Origin: Thermodesulfovibrionales bacterium
Lineage (GTDB): Bacteria; Nitrospirota; Thermodesulfovibrionia; Thermodesulfovibrionales; SM23-35
Length of the DNA stretch: 64,000 bases
Assembly: GCA_031082155.1 (NCBI GenBank)
Contig: JAVHLL010000001.1
Span: 25,058-89,057, forward strand
Direction of reading: 5' to 3'
Each line of letters starts with the position of its first letter. Position 1 is the first letter of the stretch. Made by a program: the position numbers and the translations under genes. The notes under the pieces are model-generated. The model was not told the origin of the DNA. It saw only the letters and a list, made by a program, of their open reading frames with translations, and made no database searches. Below, piece after piece: positions 1 to 64,000 of this stretch.

Positions 1-77
1 GAGGCCGGCTTGATTACAGGAGGCTCTTTGATCTCACGAAACAAAAGCTCATAAAGGAAAGAAACCTCGTCTTATGA
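1..77 (+). CDS. 3' end of an upstream ORF (partial; possibly a second DUF507-like gene)
   Basis: Frame 3 is open from the window edge to TGA at 75-77 (GRLDYRRLFDLTKQKLIKERNLVL*). The stop overlaps the ATG at 74 in an ATGA junction. It is too short for a family call. Confidence 0.3.
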   Translation, partial: GRLDYRRLFDLTKQKLIKERNLVL

Positions 78-358
78 TGCTCTCCGACGACAAGATTTCA
101 CACCTGTCCCATATACTGTTAAGGGGCCTCATGGAAAGAAAACTCGTCCAGGTTGAAGAAAACGAGGGAAAAGTAAGAACCGAGATCAAAAGGACGATCG
201 TTTCCGAACTGAAAGTGGGAGAAGCGATAGACGAGGTCGTCAGAAAGAAACTCCAGTCATTTTCGAAAAAGATGGTTGAGGGAAGCCCCGAGTGGGAAAT
301 TCTGTACAAAAAGTTTTACAGGGAAGAGGAGATAAAAAAAGGCAGGGCTTCCGGATAA
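74..358 (+). CDS. small DUF507-like protein
   Basis: 94-aa ORF. The MMLSDDKISHLSHILLRGL...SPEWEILYKKFYREEE pattern matches my recollection of the small DUF507 family. The start is ATG 74 or 77. Confidence 0.65.
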   Translation: MMLSDDKISHLSHILLRGLMERKLVQVEENEGKVRTEIKRTIVSELKVGEAIDEVVRKKLQSFSKKMVEGSPEWEILYKKFYREEEIKKGRASG

Positions 359-2331
359 AGGACGCACTCCCTTTTGTTTTTCTCTTTTTCACCTATCTCG
401 GCCTGCTCCTTGAATTTCCGACTGAAAAAACGGTTCTCTGGTTTTCCTTATGGACAGCGAATACCCTCCTCTGTAGTTTCTTTCACTTTTCCAGGAAGCC
501 ACGGCAGTATGCGCTTGAATTTCTTTTTTCTCTTGCCCTTCTGATTGCAGGGGCTGCGCAGGCATCCGGACTCCCGTGGCTGAAGATGCTCTATTTCCCT
601 TTTTTCTTGCTCCTCCCCATTTGGTATGACCAGCGGGCTCTGTTTTCTTTGGTGGTCCTTGTCCCTTTCCTGGATTTGAACCTTTTCCTGAAAAATGGTA
701 TTGAGGTCCAGGAAGTGGCTTTTTTCTCATCCCTTGCCCTTACGACAGGTATAACGCAAATTCTTGTGAAGACAATAAAGAAGAAGGCGGGATATGAGCG
801 AAACATCAACAGAGGCGCGGCAGGGAGTTTTGCTGAGACTGGCACAGAAATGTTTCCGGAAGAGACGGTCATCTCCCAGTATCTTGAATCGATGTTCAGA
901 CCGGATGAAGAAATACAGGAAGTCATCGGGATAACAAAAAACACTCTGGTCGCAGATTCGGTCCACCTCTTTCTGAATATCGAAGGGGGTCTCCGGTTGA
1001 GGGGTTCCAGCGAAGAGGCCGGCGGAATCATCCCGTCCCCAAAAGGTATAGTACCAGTCTCTTTCGAAGAGAAAAAACCGGCACTTTTCCTGGACATTGT
1101 TGAAAAGAAACGGGAAGTCGGATATCTGAAAAAGGAGAAGATTGCTTCTCTCCTTGCAGTGCCTGTGCTGGACGGGAATTTTGCATTCGGAGTTCTGGTT
1201 GCCGACAGCGGCCGGTTCCAGGCGTTCAACAGTGCTGACCAGGAAATACTTCAGACCTATGCAAACCAGATCGTGAGAATACTCCAGAGAGAGCGGGTGT
1301 ATCGCCAGATACAGCGTTCGTTCTCGAATCTTAAGGTGTTGAACGAGGAGAGTGCGAAACTTCTCTCCTCACTGAAAATTGAAGTCATTGCCCGCAATCT
1401 GATAGAAGGTATTTACAAAATCGCACCATGTGCAATAGTGTTCTGCCTGTCAAGGGGAAGGGAGTTCGAGATCATCAGCCAGCAGGGACTTCCGTCCCAG
1501 GAGAAACAGTCGTTTGGTCTGAAAGGTACCCTCCTCGATATGGCGGTAAAAAATTCTGATCCGCTCTATATCTCTGATTTAAGATCGTATCGGTCACCGA
1601 TACTTCCTTTTAAGACGGATGCCGCCGGCTCTCTCGTTATTTTGCCTATGCTTTACGAGAAAGAGGTGCTTGGCGTCCTCACGCTGATTTCGAAAGAAAC
1701 GGCTGCGTTCAGCACCTCGCAAATAGAATTCATTCAACTCCTTGCCAATCAGGCATCAACCTCCATTACGAACGCAAAATTTCATGAAGAGCTTGAAAAA
1801 CTGGCGATTACTGACGGTCTGACAGGTCTTTTCAACCACCGACATTTTCAGGAGAAACTTTCCCAGGAATTCAACCGTCTGGGGAGATTCTCTGGCCCGC
1901 TTTCACTGCTTCTCATTGATATCGATCATTTCAAGAAGGTCAACGATACCTATGGACATCCGGCAGGAGATGCAGTACTGAAAAAGGTTGCCGGGATTAT
2001 CAGAAAAACGATACGGAATATTGACGTCCCTGCGCGGTATGGCGGTGAGGAGTTTGCTTTAATCCTCCCTGGCACAGATTCTTCGGGAGCGATGAATATG
2101 GCTGAAAGACTGCGCAAGGCGATAATGGGCGCAAGTTTCTCCTCAGAGAAGGAGAAATTTACGATAACGGTCAGTACAGGCATTTCGACGAATGCTCAGG
2201 GTGGTACAGAGGTAAAGAACAAGGAGCAGCTTATTGAGCGCGCGGATAAAGCGCTCTATGAAGCGAAGAGAACGGGAAGGAACAACAGTGTGCTCTGGGA
2301 TGAGAGGCTGGAACGACCCGGTGGATCGTAA
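292..2331 (+). CDS. membrane-anchored GAF/GGDEF diguanylate cyclase
   Basis: 679-aa ORF with hydrophobic N-terminal segments, GAF-like middle regions and a C-terminal GGDEF domain. The GGDEF domain has DGLTGLFNHRHF and an intact RYGGEEFALILPG motif. The start is uncertain: position 292 is a GTG preceded by GAGGGAAG and overlaps the previous gene by 67 nt. The next in-frame ATG is about 97 codons later. Confidence 0.9.
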   Translation: MGNSVQKVLQGRGDKKRQGFRIKDALPFVFLFFTYLGLLLEFPTEKTVLWFSLWTANTLLCSFFHFSRKPRQYALEFLFSLALLIAGAAQASGLPWLKMLYFPFFLLLPIWYDQRALFSLVVLVPFLDLNLFLKNGIEVQEVAFFSSLALTTGITQILVKTIKKKAGYERNINRGAAGSFAETGTEMFPEETVISQYLESMFRPDEEIQEVIGITKNTLVADSVHLFLNIEGGLRLRGSSEEAGGIIPSPKGIVPVSFEEKKPALFLDIVEKKREVGYLKKEKIASLLAVPVLDGNFAFGVLVADSGRFQAFNSADQEILQTYANQIVRILQRERVYRQIQRSFSNLKVLNEESAKLLSSLKIEVIARNLIEGIYKIAPCAIVFCLSRGREFEIISQQGLPSQEKQSFGLKGTLLDMAVKNSDPLYISDLRSYRSPILPFKTDAAGSLVILPMLYEKEVLGVLTLISKETAAFSTSQIEFIQLLANQASTSITNAKFHEELEKLAITDGLTGLFNHRHFQEKLSQEFNRLGRFSGPLSLLLIDIDHFKKVNDTYGHPAGDAVLKKVAGIIRKTIRNIDVPARYGGEEFALILPGTDSSGAMNMAERLRKAIMGASFSSEKEKFTITVSTGISTNAQGGTEVKNKEQLIERADKALYEAKRTGRNNSVLWDERLERPGGS

Positions 2332-2336
2332 GTGGC

Positions 2337-2882
2337 TTACAAGGCCATGAGAACCATTATCATCTGGCGGCCTTCCATTTTCGGCGGTATTTCGACTTTT
2401 GCAATATCCTTTAGATCCAGCGACAGCTTGTTCAGCAGGTCCGCACCCAGTTCCTGACGGTTCAGTTCCCGCCCTCTGAAGCGGATTGTCACTTTGACCT
2501 TATCACCATGTTCGATAAAACTCCGCACATTCCTCTTCTTGAACTCATAATCGTGGGTGCCGATTAACGGGCGCATCCTGATGTTTTTGAGGGTGAGCGT
2601 CGCCTGCTTTTTCTTTGACTTCTGGAGTTTTTTGTTCTTATCGAATTTGAACTTCTGGTAGTCCATGATCTTGCAGACCGGTGGGTCGGCATCCGGGCTG
2701 ATTTCTACAAGATCCAGTTCCTGTTCCTCGGCCATCTTTAGCGCCGTCTCAATGTCCATGACGCCTATTTGTCCTTCATCGCCAACGACCCGAATCTGTT
2801 TGGCTTTAATCAGCCGAATCTGTTTGTTTACGCGTGTTTTATCAACAACCCTTACTGGAAATGCTTTTCGTCGATTAACTAT
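2337..2882 (-). CDS. infC: translation initiation factor IF-3, non-canonical start codon
   Basis: The tracked ORF (MDIETALKMAEEQELDLVEISP...KVTIRFRGRE...) is IF-3. The frame stays open upstream and encodes ...RVNKQIRLIKAKQIRVVGDEGQIGV, the conserved IF-3 N-terminus, with no ATG, GTG or TTG. An ATA at 2882-2880 sits 9 nt after GGAG. IF-3 genes classically use AUU/AUA-type starts. Confidence 0.9.
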   Translation of the reverse strand: MVNRRKAFPVRVVDKTRVNKQIRLIKAKQIRVVGDEGQIGVMDIETALKMAEEQELDLVEISPDADPPVCKIMDYQKFKFDKNKKLQKSKKKQATLTLKNIRMRPLIGTHDYEFKKRNVRSFIEHGDKVKVTIRFRGRELNRQELGADLLNKLSLDLKDIAKVEIPPKMEGRQMIMVLMAL

Positions 2883-3297
2883 TGTCTTTTTCTCCTTTTT
2901 CCTTCGAAATTCCTTGAGGATGAGAACTATATTTTATGGTGATCTTATAATCAATACGTGCATGCTGGGAGGGACGGTCGCTGATTTTTCCCTTGCAGGA
3001 AAGTTCTCCCTTTCCCGATTTTTCATGTTTTTTAACCATATGGGTAATCACTGAGGTGAGATCAAACCCGCCATCAACACAGTCTTTGATCATGCAATCC
3101 ATGTTGAAATATGCGTGGCGCGAGGGCCAGAAATTGACAGTACGGAGCATGGAAGCCTGTTTACATCCCTTCATATAATATGTCATCTCGATTTTTATAT
3201 CTGTTACATCAGGAAAGCATTCAGAAACCAAACCCGATTCAAGTCTGTGCTGTTTGTTCAGTTCCATTTTTTCCAGATAATTCTGCTTGTGTGCCAT
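2875..3297 (-). CDS. hypothetical Cys-containing protein
   Basis: 140-aa ORF between the cold-shock gene terminator and infC. Its stop overlaps the proposed infC start by 8 nt. I recognise no family. Confidence 0.5.
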   Translation of the reverse strand: MAHKQNYLEKMELNKQHRLESGLVSECFPDVTDIKIEMTYYMKGCKQASMLRTVNFWPSRHAYFNMDCMIKDCVDGGFDLTSVITHMVKKHEKSGKGELSCKGKISDRPSQHARIDYKITIKYSSHPQGISKEKGEKDNS

Positions 3298-3312
3298 TGT
3301 ACCTCAAAAGTA

Positions 3313-3343
3313 GAGCAGTCCCCTGATGGGCAGGGGACTGCTC
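3313..3343 (-). terminator. hairpin downstream of the cold-shock gene
   Basis: Perfect 13-bp stem GAGCAGTCCCCTG / CAGGGGACTGCTC with loop ATGGG, 8 nt after the csp stop. The U-tract on the minus strand is weak (CTACTTTTG). Confidence 0.6.
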
Positions 3344-3350
3344 CGGTCAG

Positions 3351-3551
3351 TTAATTTTTGATTACGTTGATTGCTTTGAGACCTTTTGGGCCATTTTCGG
3401 TATCAAAGGTGACAGAATCACCCTCGGCGAGGGATTTAAATCCGCTACCCTGGATGGAAGAATGGTGGACAAATACATCACTGCCGTCTTCACTTGTGAT
3501 AAAGCCGAAACCCTTGGAATCATTAAACCACTTCACTGTTCCTTTCGCCAT
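3351..3551 (-). CDS. CspA-family cold-shock protein
   Basis: [33 protein letters not shown] contains the RNP-1/RNP-2 cold-shock motifs. I chose the internal ATG at 3551, preceded by AAGGAGG, rather than the tracked start at 3578. Confidence 0.92.
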
Positions 3552-3595
3552 CTTGGACCTCCTTGTTCGAAAATTCAAATCTCAGAATAACCATT

Positions 3596-3631
3596 AAAAA
3601 AAGCCACAAAGCTAAAAGTCTTTGTGGCTTT
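3596..3631 (-). terminator. terminator-like hairpin inside the csp 5' leader
   Basis: The 12-bp stem AAAGCCACAAAG / CTTTGTGGCTTT is followed on the minus strand by a T-run. It lies about 45 nt upstream of the csp ATG, and no minus-strand gene lies upstream of it. Confidence 0.4.
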
Positions 3632-3823
3632 AGTCTACAAAAACTTCTGAAACTCTGGCGTTTATCTTGACATATGTTGTCGCAGAAGTCAATACATATG
3701 CGCATTTATATCTATTTATCAAAAGGTTGAGAGAGGTATGCTCTTGTGCATAAAATAGGTCGGTTCATTGGAGCCAAAGCCTCACTATTATTTTGGCCTT
3801 AAAAAACCGCTATCCGGGCACTC

Positions 3824-3853
3824 TTGACACGTCGATCAGTTAATTGTTAAATT
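3824..3853 (+). promoter_or_regulatory. sigma-70-type promoter of the hrcA operon
   Basis: TTGACA at 3824-3829, a 17-18 nt spacer, then TTAAAT/TAAATT at 3847-3853. CIRCE follows immediately. Confidence 0.55.
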
Positions 3854-3854
3854 A

Positions 3855-3881
3855 TTAGCACTTGACCATTGAGAGTGCTAA
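3855..3881 (+). promoter_or_regulatory. CIRCE operator (HrcA binding site)
   Basis: TTAGCACTT-N9-GAGTGCTAA against the consensus TTAGCACTC-N9-GAGTGCTAA. It ends 2 nt before the hrcA ATG. Confidence 0.92.
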
Positions 3882-3883
3882 AC

Positions 3884-4918
3884 ATGCAGAATTTAAGCGA
3901 ACGCAATAAAAAAATCCTCTATGCAATCGTGCAGAGTTACATAAATAATTTCGACCCCGTAGGGTCGAGAGTTGTAACCAAGCGCTATTCACTGGGCTTC
4001 TCTCCCGCTACGATACGGAATATCATGGCTGATCTTGAAGAAATGGGCTTTCTCGTGCAGCCCCACACCTCGGCGGGAAGAGTCCCTACCGATCTCGGAT
4101 ACCGGTTCTACGTCGATTCTCTCGCGGACGAAAGCGTTCATGAGTCAAACATGGAAGTCCTGCATGACCTTTACAGAAAACTCGAAGCATTAAGGAATAA
4201 TATCGATATGTTTCTTGGCGAGGCTACAAAAAGCATGTCGATGTTATCCCATTATCTTGGCGTAGCCATGTCTCCGGCTTCTGATCTCACCACGCTGAAA
4301 AAAATTGATCTCCTGAAATATACCGCGGGGAAAATAGCCGCCGTGCTCTTTACCGATGAAGGCCTGATCAAGAACAGGGTCATCACGATAGACGCGGATC
4401 TCTCACAGAAAGACCTTGCCAGAATTGCCGGATACCTGAATTCCGAATTTGCCGGATATCCCCTGGATGAGATACGCATGAAGGTGCTGAGGCAGATGTC
4501 GAGAGATAAGGTGAGATGCGACCATCTCCTCTCCAGGGCTATGCAGATCTGCCGGGATGCCCTCTCATTCCCTTATGGCGATCTCTTTGTCGCGGGGCTT
4601 TCCGGGGTGCTCGATCTTCCCGATTTTCATGACTTGAAAAAAATCAGGGAATTATCACGGGCCATCGAGGACAAACACATGATTATAAAACTGCTCGATG
4701 AGCTATCCGAATCTGAAGGAGTACAGGTCATCATAGGGTCTGAGAATGCCTCGGATGAAATGAAGCGGTTCAGTGTTGTTGCGTCTGCATGCCGGCAGGG
4801 TGACCGGCCGGTCGGTGTTGTCGGCATTATCGGTCCGACCCGTATGAACTATGCGAGGGCGATATACATTGTGGAAAACACTGCAAAATTCATCACTCAA
4901 ATGCTTGAAGGAAGGTGA
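3884..4918 (+). CDS. hrcA: heat-inducible transcription repressor HrcA
   Basis: MQNLSERNKKILYAIVQSYINNFDPVGSRVV...HTSAGRVPTDLGYRFYVD is typical HrcA. The start is moved to ATG 3884 because the tracked TTG at 3869 lies inside CIRCE. Confidence 0.95.
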   Translation: MQNLSERNKKILYAIVQSYINNFDPVGSRVVTKRYSLGFSPATIRNIMADLEEMGFLVQPHTSAGRVPTDLGYRFYVDSLADESVHESNMEVLHDLYRKLEALRNNIDMFLGEATKSMSMLSHYLGVAMSPASDLTTLKKIDLLKYTAGKIAAVLFTDEGLIKNRVITIDADLSQKDLARIAGYLNSEFAGYPLDEIRMKVLRQMSRDKVRCDHLLSRAMQICRDALSFPYGDLFVAGLSGVLDLPDFHDLKKIRELSRAIEDKHMIIKLLDELSESEGVQVIIGSENASDEMKRFSVVASACRQGDRPVGVVGIIGPTRMNYARAIYIVENTAKFITQMLEGR

Positions 4919-5532
4919 TCCATTTGCAGGAGTACGAAACAAACGAAACAAAGGAAAGAGAGATACAGGAGGCAGCAGAACCTGCTACTGGTACTGGTGA
5001 GATATCCCCTGAAGACGGGGGAGATGAGCAGGATCGCAGTGCTGCCGAACTGCAAGACATGAACAATAAATATCTGCGGCTTTATGCCGAATTCGAAAAT
5101 TATAAAAAGCGGGTTACGAAGGATAAAGAAGAACTTATTAAATACGGAAATGAGGGTCTCCTCTATGACCTTCTGCCCGTGGTCGACAGTCTGGAGATGG
5201 CGTTACAGCATGCAGCAGACGATGTATCTTCAGGTCTGGTACAAGGAGTAGAGTTAACGCTCAAGGAGATGAGGAAATCACTCGAGAAATATGGCCTCAT
5301 CCCGATTGAGGCGGAGGGGAAACCCTTTGATCCCGCGGTGCATCATGCGATGGCGCATCTTGAACGGGATGATGTTGAGGAAAATATTGTGGTAGAGGAG
5401 TACAGGAAAGGATATATGTTCAGGGATAAGGTGCTGCGCGCATCTCTCGTTGCAGTCTCTAAGAAGAACGAAGGATCAAAACAGGTAAACGGGGCGAATG
5501 AGAGAAACAATATGACAGAGGAGGAATCATAA
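4915..5532 (+). CDS. grpE: nucleotide exchange factor GrpE
   Basis: [20 protein letters not shown]...FDPAVHHAM...[14 protein letters not shown] are GrpE signature regions. The gene sits between hrcA and dnaK, and its GTG start overlaps the hrcA stop. Confidence 0.9.
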
Positions 5533-5533
5533 A

Positions 5534-7465
5534 ATGGGGAAAGCAGTTGGTATAGATCTTGGAACTACGAATTCAGTAGTTGCCGTAGTTCAGGGCGGTG
5601 ATCCCGTTGTTATCCCGAATCAGGAAGGATCCAGGACAACGCCATCTGTTGTTGCAATCACTGAAAAAGGGGAAAGACTTGTTGGACAGATAGCAAAGAG
5701 ACAGGCGATCACAAACCCCGAAAATACGATATTTTCCATAAAAAGGCTGATGGGAAGAAAGTTCAATGCACCGGAAGTGGAGCACGCGATGAAGAGATTG
5801 CCCTACAAGATTCTCGATGCCCCGAATGCCGATGCACATGTGGAAATACGGGGCAAACGCTACTCGCCCCCTGAGATATCCGCAATGATCCTGCAGAAAC
5901 TGAAGCAGGCGGCAGAGGATTACCTTGGCGAACCGGTAACAGAAGCCGTCATTACGGTCCCTGCATATTTTGACGACAGTCAAAGGCAGGCCACGAAAGA
6001 CGCAGGCAGAATCGCCGGACTTAATGTCCTGAGGATTATCAATGAGCCGACCGCAGCAGCGCTTGCCTATGGTATGGACAAGAAAAAGGAAGAAAAAATC
6101 GGAGTATATGATCTCGGCGGTGGTACGTTTGATATCTCAATCCTTGAGATTGGAGAAGGCGTCATCGAAGTCAGGTCGACAAACGGAAATACCTATCTGG
6201 GCGGCGACGATTTTGACCTAAGGATTATGGACTGGATGGTGGAGGAATTCAAGAAAGACCAGGGTATAGACCTCAAGAATGACAAAATGGCGTTGCAAAG
6301 GTTGAAGGAAGCTGCGGAAAAGGCAAAAGTGGAGCTTTCGACCGCAAACGAAACCGAGATAAACCTCCCGTTTGTGACGGCCGATGCGACGGGCCCCAAA
6401 CATCTTCTTATGAAACTCGCAAGATCAAAAATGGAGCAACTCGTTGGAGACCTGGTTGAGGGGACCATCGGACCGTGCAAAAATGCATTGGACGATGCAG
6501 GACTTTCAGCCTCGAATATAGATGAAATCCTGCTTGTTGGCGGGCAGACACGCACGCCCAAGGTTCAGCAGGTGGTGCAGAACTTCTTCGGAAGGGAGCC
6601 GAATAAAACGGTGAACCCCGACGAGGTAGTCGCTGTCGGCGCTGCTATCCAGGCGGCGGTTCTCAAGGGTGATGTGAAAGAGGTCCTCCTGCTGGACGTT
6701 ACTCCGCTTTCGCTGGGTATAGAGACGCTCGGAGGAATATTCACCAAGATCATCGAGAGAAATACTACCATCCCGACCAAGAAGAGTCAGATATTCTCGA
6801 CGGCCACAGACAGTCAGCCAGCCGTATCCATCAAAGTGTTCCAGGGCGAACGGGAGATGGCGGCAGATAACAAGATCCTCGGCAATTTTGAACTCATTGG
6901 CATTCCACCGGCGCCGAGAGGAGTGCCCCAGGTCGAAGTGACTTTCGATATCGATGCGAATGGCATTCTCCATGTTTCCGCAAAAGACTTGGGTACGGGA
7001 AAAGAACAATCTATCCGGATAACCGCCTCAAGCGGTCTGTCAGAAGAAGAGATCAAGAATATGGTGCGGGACGCAGAATCCCATGGCGAAGACGACAAGA
7101 CAAAGAAACAACTTGCCGAGGCACGGAATGAAGCGGACAACCTCGTATATACTGTCGAAAAATCCCTAAAGGAATACGGCGACAAAGTGAGCGAAGGCGA
7201 GAAGAAAGAGATCGAAGAAGCGGTTGAGCGATGCCGGAAGGCAAAAGATACAGCCACTACCGCATCGGAGATCAAATCCGCGACAGAAGCGCTTACGGCA
7301 AAATCTCACAAGCTCGCAGAACATCTCTACAAAGGCGCCGGAGCACAGGCAGGCGAAGGTCAGGCAGGTCCATCAGCCGAAGGACAGGGGCAGGAAGGTG
7401 CGAAGGGACCTGAAGAAGAGGTTGTTGAGGCAGAATTTGAAGATGTTGATAAAGATAAAAAATAA
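5534..7465 (+). CDS. dnaK: molecular chaperone DnaK (Hsp70)
   Basis: [25 protein letters not shown] and [13 protein letters not shown] are the Hsp70 signatures. 643 aa. Confidence 0.98.
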
Positions 7466-7516
7466 CAAACACTTTCACGGTATGATATAGGATCAGTGCT
7501 TGAAAGCGCGCACCTG

Positions 7517-7548
7517 AAAAGTCCTCCTCGAAATGAGGGGGACTTTTT
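7517..7548 (+). terminator. hairpin plus T-run between dnaK and dnaJ (partial terminator or attenuator)
   Basis: GTCCTCCTC / GAGGGGGAC stem with one mismatch and loop GAAAT, followed by TTTTT. Confidence 0.5.
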
Positions 7549-7626
7549 ATGAGGAGCAGATGACTCTGGTGAAAGGACTTTTCCGCCGGGAGATAAATTT
7601 CTTGAGTTTTATAGAATAGGGAGAGC

Positions 7627-8724
7627 ATGAAAGACTATTACGAAACAATCGGGGTGGCCCGCGACGCGTCAGAAGTTGATATCAAGAAAGCGTTCAGACA
7701 GCTAGCCATGAAATACCATCCTGACAGGAATCCGGATAATAAGGAGTCCGAGGAAAAGTTCAAGGAAATAAATGAAGCATATTCCTGTCTGATCGATCCT
7801 GAAAAAAGAGCGAACTACGACAGGTTCGGCACGGCGGAAGGCATGGGCGCCGGTCATAGCCCGTTTGGAACAGGATTCGGGGATGTGTTCGAAGATATCT
7901 TTGGAGACTTTTTTGGGACCTTTACCGGTAACCGGAGGCCAAGACCGGCCAAGGGAAATGACCTGCGGTATGATCTCGATATCACGCTCATGGAGGCTGC
8001 CCTTGGTACTGAGAAGACCCTGGAGATACCACGGTGGGAAGGCTGTTTTGAATGCAGGGGCTCCGGTTCGGCGCCAGGCAAGGCGCCGGTTGCCTGTCAG
8101 AATTGCAAGGGAGCGGGACAGGTCCGGATGCAGCAGGGGTTCTTCACCATCTCGAGGACGTGCGAAAAATGTGGCGGGGCAGGGAAGGTTATCACTGACC
8201 CTTGCAAAGAGTGTAACGGCCAGGGCAGAGTAAGGAAATACAAGAGCATCAGCATAAAAATCCCGGCAGGGGTCGACACCGGTTCACGGCTGAGAATGTC
8301 CAATGAAGGGGAGATGGGGCTCTATGGAGGTCCGCGGGGAGATCTCTACATCATCCTCAATGTCGAAGAGCATTCATTCTTCAAGCGGGATGGCAATGAT
8401 CTGTTCTGTGAGGTACCGATATCGTTCCCTCAGGCTGCGCTTGGAGCAGAAATCGAGGTGCCTACTCTGGACGGGACAGCAAAGATTAAAGTATCACCGA
8501 GCACACCTTCAGGAAGGATGTTCCATCTGAAAGGGAAGGGAATACAGAGACTTGGCGCTCATGGCAAGGGTGACCAAATTGTGAGAATCTATATAGATGT
8601 GCCCAAAAAACTCACGCTGAGACAGAAGGAGCTCCTTGAGGAATTTGCTCAAATAAACGGGGACGAGGTAAGCAAGTCTTTTAAAGAGAAGATCAAGGGC
8701 CTCTTTACCGGTGCAGAGAAATAA
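7627..8724 (+). CDS. dnaJ: co-chaperone DnaJ
   Basis: J-domain (YHPDRNP), a G/F region and four CxxCxGxG zinc-finger repeats. Confidence 0.97.
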
Positions 8725-8834
8725 TTATCCCTTACTATTTGTAAAGTCCGGGATAAAACCGCAAGGTTACCGCATACGCTGCGCTGAGACTCATCTCCGA
8801 CTTCTGAAAAAATGAGAAGAAAGGGATAACGGAT

Positions 8835-9566
8835 ATGCCGAGGATCTATCTCCCGGTGAAGAACAGGGAAGAGCATACCATTACGATCACCGGCGAGAAA
8901 GCGCATTATCTCATTACTGTCCTGAGATGCCGGAAGGGAGATGAAATTATTATTTTTGACGGATCGGGACACTGTTATAAGACGCGGATAGAGGGGATTG
9001 AGAGAAAAGTGGTTCTCGCAGAAGTGACTGAACAGTTCCCGTGCGGGAACGAACCGAGTGTCCGTATTACTCTTGTTGTGGGTCTCCTGAAAGGCGAGAA
9101 AATGGATATGGTAATACAGAAAGCCACAGAACTCGGCGTGTACGAAATCATCCCCGTTGTGAATGAGAGAAGCCAGATCAGGGAGACGAGGAAAATTTCC
9201 CGGTGGAAGAAAATAGCGGAAGAAGCATCGCGACAATCAGGGAGAAGCATTGTTCCTGAGGTGCGCGAAGCAGTGCAGTTTATCGACCTTCTCAAGGGTC
9301 GGGGGGCAAGGGTTCAGGGGCAAGGGTTCCTGTTCTATGAAGGAAAAGGGGCCAAATTTTCAGAAGCAGTCGCTTCCCTTCCCCGCCGTCCTTCATGTCT
9401 CTTCATTATGGTTGGCCCTGAAGGCGGTTTCACTCAGGAAGAAATCACGCTTGCACAAGCACAGGGCGCCATTCTTACCACTCTCGGGAAAAGGATCCTC
9501 AGGGCTGAGACTGCATCGCTTGCCGCTCTCTCAATAGTACAATTTCAGTTTGGAGGAATGGACTAA
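8835..9566 (+). CDS. rsmE: 16S rRNA (uracil1498-N3)-methyltransferase RsmE
   Basis: MPRIYLP...HYLITVLRCRKGDEIIIFDG...VGPEGGFTQEE...LGKRILRAETA is the RsmE/SPOUT pattern. Its position after dnaJ is common. Confidence 0.88.
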   Translation: MPRIYLPVKNREEHTITITGEKAHYLITVLRCRKGDEIIIFDGSGHCYKTRIEGIERKVVLAEVTEQFPCGNEPSVRITLVVGLLKGEKMDMVIQKATELGVYEIIPVVNERSQIRETRKISRWKKIAEEASRQSGRSIVPEVREAVQFIDLLKGRGARVQGQGFLFYEGKGAKFSEAVASLPRRPSCLFIMVGPEGGFTQEEITLAQAQGAILTTLGKRILRAETASLAALSIVQFQFGGMD

Positions 9567-9592
9567 CCCGGTTCGCCAAAGGTTACGCATCC

Positions 9593-9769
9593 TCAGGATA
9601 AAGCGTCTGCCTCCCTGATATCGGCAATTCTTTCGACTGGTATTACCATCCAGCCCATTTCTCCCTCGAGGTGTACCTCTTCTTCCCCGACTTCGACGAG
9701 TTTTCCTGTGTAAGTGATACCGTCCTCTGTCTCTACGATCACGATTTTTCCTGCAAGGTCAAAATCCAC
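9593..9769 (-). CDS. possible 58-aa small protein (hypothetical)
   Basis: Only the 3' part of the 158-aa tracked ORF avoids overlap with the REC-PAS gene. A GTG at 9769 is preceded by GGGAGG, and a TATAAT lies 20 nt further upstream. The product is VDFDLAGKIVIVETEDGITYTGKLVEVGEEEVHLEG..., possibly a beta-rich Sm-like fold. Support is weak. Confidence 0.3.
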   Translation of the reverse strand: MDFDLAGKIVIVETEDGITYTGKLVEVGEEEVHLEGEMGWMVIPVERIADIREADALS

Positions 9770-9925
9770 AAAACCTCCCGGATGGGTAACATTATACCGG
9801 GGGTGCAGCTGCTTGAGCAACAGGAAAAAATACAATCCCCTCCTCCGGTAGGGTTGACTATTTCCCCAGAAGGTGTATAGTGAAAATATTAGAAAAAAGA
9901 GAGTGATGAAAAGGGGGGAAGCTGT

Positions 9926-10873
9926 ATGATGGAAATACTCAACCGTGGAGAAGGCGAGGCAGGCAACGCGTGCATTTCGCACGGACGTCTGCTGATCGTT
10001 GATGACGAAATCGATACCCTGAGACCTCTCTGCGAGATTCTTGAAGAATGGGGGTATCAGGTCCTGCATGCCACATCGGGCAAAAATGCGCTGGAGATTT
10101 TGGAGACTGAGGAAGTTGATTTGTTAGTGACTGACCTTTCAATGCCTGAAATGAACGGTATCGAGCTTCTCAGAACAGCTTGTGAGCGAGACAGAGATCT
10201 CGTGTGTATCATAATCACTGCCTACGGGACTATTCAGAGAGCTGTTGACGCAATGAGTGCAGGAGCCTTTGATTTTGTCCTGAAACCGTTCGATTTTAAA
10301 ATGTTAAGATCGAAAATTTCCCGCGCAGTAGAAATGCGGAAACTGCGAGATTCAGAAGCAATTTACCGGTCAATAGTCGAGAATTTTCAGAGTGAACTGA
10401 TCTGTCGTTTTCTTCCTGATGGAACCTTGAATTTTGTGAATCAGGCTTTCTCCCGTTCCCTCGCGAAGAGGAAGCAGGATATCGTCGGGAGTACCTATCT
10501 GTCCTTCCTGTGTGAAGAAGACAGGGATAGAATCATAGGGGTAATAGCTTCCCTTGATCCGGATAATCCTGTTGTAAGGCTTGAGTATCGCGTCAAAGCC
10601 CCGTTCGGTGAAATACGCTGGCAGAGATGGACATTTACCGCTATTCTTGATGGAAACAATCAGGTGGCGGTAATCCAGGCAATCGGGTCTGATATCCATG
10701 ACCTGAAAATAGCCGAAGAGCAGCTTACAAAAAAAGAGAATGAACTAAGGAAAAAGATGAAGGACCTTGAGGATTTTTATCAAACAGCAGTCAGCAGAGA
10801 GTTAAGAATGAAAGAACTCAAAGAGGAGATCAAAGAACTGCAGAGAGAATTAGAGAGACAAAAAAATAAATGA
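9926..10873 (+). CDS. response regulator, REC + PAS + C-terminal coiled coil
   Basis: The receiver domain shows LLIVDDE...DLLVTDLSMPEMNG...FDFVLKPF. A PAS-like region follows (SIVENFQSELICRFLPDGTLNFVNQAF...IRWQRW), then a K/E-rich helix. Confidence 0.85.
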   Translation: MMEILNRGEGEAGNACISHGRLLIVDDEIDTLRPLCEILEEWGYQVLHATSGKNALEILETEEVDLLVTDLSMPEMNGIELLRTACERDRDLVCIIITAYGTIQRAVDAMSAGAFDFVLKPFDFKMLRSKISRAVEMRKLRDSEAIYRSIVENFQSELICRFLPDGTLNFVNQAFSRSLAKRKQDIVGSTYLSFLCEEDRDRIIGVIASLDPDNPVVRLEYRVKAPFGEIRWQRWTFTAILDGNNQVAVIQAIGSDIHDLKIAEEQLTKKENELRKKMKDLEDFYQTAVSRELRMKELKEEIKELQRELERQKNK

Positions 10874-11048
10874 GCGCCGTTTGAGCCTGCCTGAAATTTC
10901 CCGCGGTTTCTCCTTTTTCATTCCACTCAATGACTGATCGCCGGTTCCTTCATGGGCTTGTTTCCGGTAGGGATGCTGTGGTATTCTTAGTATGAGAAAA
11001 AGAGAGAACAGTCTTTAAAGAGCAGCATCCTAAGGAGGAGAACAAGCA

Positions 11049-11381
11049 ATGTCGTCGAGAAAAATCTATGTGGGGAACCTGCCTTATTCTGCAAAAGAGG
11101 AAGACATAAGAGAGGTATTTGAGAAGATCGGGGAGGTTCAGTCGGTAAGGGTTCTTATCGATTCAGCCACTGGACGTTCACGTGGGTTCGGGTTTGTAGA
11201 GATGGCTTCGGATGGGGACACAGACAGGGCAATTCAGGATCTCACCGGGGCGGTACTTATGGAGAGGACGCTTACTATAAGCGAGGCACGGCCACAGGAA
11301 GCGAGAGGAAAGACTGACATGTGGCGGAAACAAGGGGGGTCCTTCGACAGAGGAGGGAAGGGTTCAGGTAGTTGGAGGTAA
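11049..11381 (+). CDS. RRM-type RNA-binding protein
   Basis: RNP-2 (KIYVGNL) and RNP-1 (RGFGFVEM) motifs with a Gly/Arg-rich tail. A strong RBS (TAAGGAGGAG) precedes it. Confidence 0.85.
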   Translation: MSSRKIYVGNLPYSAKEEDIREVFEKIGEVQSVRVLIDSATGRSRGFGFVEMASDGDTDRAIQDLTGAVLMERTLTISEARPQEARGKTDMWRKQGGSFDRGGKGSGSWR

Positions 11382-11578
11382 AGGTAAGCGAAAACGGCCT
11401 TGAAAAAGCATTAAGGATCCTAAAAAAGAATCTGCAGAAGGATGGTCTCATGGGAGAATTAAAGAGGCGCCGTTATTATGATAAACCCTCGACCCGTCTC
11501 AAGAACAAAAAAAGGGAGGCGCAGAAGAGGAGAGCCAAGAGTGCCGGGCCCAGCGGCATCCAGGACCGGAGGCCCTGA
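11372..11578 (+). CDS. rpsU: 30S ribosomal protein S21
   Basis: VKVSENGLEKALRILKKNLQKDGLMGELKRRRYYDKPSTRLKNKKREAQKRR matches the bS21 pattern. The TTG start at 11372 overlaps the RRM gene stop. Confidence 0.8.
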   Translation: MEVKVSENGLEKALRILKKNLQKDGLMGELKRRRYYDKPSTRLKNKKREAQKRRAKSAGPSGIQDRRP

Positions 11579-11610
11579 GAAATCACTTCTTATCATAAAA
11601 GGGGAAAACA

Positions 11611-11802
11611 ATGAAACGTGCAGGTGCATATAAAAGTGAAAAGCGGAAAAAAGAACTACAGCGGAAGAAGCAGCAGGACGAGAAAAGGTTGAAACGAATT
11701 AAGAAGACCCATGAAAAAGACGAAGAGGAAAATCAGTCCGAAACAGCAGAAACTCCGCAAGGGGAAGAAGACAGTATAACAACAAGTGACGGACAAAACT
11801 GA
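11611..11802 (+). CDS. small highly charged protein (hypothetical)
   Basis: 63-aa ORF with RBS AAAAGGGGAAAA. The N-terminal half is Lys/Arg-rich and the tail is acidic. No family recognised. Confidence 0.4.
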   Translation: MKRAGAYKSEKRKKELQRKKQQDEKRLKRIKKTHEKDEEENQSETAETPQGEEDSITTSDGQN

Positions 11803-11950
11803 GAATATTTCTCATGCCCGGCTCTTGTGAATTGTTCCTTGCCTTGCGTTCCGTTTAGTGACGCTTCGATACATTATCTGCCTTATTAAAAACATTTTAT
11901 AGTGTGCTAAGCCTGCCAGCAATTTTGTGAATAAGAAAAGTGGGTGCAAT

Positions 11951-11981
11951 AAAAAAGCCCCCGCACCACGGGGGCTTTTTT
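11951..11981. terminator. bidirectional rho-independent terminator
   Basis: AAAAAA-GCCCCCG-CACCA-CGGGGGC-TTTTTT, lying between the convergent small ORF and glnA. Confidence 0.85.
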
Positions 11982-12004
11982 ATTGATCTTATTCTGCAGC
12001 GCTT

Positions 12005-13417
12005 TTAGATATCGTAATACAGGAAGAACTCATACGGATGCGGTCTGAGCCTCAGGGCGTCGACTTCTCTTGTCCTCTTGTAGTGCAGCCACATCTCGAT
12101 AACATCCTCGGTGAATACGTCGCCTTTTTTGAGGAAACTGTGGTCTCTCTCAAGGCAGTCAAGCGCATCTTCAAGCGAACCGGGAAGGTTCGGTACCTTT
12201 GCGAGTTCCTCGGGCCTGAGGTCATAGATGTCCTTGTCGAGCGGTTCTCCCGGATCGATTTTGTTCTCGATGCCGTCGAGACCCGCCATGAGCATTGCAG
12301 AGAACGCGAGGTACGGGTTGCATGACGGATCGGGGAACCTTACCTCTACCCTTTTCGCCTTCGGACTTGAAGAGTACATGGGGATTCTTATCGCAGCAGA
12401 TCTGTTCCTGCTGGAGTATGCGAGATTGATCGGAGCCTCATACCCGGGCACGAGCCTCTTGTAGGAATTTGTTGTCGGTGCGACAAATGCAGCGAGCGCA
12501 GCAGCATGTTTCAGAATTCCACCGATATAGTAGAGCGCAAGGTCCGAGATTCCTGCGTAGCCGTTCCCCGCAAACAAGGGTTTGCCGTTTTTCCAGAGGC
12601 TCTGGTGTGTATGCATGCCTGAGCCGTTGTCGGCGAAGAGGGGCTTAGGCATCATTGTCACGGTTTTCCCATGCCTCAACGCAACATTCTTGATGATATA
12701 TTTATACATCATCAGTTTGTCTGCCATATTCACAATTGGAGAGAATCTCATGTCTATCTCCGCCTGTCCGCCCGTAGCGACTTCATGGTGTTGCGCTTCT
12801 ACTTCTATCCCTGCCTTTTCCAGTTCAAGCACCATCTCGGTACGGATATCCTGCTGCTTATCCATCGGCGGGACAGGGAAATATCCTTCTTTGTGCCTTG
12901 GTTTATACCCGAGGTTCGGACTCTCTTCTCTCCCCGAATTCCATATGCCTTCGACAGAATCTACGAAGTGATACCCGCTGTTTGCGGTATAATCAAACCG
13001 CACATCATCGAAGATAAAAAACTCTGCCTCTGGGCCGAAGAACGCGGTATCCGCAACCTTGGTTGATTTCATGTATGCTTCAGCCTTCTGTGTTATGTAA
13101 CGCGGGTCTCTCGAATACGGTTCTTTTGTGATCGGATCGACAATATTGCAGATCAGACTGAGGGTAGGGTGCTGGGTGAAAGGATCCATCACGGCGGTAG
13201 ACGGATCAGGTATTACAAGCATATCGCTCATATGAATAGCCTGCCATCCCCGGATAGAAGACCCGTCAAAGCCCAGTCCGTCTTCGAACAGGCCTTCCGA
13301 GAGTTCTTTGGACGGGACGGAGAAGTGCTGCCAGAGTCCCGGAAAATCCATAAACTTCAGATCGACCATCACGACTTTGTTCTTCTTGGCAAATTCCATT
13401 ACTTCCTTTGGTTTCAT
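12005..13417 (-). CDS. glnA: glutamine synthetase type I
   Basis: 470 aa. [22 protein letters not shown] and the [16 protein letters not shown] region are GSI signatures. Confidence 0.97.
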
Positions 13418-13551
13418 TGTGCTGCCTCCTTTTATTCTGTGTGATAAAAAATAAGCTTGTCAGTCTCAGACAATCACTTTATCTGCCTCCGTCCCCTTTT
13501 TCCCGGGGGGAAGCAAGGGCATTGCATACCGTTCGTTTTTCACCTCCGGTA

Positions 13552-14886
13552 TTATAACGAATATCCGGTTTCCCCGTGCTGCGATATATCAAGCCCGGTC
13601 ACCTCCGCTTCTTCGTTAACGCGCAGTCCGATCACTTTATCAATGCCTTTCAGCAGGACAACGGTGACGGCAAACGAATAGACTGCGGTCACGAGTATGG
13701 CAATCAACTGCGTTTTGACCAGCGCAAAATTACCGAAAAATAACCCGTTGCCTCCTGCCGGGTTGATAACACTCTGTGCGAAAAGGCCGGTCGCGAAACT
13801 GCCGAGCACCCCGCCTACTCCGTGCACGCCGAACGCATCGAGTGAATCGTCATAGCCAAGCCTGCTTTTCATATTCAGGGATGCGTAACACACCGCTCCC
13901 GCTACCAGTCCGATGACCAATGATGACATGGGGCTTACAAAACCCGCGGCAGGCGTGATCGTTGCAAGTCCGGCAATCGAGCCGGTGGCTGCGCCGAAGG
14001 TGGTTGGCTTCCCCCTGTGCAGCCATTCGATGCATACCCATGCGAGTGTAGCGGCAACCGCGGACGTATGGGTTGCGACAAAGGCCATTGTGCTTAATGT
14101 CCCTGCAGACAGCGCGCTCCCGGCGTTGAATCCGAACCATCCGAACCAGAGGAGCCCTGTCCCCAGCACCGTCATGGGGAGATTATGGGGATACATAGCT
14201 TCCTGCAAATACCCTTTCCTCTTGCCGATAATCAACGCTGCTGCGAGTGCCGAGATGCCTGATATCAGATGCACTACGATACCGCCTGCGAAATCCAGCG
14301 CACCCATTTCCTTCAGCCACCCTCCTGTACCCCATACCCAATGTGCTACCGGGTCATATACGAGTGTTGACCACAACAGGGTAAAAACAAAGAATGCGGA
14401 AAATTTCATCCGTTCCGCAAAGGCGCCGGTGATGAGCGCCGGTGTGATGACCGCAAACATTGCCTGGTACATCATAAACGCGATATGCGGTACGGTCGCA
14501 GCGTAATCAGGGTTGGGTTCTACCCCAACGCCGTTCAATCCTATCCAGTCGAGGCTTCCGATGACGCCGTGTATATCAGGGCCAAAGGAAAGGCTGTAGC
14601 CGATAAGGATCCATTGCACGCTGATAATTGCGATCGCGACAAAACTCTGCATGATCGTGCCAAGCACATTTTTCCCCCTGACCATACCTCCGTAGAACAG
14701 TGCAAGCCCTGGGGTCATGAGCATGACGAGCGCGGTGGATACCAGTATCCATGCGGTGTCTCCTGTATCAATCTTCGGTGTAGCTGTTGTATCAATTCCG
14801 GCCTGGACAAGCTGATCTCCACCGAATACGCTTCCGGCTGCGCCCAGCATGACGAGCATCAAGAGAATACCAACAAATCCTTTCAT
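13552..14886 (-). CDS. amt: ammonium transporter (Amt family), copy 2
   Basis: 444 aa with a signal peptide. DTGDTAWILVSTALVMLMTPGLALFYGG, DFAGGIVVHLISG and LDAFGVHGVGG are Amt signatures. Confidence 0.95.
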   Translation of the reverse strand: MKGFVGILLMLVMLGAAGSVFGGDQLVQAGIDTTATPKIDTGDTAWILVSTALVMLMTPGLALFYGGMVRGKNVLGTIMQSFVAIAIISVQWILIGYSLSFGPDIHGVIGSLDWIGLNGVGVEPNPDYAATVPHIAFMMYQAMFAVITPALITGAFAERMKFSAFFVFTLLWSTLVYDPVAHWVWGTGGWLKEMGALDFAGGIVVHLISGISALAAALIIGKRKGYLQEAMYPHNLPMTVLGTGLLWFGWFGFNAGSALSAGTLSTMAFVATHTSAVAATLAWVCIEWLHRGKPTTFGAATGSIAGLATITPAAGFVSPMSSLVIGLVAGAVCYASLNMKSRLGYDDSLDAFGVHGVGGVLGSFATGLFAQSVINPAGGNGLFFGNFALVKTQLIAILVTAVYSFAVTVVLLKGIDKVIGLRVNEEAEVTGLDISQHGETGYSL

Positions 14887-14930
14887 ACTTCCTCCTTGAC
14901 GTATAGGTGGTTTTTCCTCATGGCACTTCT

Positions 14931-14950
14931 CTATCCACGAATCATGCCAA
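14931..14950 (-). promoter_or_regulatory. sigma-54-like promoter candidate for amt(copy 2)-glnA
   Basis: The minus strand reads TTGGCAT-GATTC-GTGGA about 45 nt upstream of the amt ATG. The -24 GG is present, but the -12 element reads GG instead of GC. Confidence 0.3.
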
Positions 14951-15013
14951 GCTTATAACTTAATGATTAATATAGGAAAAAAACAAAATACCGATTTGAA
15001 CGCGGGAATATAC

Positions 15014-15147
15014 TACAATATTGTCGGTACGGGACCGGGAGTTTTGAGAGCGGCATAGTTATTTTCCCTTATTTTTCAATATCCGGCGCGGATTAGGGCA
15101 TGTCAAAGAGCATTCCTACAAATTTGTATGAATAACAAATTTGTAGG
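15014..15147. promoter_or_regulatory. cluster of TACAA-N2-TTGTA palindromes (candidate enhancer or operator)
   Basis: TACAATATTGTC at 15014-15025, TACAAATTTGTA at 15117-15128 and AACAAATTTGTA at 15134-15145. The last two form the larger palindrome CCTACAAATTTGT-N7-ACAAATTTGTAGG. The 16-mer CTACAAATTTGTATGA recurs at 18113-18128. Confidence 0.45.
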
Positions 15148-15198
15148 ATAACCAAAAGCATCAATGAGAACTAAGAGAAACGACCCGGAAAGTCCAGA

Positions 15199-15546
<348 letters not shown>

Positions 15547-15570
15547 TTATTCTCTAAAAAGTTATTCGTC

Positions 15571-15621
15571 AATAGTCACCAGTCATGAGAATCAATGACT
15601 AATGACTATTGACTATTTTTA
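15571..15621 (-). promoter_or_regulatory. intercistronic hairpin and heptamer repeats between amt and glnK
   Basis: AATAGTCA-cc-AGTCAT / ATGACT-aa-TGACTATT inverted repeat with an 8-nt loop. Three tandem (A/T)TGACTA units follow at 15595-15616. Confidence 0.35.
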
Positions 15622-16995
15622 CAGACTGTATGCTTTTTCACCATGCTGGCTTTCGTCGAGCCCGGTGATCTCATGCTCAGCTTCAACTCTCACCCCGAGC
15701 ACCGCCCGGGCGATCGCAAAGATAATCAGGGTCATCACCCCACTGTATACGATTGTTATGCCCACTGCGATCAGCTGTGTGATCAACTGACCGGGGTTCC
15801 CGTAGAGGAGACCGGTACCGGCTTCGTTGATTGCAGGGTCTGCAAACACGCCGGTCAGTATGGCGCCGAGGATACCGCCGACACCATGGATGCCAAAGGC
15901 GTCGAGAGCGTCGTCATATCCGAGTTTCGGCTTAATGCTCGCAACTGCAAAGTAGGGCACGATACCTGCGAGGATACCGATTATTATCGCGCCTTGAATA
16001 TTCACGAACCCTGCAGCAGGGGTTATTGCAACAAGACCTGCTATTGCACCGGAAGCAAGACCAAGCACCGTGGGTTTCTTCGTGTGTAACCATTCCGTGA
16101 ACATCCATGACATTGCTGCGAGCGCAGTTGCGGTGTTAGTGTTGAGAAAAGCTACTCCAGCAAGTCCGTTCGCGGCAACGGCGGAGCCGGCGTTAAACCC
16201 GAACCAGCCGAACCACAGGAGCCCGGCGCCGGTGATAACAAGGGTCAGATTGCTCGGCTTGAGTGAAGCTTCGCGTCTCTTCCCGAGAACCAGGGCGCCG
16301 ACGAGCGCTGCAATCCCTGCGTTTACGTGTACCACGGTGCCGCCTGCAAAATCGAGTGCCCCAAGTTTTGCAAGAAACCCGCCGCCCCATACCCAATGGG
16401 CTACAGGCACATACACAACTGTCATCCAGAGTATCGAGAAGAAGACCCAGGCGGAGAATTTCATTCTTTCAATGTATGCGCCGCTTGCAAGCGCAACCGT
16501 TATGGCTGCAAATGTCATTTGATATACTATAAAAACATATTCAGGTATAGTCATCGAAAGGCTTTTGACGGTTACGCCGGACAGGAAGAGTTTCTCAGCG
16601 CTCCCAATGAATCCTCCAATGTCCGAACCGAAAGTGAACGTGTACCCGTAAGCAATCCACAGGAAACTTACGATGCAATACGTTACAAAAGACATTGCCA
16701 TGGTATTGAGTGTGTCTTTCCTTTTCGCAAGACCGCCGTAAAACAACGCGAGCCCCGGCAGTGTCATCAGCATTACGAGCGCGGTAGCAACAATCATCCA
16801 GGCGGTATCGCCTGTGTCGAGCTTGGGAGCAGGAGTCTCCTCCAATACCGGAACCGCTTCATCCGCAGGGGCTGGCTGAGCAGGCAAAGCCTGCTCAGCT
16901 GCTGGAAGGGAAGGAGGGTTAGCCTGCTCTTCAGCAAAAGCCCATCCGCTTAAAAGCATGAGTGCTAAAATCGTGAATATAACAATATTTTTCAT
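15619..16995 (-). CDS. amt: ammonium transporter (Amt family), copy 1
   Basis: 458 aa with a signal peptide and a Pro/Ala-rich linker. DTGDTAWMIVATALVMLMT.PGLALFYGG, DFAGGTVVHVNAG and LDAFGIHGVGG are Amt signatures. Confidence 0.95.
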   Translation of the reverse strand: MKNIVIFTILALMLLSGWAFAEEQANPPSLPAAEQALPAQPAPADEAVPVLEETPAPKLDTGDTAWMIVATALVMLMTLPGLALFYGGLAKRKDTLNTMAMSFVTYCIVSFLWIAYGYTFTFGSDIGGFIGSAEKLFLSGVTVKSLSMTIPEYVFIVYQMTFAAITVALASGAYIERMKFSAWVFFSILWMTVVYVPVAHWVWGGGFLAKLGALDFAGGTVVHVNAGIAALVGALVLGKRREASLKPSNLTLVITGAGLLWFGWFGFNAGSAVAANGLAGVAFLNTNTATALAAMSWMFTEWLHTKKPTVLGLASGAIAGLVAITPAAGFVNIQGAIIIGILAGIVPYFAVASIKPKLGYDDALDAFGIHGVGGILGAILTGVFADPAINEAGTGLLYGNPGQLITQLIAVGITIVYSGVMTLIIFAIARAVLGVRVEAEHEITGLDESQHGEKAYSL

Positions 16996-17007
16996 TCGTT
17001 ACCTCCG

Positions 17008-17775
17008 TTAAAAGCTCAGTGCCAGGTTGACACCGCCGTAGAAAATATCCTTGTCACCATCATCACTGATGTTTTTTATTGCCTCTTTTGCGTCACTGCT
17101 CAAGGGGAACGAGTATGCGATCTTCGGTGTTACGGTTACTGCCTTCCATACAGGGATAGTCATTGAGGAAGTGATTTCACCATTGTAGAAGTTGTTGAAA
17201 TCATCACCATTTTTGTCATATCCCATAACCTTGTTTTTGATGTTATAGCTCACCGATGCTCCCAGGTCCAGTGACATTTCTTTTATGACCTCGAAAGAAT
17301 GTCCGACTGAAACAACCACAAAGGCCCCCTGTCCTTCATCATAATCGTAGTAGATTGTGAGTGTCGGGCTGAGTAGAGTATCATAGCCTGCAGAGACAAA
17401 GAGTTCCTGTGTGTCATTCGCACTGTCCAGGGCATAATAAATATATCCGGCGGTAAGGGTGAGCTTGTCGATCGAGCGGGTATAGGTCAGGGTTACGTCC
17501 GTCTCTGTCATTTCGCCATGTCCGGTATCGCCGCTGGTTGCCTCGGGTCTGTCAGAGTCATAGCTTGCCCATATATTTGCTCCAAACACTCCATAGGCGA
17601 TGCCTACGGATGGCTGGACTACCCAGCTGTTGCTTAACTTCTGTCCTCTCCATACATAGTTGCTCATGACATCTGCCGAAACAGTTCCCTCGGCCTTGAT
17701 GTCTTCTGCATAGAGACTTCCTGCTGCCATTGCTGTGATGATCATTGCGAGAACCAAAATTCTTATACTCTTCAT
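17008..17775 (-). CDS. outer-membrane beta-barrel protein (porin-like, resembles the TIGR02001 'Gcw_chp' family from memory)
   Basis: Signal peptide ending SLYA, alternating beta-strand pattern, SNYVWRGQKLS...QPSVGIAY motif and a C-terminal LALSF. It lies 12 nt upstream of amt. Confidence 0.7.
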   Translation of the reverse strand: MKSIRILVLAMIITAMAAGSLYAEDIKAEGTVSADVMSNYVWRGQKLSNSWVVQPSVGIAYGVFGANIWASYDSDRPEATSGDTGHGEMTETDVTLTYTRSIDKLTLTAGYIYYALDSANDTQELFVSAGYDTLLSPTLTIYYDYDEGQGAFVVVSVGHSFEVIKEMSLDLGASVSYNIKNKVMGYDKNGDDFNNFYNGEITSSMTIPVWKAVTVTPKIAYSFPLSSDAKEAIKNISDDGDKDIFYGGVNLALSF

Positions 17776-17854
17776 TTTTTCCTCCTAAAAATTATTTTTG
17801 AAGGTAATTCTTCGTATTGTGCTTCATTTCATCCTTGGTGGTTCTTTTTACTGA

Positions 17855-18031
17855 TTACTGTTTTTCATCCTCCTTCCTGATGTCGTATTTTTTTATCTTG
17901 TACCCAATCATCCTTTCCGTTATGTCCAGCTTTTTTGCAGCCCTTGCCATTATCCAGTTACATGCTCTCATTGCATTGAGTATCTCTTCTTTCTCGATCT
18001 CTCTCACTTTTTCCCTTAGCGATCCCATCAT
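17855..18031 (-). CDS. stand-alone Fis/NtrC-type HTH_8 mini-protein (58 aa; below the ORF-track cut-off)
   Basis: Hand translation gives MMGSLREKVREIEKEEILNAMRACNWIMARAAKKLDITERMIGYKIKKYDIRKEDEKQ*. This matches the C-terminal DNA-binding helix-turn-helix of NtrC-family activators (E.E.I..AL....N...AA..LGI.R..L..K.KKY.I). The RBS is AGGTGGG. Confidence 0.55.
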   Translation of the reverse strand: MMGSLREKVREIEKEEILNAMRACNWIMARAAKKLDITERMIGYKIKKYDIRKEDEKQ

Positions 18032-18045
18032 CCCACCTGTTCTCT

Positions 18046-18066
18046 GTATATCGAAAACCGTGCCAG
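18046..18066 (-). promoter_or_regulatory. sigma-54-like promoter candidate
   Basis: The minus strand reads CTGGCAC-GGTTT-TCGAT about 15-35 nt upstream of the HTH_8 ATG. The -24 element is perfect and the -12 element is poor. Confidence 0.3.
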
Positions 18067-18110
18067 TTTTTAACTTATTGATTTAAAGAGATAAATATTA
18101 TTTATTTATA

Positions 18111-18146
18111 CTACAAATTTGTATGATGCTACAATCTTGTAGTACA
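18111..18146. promoter_or_regulatory. second pair of TACAA-N2-TTGTA palindromes
   Basis: TACTACAAATTTGTA-TGATGC-TACAATCTTGTAGTA. Both 12-mers are palindromic and nested in a larger dyad. The pair lies about 50-80 nt upstream of the TGGCAC element. Confidence 0.45.
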
Positions 18147-18492
18147 AAATAGTGGTACAGCAGTTTCGCGGACGAGAGGAGGGAAAGCCGGAATTTTATG
18201 AGCAAATCAAGTTCTTGAAACAATTGATGACAGCAACAAAATGCCTCAGCAGTCCCTGCTTGTCGGTTCTTCTAGGATGGTATATTGGCTCTGGGTTCTG
18301 TACGCAAGTCTCAGCAAGATCCATTATCCTGCAGAATTCACTGGAAGTATTGCAGCTTATCAGATAATCCCCTAGTGGGCTGTAAATTTTATGGCAGTTT
18401 TTATTCCCAGCCCTGAGCTCATTATCGGTTTAAATCAAACCTGCAGATCTATAGATAGTGAAAAGGTCTTCTTCCAAAAGCCTGAATATTTC

Positions 18493-20397
18493 TCACTCCC
18501 GCCCTTTCGGGATTGATTCCAGTAGCTCCCAGCGCTCATATGCTGCGGGGATCTCTTTATCGAGTTCTGCCATCCTCGCCGTAACTGTCGGGATACTTCT
18601 TCCTTCCTGCCTGTAGAAATCGGGGTCCGCAAGTGTCTCATAAAGGCCCGCCCGCTCGGCTTCCATGGACTCGATGAGCGCAGGCAGCGCTGCGATTTCC
18701 TTTTTTTCCCTGAATGTCAGGGTGCGAAGCCGCTCCTGCTGAGGCCGGGACTTTCCGGGCTTCTCCTTCTTTTTTACCTTTTCTGTCTCTCCCGGGGATG
18801 AAATACTGCGCTGTCGAAGCCAGTCATCATACCCTCCCACATATTCTACAAGCCTTCCATCGCCTTCAAATACTATTGTGCTGGTGACGATGTTATTAAG
18901 AAACTCTCTGTCGTGGCTCACCAGGAGAACAGTGCCCTGGTATTCCATCAGCATCTCTTCCAGGAGCTCCAGGGTATCGGCGTCTAAATCGTTCGTTGGT
19001 TCATCCAGTACCAGCACATTCGAAGGCTTCGTAAAAAGCTTTGCTAAAAGCGCGCGGTTTCTCTCTCCGCCGGAAAGGACCTTTACCGGCAACCGCGATC
19101 TTTCAGGAGGGAAAAGGAAATCCGCAAGGTAGCCGATTATGTGCCTCGTCCTTCCGTTGACCGTCACGCTGTCGTATCCGTCTCCAACGTTGTCCCTGAC
19201 CGATTTTTCGTCGTCCAGCTGCGCGCGGTGCTGGTCGAAATAGGCGACTTCGAAGCGGGTACCCGTGCGCACAGAACCGCGAAGGGGCGTGATCGAGCCG
19301 AGCAAGATATTGATCAGGGTCGTTTTTCCCGAGCCGTTAGGGCCTATGATGCCAATCTTGTCGCCTCTCCTGATGACCGCTGAGAAATCGCGGATCAAAG
19401 GACTGCCCTCGTAGCTGTGGCCTATTCCTTTGATCTCAAGAACCAGCTTGCCCGACCTTTTTGCCTCGTTCAGTTTCATCTCGGCGGACCCTGTCTGTTC
19501 AAGCCTTGATAGCCGTTCCCTCCTCAACTCCTTTAATGCCCTTACCCTTCCTTCGTTGCGGGTTCGACGGGCCTTGATCCCCTGCCGTATCCAGGCCTCC
19601 TCCTGCGCCAGTTTCCTATCGAAGAGTGAGTTGTGAGCTGCCTCTGCATCGAGTTCGGCCTGTCTTCTTGCCAGGTAGGTTTTGTAATCTCCCGGCCAGT
19701 CGGTGACCCTTCCCCGGTCGAGTTCTATAATGCGCGTTGCGAGGGTCTGGAGAAACCTCCGGTCGTGGGTTATGAAGAGTATGGCACCCCGGAATTCGAG
19801 AAGAAATTCCTCAAGCCAGCTGAGCGATTCGATGTCGAGATGGTTCGTAGGTTCATCGAGAAGCAGGAGGTCAGGCTCATTCACGAGCGCCCTCGCAAGA
19901 AGAACCCTTCTTCTGAAGCCGCCGGAGAGCCCGGCAGCAGCTGCATCAGGGTCCAGCCCGAGGCGGGAAAGGACCGTCTCGACTCGCTGTTGTATCTGCC
20001 AGCCGCCAGAGGAATCGATAAGATGTTGTACCCGTTCGAGGTCCGTTATAATGCCGGGATTGTGGCCCAAGGCGAGGCCGTGGACCAGGGAGCGATATTC
20101 GGAGAGCAGTTCGACGATGTCGCCGAGCCCGTCAGAGACGATATCGAAGACCGTTCCGGTCAGGTCCCGGGGCGCTTCCTGTTCGAGGGATGCGACCCGC
20201 GAGGCTCCCGCTCTTATAATCTCGCCTGAGTCAGGGGCGAGTTCACCGCCCATGATCTTTATAAGGGTGGATTTGCCCACCCCGTTTCTGCCGACAAGGC
20301 ATACCCGTTCCCCCCGCTCTATCTGGAGGGTAACCCCATCGAGAAGCTCGGGGCCGCCGAAGGCGATCCTCACCTCTTGCAAACTCACTAATGCCAC
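18493..20397 (-). CDS. uup: ABC-F family ATPase Uup
   Basis: 634 aa with two ABC cassettes (GRNGVGKST / GPNGSGKTT, LSGG signatures). The linker FDRKLAQEEAWIRQGIKARRTRNEGRVRALKELRRER is almost identical to the E. coli Uup linker as I recall it. The C-terminus is a coiled coil. Confidence 0.9.
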   Translation of the reverse strand: MALVSLQEVRIAFGGPELLDGVTLQIERGERVCLVGRNGVGKSTLIKIMGGELAPDSGEIIRAGASRVASLEQEAPRDLTGTVFDIVSDGLGDIVELLSEYRSLVHGLALGHNPGIITDLERVQHLIDSSGGWQIQQRVETVLSRLGLDPDAAAAGLSGGFRRRVLLARALVNEPDLLLLDEPTNHLDIESLSWLEEFLLEFRGAILFITHDRRFLQTLATRIIELDRGRVTDWPGDYKTYLARRQAELDAEAAHNSLFDRKLAQEEAWIRQGIKARRTRNEGRVRALKELRRERLSRLEQTGSAEMKLNEAKRSGKLVLEIKGIGHSYEGSPLIRDFSAVIRRGDKIGIIGPNGSGKTTLINILLGSITPLRGSVRTGTRFEVAYFDQHRAQLDDEKSVRDNVGDGYDSVTVNGRTRHIIGYLADFLFPPERSRLPVKVLSGGERNRALLAKLFTKPSNVLVLDEPTNDLDADTLELLEEMLMEYQGTVLLVSHDREFLNNIVTSTIVFEGDGRLVEYVGGYDDWLRQRSISSPGETEKVKKKEKPGKSRPQQERLRTLTFREKKEIAALPALIESMEAERAGLYETLADPDFYRQEGRSIPTVTARMAELDKEIPAAYERWELLESIPKGRE

Positions 20398-20592
20398 GTT
20401 TTTAGCTTAACATTCAGTGAAATTAAATTCTCACTGGCTAACGTTTAATCGGTTTAACCCCGGTTTCGACTCAACAAAAATAGAGCTTGAATGATAAAAT
20501 ATAGTAAATATATTTATTGTTTTTTATAGATCACAGGAAAGAGCTTTGTTGTAAAACAGGTTCAAACAACAGCCGGTAAAAGTTCGGGCTTC

Positions 20593-21051
20593 TTGAACAC
20601 TATTTGTAAGGGTGAATGGGCGCAACGGGTGGGCGAAGACAAGAACAGAAAAAGCGTGCCGAACGGCAAACATGATGCGCACGATTATGATGAGGAAAAA
20701 GAAAAAATCCTTTCTGTCGCGCTCGGGAATATGGTAATGATCAACGGGAAGGTGTACGGGCTGGAGGACGATTCTGAGCCGAATGCCTTTGTGGACTGCG
20801 CATCAAAAATTTCATCGTGCAGGGCCGGCTGTTGTTCTTATGTGTTTGCCCTGACGCAGGAGGAAGTAAAAAAAGGTTTTTACCCATACAATCCTGATCG
20901 ACCTTACTACATGGCAAGGGATGCGGATGGATTTTGCCCGTATCTTGACCGTGTGACCTTTTTCTGCCGTATCCACGAGAGGCGCCCCCTGCGATGCAGG
21001 AAATATACCTGCGAGCCTAATGTCCGCGGGTTTTTACAAAGAAAGGATTGA
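20593..21051 (+). CDS. YkgJ/UPF0153-type cysteine-cluster protein
   Basis: C-x-S-K-I-S-S-C-R-A-G-C-C plus FCPYLD...FFCRIHERRPLRCRKYTC. The start is uncertain: the TTG at 20593, or an internal ATG. Confidence 0.65.
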   Translation: MNTICKGEWAQRVGEDKNRKSVPNGKHDAHDYDEEKEKILSVALGNMVMINGKVYGLEDDSEPNAFVDCASKISSCRAGCCSYVFALTQEEVKKGFYPYNPDRPYYMARDADGFCPYLDRVTFFCRIHERRPLRCRKYTCEPNVRGFLQRKD

Positions 21052-21120
21052 GTCCGCCGCGAACAGAATGGAGAATGGATTCGCGAAACAAGATTAGACG
21101 GTAAGGCTCTCAAGGGAGAG

Positions 21121-21855
21121 TTAAATGACGTTCCTCTCGAGTTCAAAGAATATCTGGAATCTGTTTGGGCGTTTCTTCGAAACGGAATAGGCAACGATCG
21201 TGTCCCCCGAATAGAACTCCTGAGTGAGGAGCAGCACAGGAAACCCATTCGCCCCGATGATTCCGCTTTGCTCTTCAGTAAGATAGGTGATGTCAATATA
21301 ATTCCTGACTCTGGTGACTCTTATCCCGTATTTTTTTTCGAAGAGTTCAAAGAGAGACCGGTGCTCGATGTCGTCTTCTAACAGGAGGGGACAGACATGA
21401 TAAGGGACATAGATTTCCTGAAGAATAACGGGTTCCTCCCGGACTTTCCAGAGTTTCTTGATGTAAATAAGATGCTTGTCAGGAGTGATGTCAAGCTTTA
21501 CGTCGAGGCCGTCGACAGGCATCATGACTGTCCTGACAAGGACCTCGGATGTGGGCTCTTCATCATAGTCGAGGAGCAGTTCTTTCATGCTCGCATGCAT
21601 GGGGAATCCTTCGGAGAAAGCATTCCTTTTAATGAAAGTCCCTTTTCCCTGCTGCCGTTTTAAATATCCCTGCCTGGTGAGTTCAAGCACGGCTGTTCTT
21701 ACTGTTGCCCTGCTGACATTGAAAATCTTGCAGAGCTCTCCTTCGGTTGGAATCTGGGAGCCCACCTGCCATTCATTGGTCTCGATCTTTTTCTTGATTA
21801 TTTCGTAGACCTGGAGATAAAGTTTCTGATGGTCTTCTCTGTCAATTAATTCCAT
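21121..21855 (-). CDS. GntR-family regulator with UTRA effector domain, paralog 1
   Basis: MELIDREDHQKLYLQVYEIIKKKIETNEWQVGSQIPTEGELCKIFNVSRATVRTAVLELTRQGYLKRQQGKGTF is a winged-HTH GntR domain. The C-terminal half is UTRA-like. RBS AAGAGGAAA. It is divergent from the SulP gene. Confidence 0.9.
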   Translation of the reverse strand: MELIDREDHQKLYLQVYEIIKKKIETNEWQVGSQIPTEGELCKIFNVSRATVRTAVLELTRQGYLKRQQGKGTFIKRNAFSEGFPMHASMKELLLDYDEEPTSEVLVRTVMMPVDGLDVKLDITPDKHLIYIKKLWKVREEPVILQEIYVPYHVCPLLLEDDIEHRSLFELFEKKYGIRVTRVRNYIDITYLTEEQSGIIGANGFPVLLLTQEFYSGDTIVAYSVSKKRPNRFQIFFELERNVI

Positions 21856-21900
21856 TTGATGTTTCCTCTTTGAGGTTAAAATTCAGGAGTTTCCATAAAA

Positions 21901-21920
21901 ATAATAAAGTTATTACAAAC
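21901..21920. promoter_or_regulatory. candidate GntR operator palindrome
   Basis: ATAATAA-AG-TTATTACAAAC. It matches 57254-57273 upstream of GntR paralog 4 at 17 of 20 positions, and the two sites share the exact 11-mer GTTATTACAAA. Confidence 0.35.
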
Positions 21921-22126
21921 CATTAAATATAATAATGATATGCTTTTATCTTGTCAATTGAATTATTATTATAGAGTTTTATATGACATTATATAAAAAA
22001 TACATTTCAACCAATTAATATTAAAGGATTTATTGAATTATTGGGTGTTATCGGAATAAGTGCAGGGTTTTCTGTTCATCTTTAATCTTCAGCAAGAAAA
22101 AAACCTTGCATAAAAATTAGATAATG

Positions 22127-22160
22127 ATGTTATAATTATTCGGTTTTATTCTTATAACAT
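22127..22160. promoter_or_regulatory. inverted repeat upstream of the SulP gene
   Basis: ATGTTATAA-N16-TTATAACAT, about 80-110 nt upstream of the SulP ATG, in a 382-bp very AT-rich divergent intergenic region. Confidence 0.3.
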
Positions 22161-22237
22161 TATTTCATTTAAATTTGTTTTCACCATTTTTTTGAATATG
22201 CAATATTATATATTGGATCAATAAAGGAGAGAAGATC

Positions 22238-24367
22238 ATGTTGCAACACGTGTTCCCTTTTCTGGAATGGCTGAAAGGCTACAGATTCGACAAATTAAAG
22301 GCTGACGGAATAGCAGGGTTGACTGTTGCGTTGGTCCTTATCCCTCAATCCATGGCGTATGCCCAACTGGCAGGATTGCCCTCCTATTATGGATTGTATG
22401 CAGCATTCCTCCCTCCCATGGTGGCTGCGTTATTCGGTTCCAGCAGGCAGCTTGCAACAGGTCCTGTTGCGGTTGTTTCTCTCATGACCTCGGCGTCTTT
22501 AAGCCCGCTTGCTACTCAGGGAAGCGAAAGCTATATTGGATACGCGATTCTGCTCGCCTTAATTGTGGGATTGTTTCAGTTTCTTTTAGGTGTCCTGAGA
22601 CTCGGCCTGGTCGTGAATTTTCTCTCTCACCCTGTTGTGAATGGCTTTACCAATGCTGCCGCCCTGATTATTGCCACTTCTCAATTGTCGAAGATGTTCG
22701 GAGTATCCGTTGATAATGCAGAGCATCATTACGAGACCATCATGCGGGTTATTCAGGCGGCAATACATTATACACACTGGCCGACGCTGATTATGGGCAT
22801 TGGTGCGTTTGCACTAATGTTCATATTGAAAAAGATTTCTCCCAAAATCCCCAATGTCCTTGTCGCGGTTGCGATCACCACAGTTATTTCATGGGCGATA
22901 GGATTCGAACACAATGCCACGGTTGATATCACAAGAATCGAGTCTCCAAAAGCAAAAGAACTCATCACAAACTTTAATAGAACCCAGGAAGAAATTTCAG
23001 CGCTCGCCAAACAACGGACAGAGATTACCAATCAACTCGAAACACTCAAGGGGAGCAAGGATAAAATACCGTTTCTCAATGTGAAATTGAATGAAGAAGT
23101 GATAAACACCCAACTGGAAGAGCGGAAAGCAACAGAGGTATCTCAGCGGAGCGAGATACGGGACCTGCTCTTCTCAGGGGTCAAGCAGCCCGACGGCTCC
23201 CTGACTTTTTATCTGAAGGATGAAGTACCCCAGAATGTAGTTACTGACGACAGCGTATGGCGCATCAGAGTCGGGAACAAACCGATAGATGAGAATTCCC
23301 TGCAGCTGAAAAGCGGCGGCGCTGTGGTCGGAAAAGTCCCTGAAGGACTTCCCTCTTTTACAATCCCGACCATAACGGTAAAAAGTATTCTCCATCTCCT
23401 GCCGTATGCGATAATTATTTCCCTGCTGGGGTTCATGGAAGCGATCTCGATTGCAAAAGCCCTTGCCGGAAAAACAGGACAGCGGCTGGACCCTAATCAG
23501 GAATTGATAGGCCAGGGGTTGGCGAATATGCTTGGTTCTGTCGGGAAAAGCTATCCGGTTTCCGGTTCTTTTTCCCGTTCGGCGGTCAATTTTCAGGCAG
23601 GAGGACTCACCGGGCTTTCGAGTGTGTTTACAAGCCTTGCGGTATTGATTGCGCTGTTGTTTTTTACCCCGCTGCTTTATCATCTCCCACAGTCTGTGTT
23701 GGCGGCAGTCATCATGATGGCGGTTATCGGCCTCCTGAATGTTTCGGGCTTCATCCATGCCTGGAAGGCGCAGAAGTACGACGGGATAATCTCCGTTATA
23801 TCGTTTGTTGCCACCTTAGTCTTTGCTCCTCACCTTGACAAGGGTATTATGATTGGCGTTGCGCTCTCTCTTTCGGTATTCTTATATAAGAGCATGAAGA
23901 CGAAAATATCCCTGTTGTCAAGGCATGAAGACAAATCGCTTCGCTGCATAGATACCCACGGTCTGCAGGAATGCGAGCATATCGCGGTGATGAGATTCGA
24001 AGGCCCGCTGTTCTTTGCGAATGCAAGTTATCTTGAAGACAGCGTCAGGGGGATTATGCTGACAAAAAAGAAATTGAAACATATTGTCCTCCTCGCAAAC
24101 GGCGTAAATGAGATGGATGCCTCGGGCGAGGAAACCTTGTCGCTGCTTGTAGACCGGGTCAGAAGCGCGGGGATGGATATATCCCTGGCAGAAGTGAATG
24201 AAGCGGTCCTGAAAGTTCTCAGACGGACCCATCTGCTGGAAAAGATCGGACAGGACCATGTCCATCCAACCCTTGACCAGGCAATAAGCAGTGTTTATTC
24301 TGTTGCCCATCGGGAAACGACTGAGCAGCAATGTCCTCTTATGGCTGTATGCAGGCTGGAGACTTAA
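22238..24367 (+). CDS. SulP-family anion transporter with STAS domain and a ~130-aa inserted soluble segment
   Basis: The N-terminus reads DGIAGLTVALVLIPQSMAYAQLAGLP..YGLY. The C-terminal STAS region reads VMRFEGPLFFANASYLED...DASGEETL. A charged, coiled-coil-like insert (ITRIESPKAKELITNF...SLQLKSGG) sits before the conserved VPEGLPSF segment. Confidence 0.88.
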   Translation: MLQHVFPFLEWLKGYRFDKLKADGIAGLTVALVLIPQSMAYAQLAGLPSYYGLYAAFLPPMVAALFGSSRQLATGPVAVVSLMTSASLSPLATQGSESYIGYAILLALIVGLFQFLLGVLRLGLVVNFLSHPVVNGFTNAAALIIATSQLSKMFGVSVDNAEHHYETIMRVIQAAIHYTHWPTLIMGIGAFALMFILKKISPKIPNVLVAVAITTVISWAIGFEHNATVDITRIESPKAKELITNFNRTQEEISALAKQRTEITNQLETLKGSKDKIPFLNVKLNEEVINTQLEERKATEVSQRSEIRDLLFSGVKQPDGSLTFYLKDEVPQNVVTDDSVWRIRVGNKPIDENSLQLKSGGAVVGKVPEGLPSFTIPTITVKSILHLLPYAIIISLLGFMEAISIAKALAGKTGQRLDPNQELIGQGLANMLGSVGKSYPVSGSFSRSAVNFQAGGLTGLSSVFTSLAVLIALLFFTPLLYHLPQSVLAAVIMMAVIGLLNVSGFIHAWKAQKYDGIISVISFVATLVFAPHLDKGIMIGVALSLSVFLYKSMKTKISLLSRHEDKSLRCIDTHGLQECEHIAVMRFEGPLFFANASYLEDSVRGIMLTKKKLKHIVLLANGVNEMDASGEETLSLLVDRVRSAGMDISLAEVNEAVLKVLRRTHLLEKIGQDHVHPTLDQAISSVYSVAHRETTEQQCPLMAVCRLET

Positions 24368-24386
24368 ATTTCATGGAGGGAGCAAA

Positions 24387-25613
24387 ATGTCAATTATAAC
24401 AGTATTTGCAGGGAACTACTGTAATGAAGAAACCGCAATAAAGGAAATTCTCAAGCAGACAAGCTACAGGCATCTGACTGACGCTGATATCATTGCAAAA
24501 GCGACCGGCCTGTCGAACCTTTCTGAAAGCAAAATAACCAGGGCTTTTTCAGCAAAGACGTCTGTTTTCAATCAATTCACCCATGAAAAAGAACGTGCCA
24601 TTACATATCTTAAACTTGCCACAGCAGAATTATTCGCGGAACATAAGGACAAAATTCTTCTTACAGGGTTTACAAGTATCCTGGTGCCGGCAACAATAAG
24701 GCATGCCTTGAGAATTTGCCTTATCGCGGATATGAAGCACAGGGTTTCCGTAGCGTCTTCTTCAGGAATGTCCGAAAGTGAAGCGCTCAAACTTATCCAT
24801 AAGGGCGATGAAGAAAGAATGCTCTGGACACAAAGCGTTCTGGAGAAAGACGATCCCTGGGATGCCTCGATTTACGACATGGTATTGCCTTCCGATAAGA
24901 TGTCGTTTACGGAAATAGCAGATTTAGTAGGAAAGACTTTAGGCAAAGATATCCTGAAAGCTTCGCGTGCCAGTGAAAAATCAATCGAAGATTTTCTCCT
25001 GGCAGCGAGGGTTGGAACCGCATTGGCGAAAGAAGGACACTTTATCACCGCAGAGGCGGATGCGGGTGCAGTCACTCTCACAATCAATAAACATGTGCTG
25101 CTGTTACAGCGTCTTGAGGAAGAACTCCGGGCATTAGCTGTCAAGGTCCCTGGGGTAAAGTCAGTTTCAACAAAAGTAGGCAAGAAATTCTATCAGGCTG
25201 ATGTGTACAGAAAGTACGACCTTGAAAATCCTTCTAAACTGCTTCTTGTTGATGATGAGCGACAGTTTGTACAGACGTTGTCCGACAGATTACGCTTGCG
25301 GGAGATTGGTTCTGTCGTTGCATATGACGGTGAAAGCGCCCTCGATTTAATCAAGGAAGAAGAGCCCGATGTCATGATTCTGGACCTGAAAATGCCGGGG
25401 ATTGACGGCCTTGAGGTCCTGAAACGGGTAAAACAGACAAGCCCGAATATCGAAGTCATTATCCTCACCGGACAGGGCTCGGAGGCAGACAGAAAATTAT
25501 GTATGGAACTGGGGGCTTTTGCGTATCTCGAAAAACCGGTAGATGTGAATCTGCTCAGCGAGACCATTAAGAAAGCCAACGAAAAAATAAGGCAAAGCAG
25601 GGAGAATACCTAA
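24387..25613 (+). CDS. cytidylate-kinase-like (degenerate P-loop) + BON-like + receiver (REC) fusion protein
   Basis: The start is moved to ATG 24387 (RBS GGAGGGAG). The N-terminal ~200 aa follow the Cytidylate_kin2-like pattern, but the P-loop reads FAGNYCNEE. The middle has a BON-like GAVTLTINKH...VPGVKSVSTKV segment. The C-terminus is a REC domain (LLLVDDE...VMILDLKMPGIDG...YLEKP). Confidence 0.75.
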   Translation: MSIITVFAGNYCNEETAIKEILKQTSYRHLTDADIIAKATGLSNLSESKITRAFSAKTSVFNQFTHEKERAITYLKLATAELFAEHKDKILLTGFTSILVPATIRHALRICLIADMKHRVSVASSSGMSESEALKLIHKGDEERMLWTQSVLEKDDPWDASIYDMVLPSDKMSFTEIADLVGKTLGKDILKASRASEKSIEDFLLAARVGTALAKEGHFITAEADAGAVTLTINKHVLLLQRLEEELRALAVKVPGVKSVSTKVGKKFYQADVYRKYDLENPSKLLLVDDERQFVQTLSDRLRLREIGSVVAYDGESALDLIKEEEPDVMILDLKMPGIDGLEVLKRVKQTSPNIEVIILTGQGSEADRKLCMELGAFAYLEKPVDVNLLSETIKKANEKIRQSRENT

Positions 25614-25928
25614 CCCTAAAGATTATTCATCGCGGACGCTGTTCTCATTGGAATAAATCCCCTTTGGAAAAGGGGGACGGAGGGGGTTTAAGGAAAAATA
25701 ATGCTGCTTTTTATTTATGAAATCTCCCCGCTTCCCACCGTGCCAAAGAGGAGCCGTCCATCCCGGAAAAATCACCTCTGCAGGGATACCAATTATGCTG
25801 ATGCTCGTGCAGAGGGGAATTCCCTTTCATGTTGTATAAGGCTTCAATTGCTTTCTCCCCTCCACAACGAATAGAATGAAAGAATAGGACGATATTACCG
25901 ATACTCAGCGGATTTTAGTCATGATTCC

Positions 25929-28235
25929 ATGAAAGACGAAGAGAAGAAAAAATTGCCGCGCAAGAAAACTGCTGCAAGAAGCTCGCGAAAAAAGGTCAAA
26001 TGCTGGGAAGTTTTCGACTGTAAAGAGAAGGCATGCCCTGCATATAAGTCGAGTAACACCAGGTGCTGGTTATTTTCAGGAACCCACTGCCGGAGCGAGA
26101 TACAGGGTGAATTCATCGAGAAGATGGAACTCTGCACCCATTGTAGTGTTTTTCAGGAGAATATTGACCTGAACGCAATGACCAAGACCCTGAACACGAT
26201 TGACGAGCAATTCAGAGAATACAAGGGCATAGTACAGTCCCGCGATAGAGAACTTGAAGGGATGAGCATGGAACTGGCGCTGAGTCTCTCAGAAGTATTC
26301 GAGGCGCTCAAGAAGATCTCGTCAGGGGACCCCACGGTGAGGATACCGGAAGAATCTTCCATTGAACTGATAAACAGACTCAAGCATATTGTGAATCTTA
26401 CTGCCAGGGAGATCGGCGAGATCGTGGATCAGTCTCACGAATTTGCCATTGTGCTTGCAGAGCATTTCGATATATTGCATAAAGTATCAAAGGGTGATCT
26501 GAGCGCCCGCGTATTCGGAGAATCCCAGGTTGAGCTCCTCGAGTCCCTGAAAAGGGTCACGAATGAAACAATCGAAAGCATTTCGAACGAGATTACAAAA
26601 AGAAAACAGGCAGAAACAGAGCTGCTGCAGGCATATGATAATCTTGAACAGCGCGTAAGGGAACGGACTTCTGAACTGCGGGTCATTAATGAGAGACTGT
26701 GGCATGAAATAGCAGAACGGAAAAGAGCTGAAGAAAATCTCAGAGAGGCAGAGCTGCGTTATCGTACTATCGCAGATTTTACCCATGACTGGGAATATTG
26801 GGAATCGCCCGACAAAACGCTGCGCTATGTGTCCCCTGCGAGTGAACGGATAACGGGGCATAAAGCGTCTGAGTTTCTCGAAAACCCCGGTCTTCTTGAC
26901 GACATTATTTATCCGGAAGACAAAGAAATTTGGGCGTCCCATCACCATGAAGCGCTTCATGAGACTGACCTGCATGATATCACATTCCGTATCACCAGGA
27001 AGGACGGAACAGTCTGCTGGATTGAACATGTCTGTCAGCCGGTAATTGATAGCGGAGGGAATTTTCTTGGGGTGCGGGCGAGTAACCGGAATATCACTAT
27101 GCGCAAAAAAGCAGAGGAAAAACTCAGGGATGCGCTTTCCCTTCTCAGTACTACTCTTGAATCAACTGCCGACGGTATTCTTGTAGTAGACATGAACAGA
27201 AAAATAGTGAGCTTTAACCAGAAATTTCTCCATATGTGGAACATCCTGAAGCCCTTGACAGAGGAGACTGATTTCGATCATATCTTAACGCATATTCGCG
27301 GGCAGTTAAGAGACCCTGACAATTTTCTGCAACGGGTCAGGGAATTGTATTCCCAGGATGAAAAAGAGGCCTCCGATGTCCTGGAGTTCCTGGATGACAG
27401 GTTTTTCGAGTACTATTCTCACCCCCAGAGAATTGGTGATACCATCATAGGGCGGGTATGGAGTTTCCGTGATATTACTGAACGGAAAAGAACCGAGAAA
27501 GCGCTTCGGGAGTCAGAACAGCTGCTCCTCCAGGCCCATAAAATGGAAGCCATCGGCCGGCTTGCAGCCGGTATTGCGCATGAGATCAATAACCCGCTCG
27601 CAATTATTAATGAAAAGGCCGGCCTGATAAAAGATTTTCTCGAGTTCTCCGGGGACCTTGAACACGACAAGGAAAAATTCCTTGGTTTGATCCAGGGGAT
27701 TTTTGAAGGGGTGAATCGTTGCCGGACTATCACCCACCGCCTCCTGGGGTTTTCAAGGCGGGTAGATGTATCATATAATACGATTGATCTGAACAATACG
27801 ATAAAAGAGGTAATCGAATTTATTGAAAAGGAGATCCTGTACAAAAATATCCGTTTAGAGATGACACTGCGGGAAGACATCCCCGAAATCATTTCTGATA
27901 AAGGACAGCTCCAGCAGGTTTTTCTCAATATCCTGAATAATGCTATGGATGCTGTTGATAAGGGGGGGCTCATAAAAGTCATATCAGGGGTAAAGGATGA
28001 AGAAACTCTGACCGTTTCAATTCAGGATAACGGACACGGAATTCCGGAACATATATCGAAGCACATTTTTGAACCGTTCTATACAACCAAGGACAAGGGA
28101 AGAGGGACCGGGCTTGGCTTGTCGATTTCCTATGGCATTATACGGAAACTGGGTGGTAATATTCTCGTAAAAAGTGCAGTCAACCAGGGAACGACATTTA
28201 CCATTGAGGTTCCTGTAAAAGCCAAAACTGATTAA
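25929..28235 (+). CDS. sensor histidine kinase with N-terminal Cys-rich 'two-CW' module, HAMP-like repeats and PAS domains
   Basis: The N-terminus reads KCWEVFDCKEKACPAYKSSNTRCWLFSGTHCRSE...CTHCSVF. Two PAS regions follow. The H-box is AAGIAHEINNPLAIINE, the N-box NILNNAMDA, G1 DNGHGI and G2 GTGLGLS. Confidence 0.9.
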   Translation: MKDEEKKKLPRKKTAARSSRKKVKCWEVFDCKEKACPAYKSSNTRCWLFSGTHCRSEIQGEFIEKMELCTHCSVFQENIDLNAMTKTLNTIDEQFREYKGIVQSRDRELEGMSMELALSLSEVFEALKKISSGDPTVRIPEESSIELINRLKHIVNLTAREIGEIVDQSHEFAIVLAEHFDILHKVSKGDLSARVFGESQVELLESLKRVTNETIESISNEITKRKQAETELLQAYDNLEQRVRERTSELRVINERLWHEIAERKRAEENLREAELRYRTIADFTHDWEYWESPDKTLRYVSPASERITGHKASEFLENPGLLDDIIYPEDKEIWASHHHEALHETDLHDITFRITRKDGTVCWIEHVCQPVIDSGGNFLGVRASNRNITMRKKAEEKLRDALSLLSTTLESTADGILVVDMNRKIVSFNQKFLHMWNILKPLTEETDFDHILTHIRGQLRDPDNFLQRVRELYSQDEKEASDVLEFLDDRFFEYYSHPQRIGDTIIGRVWSFRDITERKRTEKALRESEQLLLQAHKMEAIGRLAAGIAHEINNPLAIINEKAGLIKDFLEFSGDLEHDKEKFLGLIQGIFEGVNRCRTITHRLLGFSRRVDVSYNTIDLNNTIKEVIEFIEKEILYKNIRLEMTLREDIPEIISDKGQLQQVFLNILNNAMDAVDKGGLIKVISGVKDEETLTVSIQDNGHGIPEHISKHIFEPFYTTKDKGRGTGLGLSISYGIIRKLGGNILVKSAVNQGTTFTIEVPVKAKTD

Positions 28236-28246
28236 GGAGGATCATT

Positions 28247-28627
28247 TTGCCAAAGACGAAAGTGCTTCTGGTAGATGACGAAGTGGAATTTGCCTCAGCG
28301 CTTGCCGAGAGGCTCCGGTTGCGCGGTTATGACACAAAAACCGTCTCCCGTGCCGAAAAAGCGTTGACGGTTATCCAGAATAATCCGCCTGACGTGATAT
28401 TGCTTGATTTCAGAATGCCCGGTATGGATGGTCTGGAGGCGCTGAAGAGAATCAAAGAGATCGCGCCTTCGATCGAAATTATCATGCTTACCGGGCTTGA
28501 AGATTCACAAAGCATCGAGGAAGCAAAAAAAAGCGGCGCTCCGGAATACATCATGAAGCCCGCTGATATTTACAACCTTATCGAGAAAATCGATCAGGCG
28601 AAGAAAAGATCCTCTGAACGGAAATAA
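28247..28627 (+). CDS. single-domain response regulator (REC only)
   Basis: VLLVDDE...VILLDFRMPGMDG...YIMKP. 126 aa, TTG start after GGAGGA. Confidence 0.9.
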   Translation: MPKTKVLLVDDEVEFASALAERLRLRGYDTKTVSRAEKALTVIQNNPPDVILLDFRMPGMDGLEALKRIKEIAPSIEIIMLTGLEDSQSIEEAKKSGAPEYIMKPADIYNLIEKIDQAKKRSSERK

Positions 28628-28648
28628 CCGGAAAGCGCAGTCCCCTTC

Positions 28649-29089
28649 CTACCAGCCCTTTGCCTGAAGGATCTCCTTCACATGTGCTTCATGTTTTTTC
28701 TCTACAAGAATGACCCTCTTGCGTTTCGCTTCCGCAACCTTCTCCATGATCTTGTTCAGGTCAGCAGGTTTTTCAAGGAAGTCAACCGCCCCTTCTTTTA
28801 TCGCCTCAACCCCTTTCTCAACAGAGCCGTGGCCGGTCAGCATGATAATCTGCACATCAGGGTTCTCGCTCCTGATACGTTTGAGGGCCTCCATGCCGCT
28901 CATCCCCGGCATGGCGAGATCCAGAATGATTGCGTCAAATTCTTTCCCTTTGACCTTTGAAAGTGCTTCCTCGCCGCTGCTGGATGTGTCGACCTTCATG
29001 CCGCGTCCTTCCAGCCTCTGTGAAAGGACTTTGAGAAACTGTTCCTCGTCATCTACTAATAAAATATCTGCTTTAATCTCTTCTGTCAT
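28649..29089 (-). CDS. single-domain response regulator (REC only)
   Basis: ILLVDDE...AIILDLAMPGMSG...LTGHG...FLEKP. 146 aa. Confidence 0.9.
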   Translation of the reverse strand: MTEEIKADILLVDDEEQFLKVLSQRLEGRGMKVDTSSSGEEALSKVKGKEFDAIILDLAMPGMSGMEALKRIRSENPDVQIIMLTGHGSVEKGVEAIKEGAVDFLEKPADLNKIMEKVAEAKRKRVILVEKKHEAHVKEILQAKGW

Positions 29090-29164
29090 GTTCTCCTCCT
29101 TTATGGGGTTCTTCCCCCGTATTTTTTACATTCTCTGAAAATTGCCACTTTGTCAGAAAAGTGC

Positions 29165-29554
29165 CTATGGAGTCCTGGTACACTTCTCTCTGAACGCATC
29201 TTTTATCTTGTCTGCCAGTGTCTCGATATCAGCAGGTTTTTTCAGGAAACCGAATCCCCCGAGCATTTTCGCCTCCTCCTCTTCCTTATCGGTCCCGTGA
29301 CCGGTAAGTATGATAACCTGAATATGGGAGTGGGTCTTTTTAACCTCTTTCAGTACTTCCATCCCCTGCATACCGGGCATCCTCAGGTCGAGCACCATAA
29401 CGTCCGGTTCTTCCTGCATTAGTCTGGATAAGGCTTCTTCTCCGTTATAGACGGTTTCAACCTGTAAATCTCTCATTTTCAGGCGCTGGGCAAGCGTATT
29501 GGCGAGTGCGACTTCATCATCTACTATCAGTACTTTAATGCCCGCCTGTTTCAT
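29165..29554 (-). CDS. single-domain response regulator (REC only)
   Basis: VLIVDDE...VMVLDLRMPGMQG...LTGHG...FLKKP. 129 aa. Confidence 0.9.
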   Translation of the reverse strand: MKQAGIKVLIVDDEVALANTLAQRLKMRDLQVETVYNGEEALSRLMQEEPDVMVLDLRMPGMQGMEVLKEVKKTHSHIQVIILTGHGTDKEEEEAKMLGGFGFLKKPADIETLADKIKDAFREKCTRTP

Positions 29555-29632
29555 GGGAAGCCTCCTTGGGACTGTTTAACTTTAACAACAAATCCTTTTC
29601 GCGGTCAAGTGGCGAAACCCCTCAAAACCCTT

Positions 29633-30304
29633 CTAGGAAGCCGTCAGAGGAAGCATAATGAAGGTCTTTCCCGTTCCCTCCCGTACAATGTTCCCATTCA
29701 GTTGTTTTATTGTCTTTTCGACCACTTCATGAGGGACCGAAGGAACTTCGCTCTCCATCGTCTGGACATTTCCTTCCGGAATAATCTTAATCTGAACTGC
29801 ATGATCAGCACCGGCAGTCTCTATCGTGATCCTGCTGTCTTTCTCAAGCGTCAGCAGCCCTTCATCAAGGACACTGAATACTATAAACTGAAGGAGAGAT
29901 GGGTTGCTGAAAAGTGAAGGGAGGTCTTCCTGAAAATTTTTTATAAGGGCTATCTTCTTTTGCTTTGCAAACCTGGTCAGGAGGGCAATGAGTTCTTCGA
30001 TACTCTCATTGAGACTGAAGGACGAGAGTTCAGTGTCCATTCTGTGGGCAAACCGGTTCAGTGCGCGGAAATGTTCGTTTGCCCTTTTGATCTGATCTTC
30101 AACAGAACGCACAATCTGAAGATACTCGGAGAGGTCCTTTTCGGAAGACTTTCCCATCTGTACCATATCCCCAATCAATCCGACAGATTCATTGATAATC
30201 GCAAGGTAATTTTTTGATTCGTGGGTGAATCCTGCCAGGATTTTTCCGATAAAATGCAATTGCAGAAGCTTTAACTCCTGTTCGGACCTGTCATTGCTAT
30301 GCAT
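29633..30304 (-). CDS. histidine-kinase-like protein with conserved H-box but degenerate ATP-binding domain (Spo0B-like phosphotransferase candidate)
   Basis: The DHp region LAGFTHESKNYLAIINESVGLIGD aligns with the H-boxes of both neighbouring kinases. The N-box (SVLDEGLLT), G1 (PEGNVQ) and G2 positions are all lost. It has no sensor or TM region. 223 aa. Confidence 0.7.
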   Translation of the reverse strand: MHSNDRSEQELKLLQLHFIGKILAGFTHESKNYLAIINESVGLIGDMVQMGKSSEKDLSEYLQIVRSVEDQIKRANEHFRALNRFAHRMDTELSSFSLNESIEELIALLTRFAKQKKIALIKNFQEDLPSLFSNPSLLQFIVFSVLDEGLLTLEKDSRITIETAGADHAVQIKIIPEGNVQTMESEVPSVPHEVVEKTIKQLNGNIVREGTGKTFIMLPLTAS

Positions 30305-30322
30305 GTGACTCTCCCCTCCCGA

Positions 30323-30700
30323 TCAGCCCTTCTCCTTTTTTTTCCGGGCCCTGTCGATCTTGGATGTGAGTTCATCGATGTCTATTGGTTTCATTATATA
30401 TTCGAGAACTCCGCTCTGCATCCCTTTTTGAACGCTCGCAACGTCACCATGCCCGGTGAGCATGAGCACCTCTATCGTAGGATCGAATTTTTTAATATTG
30501 CTGAGGATTTCCAGACCGTCCATCCCTGGAATTTTCAAGTCGAGCAGGACGACATCAGGAGTGGACTCGTGGAAGAGGGCCATCGCCTCCAATCCGTTTG
30601 ACGCGGTCCTTACCTCGTAATTCCGCATCTGAAGTCTCTCTGCGAGCGCTGATGCGAATTCTACCTCATCATCGACTAAAAGCACCTTCGTCCGAATCAT
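30323..30700 (-). CDS. single-domain response regulator (REC only)
   Basis: VLLVDDE...VVLLDLKIPGMDG...LTGHG...YIMKP. 125 aa, 12 nt downstream of the kinase gene. Confidence 0.9.
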   Translation of the reverse strand: MIRTKVLLVDDEVEFASALAERLQMRNYEVRTASNGLEAMALFHESTPDVVLLDLKIPGMDGLEILSNIKKFDPTIEVLMLTGHGDVASVQKGMQSGVLEYIMKPIDIDELTSKIDRARKKKEKG

Positions 30701-30712
30701 TTCCTGTCCTCC

Positions 30713-32431
30713 TTATTCCGATGTGGACGTTGTGGGTATCTCGATCGTGAATTTTGTCCCTTTGGTTGCTTCACTCTCAACGAGAATATTCCCACCGAGC
30801 CTTTTTATAATACCATACGAAATAAACAATCCGAGACCCGTTCCCTTGCCTTTCTCTTTTGTTGTATAGAAAGGTTCAAAAATTTTCTTTAGCTTGTCTT
30901 TCGGTATTCCATGGCCATTGTCACTTACAGACACCTTGATTTTCTGGTCATTCACGGTTGTTTTTATGGTAATGGTCCCCTCTTTCTCCTCCAGGAGCGC
31001 ATCGAGCGCATTGTTGAAGATATTCAGCAGTACCTGCTGGACCTGACCTCTGTCACTCATCACACGGGGTAGGTCTTCTGCAAGAACCAGGTCAAGACGG
31101 ATATTCCTGAACAGGATCTCTTTCTCGAGGAAGCCGAGGACCTCCCTGATTGCGTCATTCATATCGAAGAGTTCGTGGGCTGTATCCATACGCCGGGAAA
31201 AACCAAGGAGGCGGTGCGTTATCGTCCGGCAGCGGCTCACACTGTCGAAGATCGAATTGATCAGGCCGATAAACTTTTCCCTGCTCTTCGACTGATCTTC
31301 TGACGCCTCAAGAATATCTTTCATTAATCCTGCTTTTTCATTGATGATGGCGAGAGGATTGTTGATCTCATGTGCAACGCCGGAGGCAAGCCGTCCGACA
31401 GAAGCGAGTTTGCTCGCATGCTCACTCTGTGCAATCGCGTCTTCCCTCTCTTTTTCCGCTTCCTGAATGCGGTTAACAAGAGTATTGGCGATCCGTGTCA
31501 CCACGATGATGCCGACAATAATGCTGATAATGGTGATAAAGAAAAGTTCGTTCTTGAATATCCTGGGAATTTTCAGGTAAGGCGCCGACTGGATCATTGC
31601 CACCAGCACCCATGGTGAGTGCTTCAGTTCTGCATACCCGCATATGGTGCATGCATCAGATGAATCTGTTATTTCCTGGACTGTCGCACCCTGTTGTGAA
31701 CCCGGCAGTGGAAAACTGAGTTTTTCGAGAACGTTCCCATGGAACCGGGAAGGCGTTTGAATAACTCCCTCTTTGTTAATAAGAAACGCATCATCCTTGT
31801 TCCCCAGGTTCATCGCAGATGCAAATTTGCTCAATGTCTCCACATCAATGGTCGCCCGCAAAATCCAGAAGGTCCCCTGTTCAGGCAGTTCTCTCTTTAC
31901 TGCGATGGCAAAATGAGGGAGTTTTCGGTAGCCCATGAATACATCGCTTACATAGACATTCTTGACAGTGACCTCATCAAACCAGTCCTGATTCGAATAA
32001 TCTTTCCCCTCCAGTTTGTACGGGCCGACATATGCCTGCTGGATGCCGTTGGCATCAATGATGCCAATGTCTACCAGGCCGCTTACTTCTCTCTTGAATT
32101 TCAGAAAAACGTTTGCAAGTGTTTTCCGGTCAGAGAGCTGCTCATAGGTGAATGCAGAAGCGATAAACCTCAGCCCGGACACACGCTCTTCGATAAAAAA
32201 ATCGAGGGATTGTTTGGTATTCTCGATCTGCCATTTTATCTGGCTCCGGTAATCCTCTTTCAGGATGGATTGAAACCAGAAGTAGCTTGTTGTCACCACG
32301 ATGAACAGGGGAATGAGGGACAGGATTGCGTCCAGCAGAATCACCCGTATTTTAAGACTTTTATACGGGTCTGTGGCGCTAATACTGAACAGATCGCGTG
32401 GGTGCCTCAGGTCTTTTAAAATGTTTTTCAT
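30713..32431 (-). CDS. sensor histidine kinase with periplasmic Cache-like domain
   Basis: Two TM segments flank a ~260-aa extracytoplasmic region. The H-box is ASGVAHEINNPLAIINE, the N-box NIFNNALDA, G1 DNGHGI and G2 GTGLGLF. It is a paralog of the 25929 kinase core. Confidence 0.9.
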   Translation of the reverse strand: MKNILKDLRHPRDLFSISATDPYKSLKIRVILLDAILSLIPLFIVVTTSYFWFQSILKEDYRSQIKWQIENTKQSLDFFIEERVSGLRFIASAFTYEQLSDRKTLANVFLKFKREVSGLVDIGIIDANGIQQAYVGPYKLEGKDYSNQDWFDEVTVKNVYVSDVFMGYRKLPHFAIAVKRELPEQGTFWILRATIDVETLSKFASAMNLGNKDDAFLINKEGVIQTPSRFHGNVLEKLSFPLPGSQQGATVQEITDSSDACTICGYAELKHSPWVLVAMIQSAPYLKIPRIFKNELFFITIISIIVGIIVVTRIANTLVNRIQEAEKEREDAIAQSEHASKLASVGRLASGVAHEINNPLAIINEKAGLMKDILEASEDQSKSREKFIGLINSIFDSVSRCRTITHRLLGFSRRMDTAHELFDMNDAIREVLGFLEKEILFRNIRLDLVLAEDLPRVMSDRGQVQQVLLNIFNNALDALLEEKEGTITIKTTVNDQKIKVSVSDNGHGIPKDKLKKIFEPFYTTKEKGKGTGLGLFISYGIIKRLGGNILVESEATKGTKFTIEIPTTSTSE

Positions 32432-32823
32432 TGACTGGATGAACTTTTTCTGTATGGTTTCTCTGTAGATTTCTTTTCAATATTCTATCACAGAAGGTCG
32501 TCCTTGTACCAAGAAAGGGTTGCGCAGTGCTCATGCTGAATACCTGGCTGTTAGCGATTGCATATTCCCTCTCGTTTCCCAAGGCTGATGGTGATACACG
32601 GGACTGTTTTCTGTTTTGCACCCTGTCCAGCCCCTTTTTTGAGGAGGGGCTGGACAGTCAAAAAAAAGAGGGGATGAGTCAATTGTTATATCATAAAGGC
32701 ATAACATCTGAGCCAGATGTAGACGTGGCAGAGAATGACTGATTCGATCATCAAAGACATACCGTAGCGCATGAACTGTCTGAATGATATGGAGTTGCCC
32801 ATTTTTTCAGCCATTCTGCAGCC

Positions 32824-34104
32824 TCAGTGCACCAGGTTATATTGCACAATATAGGCAGCTATACCCGCGAAATATCCGGCGGCGGCGAGCGGCCCTATGC
32901 GGCGCGCATACCAGAAAAATTCGATCTTCTCCAGTCCCATTGCGGCCACACCCGCAGCCGAACCGATGATCAGGATCGAGCCGCCTGTTCCTGCACAGTA
33001 GGCCATGAACTCCCAGATAAAAGAGTCCGCCGGAAACTGCGCAAGCGGGTACATTCCCATGGAAGCGGCCACCAGGGGAATATTATCCACTATGGCGGAA
33101 ACAAGGCCGATGATAATGACGATCATGGTTTGATTGCCGAGCTTTGCATCCAGCCACCCGGCCAGTGCCGGAAGCATGCCGTTTGCGGAAAGGGTAGCCA
33201 CCGCTAAAAGGATGCCAATGAAGAACACGACTGACGCCATATCGATGCGCTTGAGTGCCTTGGTCAATCTGAGGTGATCGAAATCCTCTTCAGACTTGTT
33301 GCGATGAAGGAGTTCCCCTGTCAACCAGACAACACCAAGGGCCAGCAAAATGCCAAGATAGGGGGGCAGATGCGTAAATGCCTTGAATATCGGGACAAAG
33401 ATCAGTGCTCCCATGCCCATGAAGAACATCAGTTTCTTTTCGAACGGCGAACAGCTGGAAGCCCCGTTTTCGACCTTGTCCGGGGGCACAACATTGCCTT
33501 TGACCATGAATGAGGCTATGACCAAAGGTACCAGCAGATTGACCATGGAAGCAATCCAGGTAGTTTTCATGATATTGAGTGTTGTGATCTGTCCGCCGAT
33601 CCAGAGCATGGTGGTGGTCACATCGCCGATTGGTGACCAGGCGCCGCCTGCATTGGCGGCAATCACGATAATGCCAGCGAAGAAGAGGCGTTGTTTATGG
33701 TCCTTAAGAAGGCGTTTCATCAGGGCGACCATCACGATGGTGGTGGTCATGTTGTCGAGAATCGACGAGAGATAGAAGGTGATAAAGCCGATGATCCAGA
33801 GCAGGCTTGTCAGTTTGGTTGCCTTAATGCGCGTGGTGATGACCTCGAAACCGCCGTGGGAGTCTGTCACCTCGACAATGGTCATGGCTGAGATCAGAAA
33901 GAATACGATGGCCGCGGTCTCAGCCAGTTTTTCAGTGAGTTGATGGATTACTGTTTCCACGCCCAGCGGGTTTGCAAACGAGTACAAGGTCCACATTAGT
34001 CCAGCGGCCAACAGGGCCGTGGCTGATTTGTTAATTTTGATCGGGTGCTCGAGCGCGATCATTGAGTAAGCGAGCACGAATACAACTGCTACCATTGCCA
34101 TCAT
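32824..34104 (-). CDS. NhaD-type Na+/H+ antiporter (IT superfamily)
   Basis: 426 aa, polytopic. ANAGGAWSPIGDVTTTMLWIGG and AGTGGSILIIGSAAGVAAMG are NhaD-like motifs. RBS AAGGAGG. Confidence 0.8.
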   Translation of the reverse strand: MMAMVAVVFVLAYSMIALEHPIKINKSATALLAAGLMWTLYSFANPLGVETVIHQLTEKLAETAAIVFFLISAMTIVEVTDSHGGFEVITTRIKATKLTSLLWIIGFITFYLSSILDNMTTTIVMVALMKRLLKDHKQRLFFAGIIVIAANAGGAWSPIGDVTTTMLWIGGQITTLNIMKTTWIASMVNLLVPLVIASFMVKGNVVPPDKVENGASSCSPFEKKLMFFMGMGALIFVPIFKAFTHLPPYLGILLALGVVWLTGELLHRNKSEEDFDHLRLTKALKRIDMASVVFFIGILLAVATLSANGMLPALAGWLDAKLGNQTMIVIIIGLVSAIVDNIPLVAASMGMYPLAQFPADSFIWEFMAYCAGTGGSILIIGSAAGVAAMGLEKIEFFWYARRIGPLAAAGYFAGIAAYIVQYNLVH

Positions 34105-34235
34105 GGGTTTACTCCTCCTTTAACGCCTGATTTTTCATCATCCCTCTTTGCAGTGCTGAGGATGTTTGCAACTTCCCTGAGCGTCGTGTCAGGCTTCAGG
34201 CGCTCCTGAAAAGGTATAATTAACCCTTCTTCCAT
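34101..34235 (-). pseudogene. 44-aa remnant of a CBS-pair gene (N-terminal fragment only), still translationally coupled to the NhaD gene
   Basis: Hand translation gives MEEGLIIPFQERLKPDTTLREVANILSTAKRDDEKSGVKGGVNP*. It matches the first ~40 aa of the 162/163-aa CBS proteins at 38960 and 44031 at about 54 percent identity. RBS AAAGGAG. Its TGA overlaps the NhaD ATG (ATGA). It is below the ORF-track cut-off. Confidence 0.45.
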
Positions 34236-34371
34236 ATGATTATCTCCTTTGGCATGTTCAAGGGCTTCCTGACATAATCAACTTCCTTGAAAACCCTGCC
34301 AGAATTCTGTTTAAGCGCTTCTTCAGACCCCATAAAATCTCCCATTTATAATCTGCCTGTGAAGTAACCCC

Positions 34372-34406
34372 CCCCCATCCTCTCCTTACTAAGGAAAGGA
34401 TGGGGG
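34372..34406 (-). terminator. long GC-rich hairpin after the DASS copy A gene
   Basis: 17-bp arms CCCCCATCCTCTCCTTA / TAAGGAAAGGATGGGGG with one mismatch and a 1-nt loop, 19 nt after the stop. No U-tract follows, so this is not a canonical terminator. Confidence 0.35.
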
Positions 34407-34424
34407 AAGTGAGGGGTTATTTTC

Positions 34425-35939
34425 TTACTTAAGCGTTATTGGCATTCCCAGCATCGGCCAGAATGTTACTATCGCAAAGCCGATGATTGCCACAAGCACC
34501 ACACTCAACAATAAGCCATGTCTAAAAAATTCACCCGGTGTAAACTGTTTTGATTCATAGGCAATCGCGTTCGGTGCAGCGCCGATCAGAAGCACAAAAG
34601 GCATACCTGCAGTAATCAGGGATGAGTAGAAAATTACATCAGGGGCTACACCCAGATATGGTGCGATAACCAGCGAAACAGGCAACGAGATCGCTATCGC
34701 AGCTACGTTCATAATAAAGTTCGTCATAATCAGGACAAAGGTTGCGATGCTGAGAACGAATACAAGCCAATGGGCGTTCTGGAACATGACAAGCCACTGA
34801 ACTGCCATCCACTGCGCAGCTCCCGTCTGCCAGAGGCAGAAACCGATACTCATTGCGCCGCTGAAAAGAAGGATGATATTCCAGGGAATATCTTCAAGTT
34901 CTTTTACAGTCAGCACCTTGAATATAAAGAAAAGAAGCGTTGATACGAGCATTATTGCTGCCCTGTCCAACGACTTTAACGCAGGAACAAAGGACTGCAT
35001 TGACATTACCGCGATAGCGCCTAACACCGTAATGATGACGAATTTTTCATCCCTTGTCATAGGCCCGAGTTCCTTGGAGAGTTTCGTGACTCTTTCCCTG
35101 AGTCCGGGGATGACACTCTTTTCAGGCTTCAGAAACATCATGAGGTATATCCAGATCAGAAATACCATGATCCAACCAATCAAAAAAGAGAATTTTGTAA
35201 GCTCAAAGAAACCTACTGTCTTGCCGGTAAATTCTGCAAACATTCCGGCGCCTGCTGCAGCCCTTGCAGAACCGAGGAAGGTAATAACGCTTCCGGCTCC
35301 GGCAGCATAAGCCATGCCGATGAACAATGACTTGCCGAATTTTGTAGGTTTATCTCCTTCACCATAGAGAGCATTGATAGCAAGCAATATCGGAAATACT
35401 GTGGCTGCGGCAGCGGTATGCGCCATGACATGTGCAAGACCGGCTGTAACCACCAGCGCTCCCAGCATGATCATGCTTGTTTTTTCGCCCACGATCTGGA
35501 GCATCTTGTATGCGAGCCGCTTTGTAAGCCCTGATTTTGTAAAGGCAAGCCCTACAACAACCGATGCGAAAATGAACATGACGGACGGGTCCATAAAGTC
35601 TTTAAAGGCATCTTTTGCAGGGCGTATTGCAAAGAGAGCCTGAAAGACGCCGATTGCAATCGCAGTGACGCCGATAGGAACAACCTCAAATATCCACCAG
35701 GTGGAAGCCAGTATGAAAAGCGCTATAGATCCTTTTCCCTGCGGTGACAGGACAAAATGCTTGCCTCCCGGGTCAACCGCGTCAGGCCAAGGGGGCATAA
35801 AATAGATCCACAAAAAGAGGCCTAATCCAATAAGGATAAACATAACCCGTTTCCAGTCAAATTTGTCTTTGGTTTCTGCAAGAACAATTTCAGGCGGTGG
35901 TTGGGGTAACCCCTCTGATTGTTTTTTCTGATCAGCCAT
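34425..35939 (-). CDS. DASS/SLC13-like anion permease (IT superfamily), copy A
   Basis: 504 aa, polytopic. GMAYAAGAGSVITFLGS and LLIGAAPNAIAYES are hairpin-type motifs. It is about 80 percent identical to copy B by eye. Confidence 0.85.
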   Translation of the reverse strand: MADQKKQSEGLPQPPPEIVLAETKDKFDWKRVMFILIGLGLFLWIYFMPPWPDAVDPGGKHFVLSPQGKGSIALFILASTWWIFEVVPIGVTAIAIGVFQALFAIRPAKDAFKDFMDPSVMFIFASVVVGLAFTKSGLTKRLAYKMLQIVGEKTSMIMLGALVVTAGLAHVMAHTAAAATVFPILLAINALYGEGDKPTKFGKSLFIGMAYAAGAGSVITFLGSARAAAGAGMFAEFTGKTVGFFELTKFSFLIGWIMVFLIWIYLMMFLKPEKSVIPGLRERVTKLSKELGPMTRDEKFVIITVLGAIAVMSMQSFVPALKSLDRAAIMLVSTLLFFIFKVLTVKELEDIPWNIILLFSGAMSIGFCLWQTGAAQWMAVQWLVMFQNAHWLVFVLSIATFVLIMTNFIMNVAAIAISLPVSLVIAPYLGVAPDVIFYSSLITAGMPFVLLIGAAPNAIAYESKQFTPGEFFRHGLLLSVVLVAIIGFAIVTFWPMLGMPITLK

Positions 35940-37184
35940 AATATTGCCTCCTTATTCCTTGATAAGTGAATCGGAAATTTCATCAAAGACTTCGATCATC
36001 CGTACGAGACCGACGAACTTCTTCTTGTTCTCTAAAACCGGCAGGAGAACAAGGTCGTGATGCACCATCAGATATGCCGCTTTGGTTACCGGATCGGCCG
36101 GATCAACAAACTGTTTTGCAGGGGCCATTATCTCGCTGACCGGCTTCTCCGCAAGCTCTTTCGACTGTTTGGTGAAAAGCGTATCCCAGATTAAAGAGAG
36201 TTCAGATTCCTGTTCCTTGTATCCCTGAGCCTTTTCTGAACCCTGCATAAACCTTGGTTCCAGCCCTCTGAGGATATCCTTCAGGGTAAGGGTCCCCATG
36301 AGGTTGTACTTTTCGTCGAACACCAGTATCGCCATCGGCTCAGGGTACTTCTTCGAGCTGATAAACGACACCTTGATAATCCTTACCGCCTGGTTGATCG
36401 TAAACCAGTAAGGGATGTGGGGATACTCAAAAATACCGATCATTACATCTTTCACAAGTTTTCCGTCTGCCATAACACCCTCCTTTTTATGCAACCTTTC
36501 TTTCGAATTCCATGAAAATTCTGAACCTGTCCGATTTCTTCACCGACTGCATGTACATGATCAGGGTATCTCCCGAATAAAATTGCTGGGTGAGCAGAGA
36601 AGCGGGAGCGCCTTCGGGGAGGTTCAGCAAACGAGCCTCATCTGTTTTCAGATGGGTAAGCTCGATAAAATTCTTTACCCTGGTAATTTTTATGCCGTAT
36701 TTTTTTTCGAAGAGATCAAAAAGGGAACGGGTTTCGATGTCGTCTTCCAGGAGGAGAGGGCAGAGATGGTAGGGGATATAGCATTCCTGTACCATAACCG
36801 GCTCATCCTGGACGGACCAGAGTCTTTTGATATAGATGACATGCTTTTCAGGGGATATGTCGAGAAGAGTATCAAGGCCATTCAACGGCATCATGACAGT
36901 TCTGGCAAGGACCTGCGGGGAAAAGGGGATCCCCTCTTCGAAGCACAGTTCTCTGAGATGCGCCTGCATATTCAGCCCTTCAGCTTGAGAGGTCCTGGAG
37001 ATGAAAGTTCCTTTTCCCTGCTGACGCTTCAGGTACCCCTGCCTGACAAGCTCCATAACGGCTGTTCTTACGGTGACCCTGCTGACATTAAATGTTTTGC
37101 AAAGCTCTTCTTCCGTTGGAATTTGTGCGCCTAACACCCATTCGCTCTTCTCGATTTTATTCTTGAAAATTTCGTACAACTGGT
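35782..37184. repeat. 1403-bp perfect direct repeat, copy 1
   Basis: It appears identical to 40927-42329 (offset 5145). All six-frame ORFs inside are identical between copies, and spot-checked nucleotide lines match. Identity drops abruptly at both edges: G versus A at 35781/40926, and G versus A at 37185/42330. Confidence 0.9.
35952..36473 (-). CDS. CBS-pair domain protein (173 aa), copy A
   Basis: Two CBS motifs. The start is set at MADGKLVKDV (RBS AAGGAGG 5 nt upstream), by analogy with the paralog at 56485. Confidence 0.85.
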   Translation of the reverse strand: MADGKLVKDVMIGIFEYPHIPYWFTINQAVRIIKVSFISSKKYPEPMAILVFDEKYNLMGTLTLKDILRGLEPRFMQGSEKAQGYKEQESELSLIWDTLFTKQSKELAEKPVSEIMAPAKQFVDPADPVTKAAYLMVHHDLVLLPVLENKKKFVGLVRMIEVFDEISDSLIKE

Positions 37185-37224
37185 GATACAGCTTATGATG
37201 ATCTTCCCTGTCTATTAATTCCAT
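36487..37224 (-). CDS. GntR/UTRA regulator, paralog 2 (copy A)
   Basis: (M)MELIDREDHHKLYHQLYEIFKNKIEKSEWVLGAQIPTEEELCKTFNVSRVTVRTAVMELVRQGYLKRQQGKGTF. An alternative start lies one codon upstream at 37227. Confidence 0.9.
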   Translation of the reverse strand: MELIDREDHHKLYHQLYEIFKNKIEKSEWVLGAQIPTEEELCKTFNVSRVTVRTAVMELVRQGYLKRQQGKGTFISRTSQAEGLNMQAHLRELCFEEGIPFSPQVLARTVMMPLNGLDTLLDISPEKHVIYIKRLWSVQDEPVMVQECYIPYHLCPLLLEDDIETRSLFDLFEKKYGIKITRVKNFIELTHLKTDEARLLNLPEGAPASLLTQQFYSGDTLIMYMQSVKKSDRFRIFMEFERKVA

Positions 37225-37304
37225 CATTGGTATGTCCTGATAATATAAAGTTAAGTGGTCAAAATGTTTCTACAAACTTATCTTAATTCCACTGGCGAAT
37301 GTGA

Positions 37305-37352
37305 TTCAATCGGCTAAAGCCTGTATTTTACTCGGGTAGATGCTGTATTTTG
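37305..37352. promoter_or_regulatory. tandem 22-bp direct repeat upstream of GntR copy A
   Basis: TTCAATCGGCTAAAGCCTGTATTTTACTCGGGTAGATGCTGTATTTTG. It aligns with 42446-42494 at roughly three quarters of positions, inside otherwise diverged flanking DNA. Confidence 0.3.
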
Positions 37353-37490
37353 CGGCAATGAAGGGTAAATTTTTATTGAATTTATGGAGAGTTGAGGGAA
37401 AGTGCAGATAGCGGACACTGTATTTCGGGGAAAATGACCGCAAGGGCCATGACAGTCATAATATCCTCGCTGGTGGACGTCTTAGTAAGA

Positions 37491-37530
37491 AAATAAAAAG
37501 CCGTTAACCATTCATTATCAGGATAACGGC
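37491..37530 (-). terminator. rho-independent terminator (second of a tandem pair)
   Basis: The minus strand reads GCCGTTATCC-loop-GGTTAACGGC followed by TTTTTATTTTCTT. Confidence 0.7.
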
Positions 37531-37548
37531 TTTCTGCATAGCACGAAT

Positions 37549-37587
37549 AAAAAAGCCGCTATCCCGATTGTATCCCGGGATAGCGGC
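37549..37587 (-). terminator. rho-independent terminator after the ArsB/CitMHS-like permease copy A
   Basis: The minus strand reads GCCGCTATCCCG-GGATACAAT-CGGGATAGCGGC followed by TTTTTT. It starts 5 nt after the stop codon. Confidence 0.85.
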
Positions 37588-37592
37588 CCGAC

Positions 37593-38963
37593 TTATATCT
37601 TTAATACATAATATCTTAGCCAGACGTAAACGGTTGCAACGAGAACGGTCATGACCATTATGGGCATACCGTAGAGCATGAACTTCCCGAAGGAGATCCT
37701 TTTGCCGAGCTTTTCAGACATGCCGACAACAATAACATTTGCCGATGCACCGATTGCGGTCCCGTTTCCGCCAAGACATGCGCCAAGAGCCAGTGACCAC
37801 CAGAGCGGCATCAGATCAGCATGATGGAGAAGCTGTGTCCCCGAAAGGTCCGGCCAGAGCTGCTTTGCCATATCAACGATCAATGGGTTCATGGTCGCAA
37901 CATACGGGATGTTGTCAATAAAGGCTGATGCAAAGGCAGAAAACCACATGACAACCATTGAGGTTGCGAACATGTTTCCCTGTGTTAACTCAAGGACTTG
38001 CACAGACATCCATTTTATGAGCCCTACCTTCACAACACCCCCAATAATAATGAAGAGACCCATGAAGAAAAAGATTGTCGGCCATTCTACTTCTGCGAGA
38101 ATATGATGCGGTTCGTGGGTTTTTGAAAGAAGGAGCAGGAGACCGGCGCCGAATAATGCTACTGTTGCAGGCTGGAAATGCAGCACTCCATGGAATATAA
38201 AACCGGTCAGAACAATTGCAAGGACGAAGAGTGATTTTTTCAGCATAACCGGGTCTTTGATGGCCTCATTTTCCTCCATGGACATGATTCTTGTTTTCAG
38301 TTCCTCTTTTGTCTTGAGTTTCTTGCCCCAGATGAGTTTTATCGCAAAGACGTAAAAAACCATTATGATAATGACAATAGGAGACAGATGGTATATGAAA
38401 TCCATAAAGCTGAGCTGGGCCTTTGAAGCTATCATGATATTCGGGGGGTCGCCGATAAGGGTTGCGGTACCACCGATGTTGGAAGCTAAAGCGCAGGAAA
38501 TGAGATAGGGCAGAGCGTCCACCTGTAATGCATCTGCAATGAGAATGGTCACCGGGACGATCAGGAGTACGGTGGTAACATTGTCAAGAAGTGCGCTTAA
38601 TACGGCGGTGACAATAGCAAATATTACCAAGATTCTGAATGGCTCACCTTTTCCCAACTTGGCGCTTTTTACTGCTATATATTCAAATACGCCGGTCGGT
38701 CTCATCAGGTTGATGATGACCATCATCGAGATAAGCAGGAAGATGACATTCCAGTCAATCCCGAATTCCTCTACATGAAATGCCTCGTGCTGTTCAAGAA
38801 TCTTGAGAATAAGCATTACCCCTGCGCCGAAGACTGCAACAATCGTTTTATGTATTTTTTCCGATACAATAACTGCATAAGCGATCAGGAATATCGCGGT
38901 CGCTATCCAGAACGAAGAACCCATAACAACCTGGGTTGTGGCAGCAGCAACTTCTTCGGTCAT
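37593..38963 (-). CDS. ArsB/NhaD/CitMHS-like permease (IT superfamily), copy A
   Basis: 456 aa, polytopic. ASNIGGTATLIGDPPNIMIAS and GGNGTAIGASANVIVVG motifs. The start overlaps the upstream CBS gene stop (ATGA). Confidence 0.85.
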   Translation of the reverse strand: MTEEVAAATTQVVMGSSFWIATAIFLIAYAVIVSEKIHKTIVAVFGAGVMLILKILEQHEAFHVEEFGIDWNVIFLLISMMVIINLMRPTGVFEYIAVKSAKLGKGEPFRILVIFAIVTAVLSALLDNVTTVLLIVPVTILIADALQVDALPYLISCALASNIGGTATLIGDPPNIMIASKAQLSFMDFIYHLSPIVIIIMVFYVFAIKLIWGKKLKTKEELKTRIMSMEENEAIKDPVMLKKSLFVLAIVLTGFIFHGVLHFQPATVALFGAGLLLLLSKTHEPHHILAEVEWPTIFFFMGLFIIIGGVVKVGLIKWMSVQVLELTQGNMFATSMVVMWFSAFASAFIDNIPYVATMNPLIVDMAKQLWPDLSGTQLLHHADLMPLWWSLALGACLGGNGTAIGASANVIVVGMSEKLGKRISFGKFMLYGMPIMVMTVLVATVYVWLRYYVLKI

Positions 38964-39448
38964 TTTCCACCTCCTGTATTTTCATTGATCATCGACTTGG
39001 TAATTTCGTAAAACATATCCCGTTCATAAAGCATCCCTGTCACCCTGTGCTCTTTGTTCAGAACAGGCACCCTCTTCACTTTATTTTTCAGCATATGGTC
39101 TATGCACTCCATCAGCGTTGCATCCTCTTTTACCGTAATTACCTTTGAGGTCATAAGGTCCCTGACCTTTTTCCCGGAAGCTTTTTGTGCAAACGTCTCG
39201 ACCATCCCATCCCATGCAAAGCTGCCAAGGTTCATTAAATCCATATAGGCAGGGTGGACTGCCTTAAGGATATCGCCTATGGAGAGTATTCCAATAAGAT
39301 TTCCTGATGCGTCAAGCACCGGCAGGGCTTTCACCCCAATTTTTTCTTCTCCTCTCAGCGCTATCCTGAGAAGGTTTGCTGCTTCTTTAAGAGTGTTGTC
39401 CGGCTCTAAATATTCCTGTAGTGGTATCATCAAATCCTTTGCCTTCAT
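38960..39448 (-). CDS. CBS-pair domain protein (162 aa), type 2, copy A
   Basis: MKAKDLMIPLQEYLEPDNTLKEAANLL...VLDASGNLIGILSIGDILKA...VKRVPVLNKEHRVTGMLYERD. Two CBS motifs. Confidence 0.85.
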   Translation of the reverse strand: MKAKDLMIPLQEYLEPDNTLKEAANLLRIALRGEEKIGVKALPVLDASGNLIGILSIGDILKAVHPAYMDLMNLGSFAWDGMVETFAQKASGKKVRDLMTSKVITVKEDATLMECIDHMLKNKVKRVPVLNKEHRVTGMLYERDMFYEITKSMINENTGGGK

Positions 39449-39569
39449 AAGACCTCCATTCCGTAAACTAATAAAAAAATCTCTTGTCCGGTAATCCCTC
39501 AGGCCTTCCCAGCCGTGAACATCCCGTCAAGGGAGGGGAAGTATTGGGACATTGTGTATCTGTTGTTTC

Positions 39570-41084
39570 TTATTTCAGTAATATCGGCATCCCTAATATT
39601 GGCCATACCGTGAACAGTGCGATCCCGAGTACAACGATCAGAATAATGCTCAGGGGGATACCGTGCATAAAAAATTCACCTGTGCTGAACTGTTTAGACT
39701 CATAGGCAATCGCATTCGGAGCCGCGCCGATAAGGAGGATGAAAGGCATGCCCGCTGTCACGAGAGAAGCATACAGAATTACGTCAGGTGCTACACCGAG
39801 ATACCCGGCGACAACAAGAGAAACAGGTAATGCAATGGCAATTGCTGCCACGTTCATGATGAAATTCGTCATAATCAGGACAAAGGTTGCGATGCTCAAA
39901 ACAAATACGAACCAAGGGGCGTTCTGGAACATGACCAGCCAGTTAACCGCCATCCACTGGGCAGCGCCTGTCTTCCAGAGACAGAAGCCGATGCTCATTG
40001 CGCCGCTGAAAAGGAGGATGATATTCCAGGGGATATCTTCCAGTTCTTTCACTGTCAAAACTTTGAATATGAAGAACAGGAGCGTCGAAACGAGCATGAT
40101 CGAGGCCCTGTCCAACGACTTTAACGCAGGAACAAAGGACTGCATTGACATGACGACCACTACACCGAGAACACAAATGATTACAAACTTTTCGTTAAAT
40201 GAAAGAGGGCCCAGTTCACTGGATAATCTTTTTACCTTCTCCCTTAATCCTGTGATAACCTTTTTCTCTGCTTTCATGAATATCATGAGATAGCCCCATA
40301 TAATAAAGACCATAATCCAACCGATGAGGAACATATATTTGGTGAGTTCAAAAAAGCCGATATCCCTTCCGGTAAATTCCTTGAACATACCTGCTGCTGC
40401 CGGTCCACGCGCAGCTCCGAGAAACGTGATGATGCTCCCGGCTCCGGCGGCATACGCCATGCCGATAAAAAGAGATTTGCCGAATTTAGTCTGTTTATCA
40501 CCTTCCCCGTAAAGGGCATAGACTGCAAGCAGAATAGGGAAGACAGTGGCTGCCGCAGCCGTGTGTGCCATTAAGTGTGAGAGTCCGGCGGTTACCACAA
40601 GACAGCCCAACAGGATCATGCTCGTTCTCTCTCCGACTACTTCAAGCATTTTATAGGCAAGCCGCTTTGTGAGCCCTGATTTTGTGAATGCCAGCCCTAC
40701 GACTACAGAGCCGAAGATGAACATGACGGACGGGTCCATAAAATCTCTGAACGCATCTTTGGCCGTCCTGATTGCAAACAGTGCCTGAAAAACCCCGATA
40801 GCAAGGGATGTAACGCCAATTGGCAGAACTTCAAACACCCACCAGGTGCCGGCAAGCAAGAACAGTGCAATGGCTCCTTTCCCTTCCTTCGAGAGGGGGA
40901 ATGCTTTGCCTGTGGGGTCTAATGCATCAGGCCAAGGGGGCATAAAATAGATCCACAAAAAGAGGCCTAATCCAATAAGGATAAACATAACCCGTTTCCA
41001 GTCAAATTTGTCTTTGGTTTCTGCAAGAACAATTTCAGGCGGTGGTTGGGGTAACCCCTCTGATTGTTTTTTCTGATCAGCCAT
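39570..41084 (-). CDS. DASS/SLC13-like anion permease, copy B
   Basis: 504 aa. The first 54 aa are identical to copy A (inside the perfect repeat). The remainder is diverged. Confidence 0.85.
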   Translation of the reverse strand: MADQKKQSEGLPQPPPEIVLAETKDKFDWKRVMFILIGLGLFLWIYFMPPWPDALDPTGKAFPLSKEGKGAIALFLLAGTWWVFEVLPIGVTSLAIGVFQALFAIRTAKDAFRDFMDPSVMFIFGSVVVGLAFTKSGLTKRLAYKMLEVVGERTSMILLGCLVVTAGLSHLMAHTAAAATVFPILLAVYALYGEGDKQTKFGKSLFIGMAYAAGAGSIITFLGAARGPAAAGMFKEFTGRDIGFFELTKYMFLIGWIMVFIIWGYLMIFMKAEKKVITGLREKVKRLSSELGPLSFNEKFVIICVLGVVVVMSMQSFVPALKSLDRASIMLVSTLLFFIFKVLTVKELEDIPWNIILLFSGAMSIGFCLWKTGAAQWMAVNWLVMFQNAPWFVFVLSIATFVLIMTNFIMNVAAIAIALPVSLVVAGYLGVAPDVILYASLVTAGMPFILLIGAAPNAIAYESKQFSTGEFFMHGIPLSIILIVVLGIALFTVWPILGMPILLK

Positions 41085-42329
41085 AATATTGCCTCCTTAT
41101 TCCTTGATAAGTGAATCGGAAATTTCATCAAAGACTTCGATCATCCGTACGAGACCGACGAACTTCTTCTTGTTCTCTAAAACCGGCAGGAGAACAAGGT
41201 CGTGATGCACCATCAGATATGCCGCTTTGGTTACCGGATCGGCCGGATCAACAAACTGTTTTGCAGGGGCCATTATCTCGCTGACCGGCTTCTCCGCAAG
41301 CTCTTTCGACTGTTTGGTGAAAAGCGTATCCCAGATTAAAGAGAGTTCAGATTCCTGTTCCTTGTATCCCTGAGCCTTTTCTGAACCCTGCATAAACCTT
41401 GGTTCCAGCCCTCTGAGGATATCCTTCAGGGTAAGGGTCCCCATGAGGTTGTACTTTTCGTCGAACACCAGTATCGCCATCGGCTCAGGGTACTTCTTCG
41501 AGCTGATAAACGACACCTTGATAATCCTTACCGCCTGGTTGATCGTAAACCAGTAAGGGATGTGGGGATACTCAAAAATACCGATCATTACATCTTTCAC
41601 AAGTTTTCCGTCTGCCATAACACCCTCCTTTTTATGCAACCTTTCTTTCGAATTCCATGAAAATTCTGAACCTGTCCGATTTCTTCACCGACTGCATGTA
41701 CATGATCAGGGTATCTCCCGAATAAAATTGCTGGGTGAGCAGAGAAGCGGGAGCGCCTTCGGGGAGGTTCAGCAAACGAGCCTCATCTGTTTTCAGATGG
41801 GTAAGCTCGATAAAATTCTTTACCCTGGTAATTTTTATGCCGTATTTTTTTTCGAAGAGATCAAAAAGGGAACGGGTTTCGATGTCGTCTTCCAGGAGGA
41901 GAGGGCAGAGATGGTAGGGGATATAGCATTCCTGTACCATAACCGGCTCATCCTGGACGGACCAGAGTCTTTTGATATAGATGACATGCTTTTCAGGGGA
42001 TATGTCGAGAAGAGTATCAAGGCCATTCAACGGCATCATGACAGTTCTGGCAAGGACCTGCGGGGAAAAGGGGATCCCCTCTTCGAAGCACAGTTCTCTG
42101 AGATGCGCCTGCATATTCAGCCCTTCAGCTTGAGAGGTCCTGGAGATGAAAGTTCCTTTTCCCTGCTGACGCTTCAGGTACCCCTGCCTGACAAGCTCCA
42201 TAACGGCTGTTCTTACGGTGACCCTGCTGACATTAAATGTTTTGCAAAGCTCTTCTTCCGTTGGAATTTGTGCGCCTAACACCCATTCGCTCTTCTCGAT
42301 TTTATTCTTGAAAATTTCGTACAACTGGT
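40927..42329. repeat. 1403-bp perfect direct repeat, copy 2
   Basis: See copy 1 at 35782-37184. Confidence 0.9.
41097..41618 (-). CDS. CBS-pair domain protein (173 aa), copy B (identical to copy A)
   Basis: The translated ORF is identical to 35952-36494. Confidence 0.85.
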   Translation of the reverse strand: MADGKLVKDVMIGIFEYPHIPYWFTINQAVRIIKVSFISSKKYPEPMAILVFDEKYNLMGTLTLKDILRGLEPRFMQGSEKAQGYKEQESELSLIWDTLFTKQSKELAEKPVSEIMAPAKQFVDPADPVTKAAYLMVHHDLVLLPVLENKKKFVGLVRMIEVFDEISDSLIKE

Positions 42330-42369
42330 AATATAATTTTTGGTGGTCTTCCCTATCGATAAGTTCCAT
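41632..42369 (-). CDS. GntR/UTRA regulator, paralog 3 (copy B)
   Basis: MELIDREDHQKLYYQLYEIF... It is identical to copy A from about residue 15 onward. The start is set at MELID (42369) rather than the tracked 42390. Confidence 0.9.
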   Translation of the reverse strand: MELIDREDHQKLYYQLYEIFKNKIEKSEWVLGAQIPTEEELCKTFNVSRVTVRTAVMELVRQGYLKRQQGKGTFISRTSQAEGLNMQAHLRELCFEEGIPFSPQVLARTVMMPLNGLDTLLDISPEKHVIYIKRLWSVQDEPVMVQECYIPYHLCPLLLEDDIETRSLFDLFEKKYGIKITRVKNFIELTHLKTDEARLLNLPEGAPASLLTQQFYSGDTLIMYMQSVKKSDRFRIFMEFERKVA

Positions 42370-42371
42370 AA

Positions 42372-42389
42372 TATTACTATGTAATAACA
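42372..42389. promoter_or_regulatory. AT-rich palindrome abutting the GntR copy B start
   Basis: TATTAC-TAT-GTAATAACA. It contains the 10-mer TGTAATAACA, which is the reverse complement of TGTTATTACA in the 57254 palindrome. Confidence 0.25.
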
Positions 42390-42445
42390 ATATAATAAAT
42401 AATCGTTACAACAATATGCTATAGTATTTCAAGGACCCGATATGT

Positions 42446-42494
42446 TTCAATCGGGTACATACTGTATTTATATCGGGTATTTACTGTATATTTG
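42446..42494. promoter_or_regulatory. tandem 22-bp direct repeat upstream of GntR copy B
   Basis: TCGGGTACATACTGTATTTA at 42451-42470 and TCGGGTATTTACTGTATATT at 42473-42492. An overlapping dyad CCCGAT-N8-ATCGGG lies at 42436-42455. Confidence 0.3.
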
Positions 42495-42830
42495 AGTGCC
42501 TGTGCAATTTATTTAGCTTCAAAAATATAGATAAAAAACATATATGAATCAATCTATTATGCTAATTTAATCGCTATAGACAAGAATCAGGAAGGGCTAT
42601 GCTATCTGGTTCCCGAATGCATGGAAAGAGGGATTGACTCAAAAGGAGCAGTTTTTATCGCTGTTTTTTCAGTCAGAGAATGTCGTGAGCCATATTGACT
42701 GTTCTGTTTTTCCTCCTTTTCTTCATTTTAATCTTCGATTCGCTATGGTATAGTTCTATCATGAATCCCCCAAAGCCCATTTGGTATAGTAATTGTTGGG
42801 TGATGAACAAGCAATTGAGAAAGGAGCACA

Positions 42831-43580
42831 ATGACAGAACAATCTGAACAACAAAAATTCGCAGTGTTGATTGATGGAGACAATGCACAAGCTTCCCTTC
42901 TTCCTCAGGTTTTGGCGGAGGTGAGCAAGTTCGGGTTGATCACCATAAAGCGGATATATGGAGACTGGACGACGACCAGCATGAACAGCTGGAAGCCTGC
43001 ACTCCACAAGCATGCTATTCAACCGATTCAGCAATTTCGGTACACAGTTGGCAAAAACGCAACTGACAGTGCGATGATAATCGACGCGATGGATCTGCTC
43101 CATAGCAGTGATGTTGAAGGCTTCTGCATTGTTGCCAGTGACAGTGACTACACGCGGTTGGCAACAAGGATCAGAGAAGAAGGTCTCTTTGTCATTGGGG
43201 TCGGTGAAAAGAAGACTCCCGAAGCGTTCACCAATGCCTGCAATCAATTCGTTTACTGTGAGAACCTGACAGATACCCATAAGAAAAGAAGGAAGCAGAA
43301 TAAGGTTGAAGAGTCCAGCGCCCCGGATCCCATGCCCCTTCTTCTTCAGGCGTTCGAGACTGTTGTAAAGGATGAAGAATGGGTCCACTTGTCAGCGATG
43401 GGTTTTGTTCTCCATAAACTGGACCCGGCATTCGATCCTCGAACGTACGGTCACAAGAAACTTCAGTCCCTCATCAAGGACTATCCGGGCGCGTTTACGT
43501 TGAAACGAGACGATTCAACTAAGCCGCCAGTAGTCTATGTTGCCCTGACCGCCCAACAGGAGGATTCAGGCGACGCTTAA
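42831..43580 (+). CDS. NYN-domain (LabA-like) protein with C-terminal OST-HTH/LOTUS domain
   Basis: FAVLIDGDNA...IKRIYGDW...GKNATDSAMIIDAMDLL...FCIVASDSDYTRLATRIREEG..VIGVG is the NYN pattern. The C-terminal WVHLSAMGFVLHKLDPAFDPRTYGHKKLQSLIKDYP is LOTUS-like. Confidence 0.85.
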   Translation: MTEQSEQQKFAVLIDGDNAQASLLPQVLAEVSKFGLITIKRIYGDWTTTSMNSWKPALHKHAIQPIQQFRYTVGKNATDSAMIIDAMDLLHSSDVEGFCIVASDSDYTRLATRIREEGLFVIGVGEKKTPEAFTNACNQFVYCENLTDTHKKRRKQNKVEESSAPDPMPLLLQAFETVVKDEEWVHLSAMGFVLHKLDPAFDPRTYGHKKLQSLIKDYPGAFTLKRDDSTKPPVVYVALTAQQEDSGDA

Positions 43581-43956
43581 CTGCGCGCCTGTTTCTAAAC
43601 GGCATGAATTTCTCCTGATAATCCTCAAATATTTACCATTCATTCATCGGATTATTGGCAGGGGGCATTAAGAAAAATATGGTGTTTCTTCTGGAGAGAA
43701 AGATGCACAGCATAACCCGATAAGCATAAATTCAGGTGACAGCTTCCATTTCCGGGTATTTGTTACACCTGCCCTCTCTGTGGATGCAACTATGTATCCC
43801 CGGTTGCAAAATGTTATTTGTAGCAGTTCATATTCTTGAGAGATATTTATCGATATAATTACTGTTGATACCTTGACAGATTGATTCATTTAATAGGAAA
43901 ATATCATAGGGTTCAGAAATAGTTTTTATTTCTGAAGGGAGTACAAAAAGATAGTC

Positions 43957-43998
43957 GGGCCGCTATCAGGTGGATAGCCACTTGGTGCGGCCTTTTTT
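43957..43998 (+). terminator. terminator-like hairpin plus T6 upstream of the plus-strand CBS/permease pair
   Basis: GGCCGC...GCGGCC outer stem with an inner GCTATC-AGGTG-GATAGC, followed by TTTTTT. Its 5' part (AAAGATA-GTCGGGCCGCTATC) matches the stop-codon and terminator junction of permease copy A. Confidence 0.5.
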
Positions 43999-44030
43999 AT
44001 TTGCTGACAATTTATCTCAGGGAGGTGCGA

Positions 44031-44522
44031 ATGAAAGCTAAGGATTTAATGATACCTTTACAGGAATATTTAACTCCAGATCATACGCTCAAAGAAGCAG
44101 CTAATTTTCTCAGGATAGCCGGGAGAGGAGAAGAGAAGATTGGAGTTAAAGCTCTGCCTGTTCTTGATACGAAAGGGAAATTAATAGGTATTCTTTCGAT
44201 CGGCGACATACTCAAAGCCGTTTATCCGAAATATATGTATCAAATGGATTTGGGAAGCTTTACATGGGATGGAATGGTTGAAACAATTGCAAAAAAAATG
44301 GCTGATAGAAAAGTGAAAGATTTTATGACACAAATGGTTATCACAATTAGGGAAGATGCGCCAATCATGGAGTGTGTCGATCAAATGCTGAAACATAATG
44401 TTAAAAGAGTACCTGTACTGAATAAGGAGAACAAGGTCATCGGGATATTGTATGAAAGAGATATTTTCTTTTTCATTACAAATGCCATGCAGAACAGCGT
44501 GGAGGTGCAAAATGACGAATGA
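44031..44522 (+). CDS. CBS-pair domain protein (163 aa), type 2, copy B
   Basis: MKAKDLMIPLQEYLTPDHTLKEAANFLRIAGRGEEKIGVKALPVLD... It is a paralog of 38960-39448. The start is ATG 44031 after GGAGGTG. Confidence 0.85.
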   Translation: MKAKDLMIPLQEYLTPDHTLKEAANFLRIAGRGEEKIGVKALPVLDTKGKLIGILSIGDILKAVYPKYMYQMDLGSFTWDGMVETIAKKMADRKVKDFMTQMVITIREDAPIMECVDQMLKHNVKRVPVLNKENKVIGILYERDIFFFITNAMQNSVEVQNDE

Positions 44523-45882
44523 GCCAATTGTTTCTGCACAGCCTTTTGTAATGGATACTGCATTTTGGACAGCAACTGCTATCTTTCTTGTTGCCTATGC
44601 AATAATCGTATCCGAAAAGGTTCATAAAACAGTCGTAGCCATCTTTGCTGCCAGCCTTATGATTGTCTTAAAGATTCTTGAACAGCATGAGGCCTTTCAT
44701 GTTGAAGAGCTTGGCGTGGACTGGAATGTCATATTCCTTCTCATATCCATGATGGTGATCATAAACCTGATGAGGCCGAGCGGTATTTTTGAGTATATAG
44801 CGATAAAAAGCGCGAAGTTGGGAAAAGGTGAGCCATTCAGGATCATGGCAATTTTTGCTGTTGTCACGGCGGTTCTCAGTGCGTTACTTGATAATGTCAC
44901 AACCGTGCTTTTGATAACTCCCGTAACCGTTCTTATCGCAGACGCACTGGAAATCGATCCGATCCCTTATCTTATTTCATGTGCCCTTGCATCGAATATT
45001 GGCGGCACGGCAACGCTTATCGGCGATCCCCCCAATATTATGATTGCTTCGAAGGCATACCTTACCTTCATGGATTTTATCTATCATTTGACTCCAATCG
45101 TTATCGTACTGATGGTTGTTTATATTCTGACTATAAAAGTGATCTGGGGCAAGAAGCTCAAAACAAAGGATAGCCTGAAGAAAAGAATTATGGAAATGGA
45201 CGAAAGGGGAGCCATTAAAGACCCTGTTATGCTGAAGAAAGCTCTTTTTGTTCTAGCCCTTGTTCTGACAGGTTTCGTATTTCACGGCGCACTCCATTTA
45301 CAGCCTGCGACCATAGCCCTTTTCGGGGCAGGTCTCCTGCTGCTGCTTTCAAAAACCCATGAGCCACATCATATCCTGGCAGAAGTCGAATGGCCGACCA
45401 TTTTCTTTTTCATAGGGCTGTTCATAATCGTGGGGGGAGTAGTAAAAGTAGGTCTGATAAAATGGATGTCTCTACAAATTCTTGATTTGACCCAGGGCAA
45501 TATGTTTGCGACCTCAATGGTTGTCATGTGGTTTTCCGCCTTCGCATCAGCGATTGTGGATAACATACCCTATGTTGCAACCATGAACCCGCTGGTCATT
45601 GATATGGCAAAACAGCTCTGGCCGAAGCTCTCAGGATTACAATTGCTGCACCATCCTGACCTAATGCCTGTCTGGTGGTCATTGGCATTAGGTGCGTGTC
45701 TTGGCGGAAATGGCTCAGCCATTGGTGCATCTGCAAATGTGATAGTCATCGGTTTATCTGAAAAGGCCGGCAACAAGATTTCTTTTATGAAGTTCATGGC
45801 ATACGGAATGCCGATCATGATAATAACAGTGGCTATCTCGACTGTCTATGTATGGCTGAGATATTATGTGTTGAAGATATGA
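44512..45882 (+). CDS. ArsB/NhaD/CitMHS-like permease, copy B
   Basis: 456 aa from ATG 44512 (RBS GGAGGTG). It is about 80 percent identical by eye to 37593-38963 and overlaps the CBS gene by 11 nt. Confidence 0.85.
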   Translation: MTNEPIVSAQPFVMDTAFWTATAIFLVAYAIIVSEKVHKTVVAIFAASLMIVLKILEQHEAFHVEELGVDWNVIFLLISMMVIINLMRPSGIFEYIAIKSAKLGKGEPFRIMAIFAVVTAVLSALLDNVTTVLLITPVTVLIADALEIDPIPYLISCALASNIGGTATLIGDPPNIMIASKAYLTFMDFIYHLTPIVIVLMVVYILTIKVIWGKKLKTKDSLKKRIMEMDERGAIKDPVMLKKALFVLALVLTGFVFHGALHLQPATIALFGAGLLLLLSKTHEPHHILAEVEWPTIFFFIGLFIIVGGVVKVGLIKWMSLQILDLTQGNMFATSMVVMWFSAFASAIVDNIPYVATMNPLVIDMAKQLWPKLSGLQLLHHPDLMPVWWSLALGACLGGNGSAIGASANVIVIGLSEKAGNKISFMKFMAYGMPIMIITVAISTVYVWLRYYVLKI

Positions 45883-45961
45883 GAGAGAAAAGCGCTCATC
45901 CATACTTTCCATTTTTATCCGCCTTTGCAAAAAAAGGGCAGGTGAGGGGTCAATTTTATTG

Positions 45962-46960
45962 TTATTTCAAGATATAAAGCAGTATAAGGTTCAGGATATA
46001 GATAAGGACGATTCCCATCGAATCCCAGGCCAGAAATAACTGTTTTTTCTCTGCACGGTAAGTCAACCCGATAACTGCAATAGCCGTCATTGCGATAGCA
46101 GATAAAGCAGAAATAATATGATTCTGGTTCGCATATGAAAGGATCGGCCCTTTTATGAAAAATATATCGTCAATAGCAAGGATACATATATTGAAGATAT
46201 TACTTCCGAACAGATTGCCGACTGCGAGGTCAACCGCATCCATCTTCACTGCTGAAAAAGATACCACTACTTCAGGCAACGAGGTAGAAACAGCAACAAA
46301 AATATTTCCTACAAATGTCTGTCCAAGTCCTGTTATTTCTGCAATCCCTTCGCCGATCTTCGGTAGAAAAGTTGCCGCGACAATAACAATGATTGCATTC
46401 ATAACGTAATTCAGAACAGCAGTTCGCGTTGCAATATCCCTATATCTCAATTCAACAGCCTTTTCCTTCATGAGAGCGGCAATCTGTTTCTTTTCGTAAA
46501 AATAGACCAGGCGCATGGCAACCAAATAAATAATGATAAAAAATATGCTATATGGACCAATCCATCCCAACGATGCAATATAATTGCCTAAGAAGATACT
46601 GACTGATACGGTGCTAAGAAGGAGTATCCCGAAGGCAGCAGAAAGGATATTGCCCTGATGTGCCTTTGCTGAGATAGGCATAATTCGGTACTGAGCATCG
46701 AGCAATGCTATGATCAGCATATTAAAGACACAACTTCCAAGCACGTCACCTACAGCAATATCCGGCACTCCTGCGAATGTTACAGAACTTATTCCCGTCA
46801 CAAGTTCAGGGAGTGAAGTGACAGAGGCCATGAGAACCATGCCTGTCCATGCCCTTCCAAGCCCTGTCTTTTCAGCAATAATATCCCCATATTTTGACAG
46901 TTTTATTCCTGAATAAACGATTGCAGCTGTGCAAATTATAAAACCAAGCCAGAGCAGCAC
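45962..46960 (-). CDS. CaCA-family cation (Ca2+/Na+) antiporter
   Basis: 332 aa. The two alpha-repeat motifs are GDVLGSCVFNMLIIA and GNLFGSNIFNICILA. Confidence 0.85.
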   Translation of the reverse strand: MLLWLGFIICTAAIVYSGIKLSKYGDIIAEKTGLGRAWTGMVLMASVTSLPELVTGISSVTFAGVPDIAVGDVLGSCVFNMLIIALLDAQYRIMPISAKAHQGNILSAAFGILLLSTVSVSIFLGNYIASLGWIGPYSIFFIIIYLVAMRLVYFYEKKQIAALMKEKAVELRYRDIATRTAVLNYVMNAIIVIVAATFLPKIGEGIAEITGLGQTFVGNIFVAVSTSLPEVVVSFSAVKMDAVDLAVGNLFGSNIFNICILAIDDIFFIKGPILSYANQNHIISALSAIAMTAIAVIGLTYRAEKKQLFLAWDSMGIVLIYILNLILLYILK

Positions 46961-47202
46961 TATTTCCCTCCTTTAAAATAATACATGCCCATCATTTTTT
47001 CTGTACTATTTCAATAATACTCCATCCACTATTTAAATTTGAAATCAGGGACAGATCCTTTATTCTGCTTCAAGGAATAAGATTTTGCTCTGATTCTGTC
47101 GATGTGCTGCAGAAAATTGTGAGAATCTGCAGCAGCTTGAATAGTGAACTTCCCAGATGTTCCCTGCGAAAAACAATGAAATGTATTGTGAGTCTGACGG
47201 GG

Positions 47203-47832
47203 TTACTTTTCCAGGATGCCTGTTTTTATTGCATACCTTACAAGGTCGGCGGTTGTATGGACGTCGAGTTTTTGCATGATATTCGTCCGGTGGGTTTCCA
47301 CAGTTTTAACGCTAATAAACAGTTGACTGGCAATCTGTTTATTGGTGAACCCGGATGCGATGAGCTTTAATACTTCGCGTTCGCGGGTGGTGAGCGCATG
47401 GGCCTCTTTCCCCTCTTCAGAGGAAGCTTTCATCAGCCTCTCGGAAACCGAAGGGCTGATAAAGGTCCAGCCTGCGGAGACGGCTTTGACCGCATAGAGC
47501 AGATCCTCAAAGGCGTTGTCCTTGAGAACGTAACCGGATGCTTTCAGTTGCAGCGCCCTCCTGGCAGTGAGGGTCTCGTTATGCATGGTGAGGAAAATAA
47601 CCTTTGTGGGGATTCCCGTGCTCTGAATCTTCTGGAGGATCTCGAAGCCGTCAAGCCCCGGCATCGATATGTCGAGAATGGCGATATCTGGTTTCTCCCT
47701 GAGAATGAGATCAAGGGTTTCCGTCCCTCCACCCGCTTCTCCGATGACCGACAGGTCCGGTGCGGATTTCAGCAGATTCAGGAGCCCCTGTCTGAATATG
47801 ACATGATCGTCTGCGATAATAACCCTGGTCAT
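47203..47832 (-). CDS. NarL/LuxR-family response regulator
   Basis: REC (VIIADDH...IAILDISMPGLDG) plus a LuxR HTH (LTTREREVLKLIASGFTNKQIASQLFISVKTVETHR). Confidence 0.92.
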   Translation of the reverse strand: MTRVIIADDHVIFRQGLLNLLKSAPDLSVIGEAGGGTETLDLILREKPDIAILDISMPGLDGFEILQKIQSTGIPTKVIFLTMHNETLTARRALQLKASGYVLKDNAFEDLLYAVKAVSAGWTFISPSVSERLMKASSEEGKEAHALTTREREVLKLIASGFTNKQIASQLFISVKTVETHRTNIMQKLDVHTTADLVRYAIKTGILEK

Positions 47833-49676
47833 TTGAGTGGCACCTCGATAAAGATATTTGTCCCTATTTTATCAGAACTCTTTATCCTAATTATACCGCC
47901 GAGCAATTCGACCCTCTCTCTTATTGTATACAGTCCTAACCCATGGTCTTCTGTTTCGGGGCTGATGCGGGCGAAGCCCCTCCCGTTGTCCCGGATCTCC
48001 AAAGTAAGAAAATGTGCATCCTGTTTTAGGAGCACATCGACGATAGTTGCTTCCGAATGTTTCACTGCATTGTTCAGCGCCTCCTGAAATATCCGGTAGA
48101 AGTTTTCCTTGATCTTCGGACTCATATCGATTGTTTCTCCTGCGGTAATATTAATCTCAATCCCGGAACGTTCCTGTACTTTCCGCGCATGCCAGGTGAT
48201 GGCCTCTACAAGGCCCGTATTTTCGAGGAAAGAGGGTCTGAGATCCATGGACACCGCCCGCAGTTCGTCAATGACCTGGGTTATCTCCGATATGAGTTCG
48301 GGGAAAGCCTTTCTGTCAACCGGCATGCCGTCCTTTACCTGTGCTTCGAGCAATTGCAGTTTCAATTTTGTTGCAAGCAGTGAAGTACCGATGCCGTCAT
48401 GAAGTCCTCTCGCGAGCCTCTTCCGCTCTTTTTCATGGGCATCGAATATTTTTACCGAAGCAGACTGCAGTTCCCTGATCCTCGTGTAACGGGAGGTGAG
48501 CGCATACACCACGCAGATCATGAAAAAGGCGGTTGCATAGTCCCAGAGGAAAAACCCCGTAATCTGGAGCAGATCGAACCCTCCAAACGATTCAAGCACG
48601 AATCCCACAATCAGGCCCGTGATTCCGAGCAGGATGGTGCCTGATTCATAGAATTTCCTGACAAAGGCCTTGATCGCAATAAAAACCAGGAACGAAGCGG
48701 TCACGAGGAAAAGCACTTTCCAGAAGGTATAGATATAGATCCTCGCGGTATAGGAAGTGAAAAAGAGGGTGAGCGCCGCTATGCAGAAGAATGCCGCGGG
48801 AATCGCCCGTATGGGAGCTTTAAATTTTTCCTTGTAGAAGTGAAGAAGGAGCAGGAGCAGGCTTGCGGGGAGGAGCGCGGAAATTATGTTGATTGCCTTC
48901 TGTATGGTCCGGGTCTTCATCCCGGTATCATAGAATGTGACGCTCCCGAGAAAGAAAAGCGTACCATAGAGTGTTATGAAGAGCCAGAAATAAAAATATT
49001 CCCTGTCCCTCAGTCCCTTGATATAGAAGAAAAGACAGGCAAGGAAGAACAAGGAGAAGAAGGTAAAAAAACAGAATTCCCATATCAGGGTATTCTTGTA
49101 TTTTTGCAGCTTCACGATCAGAAGGTCCTTATATCCGCCGATATGTATCCCCCGGTCAAAAATACCCCCATTGAGATAGGTATTCATCACGCGGACGGCA
49201 AGGACGTTGTCTCCCCCGTAGTTGATATGCTCACGGGGAATATTGTAAAGCCTGTTGATTTTTGATGCTTCAATAAACGGTTCACCGATCAGGCCTTCTC
49301 CTCCAATCTTCATGCCGTTGAAAAAGACTTCGTCAGCGTCGCCGATTCTTCCGAGGAAGACCGCGGCCTGGACATTTTTGAAGCTCTCGGGAACAGTGCA
49401 ATGGATCCTGTACCATCCTATCCCGTTTGCCGCACGGATTCCCTGGGACTGCCAGCTCCCGGGGATGGCAATCTGTTCCCACCGGGAATCGTCATATGAA
49501 GGAGATGCATAGACGGAGTTGTCATCAGGGGAAAATTTATGGATGCCATCAAGCACTAGGGTGAAATCATTAGGTTCTGCCTGGAGGGGACAATCAAAGA
49601 AAAGAATACTCATGAACAAAAAAACCAGGATTATCCTTTTCACTGTTCCTGCAATCATATAATTACCATTCTTCAC
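47829..49676 (-). CDS. 7TM-DISM-type sensor histidine kinase (HisKA_3 class)
   Basis: Signal peptide, then an extracytoplasmic beta-sandwich-like domain (GWYRIHCTVP...FLGRIGDADEVFFNG) and about 7 TM helices. The H-box is LARGLHDGIGTSL. HATPase is present (NAVKHS, DNGRGF, GLGLYTIRERV). The gene overlaps the RR gene by 4 nt. Confidence 0.85.
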   Translation of the reverse strand: MKNGNYMIAGTVKRIILVFLFMSILFFDCPLQAEPNDFTLVLDGIHKFSPDDNSVYASPSYDDSRWEQIAIPGSWQSQGIRAANGIGWYRIHCTVPESFKNVQAAVFLGRIGDADEVFFNGMKIGGEGLIGEPFIEASKINRLYNIPREHINYGGDNVLAVRVMNTYLNGGIFDRGIHIGGYKDLLIVKLQKYKNTLIWEFCFFTFFSLFFLACLFFYIKGLRDREYFYFWLFITLYGTLFFLGSVTFYDTGMKTRTIQKAINIISALLPASLLLLLLHFYKEKFKAPIRAIPAAFFCIAALTLFFTSYTARIYIYTFWKVLFLVTASFLVFIAIKAFVRKFYESGTILLGITGLIVGFVLESFGGFDLLQITGFFLWDYATAFFMICVVYALTSRYTRIRELQSASVKIFDAHEKERKRLARGLHDGIGTSLLATKLKLQLLEAQVKDGMPVDRKAFPELISEITQVIDELRAVSMDLRPSFLENTGLVEAITWHARKVQERSGIEINITAGETIDMSPKIKENFYRIFQEALNNAVKHSEATIVDVLLKQDAHFLTLEIRDNGRGFARISPETEDHGLGLYTIRERVELLGGIIRIKSSDKIGTNIFIEVPLK

Positions 49677-49748
49677 CCTGCCATAGCAGGTTCATCCCTG
49701 AAAAAAGAATGACAGCAGTCCGGACCCTATCTTCCTGCCTGAGCATCA

Positions 49749-51734
49749 TTATATCTCCCCTGAAAAATATGTGAGAGCGTTATTCATATTTTCCCTGTCA
49801 CCTGTATAGAGCAGGAAATCACCAGTTTTCAGTCTGAAATCAGGCTCAGGGTTTGAATGTACCGTCTTCCCCCTTCTTACGGCGATAATGGTAACCCCGG
49901 TTTTTTTTCTGACCTGTAGTTCCTTGATCGTTTTTTCATCAAGATAAGACATTTCGTCAACCCGGTAACCGTCTATTTCTATCTCAGGCAGCCATTCATA
50001 TTTTTCAAAAAGATGCCGTCTCGGCACTTCAACGCTTCTCAATGCCGTGTAACTGTTGCTTCTGATTTTTCCCACCATGTCGAGTATCGCATTTCTGGGA
50101 AAACTGTAGCGGTGCAAAACTCGCGAAAAAATCTCGATAGATGTTTCGAACTCTTCGGGTATCACCTCATCCGCTCCGAGCGATTTAAGTTCATCTACTT
50201 CAACGAGATAGCGCGTTCTTACAATGATATAAATCTGCTGGTTTGCATGTCTGGCTATGGAAACGATCCTTCTTGTAGATACAGGGTCTGAAATCGCAAT
50301 CACCAGAAGCCTGGCTTTTTCGATGCTCAATTTATGGAGTATTTCCTGGCTTGTTCCATCACCGTAAAAGATAGGCTCACCTTTTTTTCTCATCTCCCTT
50401 ATGGTATCACTGTTCATTTCGAGAACAACATAGGGGACCTCAGCTTCTTTCAAAACTGTAGCAAGATTTCTGCCGTTGAGACCGAACCCCACAATGATGA
50501 CATGATCGTGTCTTCTTCGCGGGCTTCCCTCACCCTCCGAAGTCTTCCTTTTTCTGTTTAATTGTTTCAGTAAAGGGTTTTTCGCGACCCATTCAGATGC
50601 TGATGGAGCAGCATTCAACATGAACGGGGTTATTATCATCGTCACGACAGAAGAGGAAAGAAAAATCTGATAGAATTCTTCTGGGATCAGTCCCGAAGCC
50701 TTGCCGGCGCCTGCAAGCACGAAGGAGAACTCCCCGATCTGAGCAAGCCCCAGACCGGTAAAGACGGAAGGCCGCAGAGCACTCCCTGTCAAAAGGGCGG
50801 ATACTGTTCCTGTAACGATTTTCAATATGACTATCAGTGTAACGACCTGGGTTATTCTGAACCCGTTCCCGATTACAAACCCGGTATCCATCAGCATTCC
50901 TATGGATACGAAAAAAAGGCCCATGAAACTGTCCTTGAAAGGCAATATATCCGAAATGGCCTGATGGGCATACTCTGATTCGGATATGATAAGGCCTGCC
51001 AGAAAAGCGCCGAGGGCAAGAGAGAGGCCGAACTTCGATGTCAGTAGCGCTATCCCGAGACAGAGGAGGATAATAGTTGTCAGGAAAAGTTCCCGGCTTT
51101 TTGTGCGAACAACCTGGTGGAGCAGGGAGGGAACCAACCATCTGGCGCTCAATAAAACAACTCCTATGATTACAGCCGCCTTGCCCATCTTCACTCCTAC
51201 ATCAATGATGTCGATCCCTTCCCCCGACAGAACCGGAACAAGGAGCATAAGCGGCACGATACAGAGGTCCTGGAATATGAGTATTCCAACCATGGTGTGG
51301 CCGTGAGGCGAGTCTATTTCACCTCTCTCAGTGAGCAACTTCAGGACTATTGCGGTGCTGCTCAGGGCATAGAGAAAGCCAAAAAAGAGCGATTTGTTAA
51401 TATCCTCTATAGCGAGGTAAGTAAGCACAGCCGATACTCCTATGGTCAGCAGCACCTGTGCTCCGCCTCCACCCAAAACAGCCTTCTTGATCCTGAAGAG
51501 CTTTGCAATGGAAAACTCGATGCCGATTGTGAAGAGAAGAAGTATTACGCCAATTTCCGCGAGTATCTGTATGAAGTGGATATCTTTTATCAGCCCGACG
51601 CCATGTGGTCCGATGATGATTCCGGCTACGATGAACCCGATCAGCGACGGGATCTTCAGCTTGTACAGTAGCAGGATTACCGCCGCGGATGCGATGAAGA
51701 TCACTTCCAATGATTTCAGAAATTCATATTCCAT
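49749..51734 (-). CDS. CPA2-family cation:proton antiporter with RCK (TrkA-N/TrkA-C) domains
   Basis: The N-terminal Na_H_exchanger-type membrane domain is followed by VIIVGFGLNGRNLA (Rossmann) and a C-terminal TrkA-C-like segment. Confidence 0.9.
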   Translation of the reverse strand: MEYEFLKSLEVIFIASAAVILLLYKLKIPSLIGFIVAGIIIGPHGVGLIKDIHFIQILAEIGVILLLFTIGIEFSIAKLFRIKKAVLGGGGAQVLLTIGVSAVLTYLAIEDINKSLFFGFLYALSSTAIVLKLLTERGEIDSPHGHTMVGILIFQDLCIVPLMLLVPVLSGEGIDIIDVGVKMGKAAVIIGVVLLSARWLVPSLLHQVVRTKSRELFLTTIILLCLGIALLTSKFGLSLALGAFLAGLIISESEYAHQAISDILPFKDSFMGLFFVSIGMLMDTGFVIGNGFRITQVVTLIVILKIVTGTVSALLTGSALRPSVFTGLGLAQIGEFSFVLAGAGKASGLIPEEFYQIFLSSSVVTMIITPFMLNAAPSASEWVAKNPLLKQLNRKRKTSEGEGSPRRRHDHVIIVGFGLNGRNLATVLKEAEVPYVVLEMNSDTIREMRKKGEPIFYGDGTSQEILHKLSIEKARLLVIAISDPVSTRRIVSIARHANQQIYIIVRTRYLVEVDELKSLGADEVIPEEFETSIEIFSRVLHRYSFPRNAILDMVGKIRSNSYTALRSVEVPRRHLFEKYEWLPEIEIDGYRVDEMSYLDEKTIKELQVRKKTGVTIIAVRRGKTVHSNPEPDFRLKTGDFLLYTGDRENMNNALTYFSGEI

Positions 51735-51833
51735 AGTCTTTCACCCGCAACGCGACAGAGAAAGCTTAAAAAATTATTTTGCGCGATGATTTGTTTGAAA
51801 ATATTTCTGCAAAAGAGAAGCTGCTCTTTCTCA

Positions 51834-52730
51834 TCAGGGCTTGTAATCCGGATACTTCGATTCCATGAGGGTATTGATCCGGTCGTCCAGGTCCGGATGG
51901 GTTGCAAAGAGCGCTGCGAGCCCGCGTTTTTTCCCTCCGGAAATTCCGAATGCTGCCATCTGGTCAGGGAGATGAGGTTGTTGAATGGATGCTTTCAAAG
52001 ACTCGAGTGCACCTATCATCGGTTTTTTGCCGACAAAATCTGCAGCACCGCTGTCTGCACGGTACTCCCTTCTTCTCGAAAACCAGAAGACGATTATTGA
52101 AGCCAGTATCGAGAGGAATATCTCTGCGATGATTGTGGTTACCCAAAAGCCTATCCCGTGCCCTCTCTCATTTCTGAATATTACCCTATCGACTGTATAG
52201 CCGATAATACGCGCGAAGAAAATGACAAAAGTGTTCACAATACCCTGTATGAGAGCGAGGGTTATCATGTCTCCGTTTTGAATATGCGCCACTTCATGTG
52301 CCAGTACCGCCCGTATTTTCTCTTTGTCCATACGACGCAGCATCCCGCTCGAGACAGCGACGAGAGAATTGTTCCGCTTCATGCCTGTTGCAAAGGCATT
52401 CATGTCATCAGAGGGATATACGGCAACCTCGGGCATGCCAATGCCGGCACTGGAAGCAAGCTCTCCTATTGTTCTTACAAGCCAACGTTCTGCTTCGTTT
52501 GCAGGTGAAGTTATCACCTGGGCCCTTGTCAGTCTTTTTGCGCTCCACTTGGAGAGCGCAAGACTTATGAATGCCCCGCCCATACCGAAAACTGCCGCAA
52601 ATATAAGCAGTGACTGATAATTCAGTCCGTAAGCGGTCAGATATGGTTCAACGCCAAGAATTCTCAGCACAATCCCCAGAACTATTACTATCGCAAGGTT
52701 GGTTATCAAGAAATATATTACTCTGCGCAT
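51834..52730 (-). CDS. htpX: zinc metalloprotease HtpX (M48)
   Basis: The HEVAHIQNGD HExxH motif, TM helices, and the N-terminal MRRVIYFLITNLAIV typical of HtpX. Confidence 0.9.
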   Translation of the reverse strand: MRRVIYFLITNLAIVIVLGIVLRILGVEPYLTAYGLNYQSLLIFAAVFGMGGAFISLALSKWSAKRLTRAQVITSPANEAERWLVRTIGELASSAGIGMPEVAVYPSDDMNAFATGMKRNNSLVAVSSGMLRRMDKEKIRAVLAHEVAHIQNGDMITLALIQGIVNTFVIFFARIIGYTVDRVIFRNERGHGIGFWVTTIIAEIFLSILASIIVFWFSRRREYRADSGAADFVGKKPMIGALESLKASIQQPHLPDQMAAFGISGGKKRGLAALFATHPDLDDRINTLMESKYPDYKP

Positions 52731-52875
52731 TGTTCCCTCCTTTTGAAAACATTACTTGCCGGCTTTTTATGCTGCCGGGAAGCATGGTTATCACGCCTGA
52801 TCTTTCTTAGGATATTACAGGGTCTCATTCTGTGATTTTCTGATTGCTCATTTTTACTGATGAGTCATCGATGCT

Positions 52876-54825
52876 TTATTTTTGAGAACCTTCTTGCTTA
52901 AAAAACAATATTCCGAGGGGCGGCAGGGTAAGAGAAAGCGAATGGTGCCTGCCGTGAGAGGGAACCGGCGATGCCTCAAGTCCTCCTGCGTTTCCATGTC
53001 CGCTCCCGCTGTATACCGGCGCATCGCTGTTCAAAACCTCTTTCCAGAAGCCGCTCTTGGGTACACCGATCCGGTAGTGATACCTGGGAATCGGGGTCAT
53101 ATTGCAAATGACAAGGATCAGGGCATCGGGGCTGTTTCCTTTTCTGATAAAACTGATGACGCTCTCTTCCCAGTTATGGAAGTCGATCCACTGAAACCCT
53201 TCGTTACTGAAATCAAGTTCATAGAGCGCCCGTTCGGTTTTATAGAGATGATTGAGGTCTTTTACCCATCTCTGCACCCCCTGGTGATATGGATATTCAA
53301 GGGTATGCCATTCAAGGCTTTCCTCATGGTTCCATTCCTTCCACTGGGCGATTTCTCCCCCCATAAAGAGAAGTTTCTTCCCGGGATGTCCGTACATGTA
53401 CCCATAGAGAAGACGCAGATTCGCAAATTTCTGCCATTCGTCTCCCGACATCTTGCCGAAGAGTGACCCTTTGCCATGGACTACCTCGTCATGGGAGAGC
53501 GGGAGGATGAAGTTTTCTGAAAATGCATACCAAATGCTGAAGGTAAGCTGATTGTGGTGGTACTTTCTGAACACTGGGTCGTTCGAAAAATAGTCGAGTG
53601 TGTCATGCATCCAGCCCATATTCCATTTCATGCCGAATCCGAGTCCGCCGACATATGCAGGTCTCGAAACCATCGGCCAGGAGGTAGACTCCTCTGCAAT
53701 GGTCTGGACGTCTTCCAGGGAACTTGCATATATCCTCTCGTTAAATCTCTTGAGGAAATGAATGGCCTCGATATTTTCTTTCCCCCCGTATTCGTTCGGT
53801 ATCCACTCGCCTTCCTTCCTCCCGTAATCAAGATAAAGTATTGAAGCGACCGCATCGACCCTGAGCCCGTCGATATGGTATTTCTCGATCCAGAAGGTGG
53901 CGCTGCTGACGAGGAAGTTTCTTACCTCATTTCTGCCGTAATTAAAAATGTAGCTTTTCCAGTCGGGATGAAATCCTTTTTTCGGATCTTCATGTTCGTA
54001 AAGGTGTGTTCCATCGAAATAGATAAGTCCGTGTTCATCATCCGGGAAGTGAGAGGGAACCCAGTCAAGCACGACACTGATCCCATTCCGGTGGAGATGG
54101 TCCACAAGATACATGAAGTCCTGCGGAGTCCCGTACCTGCTCGTAGGCGCGAAAAAACCGGTTATCTGATATCCCCAGGAACCGTAAAAAGGATGTTCCA
54201 TTACCGGGAGTAGCTCTATATGGGTGAATCCCATCTCTTGTATATAATCGGCCAGGGAATGGGCGAGTTCACGGTAAGTGAGATACCTGTTCCCCTCTTC
54301 AGGTACCCTCCTCCAGGAGCCGGGGTGCAATTCATATATCGACCACGGGGCATTCAGCGCATTCTGTGAATGCCGCGAGACCATCCATTCACTATCATTC
54401 CATGTGTATTCCATGTCCCAGACAATCGAGGCGGTTTTTGGCGGGGGTTCACAGTGAAAGGCAAAGGGATCGCATTTTTCGACCTCGTAATTGTTGTGCC
54501 GCGAGGTGATGTGGTATTTATAAACAGTTCCATGCCCGATATCAGGGATAAACCCTTCCCATATGCCGGAACCGTCCCACCTTACTGCCATCGGATGTGA
54601 CTTTTTGTTCCACCCGTTAAAATCACCGATCACAGAAACTTTCTCTGCGTTCGGAGCCCAGACAGCGAATACCGTTCCGTGTTTCCTGTCAACTTTGATG
54701 CTGTGTGAACCGAGTTTATGGTGAAGGCCGAAATGGGCCCCTTCCTTGAAGAGATAAATATCATGTTCGGTGAGGAGGCTCACCCCGTGTATGATCTTCT
54801 GAACTTTTTTCTTTTTTGTGCTCAT
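52876..54825 (-). CDS. glgB: 1,4-alpha-glucan branching enzyme
   Basis: 649 aa. GH13 regions [31 protein letters not shown] and [11 protein letters not shown]. Confidence 0.95.
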
Positions 54826-54998
54826 CGTTTTTCCTCCAGTAAAGGGTGAATGCCGTTCAGAGGAATAATGACCCCGTCAGGGGGTTTTTTCAGTTCATGC
54901 CCGATTTTATAGATCGCTTCTCCCATCCGATATCAGATTTCGCGTCCCTTTCTGTAACCTTTCTCTTGGTTAACCTTTACTCTTTTTATCGCAGTGCG

Positions 54999-55715
54999 TT
55001 ATTGAATCTTGAGCACCTTTTTCTTCGACTTCAGGACTATGTATGACTTGTCCGGAACAATATAATTGCCGTCCGGGGCATGCACCTGAATCCCGGTAAT
55101 CATGGCATAATCACTCTTTGAGGTATCCACCACTTTTCCGATGGCATGTTCAAGGTCTTCCTGGATAACTTTGCGGGTTATCTGCGTGAGTTCAAGAAGA
55201 CTCGGGATGTCGCCATAGGTTATTTCCTTGATCAGTCTCCTTTTCAGAAGGCTCTCCTCTATGTCTTCTTCATCAATCTTAATATGGAGCTTGCCGGTGT
55301 AGAGTTCATCAAGGAACAGACAGAGCGCTCCGCAGGCGCTTGAGGCCTCCTTGATCCCCTTCCGCTTGCAGAATCCGGTCTTGCCGCCCTCATCGACCGC
55401 GATATGGGGGATGACATAGAACACATACCGTTCCCTCTTACCCACTCTCGGGGCATGATGAATTGCCGCCATCAGCCCTGTCTTGCCTGCGGTGAACATG
55501 CCGGCAAGGCTCGAAAAATTAAACGCTTCTCCCCATTTGCGTTTTATATGACTGCGGAGCGACTGGGAAATTTCATCCCTGCATACACACACAGAGGCAA
55601 GCGAGTTCTCTGCGGAAAACCCAAATTTCTCTAACGCAGCATACGTCTTCTGGATAAAATTCTGTTCGGTAAAAAATACGCTGAAATACTGTTTGATGAC
55701 GTGGTCAGGTGCCAT
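54999..55715 (-). CDS. conserved hypothetical; possible LCIB-like beta-carbonic-anhydrase-fold protein
   Basis: 238 aa from ATG 55715 (RBS GGAGG). It has a CRDE motif, then His 58 residues later and Cys 23 residues after that (VCVCRDE...VIPHIAVDEGG...SSACGALC). This resembles the Cys-His-Cys zinc site of LCIB-family proteins as I recall them. Not verified. Confidence 0.4.
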   Translation of the reverse strand: MAPDHVIKQYFSVFFTEQNFIQKTYAALEKFGFSAENSLASVCVCRDEISQSLRSHIKRKWGEAFNFSSLAGMFTAGKTGLMAAIHHAPRVGKRERYVFYVIPHIAVDEGGKTGFCKRKGIKEASSACGALCLFLDELYTGKLHIKIDEEDIEESLLKRRLIKEITYGDIPSLLELTQITRKVIQEDLEHAIGKVVDTSKSDYAMITGIQVHAPDGNYIVPDKSYIVLKSKKKVLKIQ

Positions 55716-55963
55716 AGATCCTCCATAAAAAATTAGGTATAGTTCAGGAAAAGGCACAGGGACGGGGAAACTCCTCAGCCCCTGTGCTTCCCCCCATCTC
55801 GTTGTATAACTGCTGCGCTTTCTGTCTCAATCCGGGAATATTCTTTTTCTCCGTCTTGAACCATATTAGCATAAATCTCCAGAGAAGAAATGTTCGGCAA
55901 TGACTTTTCGGGTGGTGGCTACAGTGACCCTTCCGGTTTCTTTTTATCTGCCATATGAACCTG

Positions 55964-56485
55964 CTATTCCCGCGTGATTGCGTTGGATATTTCATCGAAG
56001 ACCTCAACCATGCGGACAAGACCGACGAACTTCTTCTTGTTCTCAAGTACAGGCAGCAAAACGAGATTATGGTGGATCATGAGAAATGCCGCCTTGGTCA
56101 CCGGGTCGTTGGGATCGGCAAAATATTTTGCAGGAGACATTACCTCGCTCACCGGTTTCTCTGCAAGTTCCTTCGATTTCTTTGTGAACAGGGAATCCCA
56201 GATGAATGCCAGCCCCCTCTCGTCCTCTTCAGGTACCTGGGCTTTTGTGGTGGCGTGCATGAACCTCGGTTCAAGTCCCTTCAGGAGATCTTTGAGCGTA
56301 AGGGTTCCCATAAGATTATATTTCTCGTCAAATACGAGAATTGCCAGAGGTTCCGGGTAGTTTCTGGTGCTGATGAAAGAGATCTTGATAATCCTCACCG
56401 CCTGGTTGATTGAAAACCAGTAGGGGATATGAGGGTACTCGAAAATGCCGGTCATCAAATCTTTTACGAGTTTGCCGTCTGACAT
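55964..56485 (-). CDS. CBS-pair domain protein (173 aa), type 1, third copy
   Basis: MSDGKLVKDLMTGIFEYPHIPYWFSINQAVRIIKISFIS... It is clearly paralogous to 35952 and 41097. RBS AAGGAGGG. Confidence 0.85.
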   Translation of the reverse strand: MSDGKLVKDLMTGIFEYPHIPYWFSINQAVRIIKISFISTRNYPEPLAILVFDEKYNLMGTLTLKDLLKGLEPRFMHATTKAQVPEEDERGLAFIWDSLFTKKSKELAEKPVSEVMSPAKYFADPNDPVTKAAFLMIHHNLVLLPVLENKKKFVGLVRMVEVFDEISNAITRE

Positions 56486-56501
56486 AAACCCTCCTTAATT
56501 T

Positions 56502-57239
56502 CTATACGACTTTTCTTTCGAGTTCCACTGAAAAATGGAATCTGTCCGGCCTTTTCACTGACCGCGCATACATGATCGTGGTTTCGCCGGAATAAAAGTG
56601 CTGGATCAGCAATATCGCCGGTGAACCTTCCTCCAATCCGAAAACCCTGGCTTCATCTGCGCTTAGGCGGGTGATATCCATGAAGTTTTTTGCCTGTGTT
56701 ATCTTTATTCCGTACTTCTTGTCGAAAATCTCGAAGAGTGAATGATTCTCAATGTCATCTTCTAAAAGGAGAGGGCAGATATGATAAGGGATATAATTTT
56801 CCTGGAGCAATACCGGTTCATCCTGAACGGTCCATATCCTTCTTATATAGATGATATGTTTGTCATGAGTGATATCGAGCCTTTGATCCAGGTCATCAAC
56901 AGGCATCATGACAGTTCTGGCCAACACCCTTGGTGCGATTTCAATCCCTTCTTCCAGGAGAAGTTCCTTCAGGCTGGTCTGCATATTCAACCCTTCGGAA
57001 ATGATGTTTTTATTTACAAAGGTGCCTTTTCCCTGCTGGCGTTTCAGGTACCCCTGCCTGACAAGTTCAAGAATCGCTGTTCTGACTGTGGCTCTGCTGA
57101 CACCAAACATCCTGCAGAGCTCGTCTTCAGTAGGGATCTGTGCTCCGACTTGCCATTCACTGCTCTCGATTTTTTTTCTCAGAATTTCGTAGAGCTGAAA
57201 GTAAAGTTTTTGATGATCTTCTCTGTCGATTAGTTCCAT
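56502..57239 (-). CDS. GntR/UTRA regulator, paralog 4
   Basis: MELIDREDHQKLYFQLYEILRKKIESSEWQVGAQIPTEDELCRMFGVSRATVRTAILELVRQGYLKRQQGKGTF. It is divergent from the PEP-utilising enzyme gene. Confidence 0.9.
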   Translation of the reverse strand: MELIDREDHQKLYFQLYEILRKKIESSEWQVGAQIPTEDELCRMFGVSRATVRTAILELVRQGYLKRQQGKGTFVNKNIISEGLNMQTSLKELLLEEGIEIAPRVLARTVMMPVDDLDQRLDITHDKHIIYIRRIWTVQDEPVLLQENYIPYHICPLLLEDDIENHSLFEIFDKKYGIKITQAKNFMDITRLSADEARVFGLEEGSPAILLIQHFYSGETTIMYARSVKRPDRFHFSVELERKVV

Positions 57240-57253
57240 AATATCTACCTAAG

Positions 57254-57273
57254 GTAATAATGTTATTACAAAA
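57254..57273. promoter_or_regulatory. candidate GntR operator palindrome
   Basis: GTAATAA-TG-TTATTAC is a perfect 7-bp dyad of GT...AC type. It lies 15 nt upstream of the GntR ATG and about 45 nt upstream of the divergent promoter. It matches 21901-21920 at 17 of 20 positions. Confidence 0.4.
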
Positions 57274-57313
57274 TAATATTATTTTGCACTTATGGTAATA
57301 GTATCTCCTGAAC

Positions 57314-57342
57314 TTGTCAAGAGTTTTTGGCGCAGGTATAAT
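57314..57342 (+). promoter_or_regulatory. near-consensus sigma-70 promoter, apparently producing a leaderless mRNA
   Basis: TTGTCA at 57314-57319, a 17-nt spacer, then TATAAT at 57337-57342. The ATG at 57349 begins 6 nt after the -10 box, and no SD is present. Confidence 0.5.
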
Positions 57343-57348
57343 TATTTC

Positions 57349-59928
57349 ATGTTCAATATTTCGAAATTATTCAAAAAAAACGCCAAATCGGCACAACAGA
57401 CCGAGACTGCCAAAATAGTATTAACGCGCAGATATCATGCATTTCAGAAGCTCCTTGCAGCAAATAACCAGGTCCTCGAATTGATGGCGGATATGGAGGA
57501 AAAGTCTTCCGGTGAATACCTTTTTGATATGCATTACATCAAAACAAGTTCACGACTTATCGGTCATAAGGTCTTGACGATCATTAAAAGCCTGAACGAC
57601 CTCTCCAGGGACAAGTATCTGATATTTGAAAAAATTCATGAGAACATTCAGCAGGGAGTGGATGAAATACTCGAACATAAGATGGAAGTGCCTGTCAGTG
57701 ACCTTGTGATTCCCCTTGAAGAGCTCTCAAGCAGGGAGGTGACTGTCGCAGGAGGAAAAATCGCAAACCTGGGTGAGATAAAGGGAAGACTTAATCTTCC
57801 CGCACCCTGGGGATTTGTGATCAGTTCCTATGCATTTGTCAAATTCATGGATCATAACAAACTATCCGAAAAAATCAGTGAAAAACTTTTGTCACTCCGC
57901 ATTGATAATCTGGAAGAATTAAACAGGTTCAGCAAGGAGATTTACTCCCTGATCCTTGAATCTGAAATCCCGCCGGATCTTGATGAAGCCATACAGGGCG
58001 CATATTCAGGTCTTTTAAAGAAGGCTGGCAAACAGGCGATGGTATCGGTAAGAAGCAGCGCAATCAGGGAAGACAGCGAATTCAGTTTCGCAGGGCAGTA
58101 TGCCACGTTCCTTAACGTTACCGGCGATGCGATAGTTCAAAAATATAAAGAGGTTGTGGCAAGTCTTTTTACCCCGAGGGCAATGTTTTATTCCAAGACA
58201 AAAGGTTTCTCGCAGGATGAGATGGTCATGGCTGTGGGGGTTTTACATATGGTAGATGCGTCAGCCGGCGGGGTAATGTATACGAGGGACCCTACCGACG
58301 CTGAGAAAGACCACATATTAATAAACAGTGTCTATGGTCTAGGGAAGGCCGTTGTCGACGGAACGTTTTCAACCGATACTTTCACCGTTTCGCGGCACCC
58401 TGCCGGTTCCCTAATCAGCAGGAATATCGTGCATAAGGATAAGATGCTCATATGCAGGGAAGACGGCGGAATCGAAGAAATACCAGTCACGGAAGACCGC
58501 AGAGAGACCCCGAGCCTTACCGACGAACAGATAAACACCCTGGCGCACTATGGCCTCGAACTGGAAAATCACTTCGGTGCTGCCCAGGACATTGAATTTG
58601 CGGTGGGATCTGACGGGCAGATATATCTTCTCCAGTCAAGACCCCTGCAAATAGTTTTTTCAGGTGCTGCAACCGGGCCGTCTCTTCCCACGCGGATGGA
58701 AGGGTACAATGTTATCCTCGACAAGGGGGTCATCGCGAGCAAAGGGATTGGATATGGGAAGGCATTTATCCTCAAGGATGACGAGGAACTCAAAGAGTTT
58801 CCTGAAGGGGCTGTGCTCGTCGCAAAACATACCAATCCGAAATATGTCACGATCATGAACAAGGCTGCTGCTATCATTACCGATGTGGGCAGTGCCACAG
58901 GACATATGGCTTCTCTTTCGAGGGAATACCGGGTGCCGACCATTCTTGACGCAGAGGTTGCGACAGGCATCATCAAAGACGGGCAGGAAATCACAGTCGA
59001 TGCAATCAACTGCAATATTTACGAAGGCAAAGTAGACGAACTTATCGAATATGCGAGGAAAAAGAAAGAACCGTTCAGGGATACCCATCTGTTTAAAACA
59101 CTCGAAAAGATCCTGAAATGGATCGTGCCGCTAAGTTTAACTGATCCCCAGGGGGAGGACTTCAGCCCCCAGAATTGCAAGACTTATCATGACATAACCC
59201 GGTTTGCTCACGAAATGGCGATGCATGAAATGTTCAACCTTGGTGAAAGTCAGGACATGGATGAAGTGAAGCCCGTTACCCTTATCGCCGGAATTCCCGT
59301 GAATGTGCAGTTGCTGGATCTTGACGGAGGCATCAGGGAGAATATCAAGAAGGCAACACCGGAGGATATATATTCTGTTCCTTTTTCTGCGATACTGAAA
59401 GGCATGAAGAATATGAAATGGCCGGGGCCTCCGCCTGCGGATGCGAAAGGGTTTCTCGGCATGCTTGCTCATACTGCTTCTGTCCCTGAGAACCAGCTTC
59501 AGGAAATGGGGAAGAGCAGTTACGGAGTGGTATCGAAGCACTACATGAATTTCAGTATACGGCTCGGCTATCATTTTTCACTCATTGAAGCGTATGCGGG
59601 TGAGAACATCAATGATAACTATATCAAATTCTTCTTTAAGGGAGGGGGAGCTGCTCAGGACAGGAGATTGAGAAGAGTAAGGCTTATTACGGAGATTCTG
59701 AAACACATGGACTTCAGAGTTACTGTCACTGAGGATGTGATTGATGCAGTCATGACAAAATATAAACAGGAGAAGATTGAACAGAAGCTGATGATCCTGG
59801 GAAAATTCACTGCCTATACGAAACAGCTCGATATGGTCATGTATAATGACGCCATAACAGATATGTACATCGACCAGTTCGTGAAAGAACATATAAAAAA
59901 GCCGTCAAGCACGCCAGATGGACAGTAG
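57349..59928 (+). CDS. atypical PEP/pyruvate-binding, PEP-utilising (phosphohistidine swivel) enzyme with non-canonical C-terminal domain
   Basis: The PPDK_N-type ATP-grasp region reads VAGGKIANLGEI...VSVRSSAIREDS..SFAGQY. The swivel domain reads LVAKHTNPKYVTIMNKAAAIITDVGSATGHMASLSREYRVPTI. The last ~290 aa lack the TIM-barrel motifs of PpsA/PPDK that I know. The start is either 57349 or 57292. Confidence 0.8.
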   Translation: MFNISKLFKKNAKSAQQTETAKIVLTRRYHAFQKLLAANNQVLELMADMEEKSSGEYLFDMHYIKTSSRLIGHKVLTIIKSLNDLSRDKYLIFEKIHENIQQGVDEILEHKMEVPVSDLVIPLEELSSREVTVAGGKIANLGEIKGRLNLPAPWGFVISSYAFVKFMDHNKLSEKISEKLLSLRIDNLEELNRFSKEIYSLILESEIPPDLDEAIQGAYSGLLKKAGKQAMVSVRSSAIREDSEFSFAGQYATFLNVTGDAIVQKYKEVVASLFTPRAMFYSKTKGFSQDEMVMAVGVLHMVDASAGGVMYTRDPTDAEKDHILINSVYGLGKAVVDGTFSTDTFTVSRHPAGSLISRNIVHKDKMLICREDGGIEEIPVTEDRRETPSLTDEQINTLAHYGLELENHFGAAQDIEFAVGSDGQIYLLQSRPLQIVFSGAATGPSLPTRMEGYNVILDKGVIASKGIGYGKAFILKDDEELKEFPEGAVLVAKHTNPKYVTIMNKAAAIITDVGSATGHMASLSREYRVPTILDAEVATGIIKDGQEITVDAINCNIYEGKVDELIEYARKKKEPFRDTHLFKTLEKILKWIVPLSLTDPQGEDFSPQNCKTYHDITRFAHEMAMHEMFNLGESQDMDEVKPVTLIAGIPVNVQLLDLDGGIRENIKKATPEDIYSVPFSAILKGMKNMKWPGPPPADAKGFLGMLAHTASVPENQLQEMGKSSYGVVSKHYMNFSIRLGYHFSLIEAYAGENINDNYIKFFFKGGGAAQDRRLRRVRLITEILKHMDFRVTVTEDVIDAVMTKYKQEKIEQKLMILGKFTAYTKQLDMVMYNDAITDMYIDQFVKEHIKKPSSTPDGQ

Positions 59929-59983
59929 AAAGCTGATGCCTCACCAATCTGTCAGGTTTTTCTCTCGGTCACTCTTTCACTCG

Positions 59984-60403
59984 CTAATCGCCCTTTTTCA
60001 GCTGCTCCCTGAGCAGCTTGTTCTCTTTCTGTAAACTGATCCATTTCATTGCCCGGTCGATGGTGAAAAGTATCTGCTCTTTTCTGAACGGTTTGCTGAT
60101 GAAATCGAATCCCCCCTTCTGGATTGCCTCGGTTGCGGATTCCACCGTCGCATATGCAGTGATGAAAATAACAGGTATGTCCGGGTTGTCTTTTTTCACG
60201 GCATCGAGGAGTTCAATTCCGTCAAGCCCGGGCATCTTCAGATCCGTAATGACCAGGGCAAAGACTCCCTGCTTTGCGAGTTCCACTGCCTCGATAGGGT
60301 TATTGGTTGTGGTAACTTCGTACCCCGTCTTGTCCCTGAGCATCATGCTCAGAAGTTTCAGCATGTCAGGCTCGTCATCGACGACTAATATTTTCTCTGC
60401 CAT
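59984..60403 (-). CDS. single-domain response regulator (REC only)
   Basis: ILVVDDE...LVITDLKMPGLDG...FISKPF. 139 aa. Confidence 0.9.
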   Translation of the reverse strand: MAEKILVVDDEPDMLKLLSMMLRDKTGYEVTTTNNPIEAVELAKQGVFALVITDLKMPGLDGIELLDAVKKDNPDIPVIFITAYATVESATEAIQKGGFDFISKPFRKEQILFTIDRAMKWISLQKENKLLREQLKKGD

Positions 60404-60424
60404 TGAGACCTCCTCCCTGTGTTT

Positions 60425-62680
60425 TTACTGCTCAGTTTTTTTCTTTTGGAAAATTGGGATGGTTACGATGAATACTGTTCCCGGATTGTCTGATTCCTCT
60501 TTTGTCTGCGTCTCAAACGTTATCGATCCTCCATGCTTTGTGATGATTCCGTATGAGACAGAAAGCCCGAGTCCGGTCCCCTGTCCGACTTCCTTTGTAG
60601 TAAAGAGCGGGTCGAATATCCTGCCGCGGTGGTCCGGTTTAATGCCATGTCCGCTGTCGGCGATCCTTACCGTAACTTTCTCGTCCGGAAGTGAATTCGT
60701 CGTAATGGTTAATGTCCCGCCTCCTTTCATCGCATGAATTGCGTTATTAATGATGTTGAAAAAAACCTGCTGCAGTTCGCCGGAATCACCCCGGATCATC
60801 GGCAGGTCAGTCTTCAGGTTTTTGAAGATGGTTATCTTGGACAGGGTCAGCGTATTCCCCATGACCGCCAGAACGGTTTCGATATTCTTGTTGAGGTCAA
60901 CTTCCTCAAGCCGATGCTCCTTATGCCGTGCGAAACTGAGGAGATTCTCAACGACCCTCTTTGCGTTGAGGCCTTGTCGCTCTATTGTCTTTAAAAGGTC
61001 ATATGCCTCTGAATCAGGGGGCGCTTTCTCGATGAGCATGTCGGTGAACCCCAGGATGACGGTGAGCGGGTTGTTGATTTCATGGGCTACCCCGGCTGCA
61101 AGCGTACCCATCGATGCGAGTTTTTCTGTGTAATAACTGTGCTCCTCCATCTTTTTCCTCTCGGTGATGTCCCGTGAAATACCGAGGACAGCATAGATGT
61201 TCCCTGTCTCGTCCCATAACCTTCTGAGATTGGTGCTGAACCAGTATTGCTGGTCTTCTATGATTACCATGTGGATCAGATGTCTGCTTTCCTGCGCATC
61301 GAATACCTTCCGGATCATGAGCTGAATCACCTCTCCGCTTGGCCATGCGAAGATCTCTGACAGGTGAAGCCCGATTACCTCGGGTTCGTTTTTCTTGAAG
61401 AAATCCGCTCCGTATTTGTTTATGGAGAGGAAGTTCCCGTTGTAATCCACGGTGAAGATGATGTCTTCTGCGTTTTCGATGAGAGACTTGTACCGCTGCT
61501 CTGATTTTTTGAGTTCGATAGTCTTTTTTGTGACCTCCTGCTCAAGTGTATTCGACCAGCTCAGGATCATGAAGTTTATGAATAACCCGCCGAAAAGGAT
61601 GAGAAAGATGATGAGCGCCTGCAGGAGCATCTGCCGCTGCTGTATTTCGTGAATCGGGCCCTCAATCTCACTGACAGGCGCTACGACCGCTACGGACCAT
61701 ATACGGCCCTTCTCTTTCTCATCGAAGGAAATCGGGGTGTACGCAATCAGCTTTTTAATTTCCCCTTCAACCCCTCTGTGCCAGCCTGAAATATACCAGC
61801 TCGTCCCCTCTTCGCCTTTCAGCATTTTATCTTTCTGGATCTCATTGATCCTGGCAAATGAAATGGTGGGCTTTTTCCCTTTCCTCGCCTCGAACGCGTT
61901 TTTCCCGATGAACGATTCGTCCTGGTGGTAGAGGAACGTGCCATTTTCATCAATAACCCATGAGTAACCTGTTTTTCCCGAGCGGATCTCTTTGTTGATA
62001 TTGCCAATGAGCCTGCTTACGTCGAGCACAAAGACCAGGACCCCTGAAAACTTATTGGTCGCAACGGGGTGAGATTCGTCGACGGATATCTGCCATACGG
62101 GGATGACCATCCGCATAATCGGCCGCGGAGAGTCACCATTGAACTGCATGGTTGAGATGCTGGTAAAAATTATCTGACCGATATTTTCTTTTTTTTGAGC
62201 CCATGCTATATGTGACGCATCATCGGGATCCATCGTCTCTAAAGAACATACATGCTGGTCTGTTACGTGGTACACCCTCTCGTTTTTCGGTTCTATCAGG
62301 CGTATTTCGAGCGTACCTTCATGTTTGATGCTCGAGAATGCAATGTCCATCCTGTTGATCAGCCATGTTGTCTCTATATACTGAAGAGAGGGCGAGATGC
62401 TCAGGAGCTGGAGCTCTCTCTTCAGGGATTCGATGCTGTTTTCGATCTGAGTGGCTGCATGGCGCGCGAGCACCAGCTGCTGCTGGTTAAAATCCTCCGT
62501 AACAATCTCCTTCACCTTTTGTGAAGAGAGCCAACCGAGGATAAGGACAGTGCCCATGAGCAAAGTCATGATGATCCCTACGAGTGCCTTGAAATATTTG
62601 ATATTAAAAGGATGATATTTTTCGACAAAAGACAGGAATATCTGCCTGATATTCGAGAAGAAAGTCGTTTTGGCTGCCAA
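60425..62680 (-). CDS. sensor histidine kinase (Cache-like periplasmic domain, PAS, HisKA, HATPase)
   Basis: TTG start after AGGAGAA. Two TM segments flank a ~300-aa extracytoplasmic region. PAS is present (YKSLIENAEDIIFTVD). The H-box is AAGVAHEINNPLTVILG, G1 DSGHGI and G2 GTGLGLS. Confidence 0.9.
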   Translation of the reverse strand: MAAKTTFFSNIRQIFLSFVEKYHPFNIKYFKALVGIIMTLLMGTVLILGWLSSQKVKEIVTEDFNQQQLVLARHAATQIENSIESLKRELQLLSISPSLQYIETTWLINRMDIAFSSIKHEGTLEIRLIEPKNERVYHVTDQHVCSLETMDPDDASHIAWAQKKENIGQIIFTSISTMQFNGDSPRPIMRMVIPVWQISVDESHPVATNKFSGVLVFVLDVSRLIGNINKEIRSGKTGYSWVIDENGTFLYHQDESFIGKNAFEARKGKKPTISFARINEIQKDKMLKGEEGTSWYISGWHRGVEGEIKKLIAYTPISFDEKEKGRIWSVAVVAPVSEIEGPIHEIQQRQMLLQALIIFLILFGGLFINFMILSWSNTLEQEVTKKTIELKKSEQRYKSLIENAEDIIFTVDYNGNFLSINKYGADFFKKNEPEVIGLHLSEIFAWPSGEVIQLMIRKVFDAQESRHLIHMVIIEDQQYWFSTNLRRLWDETGNIYAVLGISRDITERKKMEEHSYYTEKLASMGTLAAGVAHEINNPLTVILGFTDMLIEKAPPDSEAYDLLKTIERQGLNAKRVVENLLSFARHKEHRLEEVDLNKNIETVLAVMGNTLTLSKITIFKNLKTDLPMIRGDSGELQQVFFNIINNAIHAMKGGGTLTITTNSLPDEKVTVRIADSGHGIKPDHRGRIFDPLFTTKEVGQGTGLGLSVSYGIITKHGGSITFETQTKEESDNPGTVFIVTIPIFQKKKTEQ

Positions 62681-63061
62681 GGATTCTCCTGCTGTGTGAC
62701 CGTTTTTGTTTTTTACAATAACAGATTATCGGGGAAAAGTTAAGGGGGATACCCCGGCGGAAATTCCCCTGTTGCAGTTATTCGGCAGTAACTTTAAGGA
62801 GAGGCTATCCATCACTTGATATCCAAATATTCAGTCATCCCTCGACGTGATCAGGGCATCCAGTCTTTTTAGTCAACAAAGAATCCCCCGATGCGCTGCA
62901 TCGGGACTAATATTTTCCTTAATTCTGTCGTTCATGGTTGACAGGAATCCTTCCGGGGTGATGCGTTCTCCACAACAATACAGTAAAGCAAAGAAAGAGT
63001 CCGGACAATCCGGAATGACAGCCAGAGACAAGGAGTCCCGTAGATCTTTGCTCCACAGTAC

Positions 63062-63090
63062 TTGACAGATACAGGGAGATAGTATAGTAT
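63062..63090 (+). promoter_or_regulatory. sigma-70-type promoter of the TrmB-family gene
   Basis: TTGACA at 63062-63067, a 17-nt spacer, then TAGTAT at 63085-63090, 20 nt before the ATG. Confidence 0.5.
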
Positions 63091-63110
63091 TCACTACCAA
63101 GGTAGTTAAT

Positions 63111-63917
63111 ATGGATAAGACGCTTTCTCATCTTACAGAACTCGGACTCTCGGAATATGAGGGAAGGGCGTATATTTCCCTGCTCAGGAACAGCCCGGTC
63201 ACTGCATATGAAATCAGCAAGCACTCAGGGATACCGACGTCAAAGGTCTACGAAGTGCTCAGGAAGCTTTCAGAAAAAGGGATGATTGCCCTCTTTGAGA
63301 GCGAAAAGACGAAGAGATATATCCCGGTCGAACCTGGAATATTTCTCGAACGACACAGAAGCAGAACAGAAGCTGTTGTAAAAACCCTGAAAAGTGAACT
63401 CACGGCCCTGGATGATACACTGGATTTTTCCTCGATCTGGAATATAAACGATTACGATTATCTGATGAACCAGGTCATTCAGATGATTCAAAGTGCGGCG
63501 CAGGTTGTGCTGCTGTCAATCTGGAAGGAAGAGCTTGAACAGATCGAGTCCGTTGTGCATGATGCCGTGTCGAGAAATATCAGGGTCGCTATTGTGCATT
63601 TCGGTCAGACACGGTTTAAATACGGGCAGCTTTACCAGCATCCCATCGAGGATACTCTCTATCAGGAAAAAGGAGGGAGAGGGCTCGTTGCGGTAACCGA
63701 TTCCAGTGAAGTACTGATGGGGACAATATTCAAATACAGGAGGGTGAACGGTGCCTGGAGCCGGAACAGGGGGTTTATTACCATGGCTGAGGACTATATC
63801 AAGCATGATATCTATATTATGAAAATCATCAGGCGGCATGACAATCTGCTGAAGTCCAGATTCGGCAGCAGATACGAAAAAATGCGTGATGTTTTTTCTG
63901 ACGAGGAGGTCGCATGA
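63111..63917 (+). CDS. TrmB-family transcriptional regulator
   Basis: [52 protein letters not shown] is the TrmB-type winged HTH. The C-terminal domain is TrmB-like. Confidence 0.8.
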
Positions 63918-64000
63918 AAGTTTACATTGACGGTAAATATTATGACAAGCCGGATGCCCGGATATCCGTATTCGACCACGGACTGCTCTATGGAGACGGG
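63914..64000 (+). CDS. ilvE: branched-chain amino acid aminotransferase (class IV), 5' end only
   Basis: [28 protein letters not shown]... is the typical class-IV aminotransferase N-terminus. The ATG overlaps the TrmB stop (ATGA). The gene is truncated by the window edge. Confidence 0.65.

Follow-up and report, generated by a model that had tools for sequence, protein, structure and literature searches.

Covalently fused CBS pairs serve as nucleotide- or ion-dependent gates of membrane transporters in ClC, MgtE, CNNM/CorB/CorC and OpuA/OpuC, and CBS-only proteins that bind AMP, ADP, ATP or c-di-AMP regulate separate proteins in DarB/CbpB-Rel, CBSX-thioredoxin, AcuB and AMPK gamma, where the targets are soluble enzymes. 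To our knowledge, no stand-alone CBS trans-regulator has a permease as its target, and no permease of the ion-transporter (IT) superfamily has a characterised CBS control. Detachable nucleotide-binding regulatory subunits do occur beside secondary transporters, in KtrA-KtrB, TrkA-TrkH, KhtT-KhtU and TeaD with the TeaABC TRAP transporter; RCK/TrkA_C and Usp accessory subunits have folds that differ from CBS. In GlnK-AmtB and SbtB-SbtA, a small cytoplasmic adenylate-binding protein from the permease's own operon binds and blocks the transporter, but these regulators have the trimeric PII fold, and PII control seems confined to trimeric transporters (review, PMC10710835). The nearest described gene clusters are those of Desulfobacteraceae (PMC11887813, Sci Adv 2025), in which, across 26 sulfate reducers, DASS-type sulfate transporters are accompanied by stand-alone CBS proteins, Usp and Cache histidine kinases (e.g., Dvar_38230/38430 with Dvar_38450 in Desulfosarcina variabilis and TOL2_C19460/19470 in Desulfobacula). 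That study, built on genomics and proteomics only, found the transporters and CBS proteins to be constitutively formed and speculates that their interaction couples uptake to APS/ATP (energy) status. The CBS/permease regulation that the preliminary description took to be uncharacterised had thus already been proposed, and the detachable-CBS idea considered here is a variant of it.

The window analysed here, 64,000 nucleotides of a Thermodesulfovibrionales contig, resembles the Desulfobacteraceae clusters in coming from a sulfate-reducer lineage and in combining DASS-type permeases and stand-alone CBS proteins with Usp and a Cache kinase/response regulator nearby; the likeness lies in cluster content and in the published hypothesis. 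It differs in phylum, in the GntR/UTRA repressor that leads the operons, in the LCIB carbonic anhydrase and NhaD of the extended operon, and in having two distinct CBS lineages with ATGA coupling. In contrast to the PII systems, a typically dimeric CBS pair here accompanies a permease of the dimeric DASS fold, and unlike ClC and its kin the CBS pair is a separate polypeptide.

The region comprises two GntR/UTRA-led operons, a further pair that stands apart from them and a degraded copy (Table 1), and each DASS pair sits within one of the two operons. The order in operon B is GntR-CBSd-DASS-CBSa-ArsB-like, with a terminator directly 3' of the ArsB-like_A stop codon, and the gene order of operon A recurs in L003, L005, L018 and L139-L142 among the comparison loci. 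The flanks are also conserved: the dCache_1 kinase/response regulator is present in L004, the CaCA-to-CPA2 genes are syntenic with L001 and L004, and the CBS-permease-CaCA-CPA2 arrangement at permease B is syntenic in L001 and L002.

Table 1. Features of the CBS/permease region and its surroundings (window positions).
Feature	Position	Strand	Remarks and basis
glnK-amtB set	13552-16995		same window
Fourth GntR/UTRA paralogue	21121-21855	-	divergent from SulP-STAS permease; locus 21121..24367
Palindrome copy	21901-21916		1 mismatch; GntR/SulP-STAS locus
SulP-STAS permease	22238-24367	+	beside fourth GntR/UTRA paralogue
dCache_1 histidine kinase and response regulator	30323..32431	-	cluster flank; Pfam
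NhaD-type Na+/H+ antiporter	32824..34104	-	last gene of operon A
CBSa-gene remnant	34101..34235	-	44 codons; scar of a deletion rather than a working CBS pair
DASS-like permease A	34425..35939	-	504 aa; Pfam Na_sulph_symp 155.6 bits
CBSd_A, stand-alone CBS pair	35952..36473	-	173 aa; Pfam CBS 40 bits
GntR/UTRA (HutC-type) regulator A	36487..37227	-	heads operon A; Pfam GntR and UTRA
Intrinsic terminator of operon B	37553..37589	-	15-bp stem with 9 GC pairs, T-run
ArsB/NhaD/CitMHS-like permease A	37593..38963	-	456 aa; Pfam CitMHS 304 bits
CBSa_A, stand-alone CBS pair	38960..39448	-	162 aa; Pfam CBS 88 bits, 2 stretches
DASS-like permease B	39570..41084	-	83% identical to DASS-like permease A
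CBSd_B	41097..41618	-	100% identical to CBSd_A
GntR/UTRA regulator B	41632..42390	-	heads operon B; 98.8% identical to GntR_A
CBSa_B, CBS pair	44031..44522	+	163 aa; Pfam CBS 94 bits
ArsB/CitMHS-like permease B	44512..45882	+	81% identical to permease A
CaCA exchanger, LuxR-type response regulator, 7TMR-DISM kinase, CPA2 antiporter with TrkA_N/TrkA_C	45962..51734	-	Pfam
Degraded third operon copy	54999..57239	-	tblastn and Pfam
LCIB-type carbonic anhydrase	54999-55757	-	third copy; PF18599
DASS remnant	55768-55899	-	third copy
CBSd_C	55964-56485	-	third copy; intact orphan
GntR_C	56502-57239	-	third copy
Palindrome GTAATAATGTTATTAC	57254..57269	.	candidate GntR operator

Five CBS/permease pairs had been proposed, four of which are intact (two CBSd with DASS-like and two CBSa with ArsB/CitMHS-like permeases); the fifth, with NhaD, is a scar. 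The tight junctions described for the four pairs were all recovered, namely the ATGA overlap of CBSa_A with ArsB-like_A at 38960/38963, the 11-nt overlap of CBSa_B with ArsB-like_B at 44512/44522 and the 12-nt gaps of both DASS pairs, each of which reads TAA-GGAGG-N7-ATG. Coupled genes in the region thus overlap or lie no more than 12 nt apart, with the Shine-Dalgarno sequence inside or just past the CBS gene (GGAGGTG of ArsB-like_A lies within the 3' end of CBSa_A). The ATGA overlap claimed at 34101/34104, by contrast, arises from NhaD's own ATGATG start and ribosome binding site, and a CBS gene before NhaD was rejected: the reading frame there ends after 44 codons and matches CBSa residues 6-40 at 60% identity. 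NhaD of L008 has the same GGAGGAG...CCATGATG start, with the same ribosome binding site and ATGATG, and no CBS gene precedes NhaD in L008 or L009. NhaD itself matches the NCBIfam NhaD_1 equivalog at 164 bits (cutoff 80) and Pfam CitMHS at 109 bits. In L008 and L009, where NhaD is likewise part of the extended operon, its orthologues come after the ArsB-like permease (805-817 bits).

The two DASS pairs are one recently duplicated unit and are not independent. DNA at 35800-37150 and 40945-42295, spanning GntR and CBSd, is 100% identical and the DASS bodies are 62-89% identical, so that a CBS/permease pair has been duplicated as a unit inside the window. The third copy bears out the suspected carbonic anhydrase, which is of the LCIB type and whose counterpart in relatives is an operon gene placed between DASS and CBSa. 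The palindrome in front of GntR_C has two matches in the window, compared with 0.07 expected by chance, and recurs in L003 and L139, where it precedes GntR by about 30 nt.

The small proteins are CBS pairs, as proposed, by Pfam (CBSa 88-94 bits with two CBS stretches, CBSd 40-44 bits), and they fall into two lineages, each linked to one permease lineage (CBSd-DASS and CBSa-ArsB-like). CBSd, too, forms a complete CBS pair, and hhalign shows its homology to CBSa (probability 99.2%, E = 3e-19 over 154 aligned columns). The two are sister families with an unusual motif in common in the linker between the CBS stretches, P-x-[YF]-M...W-D-x-[ML], which fits co-diversification of the CBS lineages. Within the linker, F77, W79 and G81 are conserved in both lineages and could form a docking element, although this segment is modelled with low confidence (pLDDT <50). 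The AF2 model of CBSa_A has a CBS-pair fold (pLDDT 77.5), closest among solved folds to stand-alone CBS proteins and the MgtE cytosolic domain, with DarB and AcuB among the top matches. Ribose-binding-type G-h-h-S/T-x-x-D motifs are kept in CBSa (G53/S56/D59) and CBSd (G60/T61/D66).

All five permeases match Pfam CitMHS, and the DASS genes match Na_sulph_symp at 150-156 bits. DASS-like permease A aligns with VcINDY (E = 2.5e-26) with AHT and MNV in place of the two SNT motifs, and DASS orthologues have an invariant N-terminal tail motif, EGLPxPPxEI. ArsB-like permease A scores under the NCBIfam cutoffs for ArsB and MamN, and its orthologues in several phyla are 65-93% identical. We infer that these are Na+-cycle anion permeases of the IT superfamily.

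A neighborhood survey indicated that both related and more distant genomes keep the split arrangement, its junctions tight and often overlapping, as had been anticipated. In species genomes from Nitrospirota, Desulfobacterota-type lineages, Actinomycetota and Chloroflexota, a permease orthologue lies directly downstream of CBSa in 50 of 51 loci, the remaining one being at a contig end; 30 of 53 CBSa-permease junctions are ATGA overlaps, and DASS follows all 13 CBSd genes with downstream sequence. Among metagenomic permease relatives (44-91% identity), 41 of 70 are directly preceded by a CBS gene on the same strand and 7 of 80 loci have an additional one downstream; all ten reading frames sampled from these CBS neighbors match Pfam CBS. 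In related operons Usp proteins are alternative partners at this same position, standing in for CBS or occurring alongside it, and a CBS+Usp fusion exists. Since the adjacency was found in more than 100 independent loci, it is more than chance. The possibility that the neighbors are functionally unrelated is effectively refuted by these comparative data, which extend over several phyla and two permease families and include overlapping stop and start codons. The distance matrices of CBSa and permease also co-vary (Mantel r = 0.65, reached in 0 of 999 permutations).

As the pairing is kept in many phyla, the CBS protein probably serves the permease as a detachable regulatory subunit. Our best reading, to which we assign a probability of about 0.55, is that a cytoplasmic adenylate-sensing CBS subunit gates a dimeric, probably Na+-coupled transporter of an oxyanion, perhaps sulfate. 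The CBS protein would be made at about 1:1 with the permease through translational coupling, would dimerise as other CBS pairs do and would dock onto the cytoplasmic face of a dimeric elevator-type permease, and bound ATP, ADP, AMP or possibly APS would switch transport on or off; NhaD would recycle the Na+ that entered with the oxyanion.

Several observations stand against a regulatory subunit. Two of nine close metagenomic permease orthologues (L061 and L072) have neither a CBS gene nor a remnant upstream, about 40% of the wider family lacks an upstream CBS gene, and no CBS-permease fusion was found among the best 150 CBSa-search representatives or the best 120 permease matches. The same two orthologues weigh against an obligatory structural or assembly subunit, in which the permease would be inactive or unstable alone and ligand sensing secondary, as KtrB needs KtrA and TrkH needs TrkA. 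The extreme conservation of the permease across phyla, the strict CBSa-to-permease adjacency and the fixed stoichiometry implied by translational coupling would agree with such a role; nevertheless, the CBS protein evolves 1.5 times faster than its permease, as a regulatory accessory more typically would, and the nucleotide-site motifs are kept, and we regard this explanation as quite improbable.

Since intact CBSd persists without an adjacent DASS gene, as CBSd_C in the window and in L141 and L063 as convergent copies, this protein must work in trans or on some other target. The AF2 model of CBSd reached a pLDDT of only 37. A CBS protein that is co-expressed with the permease and acts elsewhere might be a transcriptional co-sensor for GntR/UTRA, encoded 13 nt upstream of CBSd, or might control a metabolic enzyme, in the way that Rel and pyruvate carboxylase are targets of DarB/CbpB and the Acs system is a target of AcuB. 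CBSd_C and GntR_C are intact despite deletion of the DASS gene that lay between CBSd_C and LCIB, and the best NCBIfam match of CBSd is HhpR, a CBS-only transcription activator, at only 42 bits. DarB and AcuB as structural neighbors, acetyl-CoA synthetase downstream of the pair in four to five loci and a separate CBS gene adjoining pyruvate carboxylase in L005 also speak for a target elsewhere. However, all 50 informative loci keep CBSa with the permease regardless of other neighbors, GntR is missing from most, L004 has CBSd-DASS without GntR, the ATGA coupling is specific to the permease and the CBS proteins lack a DNA-binding domain, which together make another target unlikely.

For a CBS-gated transporter, the candidate substrates are sulfate, bicarbonate and carboxylate. 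Most plausibly, we infer, the ion is sulfate or some other inorganic oxyanion that enters together with Na+: hosts of CBSa-permease loci are mostly sulfate or sulfur metabolisers, and TauE neighbors the pair in five loci and lies in the operon of the cultured Dissulfurispira thermophila. Against sulfate, none of the loci examined has a sat, apr or dsr gene within 5 kb, and the LCIB carbonic anhydrase in the operon and the pyruvate carboxylase adjoining the L005 operon favor bicarbonate, which is a serious alternative. The DASS-like and/or ArsB-like permeases might import bicarbonate with Na+, with LCIB interconverting CO2 and HCO3-, NhaD recycling Na+ and CBS in the role of SbtB toward SbtA. 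This inorganic-carbon and pH scheme, which we hold only tentatively, is supported by LCIB_C_CA between DASS and CBSa in at least eight loci, NhaD in the extended operon, pyruvate carboxylase genes adjoining the operon in L005/L006, PEP-utilising enzymes divergent from GntR, the paralogous GntR with an operator-like palindrome beside the SulP-STAS gene and the lack of carboxylate-type SNT motifs in DASS. Nevertheless, LCIB is lost from both intact window operons while the pairs remain, carbonic anhydrases make up only 8 of 88 neighbors, most CBSa-permease loci lacking one, and the published DASS/CBS clusters are read as sulfate uptake. We also know of no bicarbonate transporter in the IT superfamily.

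If the gating of an oxyanion permease by its CBS partner is correct, the stand-alone CBS protein would be the detachable equivalent of the CBS domains fused to ClC, MgtE, CNNM and OpuA, and a dimeric counterpart of the regulators in GlnK-AmtB and SbtB-SbtA.

The genes were ordered from an ORF listing, translation, and Pfam and NCBIfam matches, and fall into two minus-strand operons and one separate pair on the plus strand, the latter convergent with a CaCA exchanger gene. The preliminary description had counted five translationally coupled pairs of a stand-alone CBS-pair protein and a permease; four of these are intact, two of the four representing a recent duplicate, while the fifth, at NhaD, is not a pair. 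Two types of CBS protein are involved, CBSa (162/163 aa, before the ArsB/CitMHS-like permeases) and CBSd (173 aa, before the DASS-like permeases). The junctions claimed for the intact pairs were borne out as one ATGA overlap, one 11-nt overlap and two 12-nt gaps. At every junction a GGAGG Shine-Dalgarno sequence lies within the CBS gene or immediately past its end, and DASS follows the CBSd stop codon in the same reading frame.

Features of the CBS/permease cluster, its additional copies in the window, and the corresponding region of three homologous loci (window positions unless a locus is named)
Feature	Position	Strand	Remark
GntR/UTRA_B	41632-42390	minus	operon B
CBSd_B	41097-41618	minus	operon B
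DASS_B	39570-41084	minus	operon B
CBSa_A	38960-39448	minus	operon B
ArsB/CitMHS-like_A	37593-38963	minus	operon B
Strong intrinsic terminator	37589-37553	minus	end of operon B
GntR/UTRA_A	36487-37227	minus	operon A
CBSd_A	35952-36473	minus	operon A
DASS_A	34425-35939	minus	operon A
CBSa fragment	34101-34235	minus	operon A; 44 codons
NhaD	32824-34104	minus	operon A
dCache_1 kinase	30713-32431		cluster flank; Pfam
Response regulator	30323-30700		cluster flank; Pfam
CBSa_B	44031-44522	plus	separate pair with ArsB-like_B
ArsB-like_B	44512-45882	plus	separate pair with CBSa_B
GntR_C	56502-57239		third copy, beyond the range first reported
CBSd_C	55964-56485		third copy; intact orphan, 77% identical to the other two CBSd
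DASS remnant	55768-55899		third copy; decayed, 44 aa, 39% identity
LCIB-type carbonic anhydrase	54999-55757		third copy; PF18599, 182 bits
GntR_D	21121-21855		fourth GntR paralogue, divergent from the SulP-STAS gene
Paralogous permease and tandem-Usp protein	L003 11119-13845
Paralogous permease and tandem-Usp protein	L004 10310-13194
Paralogous permease and tandem-Usp protein	L139 10290-12708

The pairing of NhaD with a CBS protein did not survive closer comparison. The ORF upstream of NhaD aligns only to CBSa residues 6-40 and then ends, and in two homologous loci (L008 and L009) the NhaD orthologue comes after the ArsB-like permease with no CBS sequence in front of it. Since the start region before NhaD (GGAGGAG...CCATGATG) is identical in L008 and the window, the ATGA overlap at this gene is a by-product of its ATGATG start. 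The short upstream ORF is a deletion scar: most of CBSa plus an entire ArsB-like gene were lost. NhaD itself scores 164 bits against the NCBIfam equivalog NF038006 (NhaD_1; cutoff 80) and 383 bits against the older TIGR00775, under its cutoff of 577.

The adjacency proposed from the window recurs widely in other genomes. A scan with a six-sequence CBSa alignment, using one genome per species, identified 51 loci in metagenome-assembled genomes (MAGs) of Nitrospirota/Thermodesulfovibrionales, Syntrophales, Desulfomonilia, Dissulfuribacterales, Desulfobulbaceae, Caldimicrobium, Chloroflexota, Actinomycetota and Bacteriovoracaceae. An ArsB-like orthologue (670-930 bits) is the next same-strand gene in 50 of the 51, and the contig ends in the remaining one. 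ATGA overlaps occur at 30 of 53 junctions, and nearly all junctions are at most 37 nt. Across these phyla the permease is 65-93% identical and CBSa 35-91%; the distance matrices of the two proteins co-vary (Mantel r = 0.65, 0/999 permutations), which shared descent or joint transfer would also produce. CBSd likewise precedes a DASS orthologue, at a gap of 9 to ~33 nt, in all 13 loci with downstream sequence (L003-L007, L009, L018, L019, L031, L139-L142), of which those bearing an organism label are mostly from Nitrospirota, Nitrospirae or Thermodesulfovibrionales.

In the reverse direction, 80 metagenomic loci with relatives of the ArsB-like permease (44-91% identity) were searched for a same-strand CBS gene ending no more than 300 nt from the permease start. 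Upstream sequence extends to 450 nt or more in 70 loci, and such a gene is present in 41 of these (7/9 at identities of at least 70% and 30/52 at less than 55%), with overlaps of -4 and -8 nt frequent, and a CBS gene also lies immediately downstream of the permease in 7 of the 80. Each of ten adjoining ORFs sampled encodes a Pfam CBS protein, in one case fused to a PTS EIIA-2 domain; such a fusion of EIIA-2 to a CBS pair lies 3 nt upstream of the ArsB-like permease in L108 (2083-2982). The CBS/permease gene pairing is thus real, conserved and statistically overwhelming, and the two tests together indicate an association that is strong and old, yet not obligatory.

This pairing most likely means that the CBS protein is a detachable regulatory subunit for anion permeases of the ion-transporter (IT) superfamily. 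Three observations argue against direct regulation. A phmmer search of 1.84 billion representatives with CBSa gave no CBS-permease fusion among its best 150 matches; some permease orthologues have no CBS partner, the close orthologues in L061 and L072 having neither a CBS gene nor a remnant; and intact orphan CBSd genes occur in the third copy in the window and in L141 and L063, pointing to action in trans or to another target, e.g., GntR. The same 150 matches include a CBSa-like protein, P0275, in which CBS is fused to Usp. A 583-aa paralogous permease was considered as a CBS fusion and rejected, its extra 140 N-terminal residues being Ig-like, not CBS.

That the small ORFs encode CBS proteins was confirmed against Pfam (PF00571), with two stretches and 88-94 bits for CBSa and one to two stretches for CBSd. 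Close homologues of both types come largely from Nitrospirota and Thermodesulfovibrionales metagenomes. The AlphaFold2 model of CBSa has a CBS-pair fold (pLDDT 77.5) and matches MJ0922, CBSX and MgtE in Foldseek (E = 2e-12); the nearest solved folds are the stand-alone CBS proteins CBSX, MJ0100, AcuB and DarB, whose structures hold AMP, ADP, ATP or SAM, together with the cytosolic domain of MgtE. The CBSd model was unusable (pLDDT 37), its alignment being shallow (at least 77% identity). CBSa and CBSd share 23-24% full-length identity and match profile-to-profile with 99.2% probability over 154 columns. They are two sister lineages sharing an unusual linker motif between the CBS repeats, P-x-Y-M...F-x-W-D-G-M in CBSa and P-R-F-M...I-W-D-T-L in CBSd. 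W79 and G81 are nearly invariant in the CBSa family, and the conserved linker alone is left at pLDDT below 50 in the CBSa model, which would fit a segment that orders upon partner binding. As a universal signature the WDG linker was rejected, occurring in 7 of 42 upstream CBS ORFs, solely CBSa partners of close permease orthologues. Both types have a CBS motif with the ribose-phosphate signature G-h-h-S/T-x-x-D/N: GILSIGD in CBSa (G53, S56 and D59 invariant among close homologues), accompanied by GMLYERD in CBS2 (D144 nearly invariant), and GTLTLKD in CBSd (G60, T61 and D66 invariant). The nucleotide-site motifs are conserved, and ligand binding is predicted for both.

All five permeases match Pfam CitMHS and are therefore members of the IT superfamily clan, as had been proposed. 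The DASS-like proteins score 150-156 bits against Pfam Na_sulph_symp (cutoff 27) and 175 bits against NCBIfam TIGR00785 (cutoff 198.6). In the DASS protein VcINDY, two Ser-Asn-Thr/Val motifs at the hairpin tips bind Na+ and carboxylate. Because AHT (173-175) and MNV (410-412) stand in place of the two SNT motifs, classical dicarboxylates are a less likely substrate for DASS; both replacements are invariant across 12 orthologues. Also invariant in the 12 orthologues is an N-terminal tail, EGLPxPPxEI (residues 9-18), that lies ahead of the first membrane helix and that VcINDY lacks. Pfam CitMHS (296-304 bits) places the ArsB-like permeases no more narrowly than in the CitMHS/ArsB-NhaD clan. Their identification as the ArsB arsenite pump (PRK15445, 114 bits; cutoff 457) or MamN (186-188 bits; cutoff 500) was rejected. 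To our knowledge this large and extremely conserved ArsB/NhaD-like permease family is uncharacterised.

The two DASS pairs of the window are a single duplicated unit. A 1.35-kb stretch that takes in GntR, CBSd and about 47 codons at the start of DASS is 100% identical in DNA between the operons (35800-37150 and 40945-42295), and the rest of DASS is 62-89% identical; the perfect match is due either to gene conversion in the recent past or to faulty assembly of the MAG. In the third copy, CBSd was kept after loss of the adjoining permease. A palindrome, GTAATAA-N2-TTATTAC, lies immediately upstream of GntR_C (57254-57269), with a one-mismatch copy between GntR_D and the SulP-STAS gene (21901-21916), giving two matches in the window versus 0.07 expected. 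In two related genomes the palindrome recurs at ~30 nt ahead of GntR (L003 7223-7238 and L139 6218-6233), and it is a candidate operator that would join the SulP and DASS/CBS operons in one regulon.

Several other features of the window were noted. Terminator-like hairpins at 37553-37589, after ArsB-like_A, and at 43964-43987, 45 nt upstream of CBSa_B, have GTCGGGCCGCTATC...TTTTTTATT in common and may be the trace of a rearrangement that inverted the B pair. A protein with NYN ribonuclease-like and OST-HTH/LOTUS domains is encoded between operon B and this pair (42831-43580, plus). A glnA-amtB-glnK-amtB operon (12005-16995, minus; glnK encoding a 112-aa PII protein, 15199-15537) is located 20 kb away from the CBS/permease genes; glnK-amtB is the textbook case of a permease that shares its operon with a small signal protein.

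The fullest operon in relatives (L005, L007-L009, L018, L019, L141 and L142) reads GntR, CBSd, DASS, LCIB carbonic anhydrase, CBSa, ArsB-like and, in some, NhaD, and is divergent from genes for a dCache kinase with a response regulator and two PEP-utilising enzymes. At least eight bacterial operons carry the predicted LCIB-type carbonic anhydrase (PF18599) between DASS and CBSa (e.g., L005 12122-12838 and L141 9132-9848). This family is familiar from algal CO2-concentrating mechanisms, and we found no relevant literature on bacterial LCIB homologues within transporter operons. In L003, L004 and L139 the CBSa/ArsB-like position is held by a paralogous ArsB/CitMHS permease (583, 582 and 480 aa; in the first two the N terminus has a weak Ig-like domain), with a tandem-Usp protein encoded after it, and a Usp gene precedes CBSa in six other loci, showing Usp proteins to be alternative partners at this operon position. 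TauE/SafE adjoins in five loci. Cultured Dissulfurispira thermophila (AP022873, L138) has the order GntR, TauE, a 138-aa product, Usp, CBS and permease, and its junction is of the ATGA type. Acetyl-CoA synthetase (ACAS_N + AMP-binding) is encoded directly downstream of CBSa/permease, on the same strand, in 4-5 genomes of Thermodesulfovibrionales and Ca. Sulfobium, including L043, L044, L046 and L048 (about 6970-8970). Just upstream of GntR-CBSd-DASS in L005 (3775-8171), a separate 146-aa CBS protein is encoded beside two-subunit pyruvate carboxylase genes, recalling DarB, a CBS protein of Bacillus that binds pyruvate carboxylase.

Dissimilatory sulfate reduction begins with sulfate uptake, which is poorly understood. 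The context favors sulfate or another sulfur oxyanion as substrate, given the host range, the TauE neighbors and published clusters (where the sulfate role is putative too). Context also favors bicarbonate, given the carbonic anhydrase embedded in the operon, NhaD and the pyruvate carboxylase adjoining in L005. No sat, apr or dsr gene was found among 163 neighboring genes of the 51 loci or in the window. The ArsB-like permease resembles, when compared by description, the cross-phylum DASS group Ci, which is "highly conserved" and has two members near sat and aprAB (Marietou et al., PMC5840216).

If the CBS protein is a subunit, translational coupling would provide CBS and permease at 1:1, and a CBS dimer would dock onto an elevator-type permease that is likewise dimeric (DASS proteins of the VcINDY type form homodimers) and gate transport in a ligand-dependent manner. 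Candidate contacts, purely predictive, are the W-D-G linker on the CBS side and the EGLPxPPxEI tail on the DASS side. In its full form, to which we assign a probability of roughly one in three (0.35), this proposal holds that stand-alone CBS-pair dimers serve as cytoplasmic gating subunits dedicated to dimeric IT-superfamily anion transporters of the elevator type, forming a widespread two-component class in anaerobes and a dimeric counterpart of PII-AmtB/SbtA; the linker would dock onto the permease, its site in DASS perhaps being the tail, and an APS- or AMP-type adenylate would throttle sulfate (or bicarbonate) uptake by energy state.

A 2023 review of post-translational transporter control treats CBS solely as fused domains, alongside GlnK-AmtB and SbtB-SbtA, and PII control is seemingly confined to trimeric transporters (PMC10710835). 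These PII regulators are trimers with a PII fold and T-loop, unlike the CBS-pair fold here, so the likeness is functional only. We found no relevant literature on CBS with ArsB/NhaD/CitMHS permeases. The idea of the preliminary description is already in print as speculation: for a 30.5-kb Desulfobacteraceae cluster, a 2025 proteogenomic study drew a CBS-transporter "putative protein-protein interaction" and speculated that it makes sulfate uptake responsive to APS, ATP or energy state, and its supplement lists the adjacent TOL2_C19460 (CBS) and TOL2_C19470 (sodium/sulfate symporter), and likewise Dvar_38430 and Dvar_38450 (PMC11887813). That cluster resembles the window in having a DASS-type permease beside a stand-alone CBS protein (four intact pairs here) and a Cache-domain histidine kinase with a response regulator (here the dCache_1 kinase and response regulator). 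The best 120 matches of a Desulfobulbaceae orthologue include no cultured Desulfobacteraceae, only MAGs and Dissulfurispira.

Conceptually this is a variation on known ways of regulating transporters, and it has one precedent as a suggestion, made for sulfate reducers; new here are the breadth of conservation, two sister lineages of CBS protein that share a linker motif, a reconstruction of the operon and a cultured test organism. CBS regulators in fused form are common, and the association was noted once before, so that the result would be useful rather than startling. The presence of the pair in cultured D. thermophila opens the system to testing. If CBS is a true subunit, the logic of a small nucleotide sensor that plugs its transporter would reach beyond the trimeric PII systems and take in dimeric elevator transporters, and thousands of genes annotated "CBS domain-containing protein" would gain a functional label.
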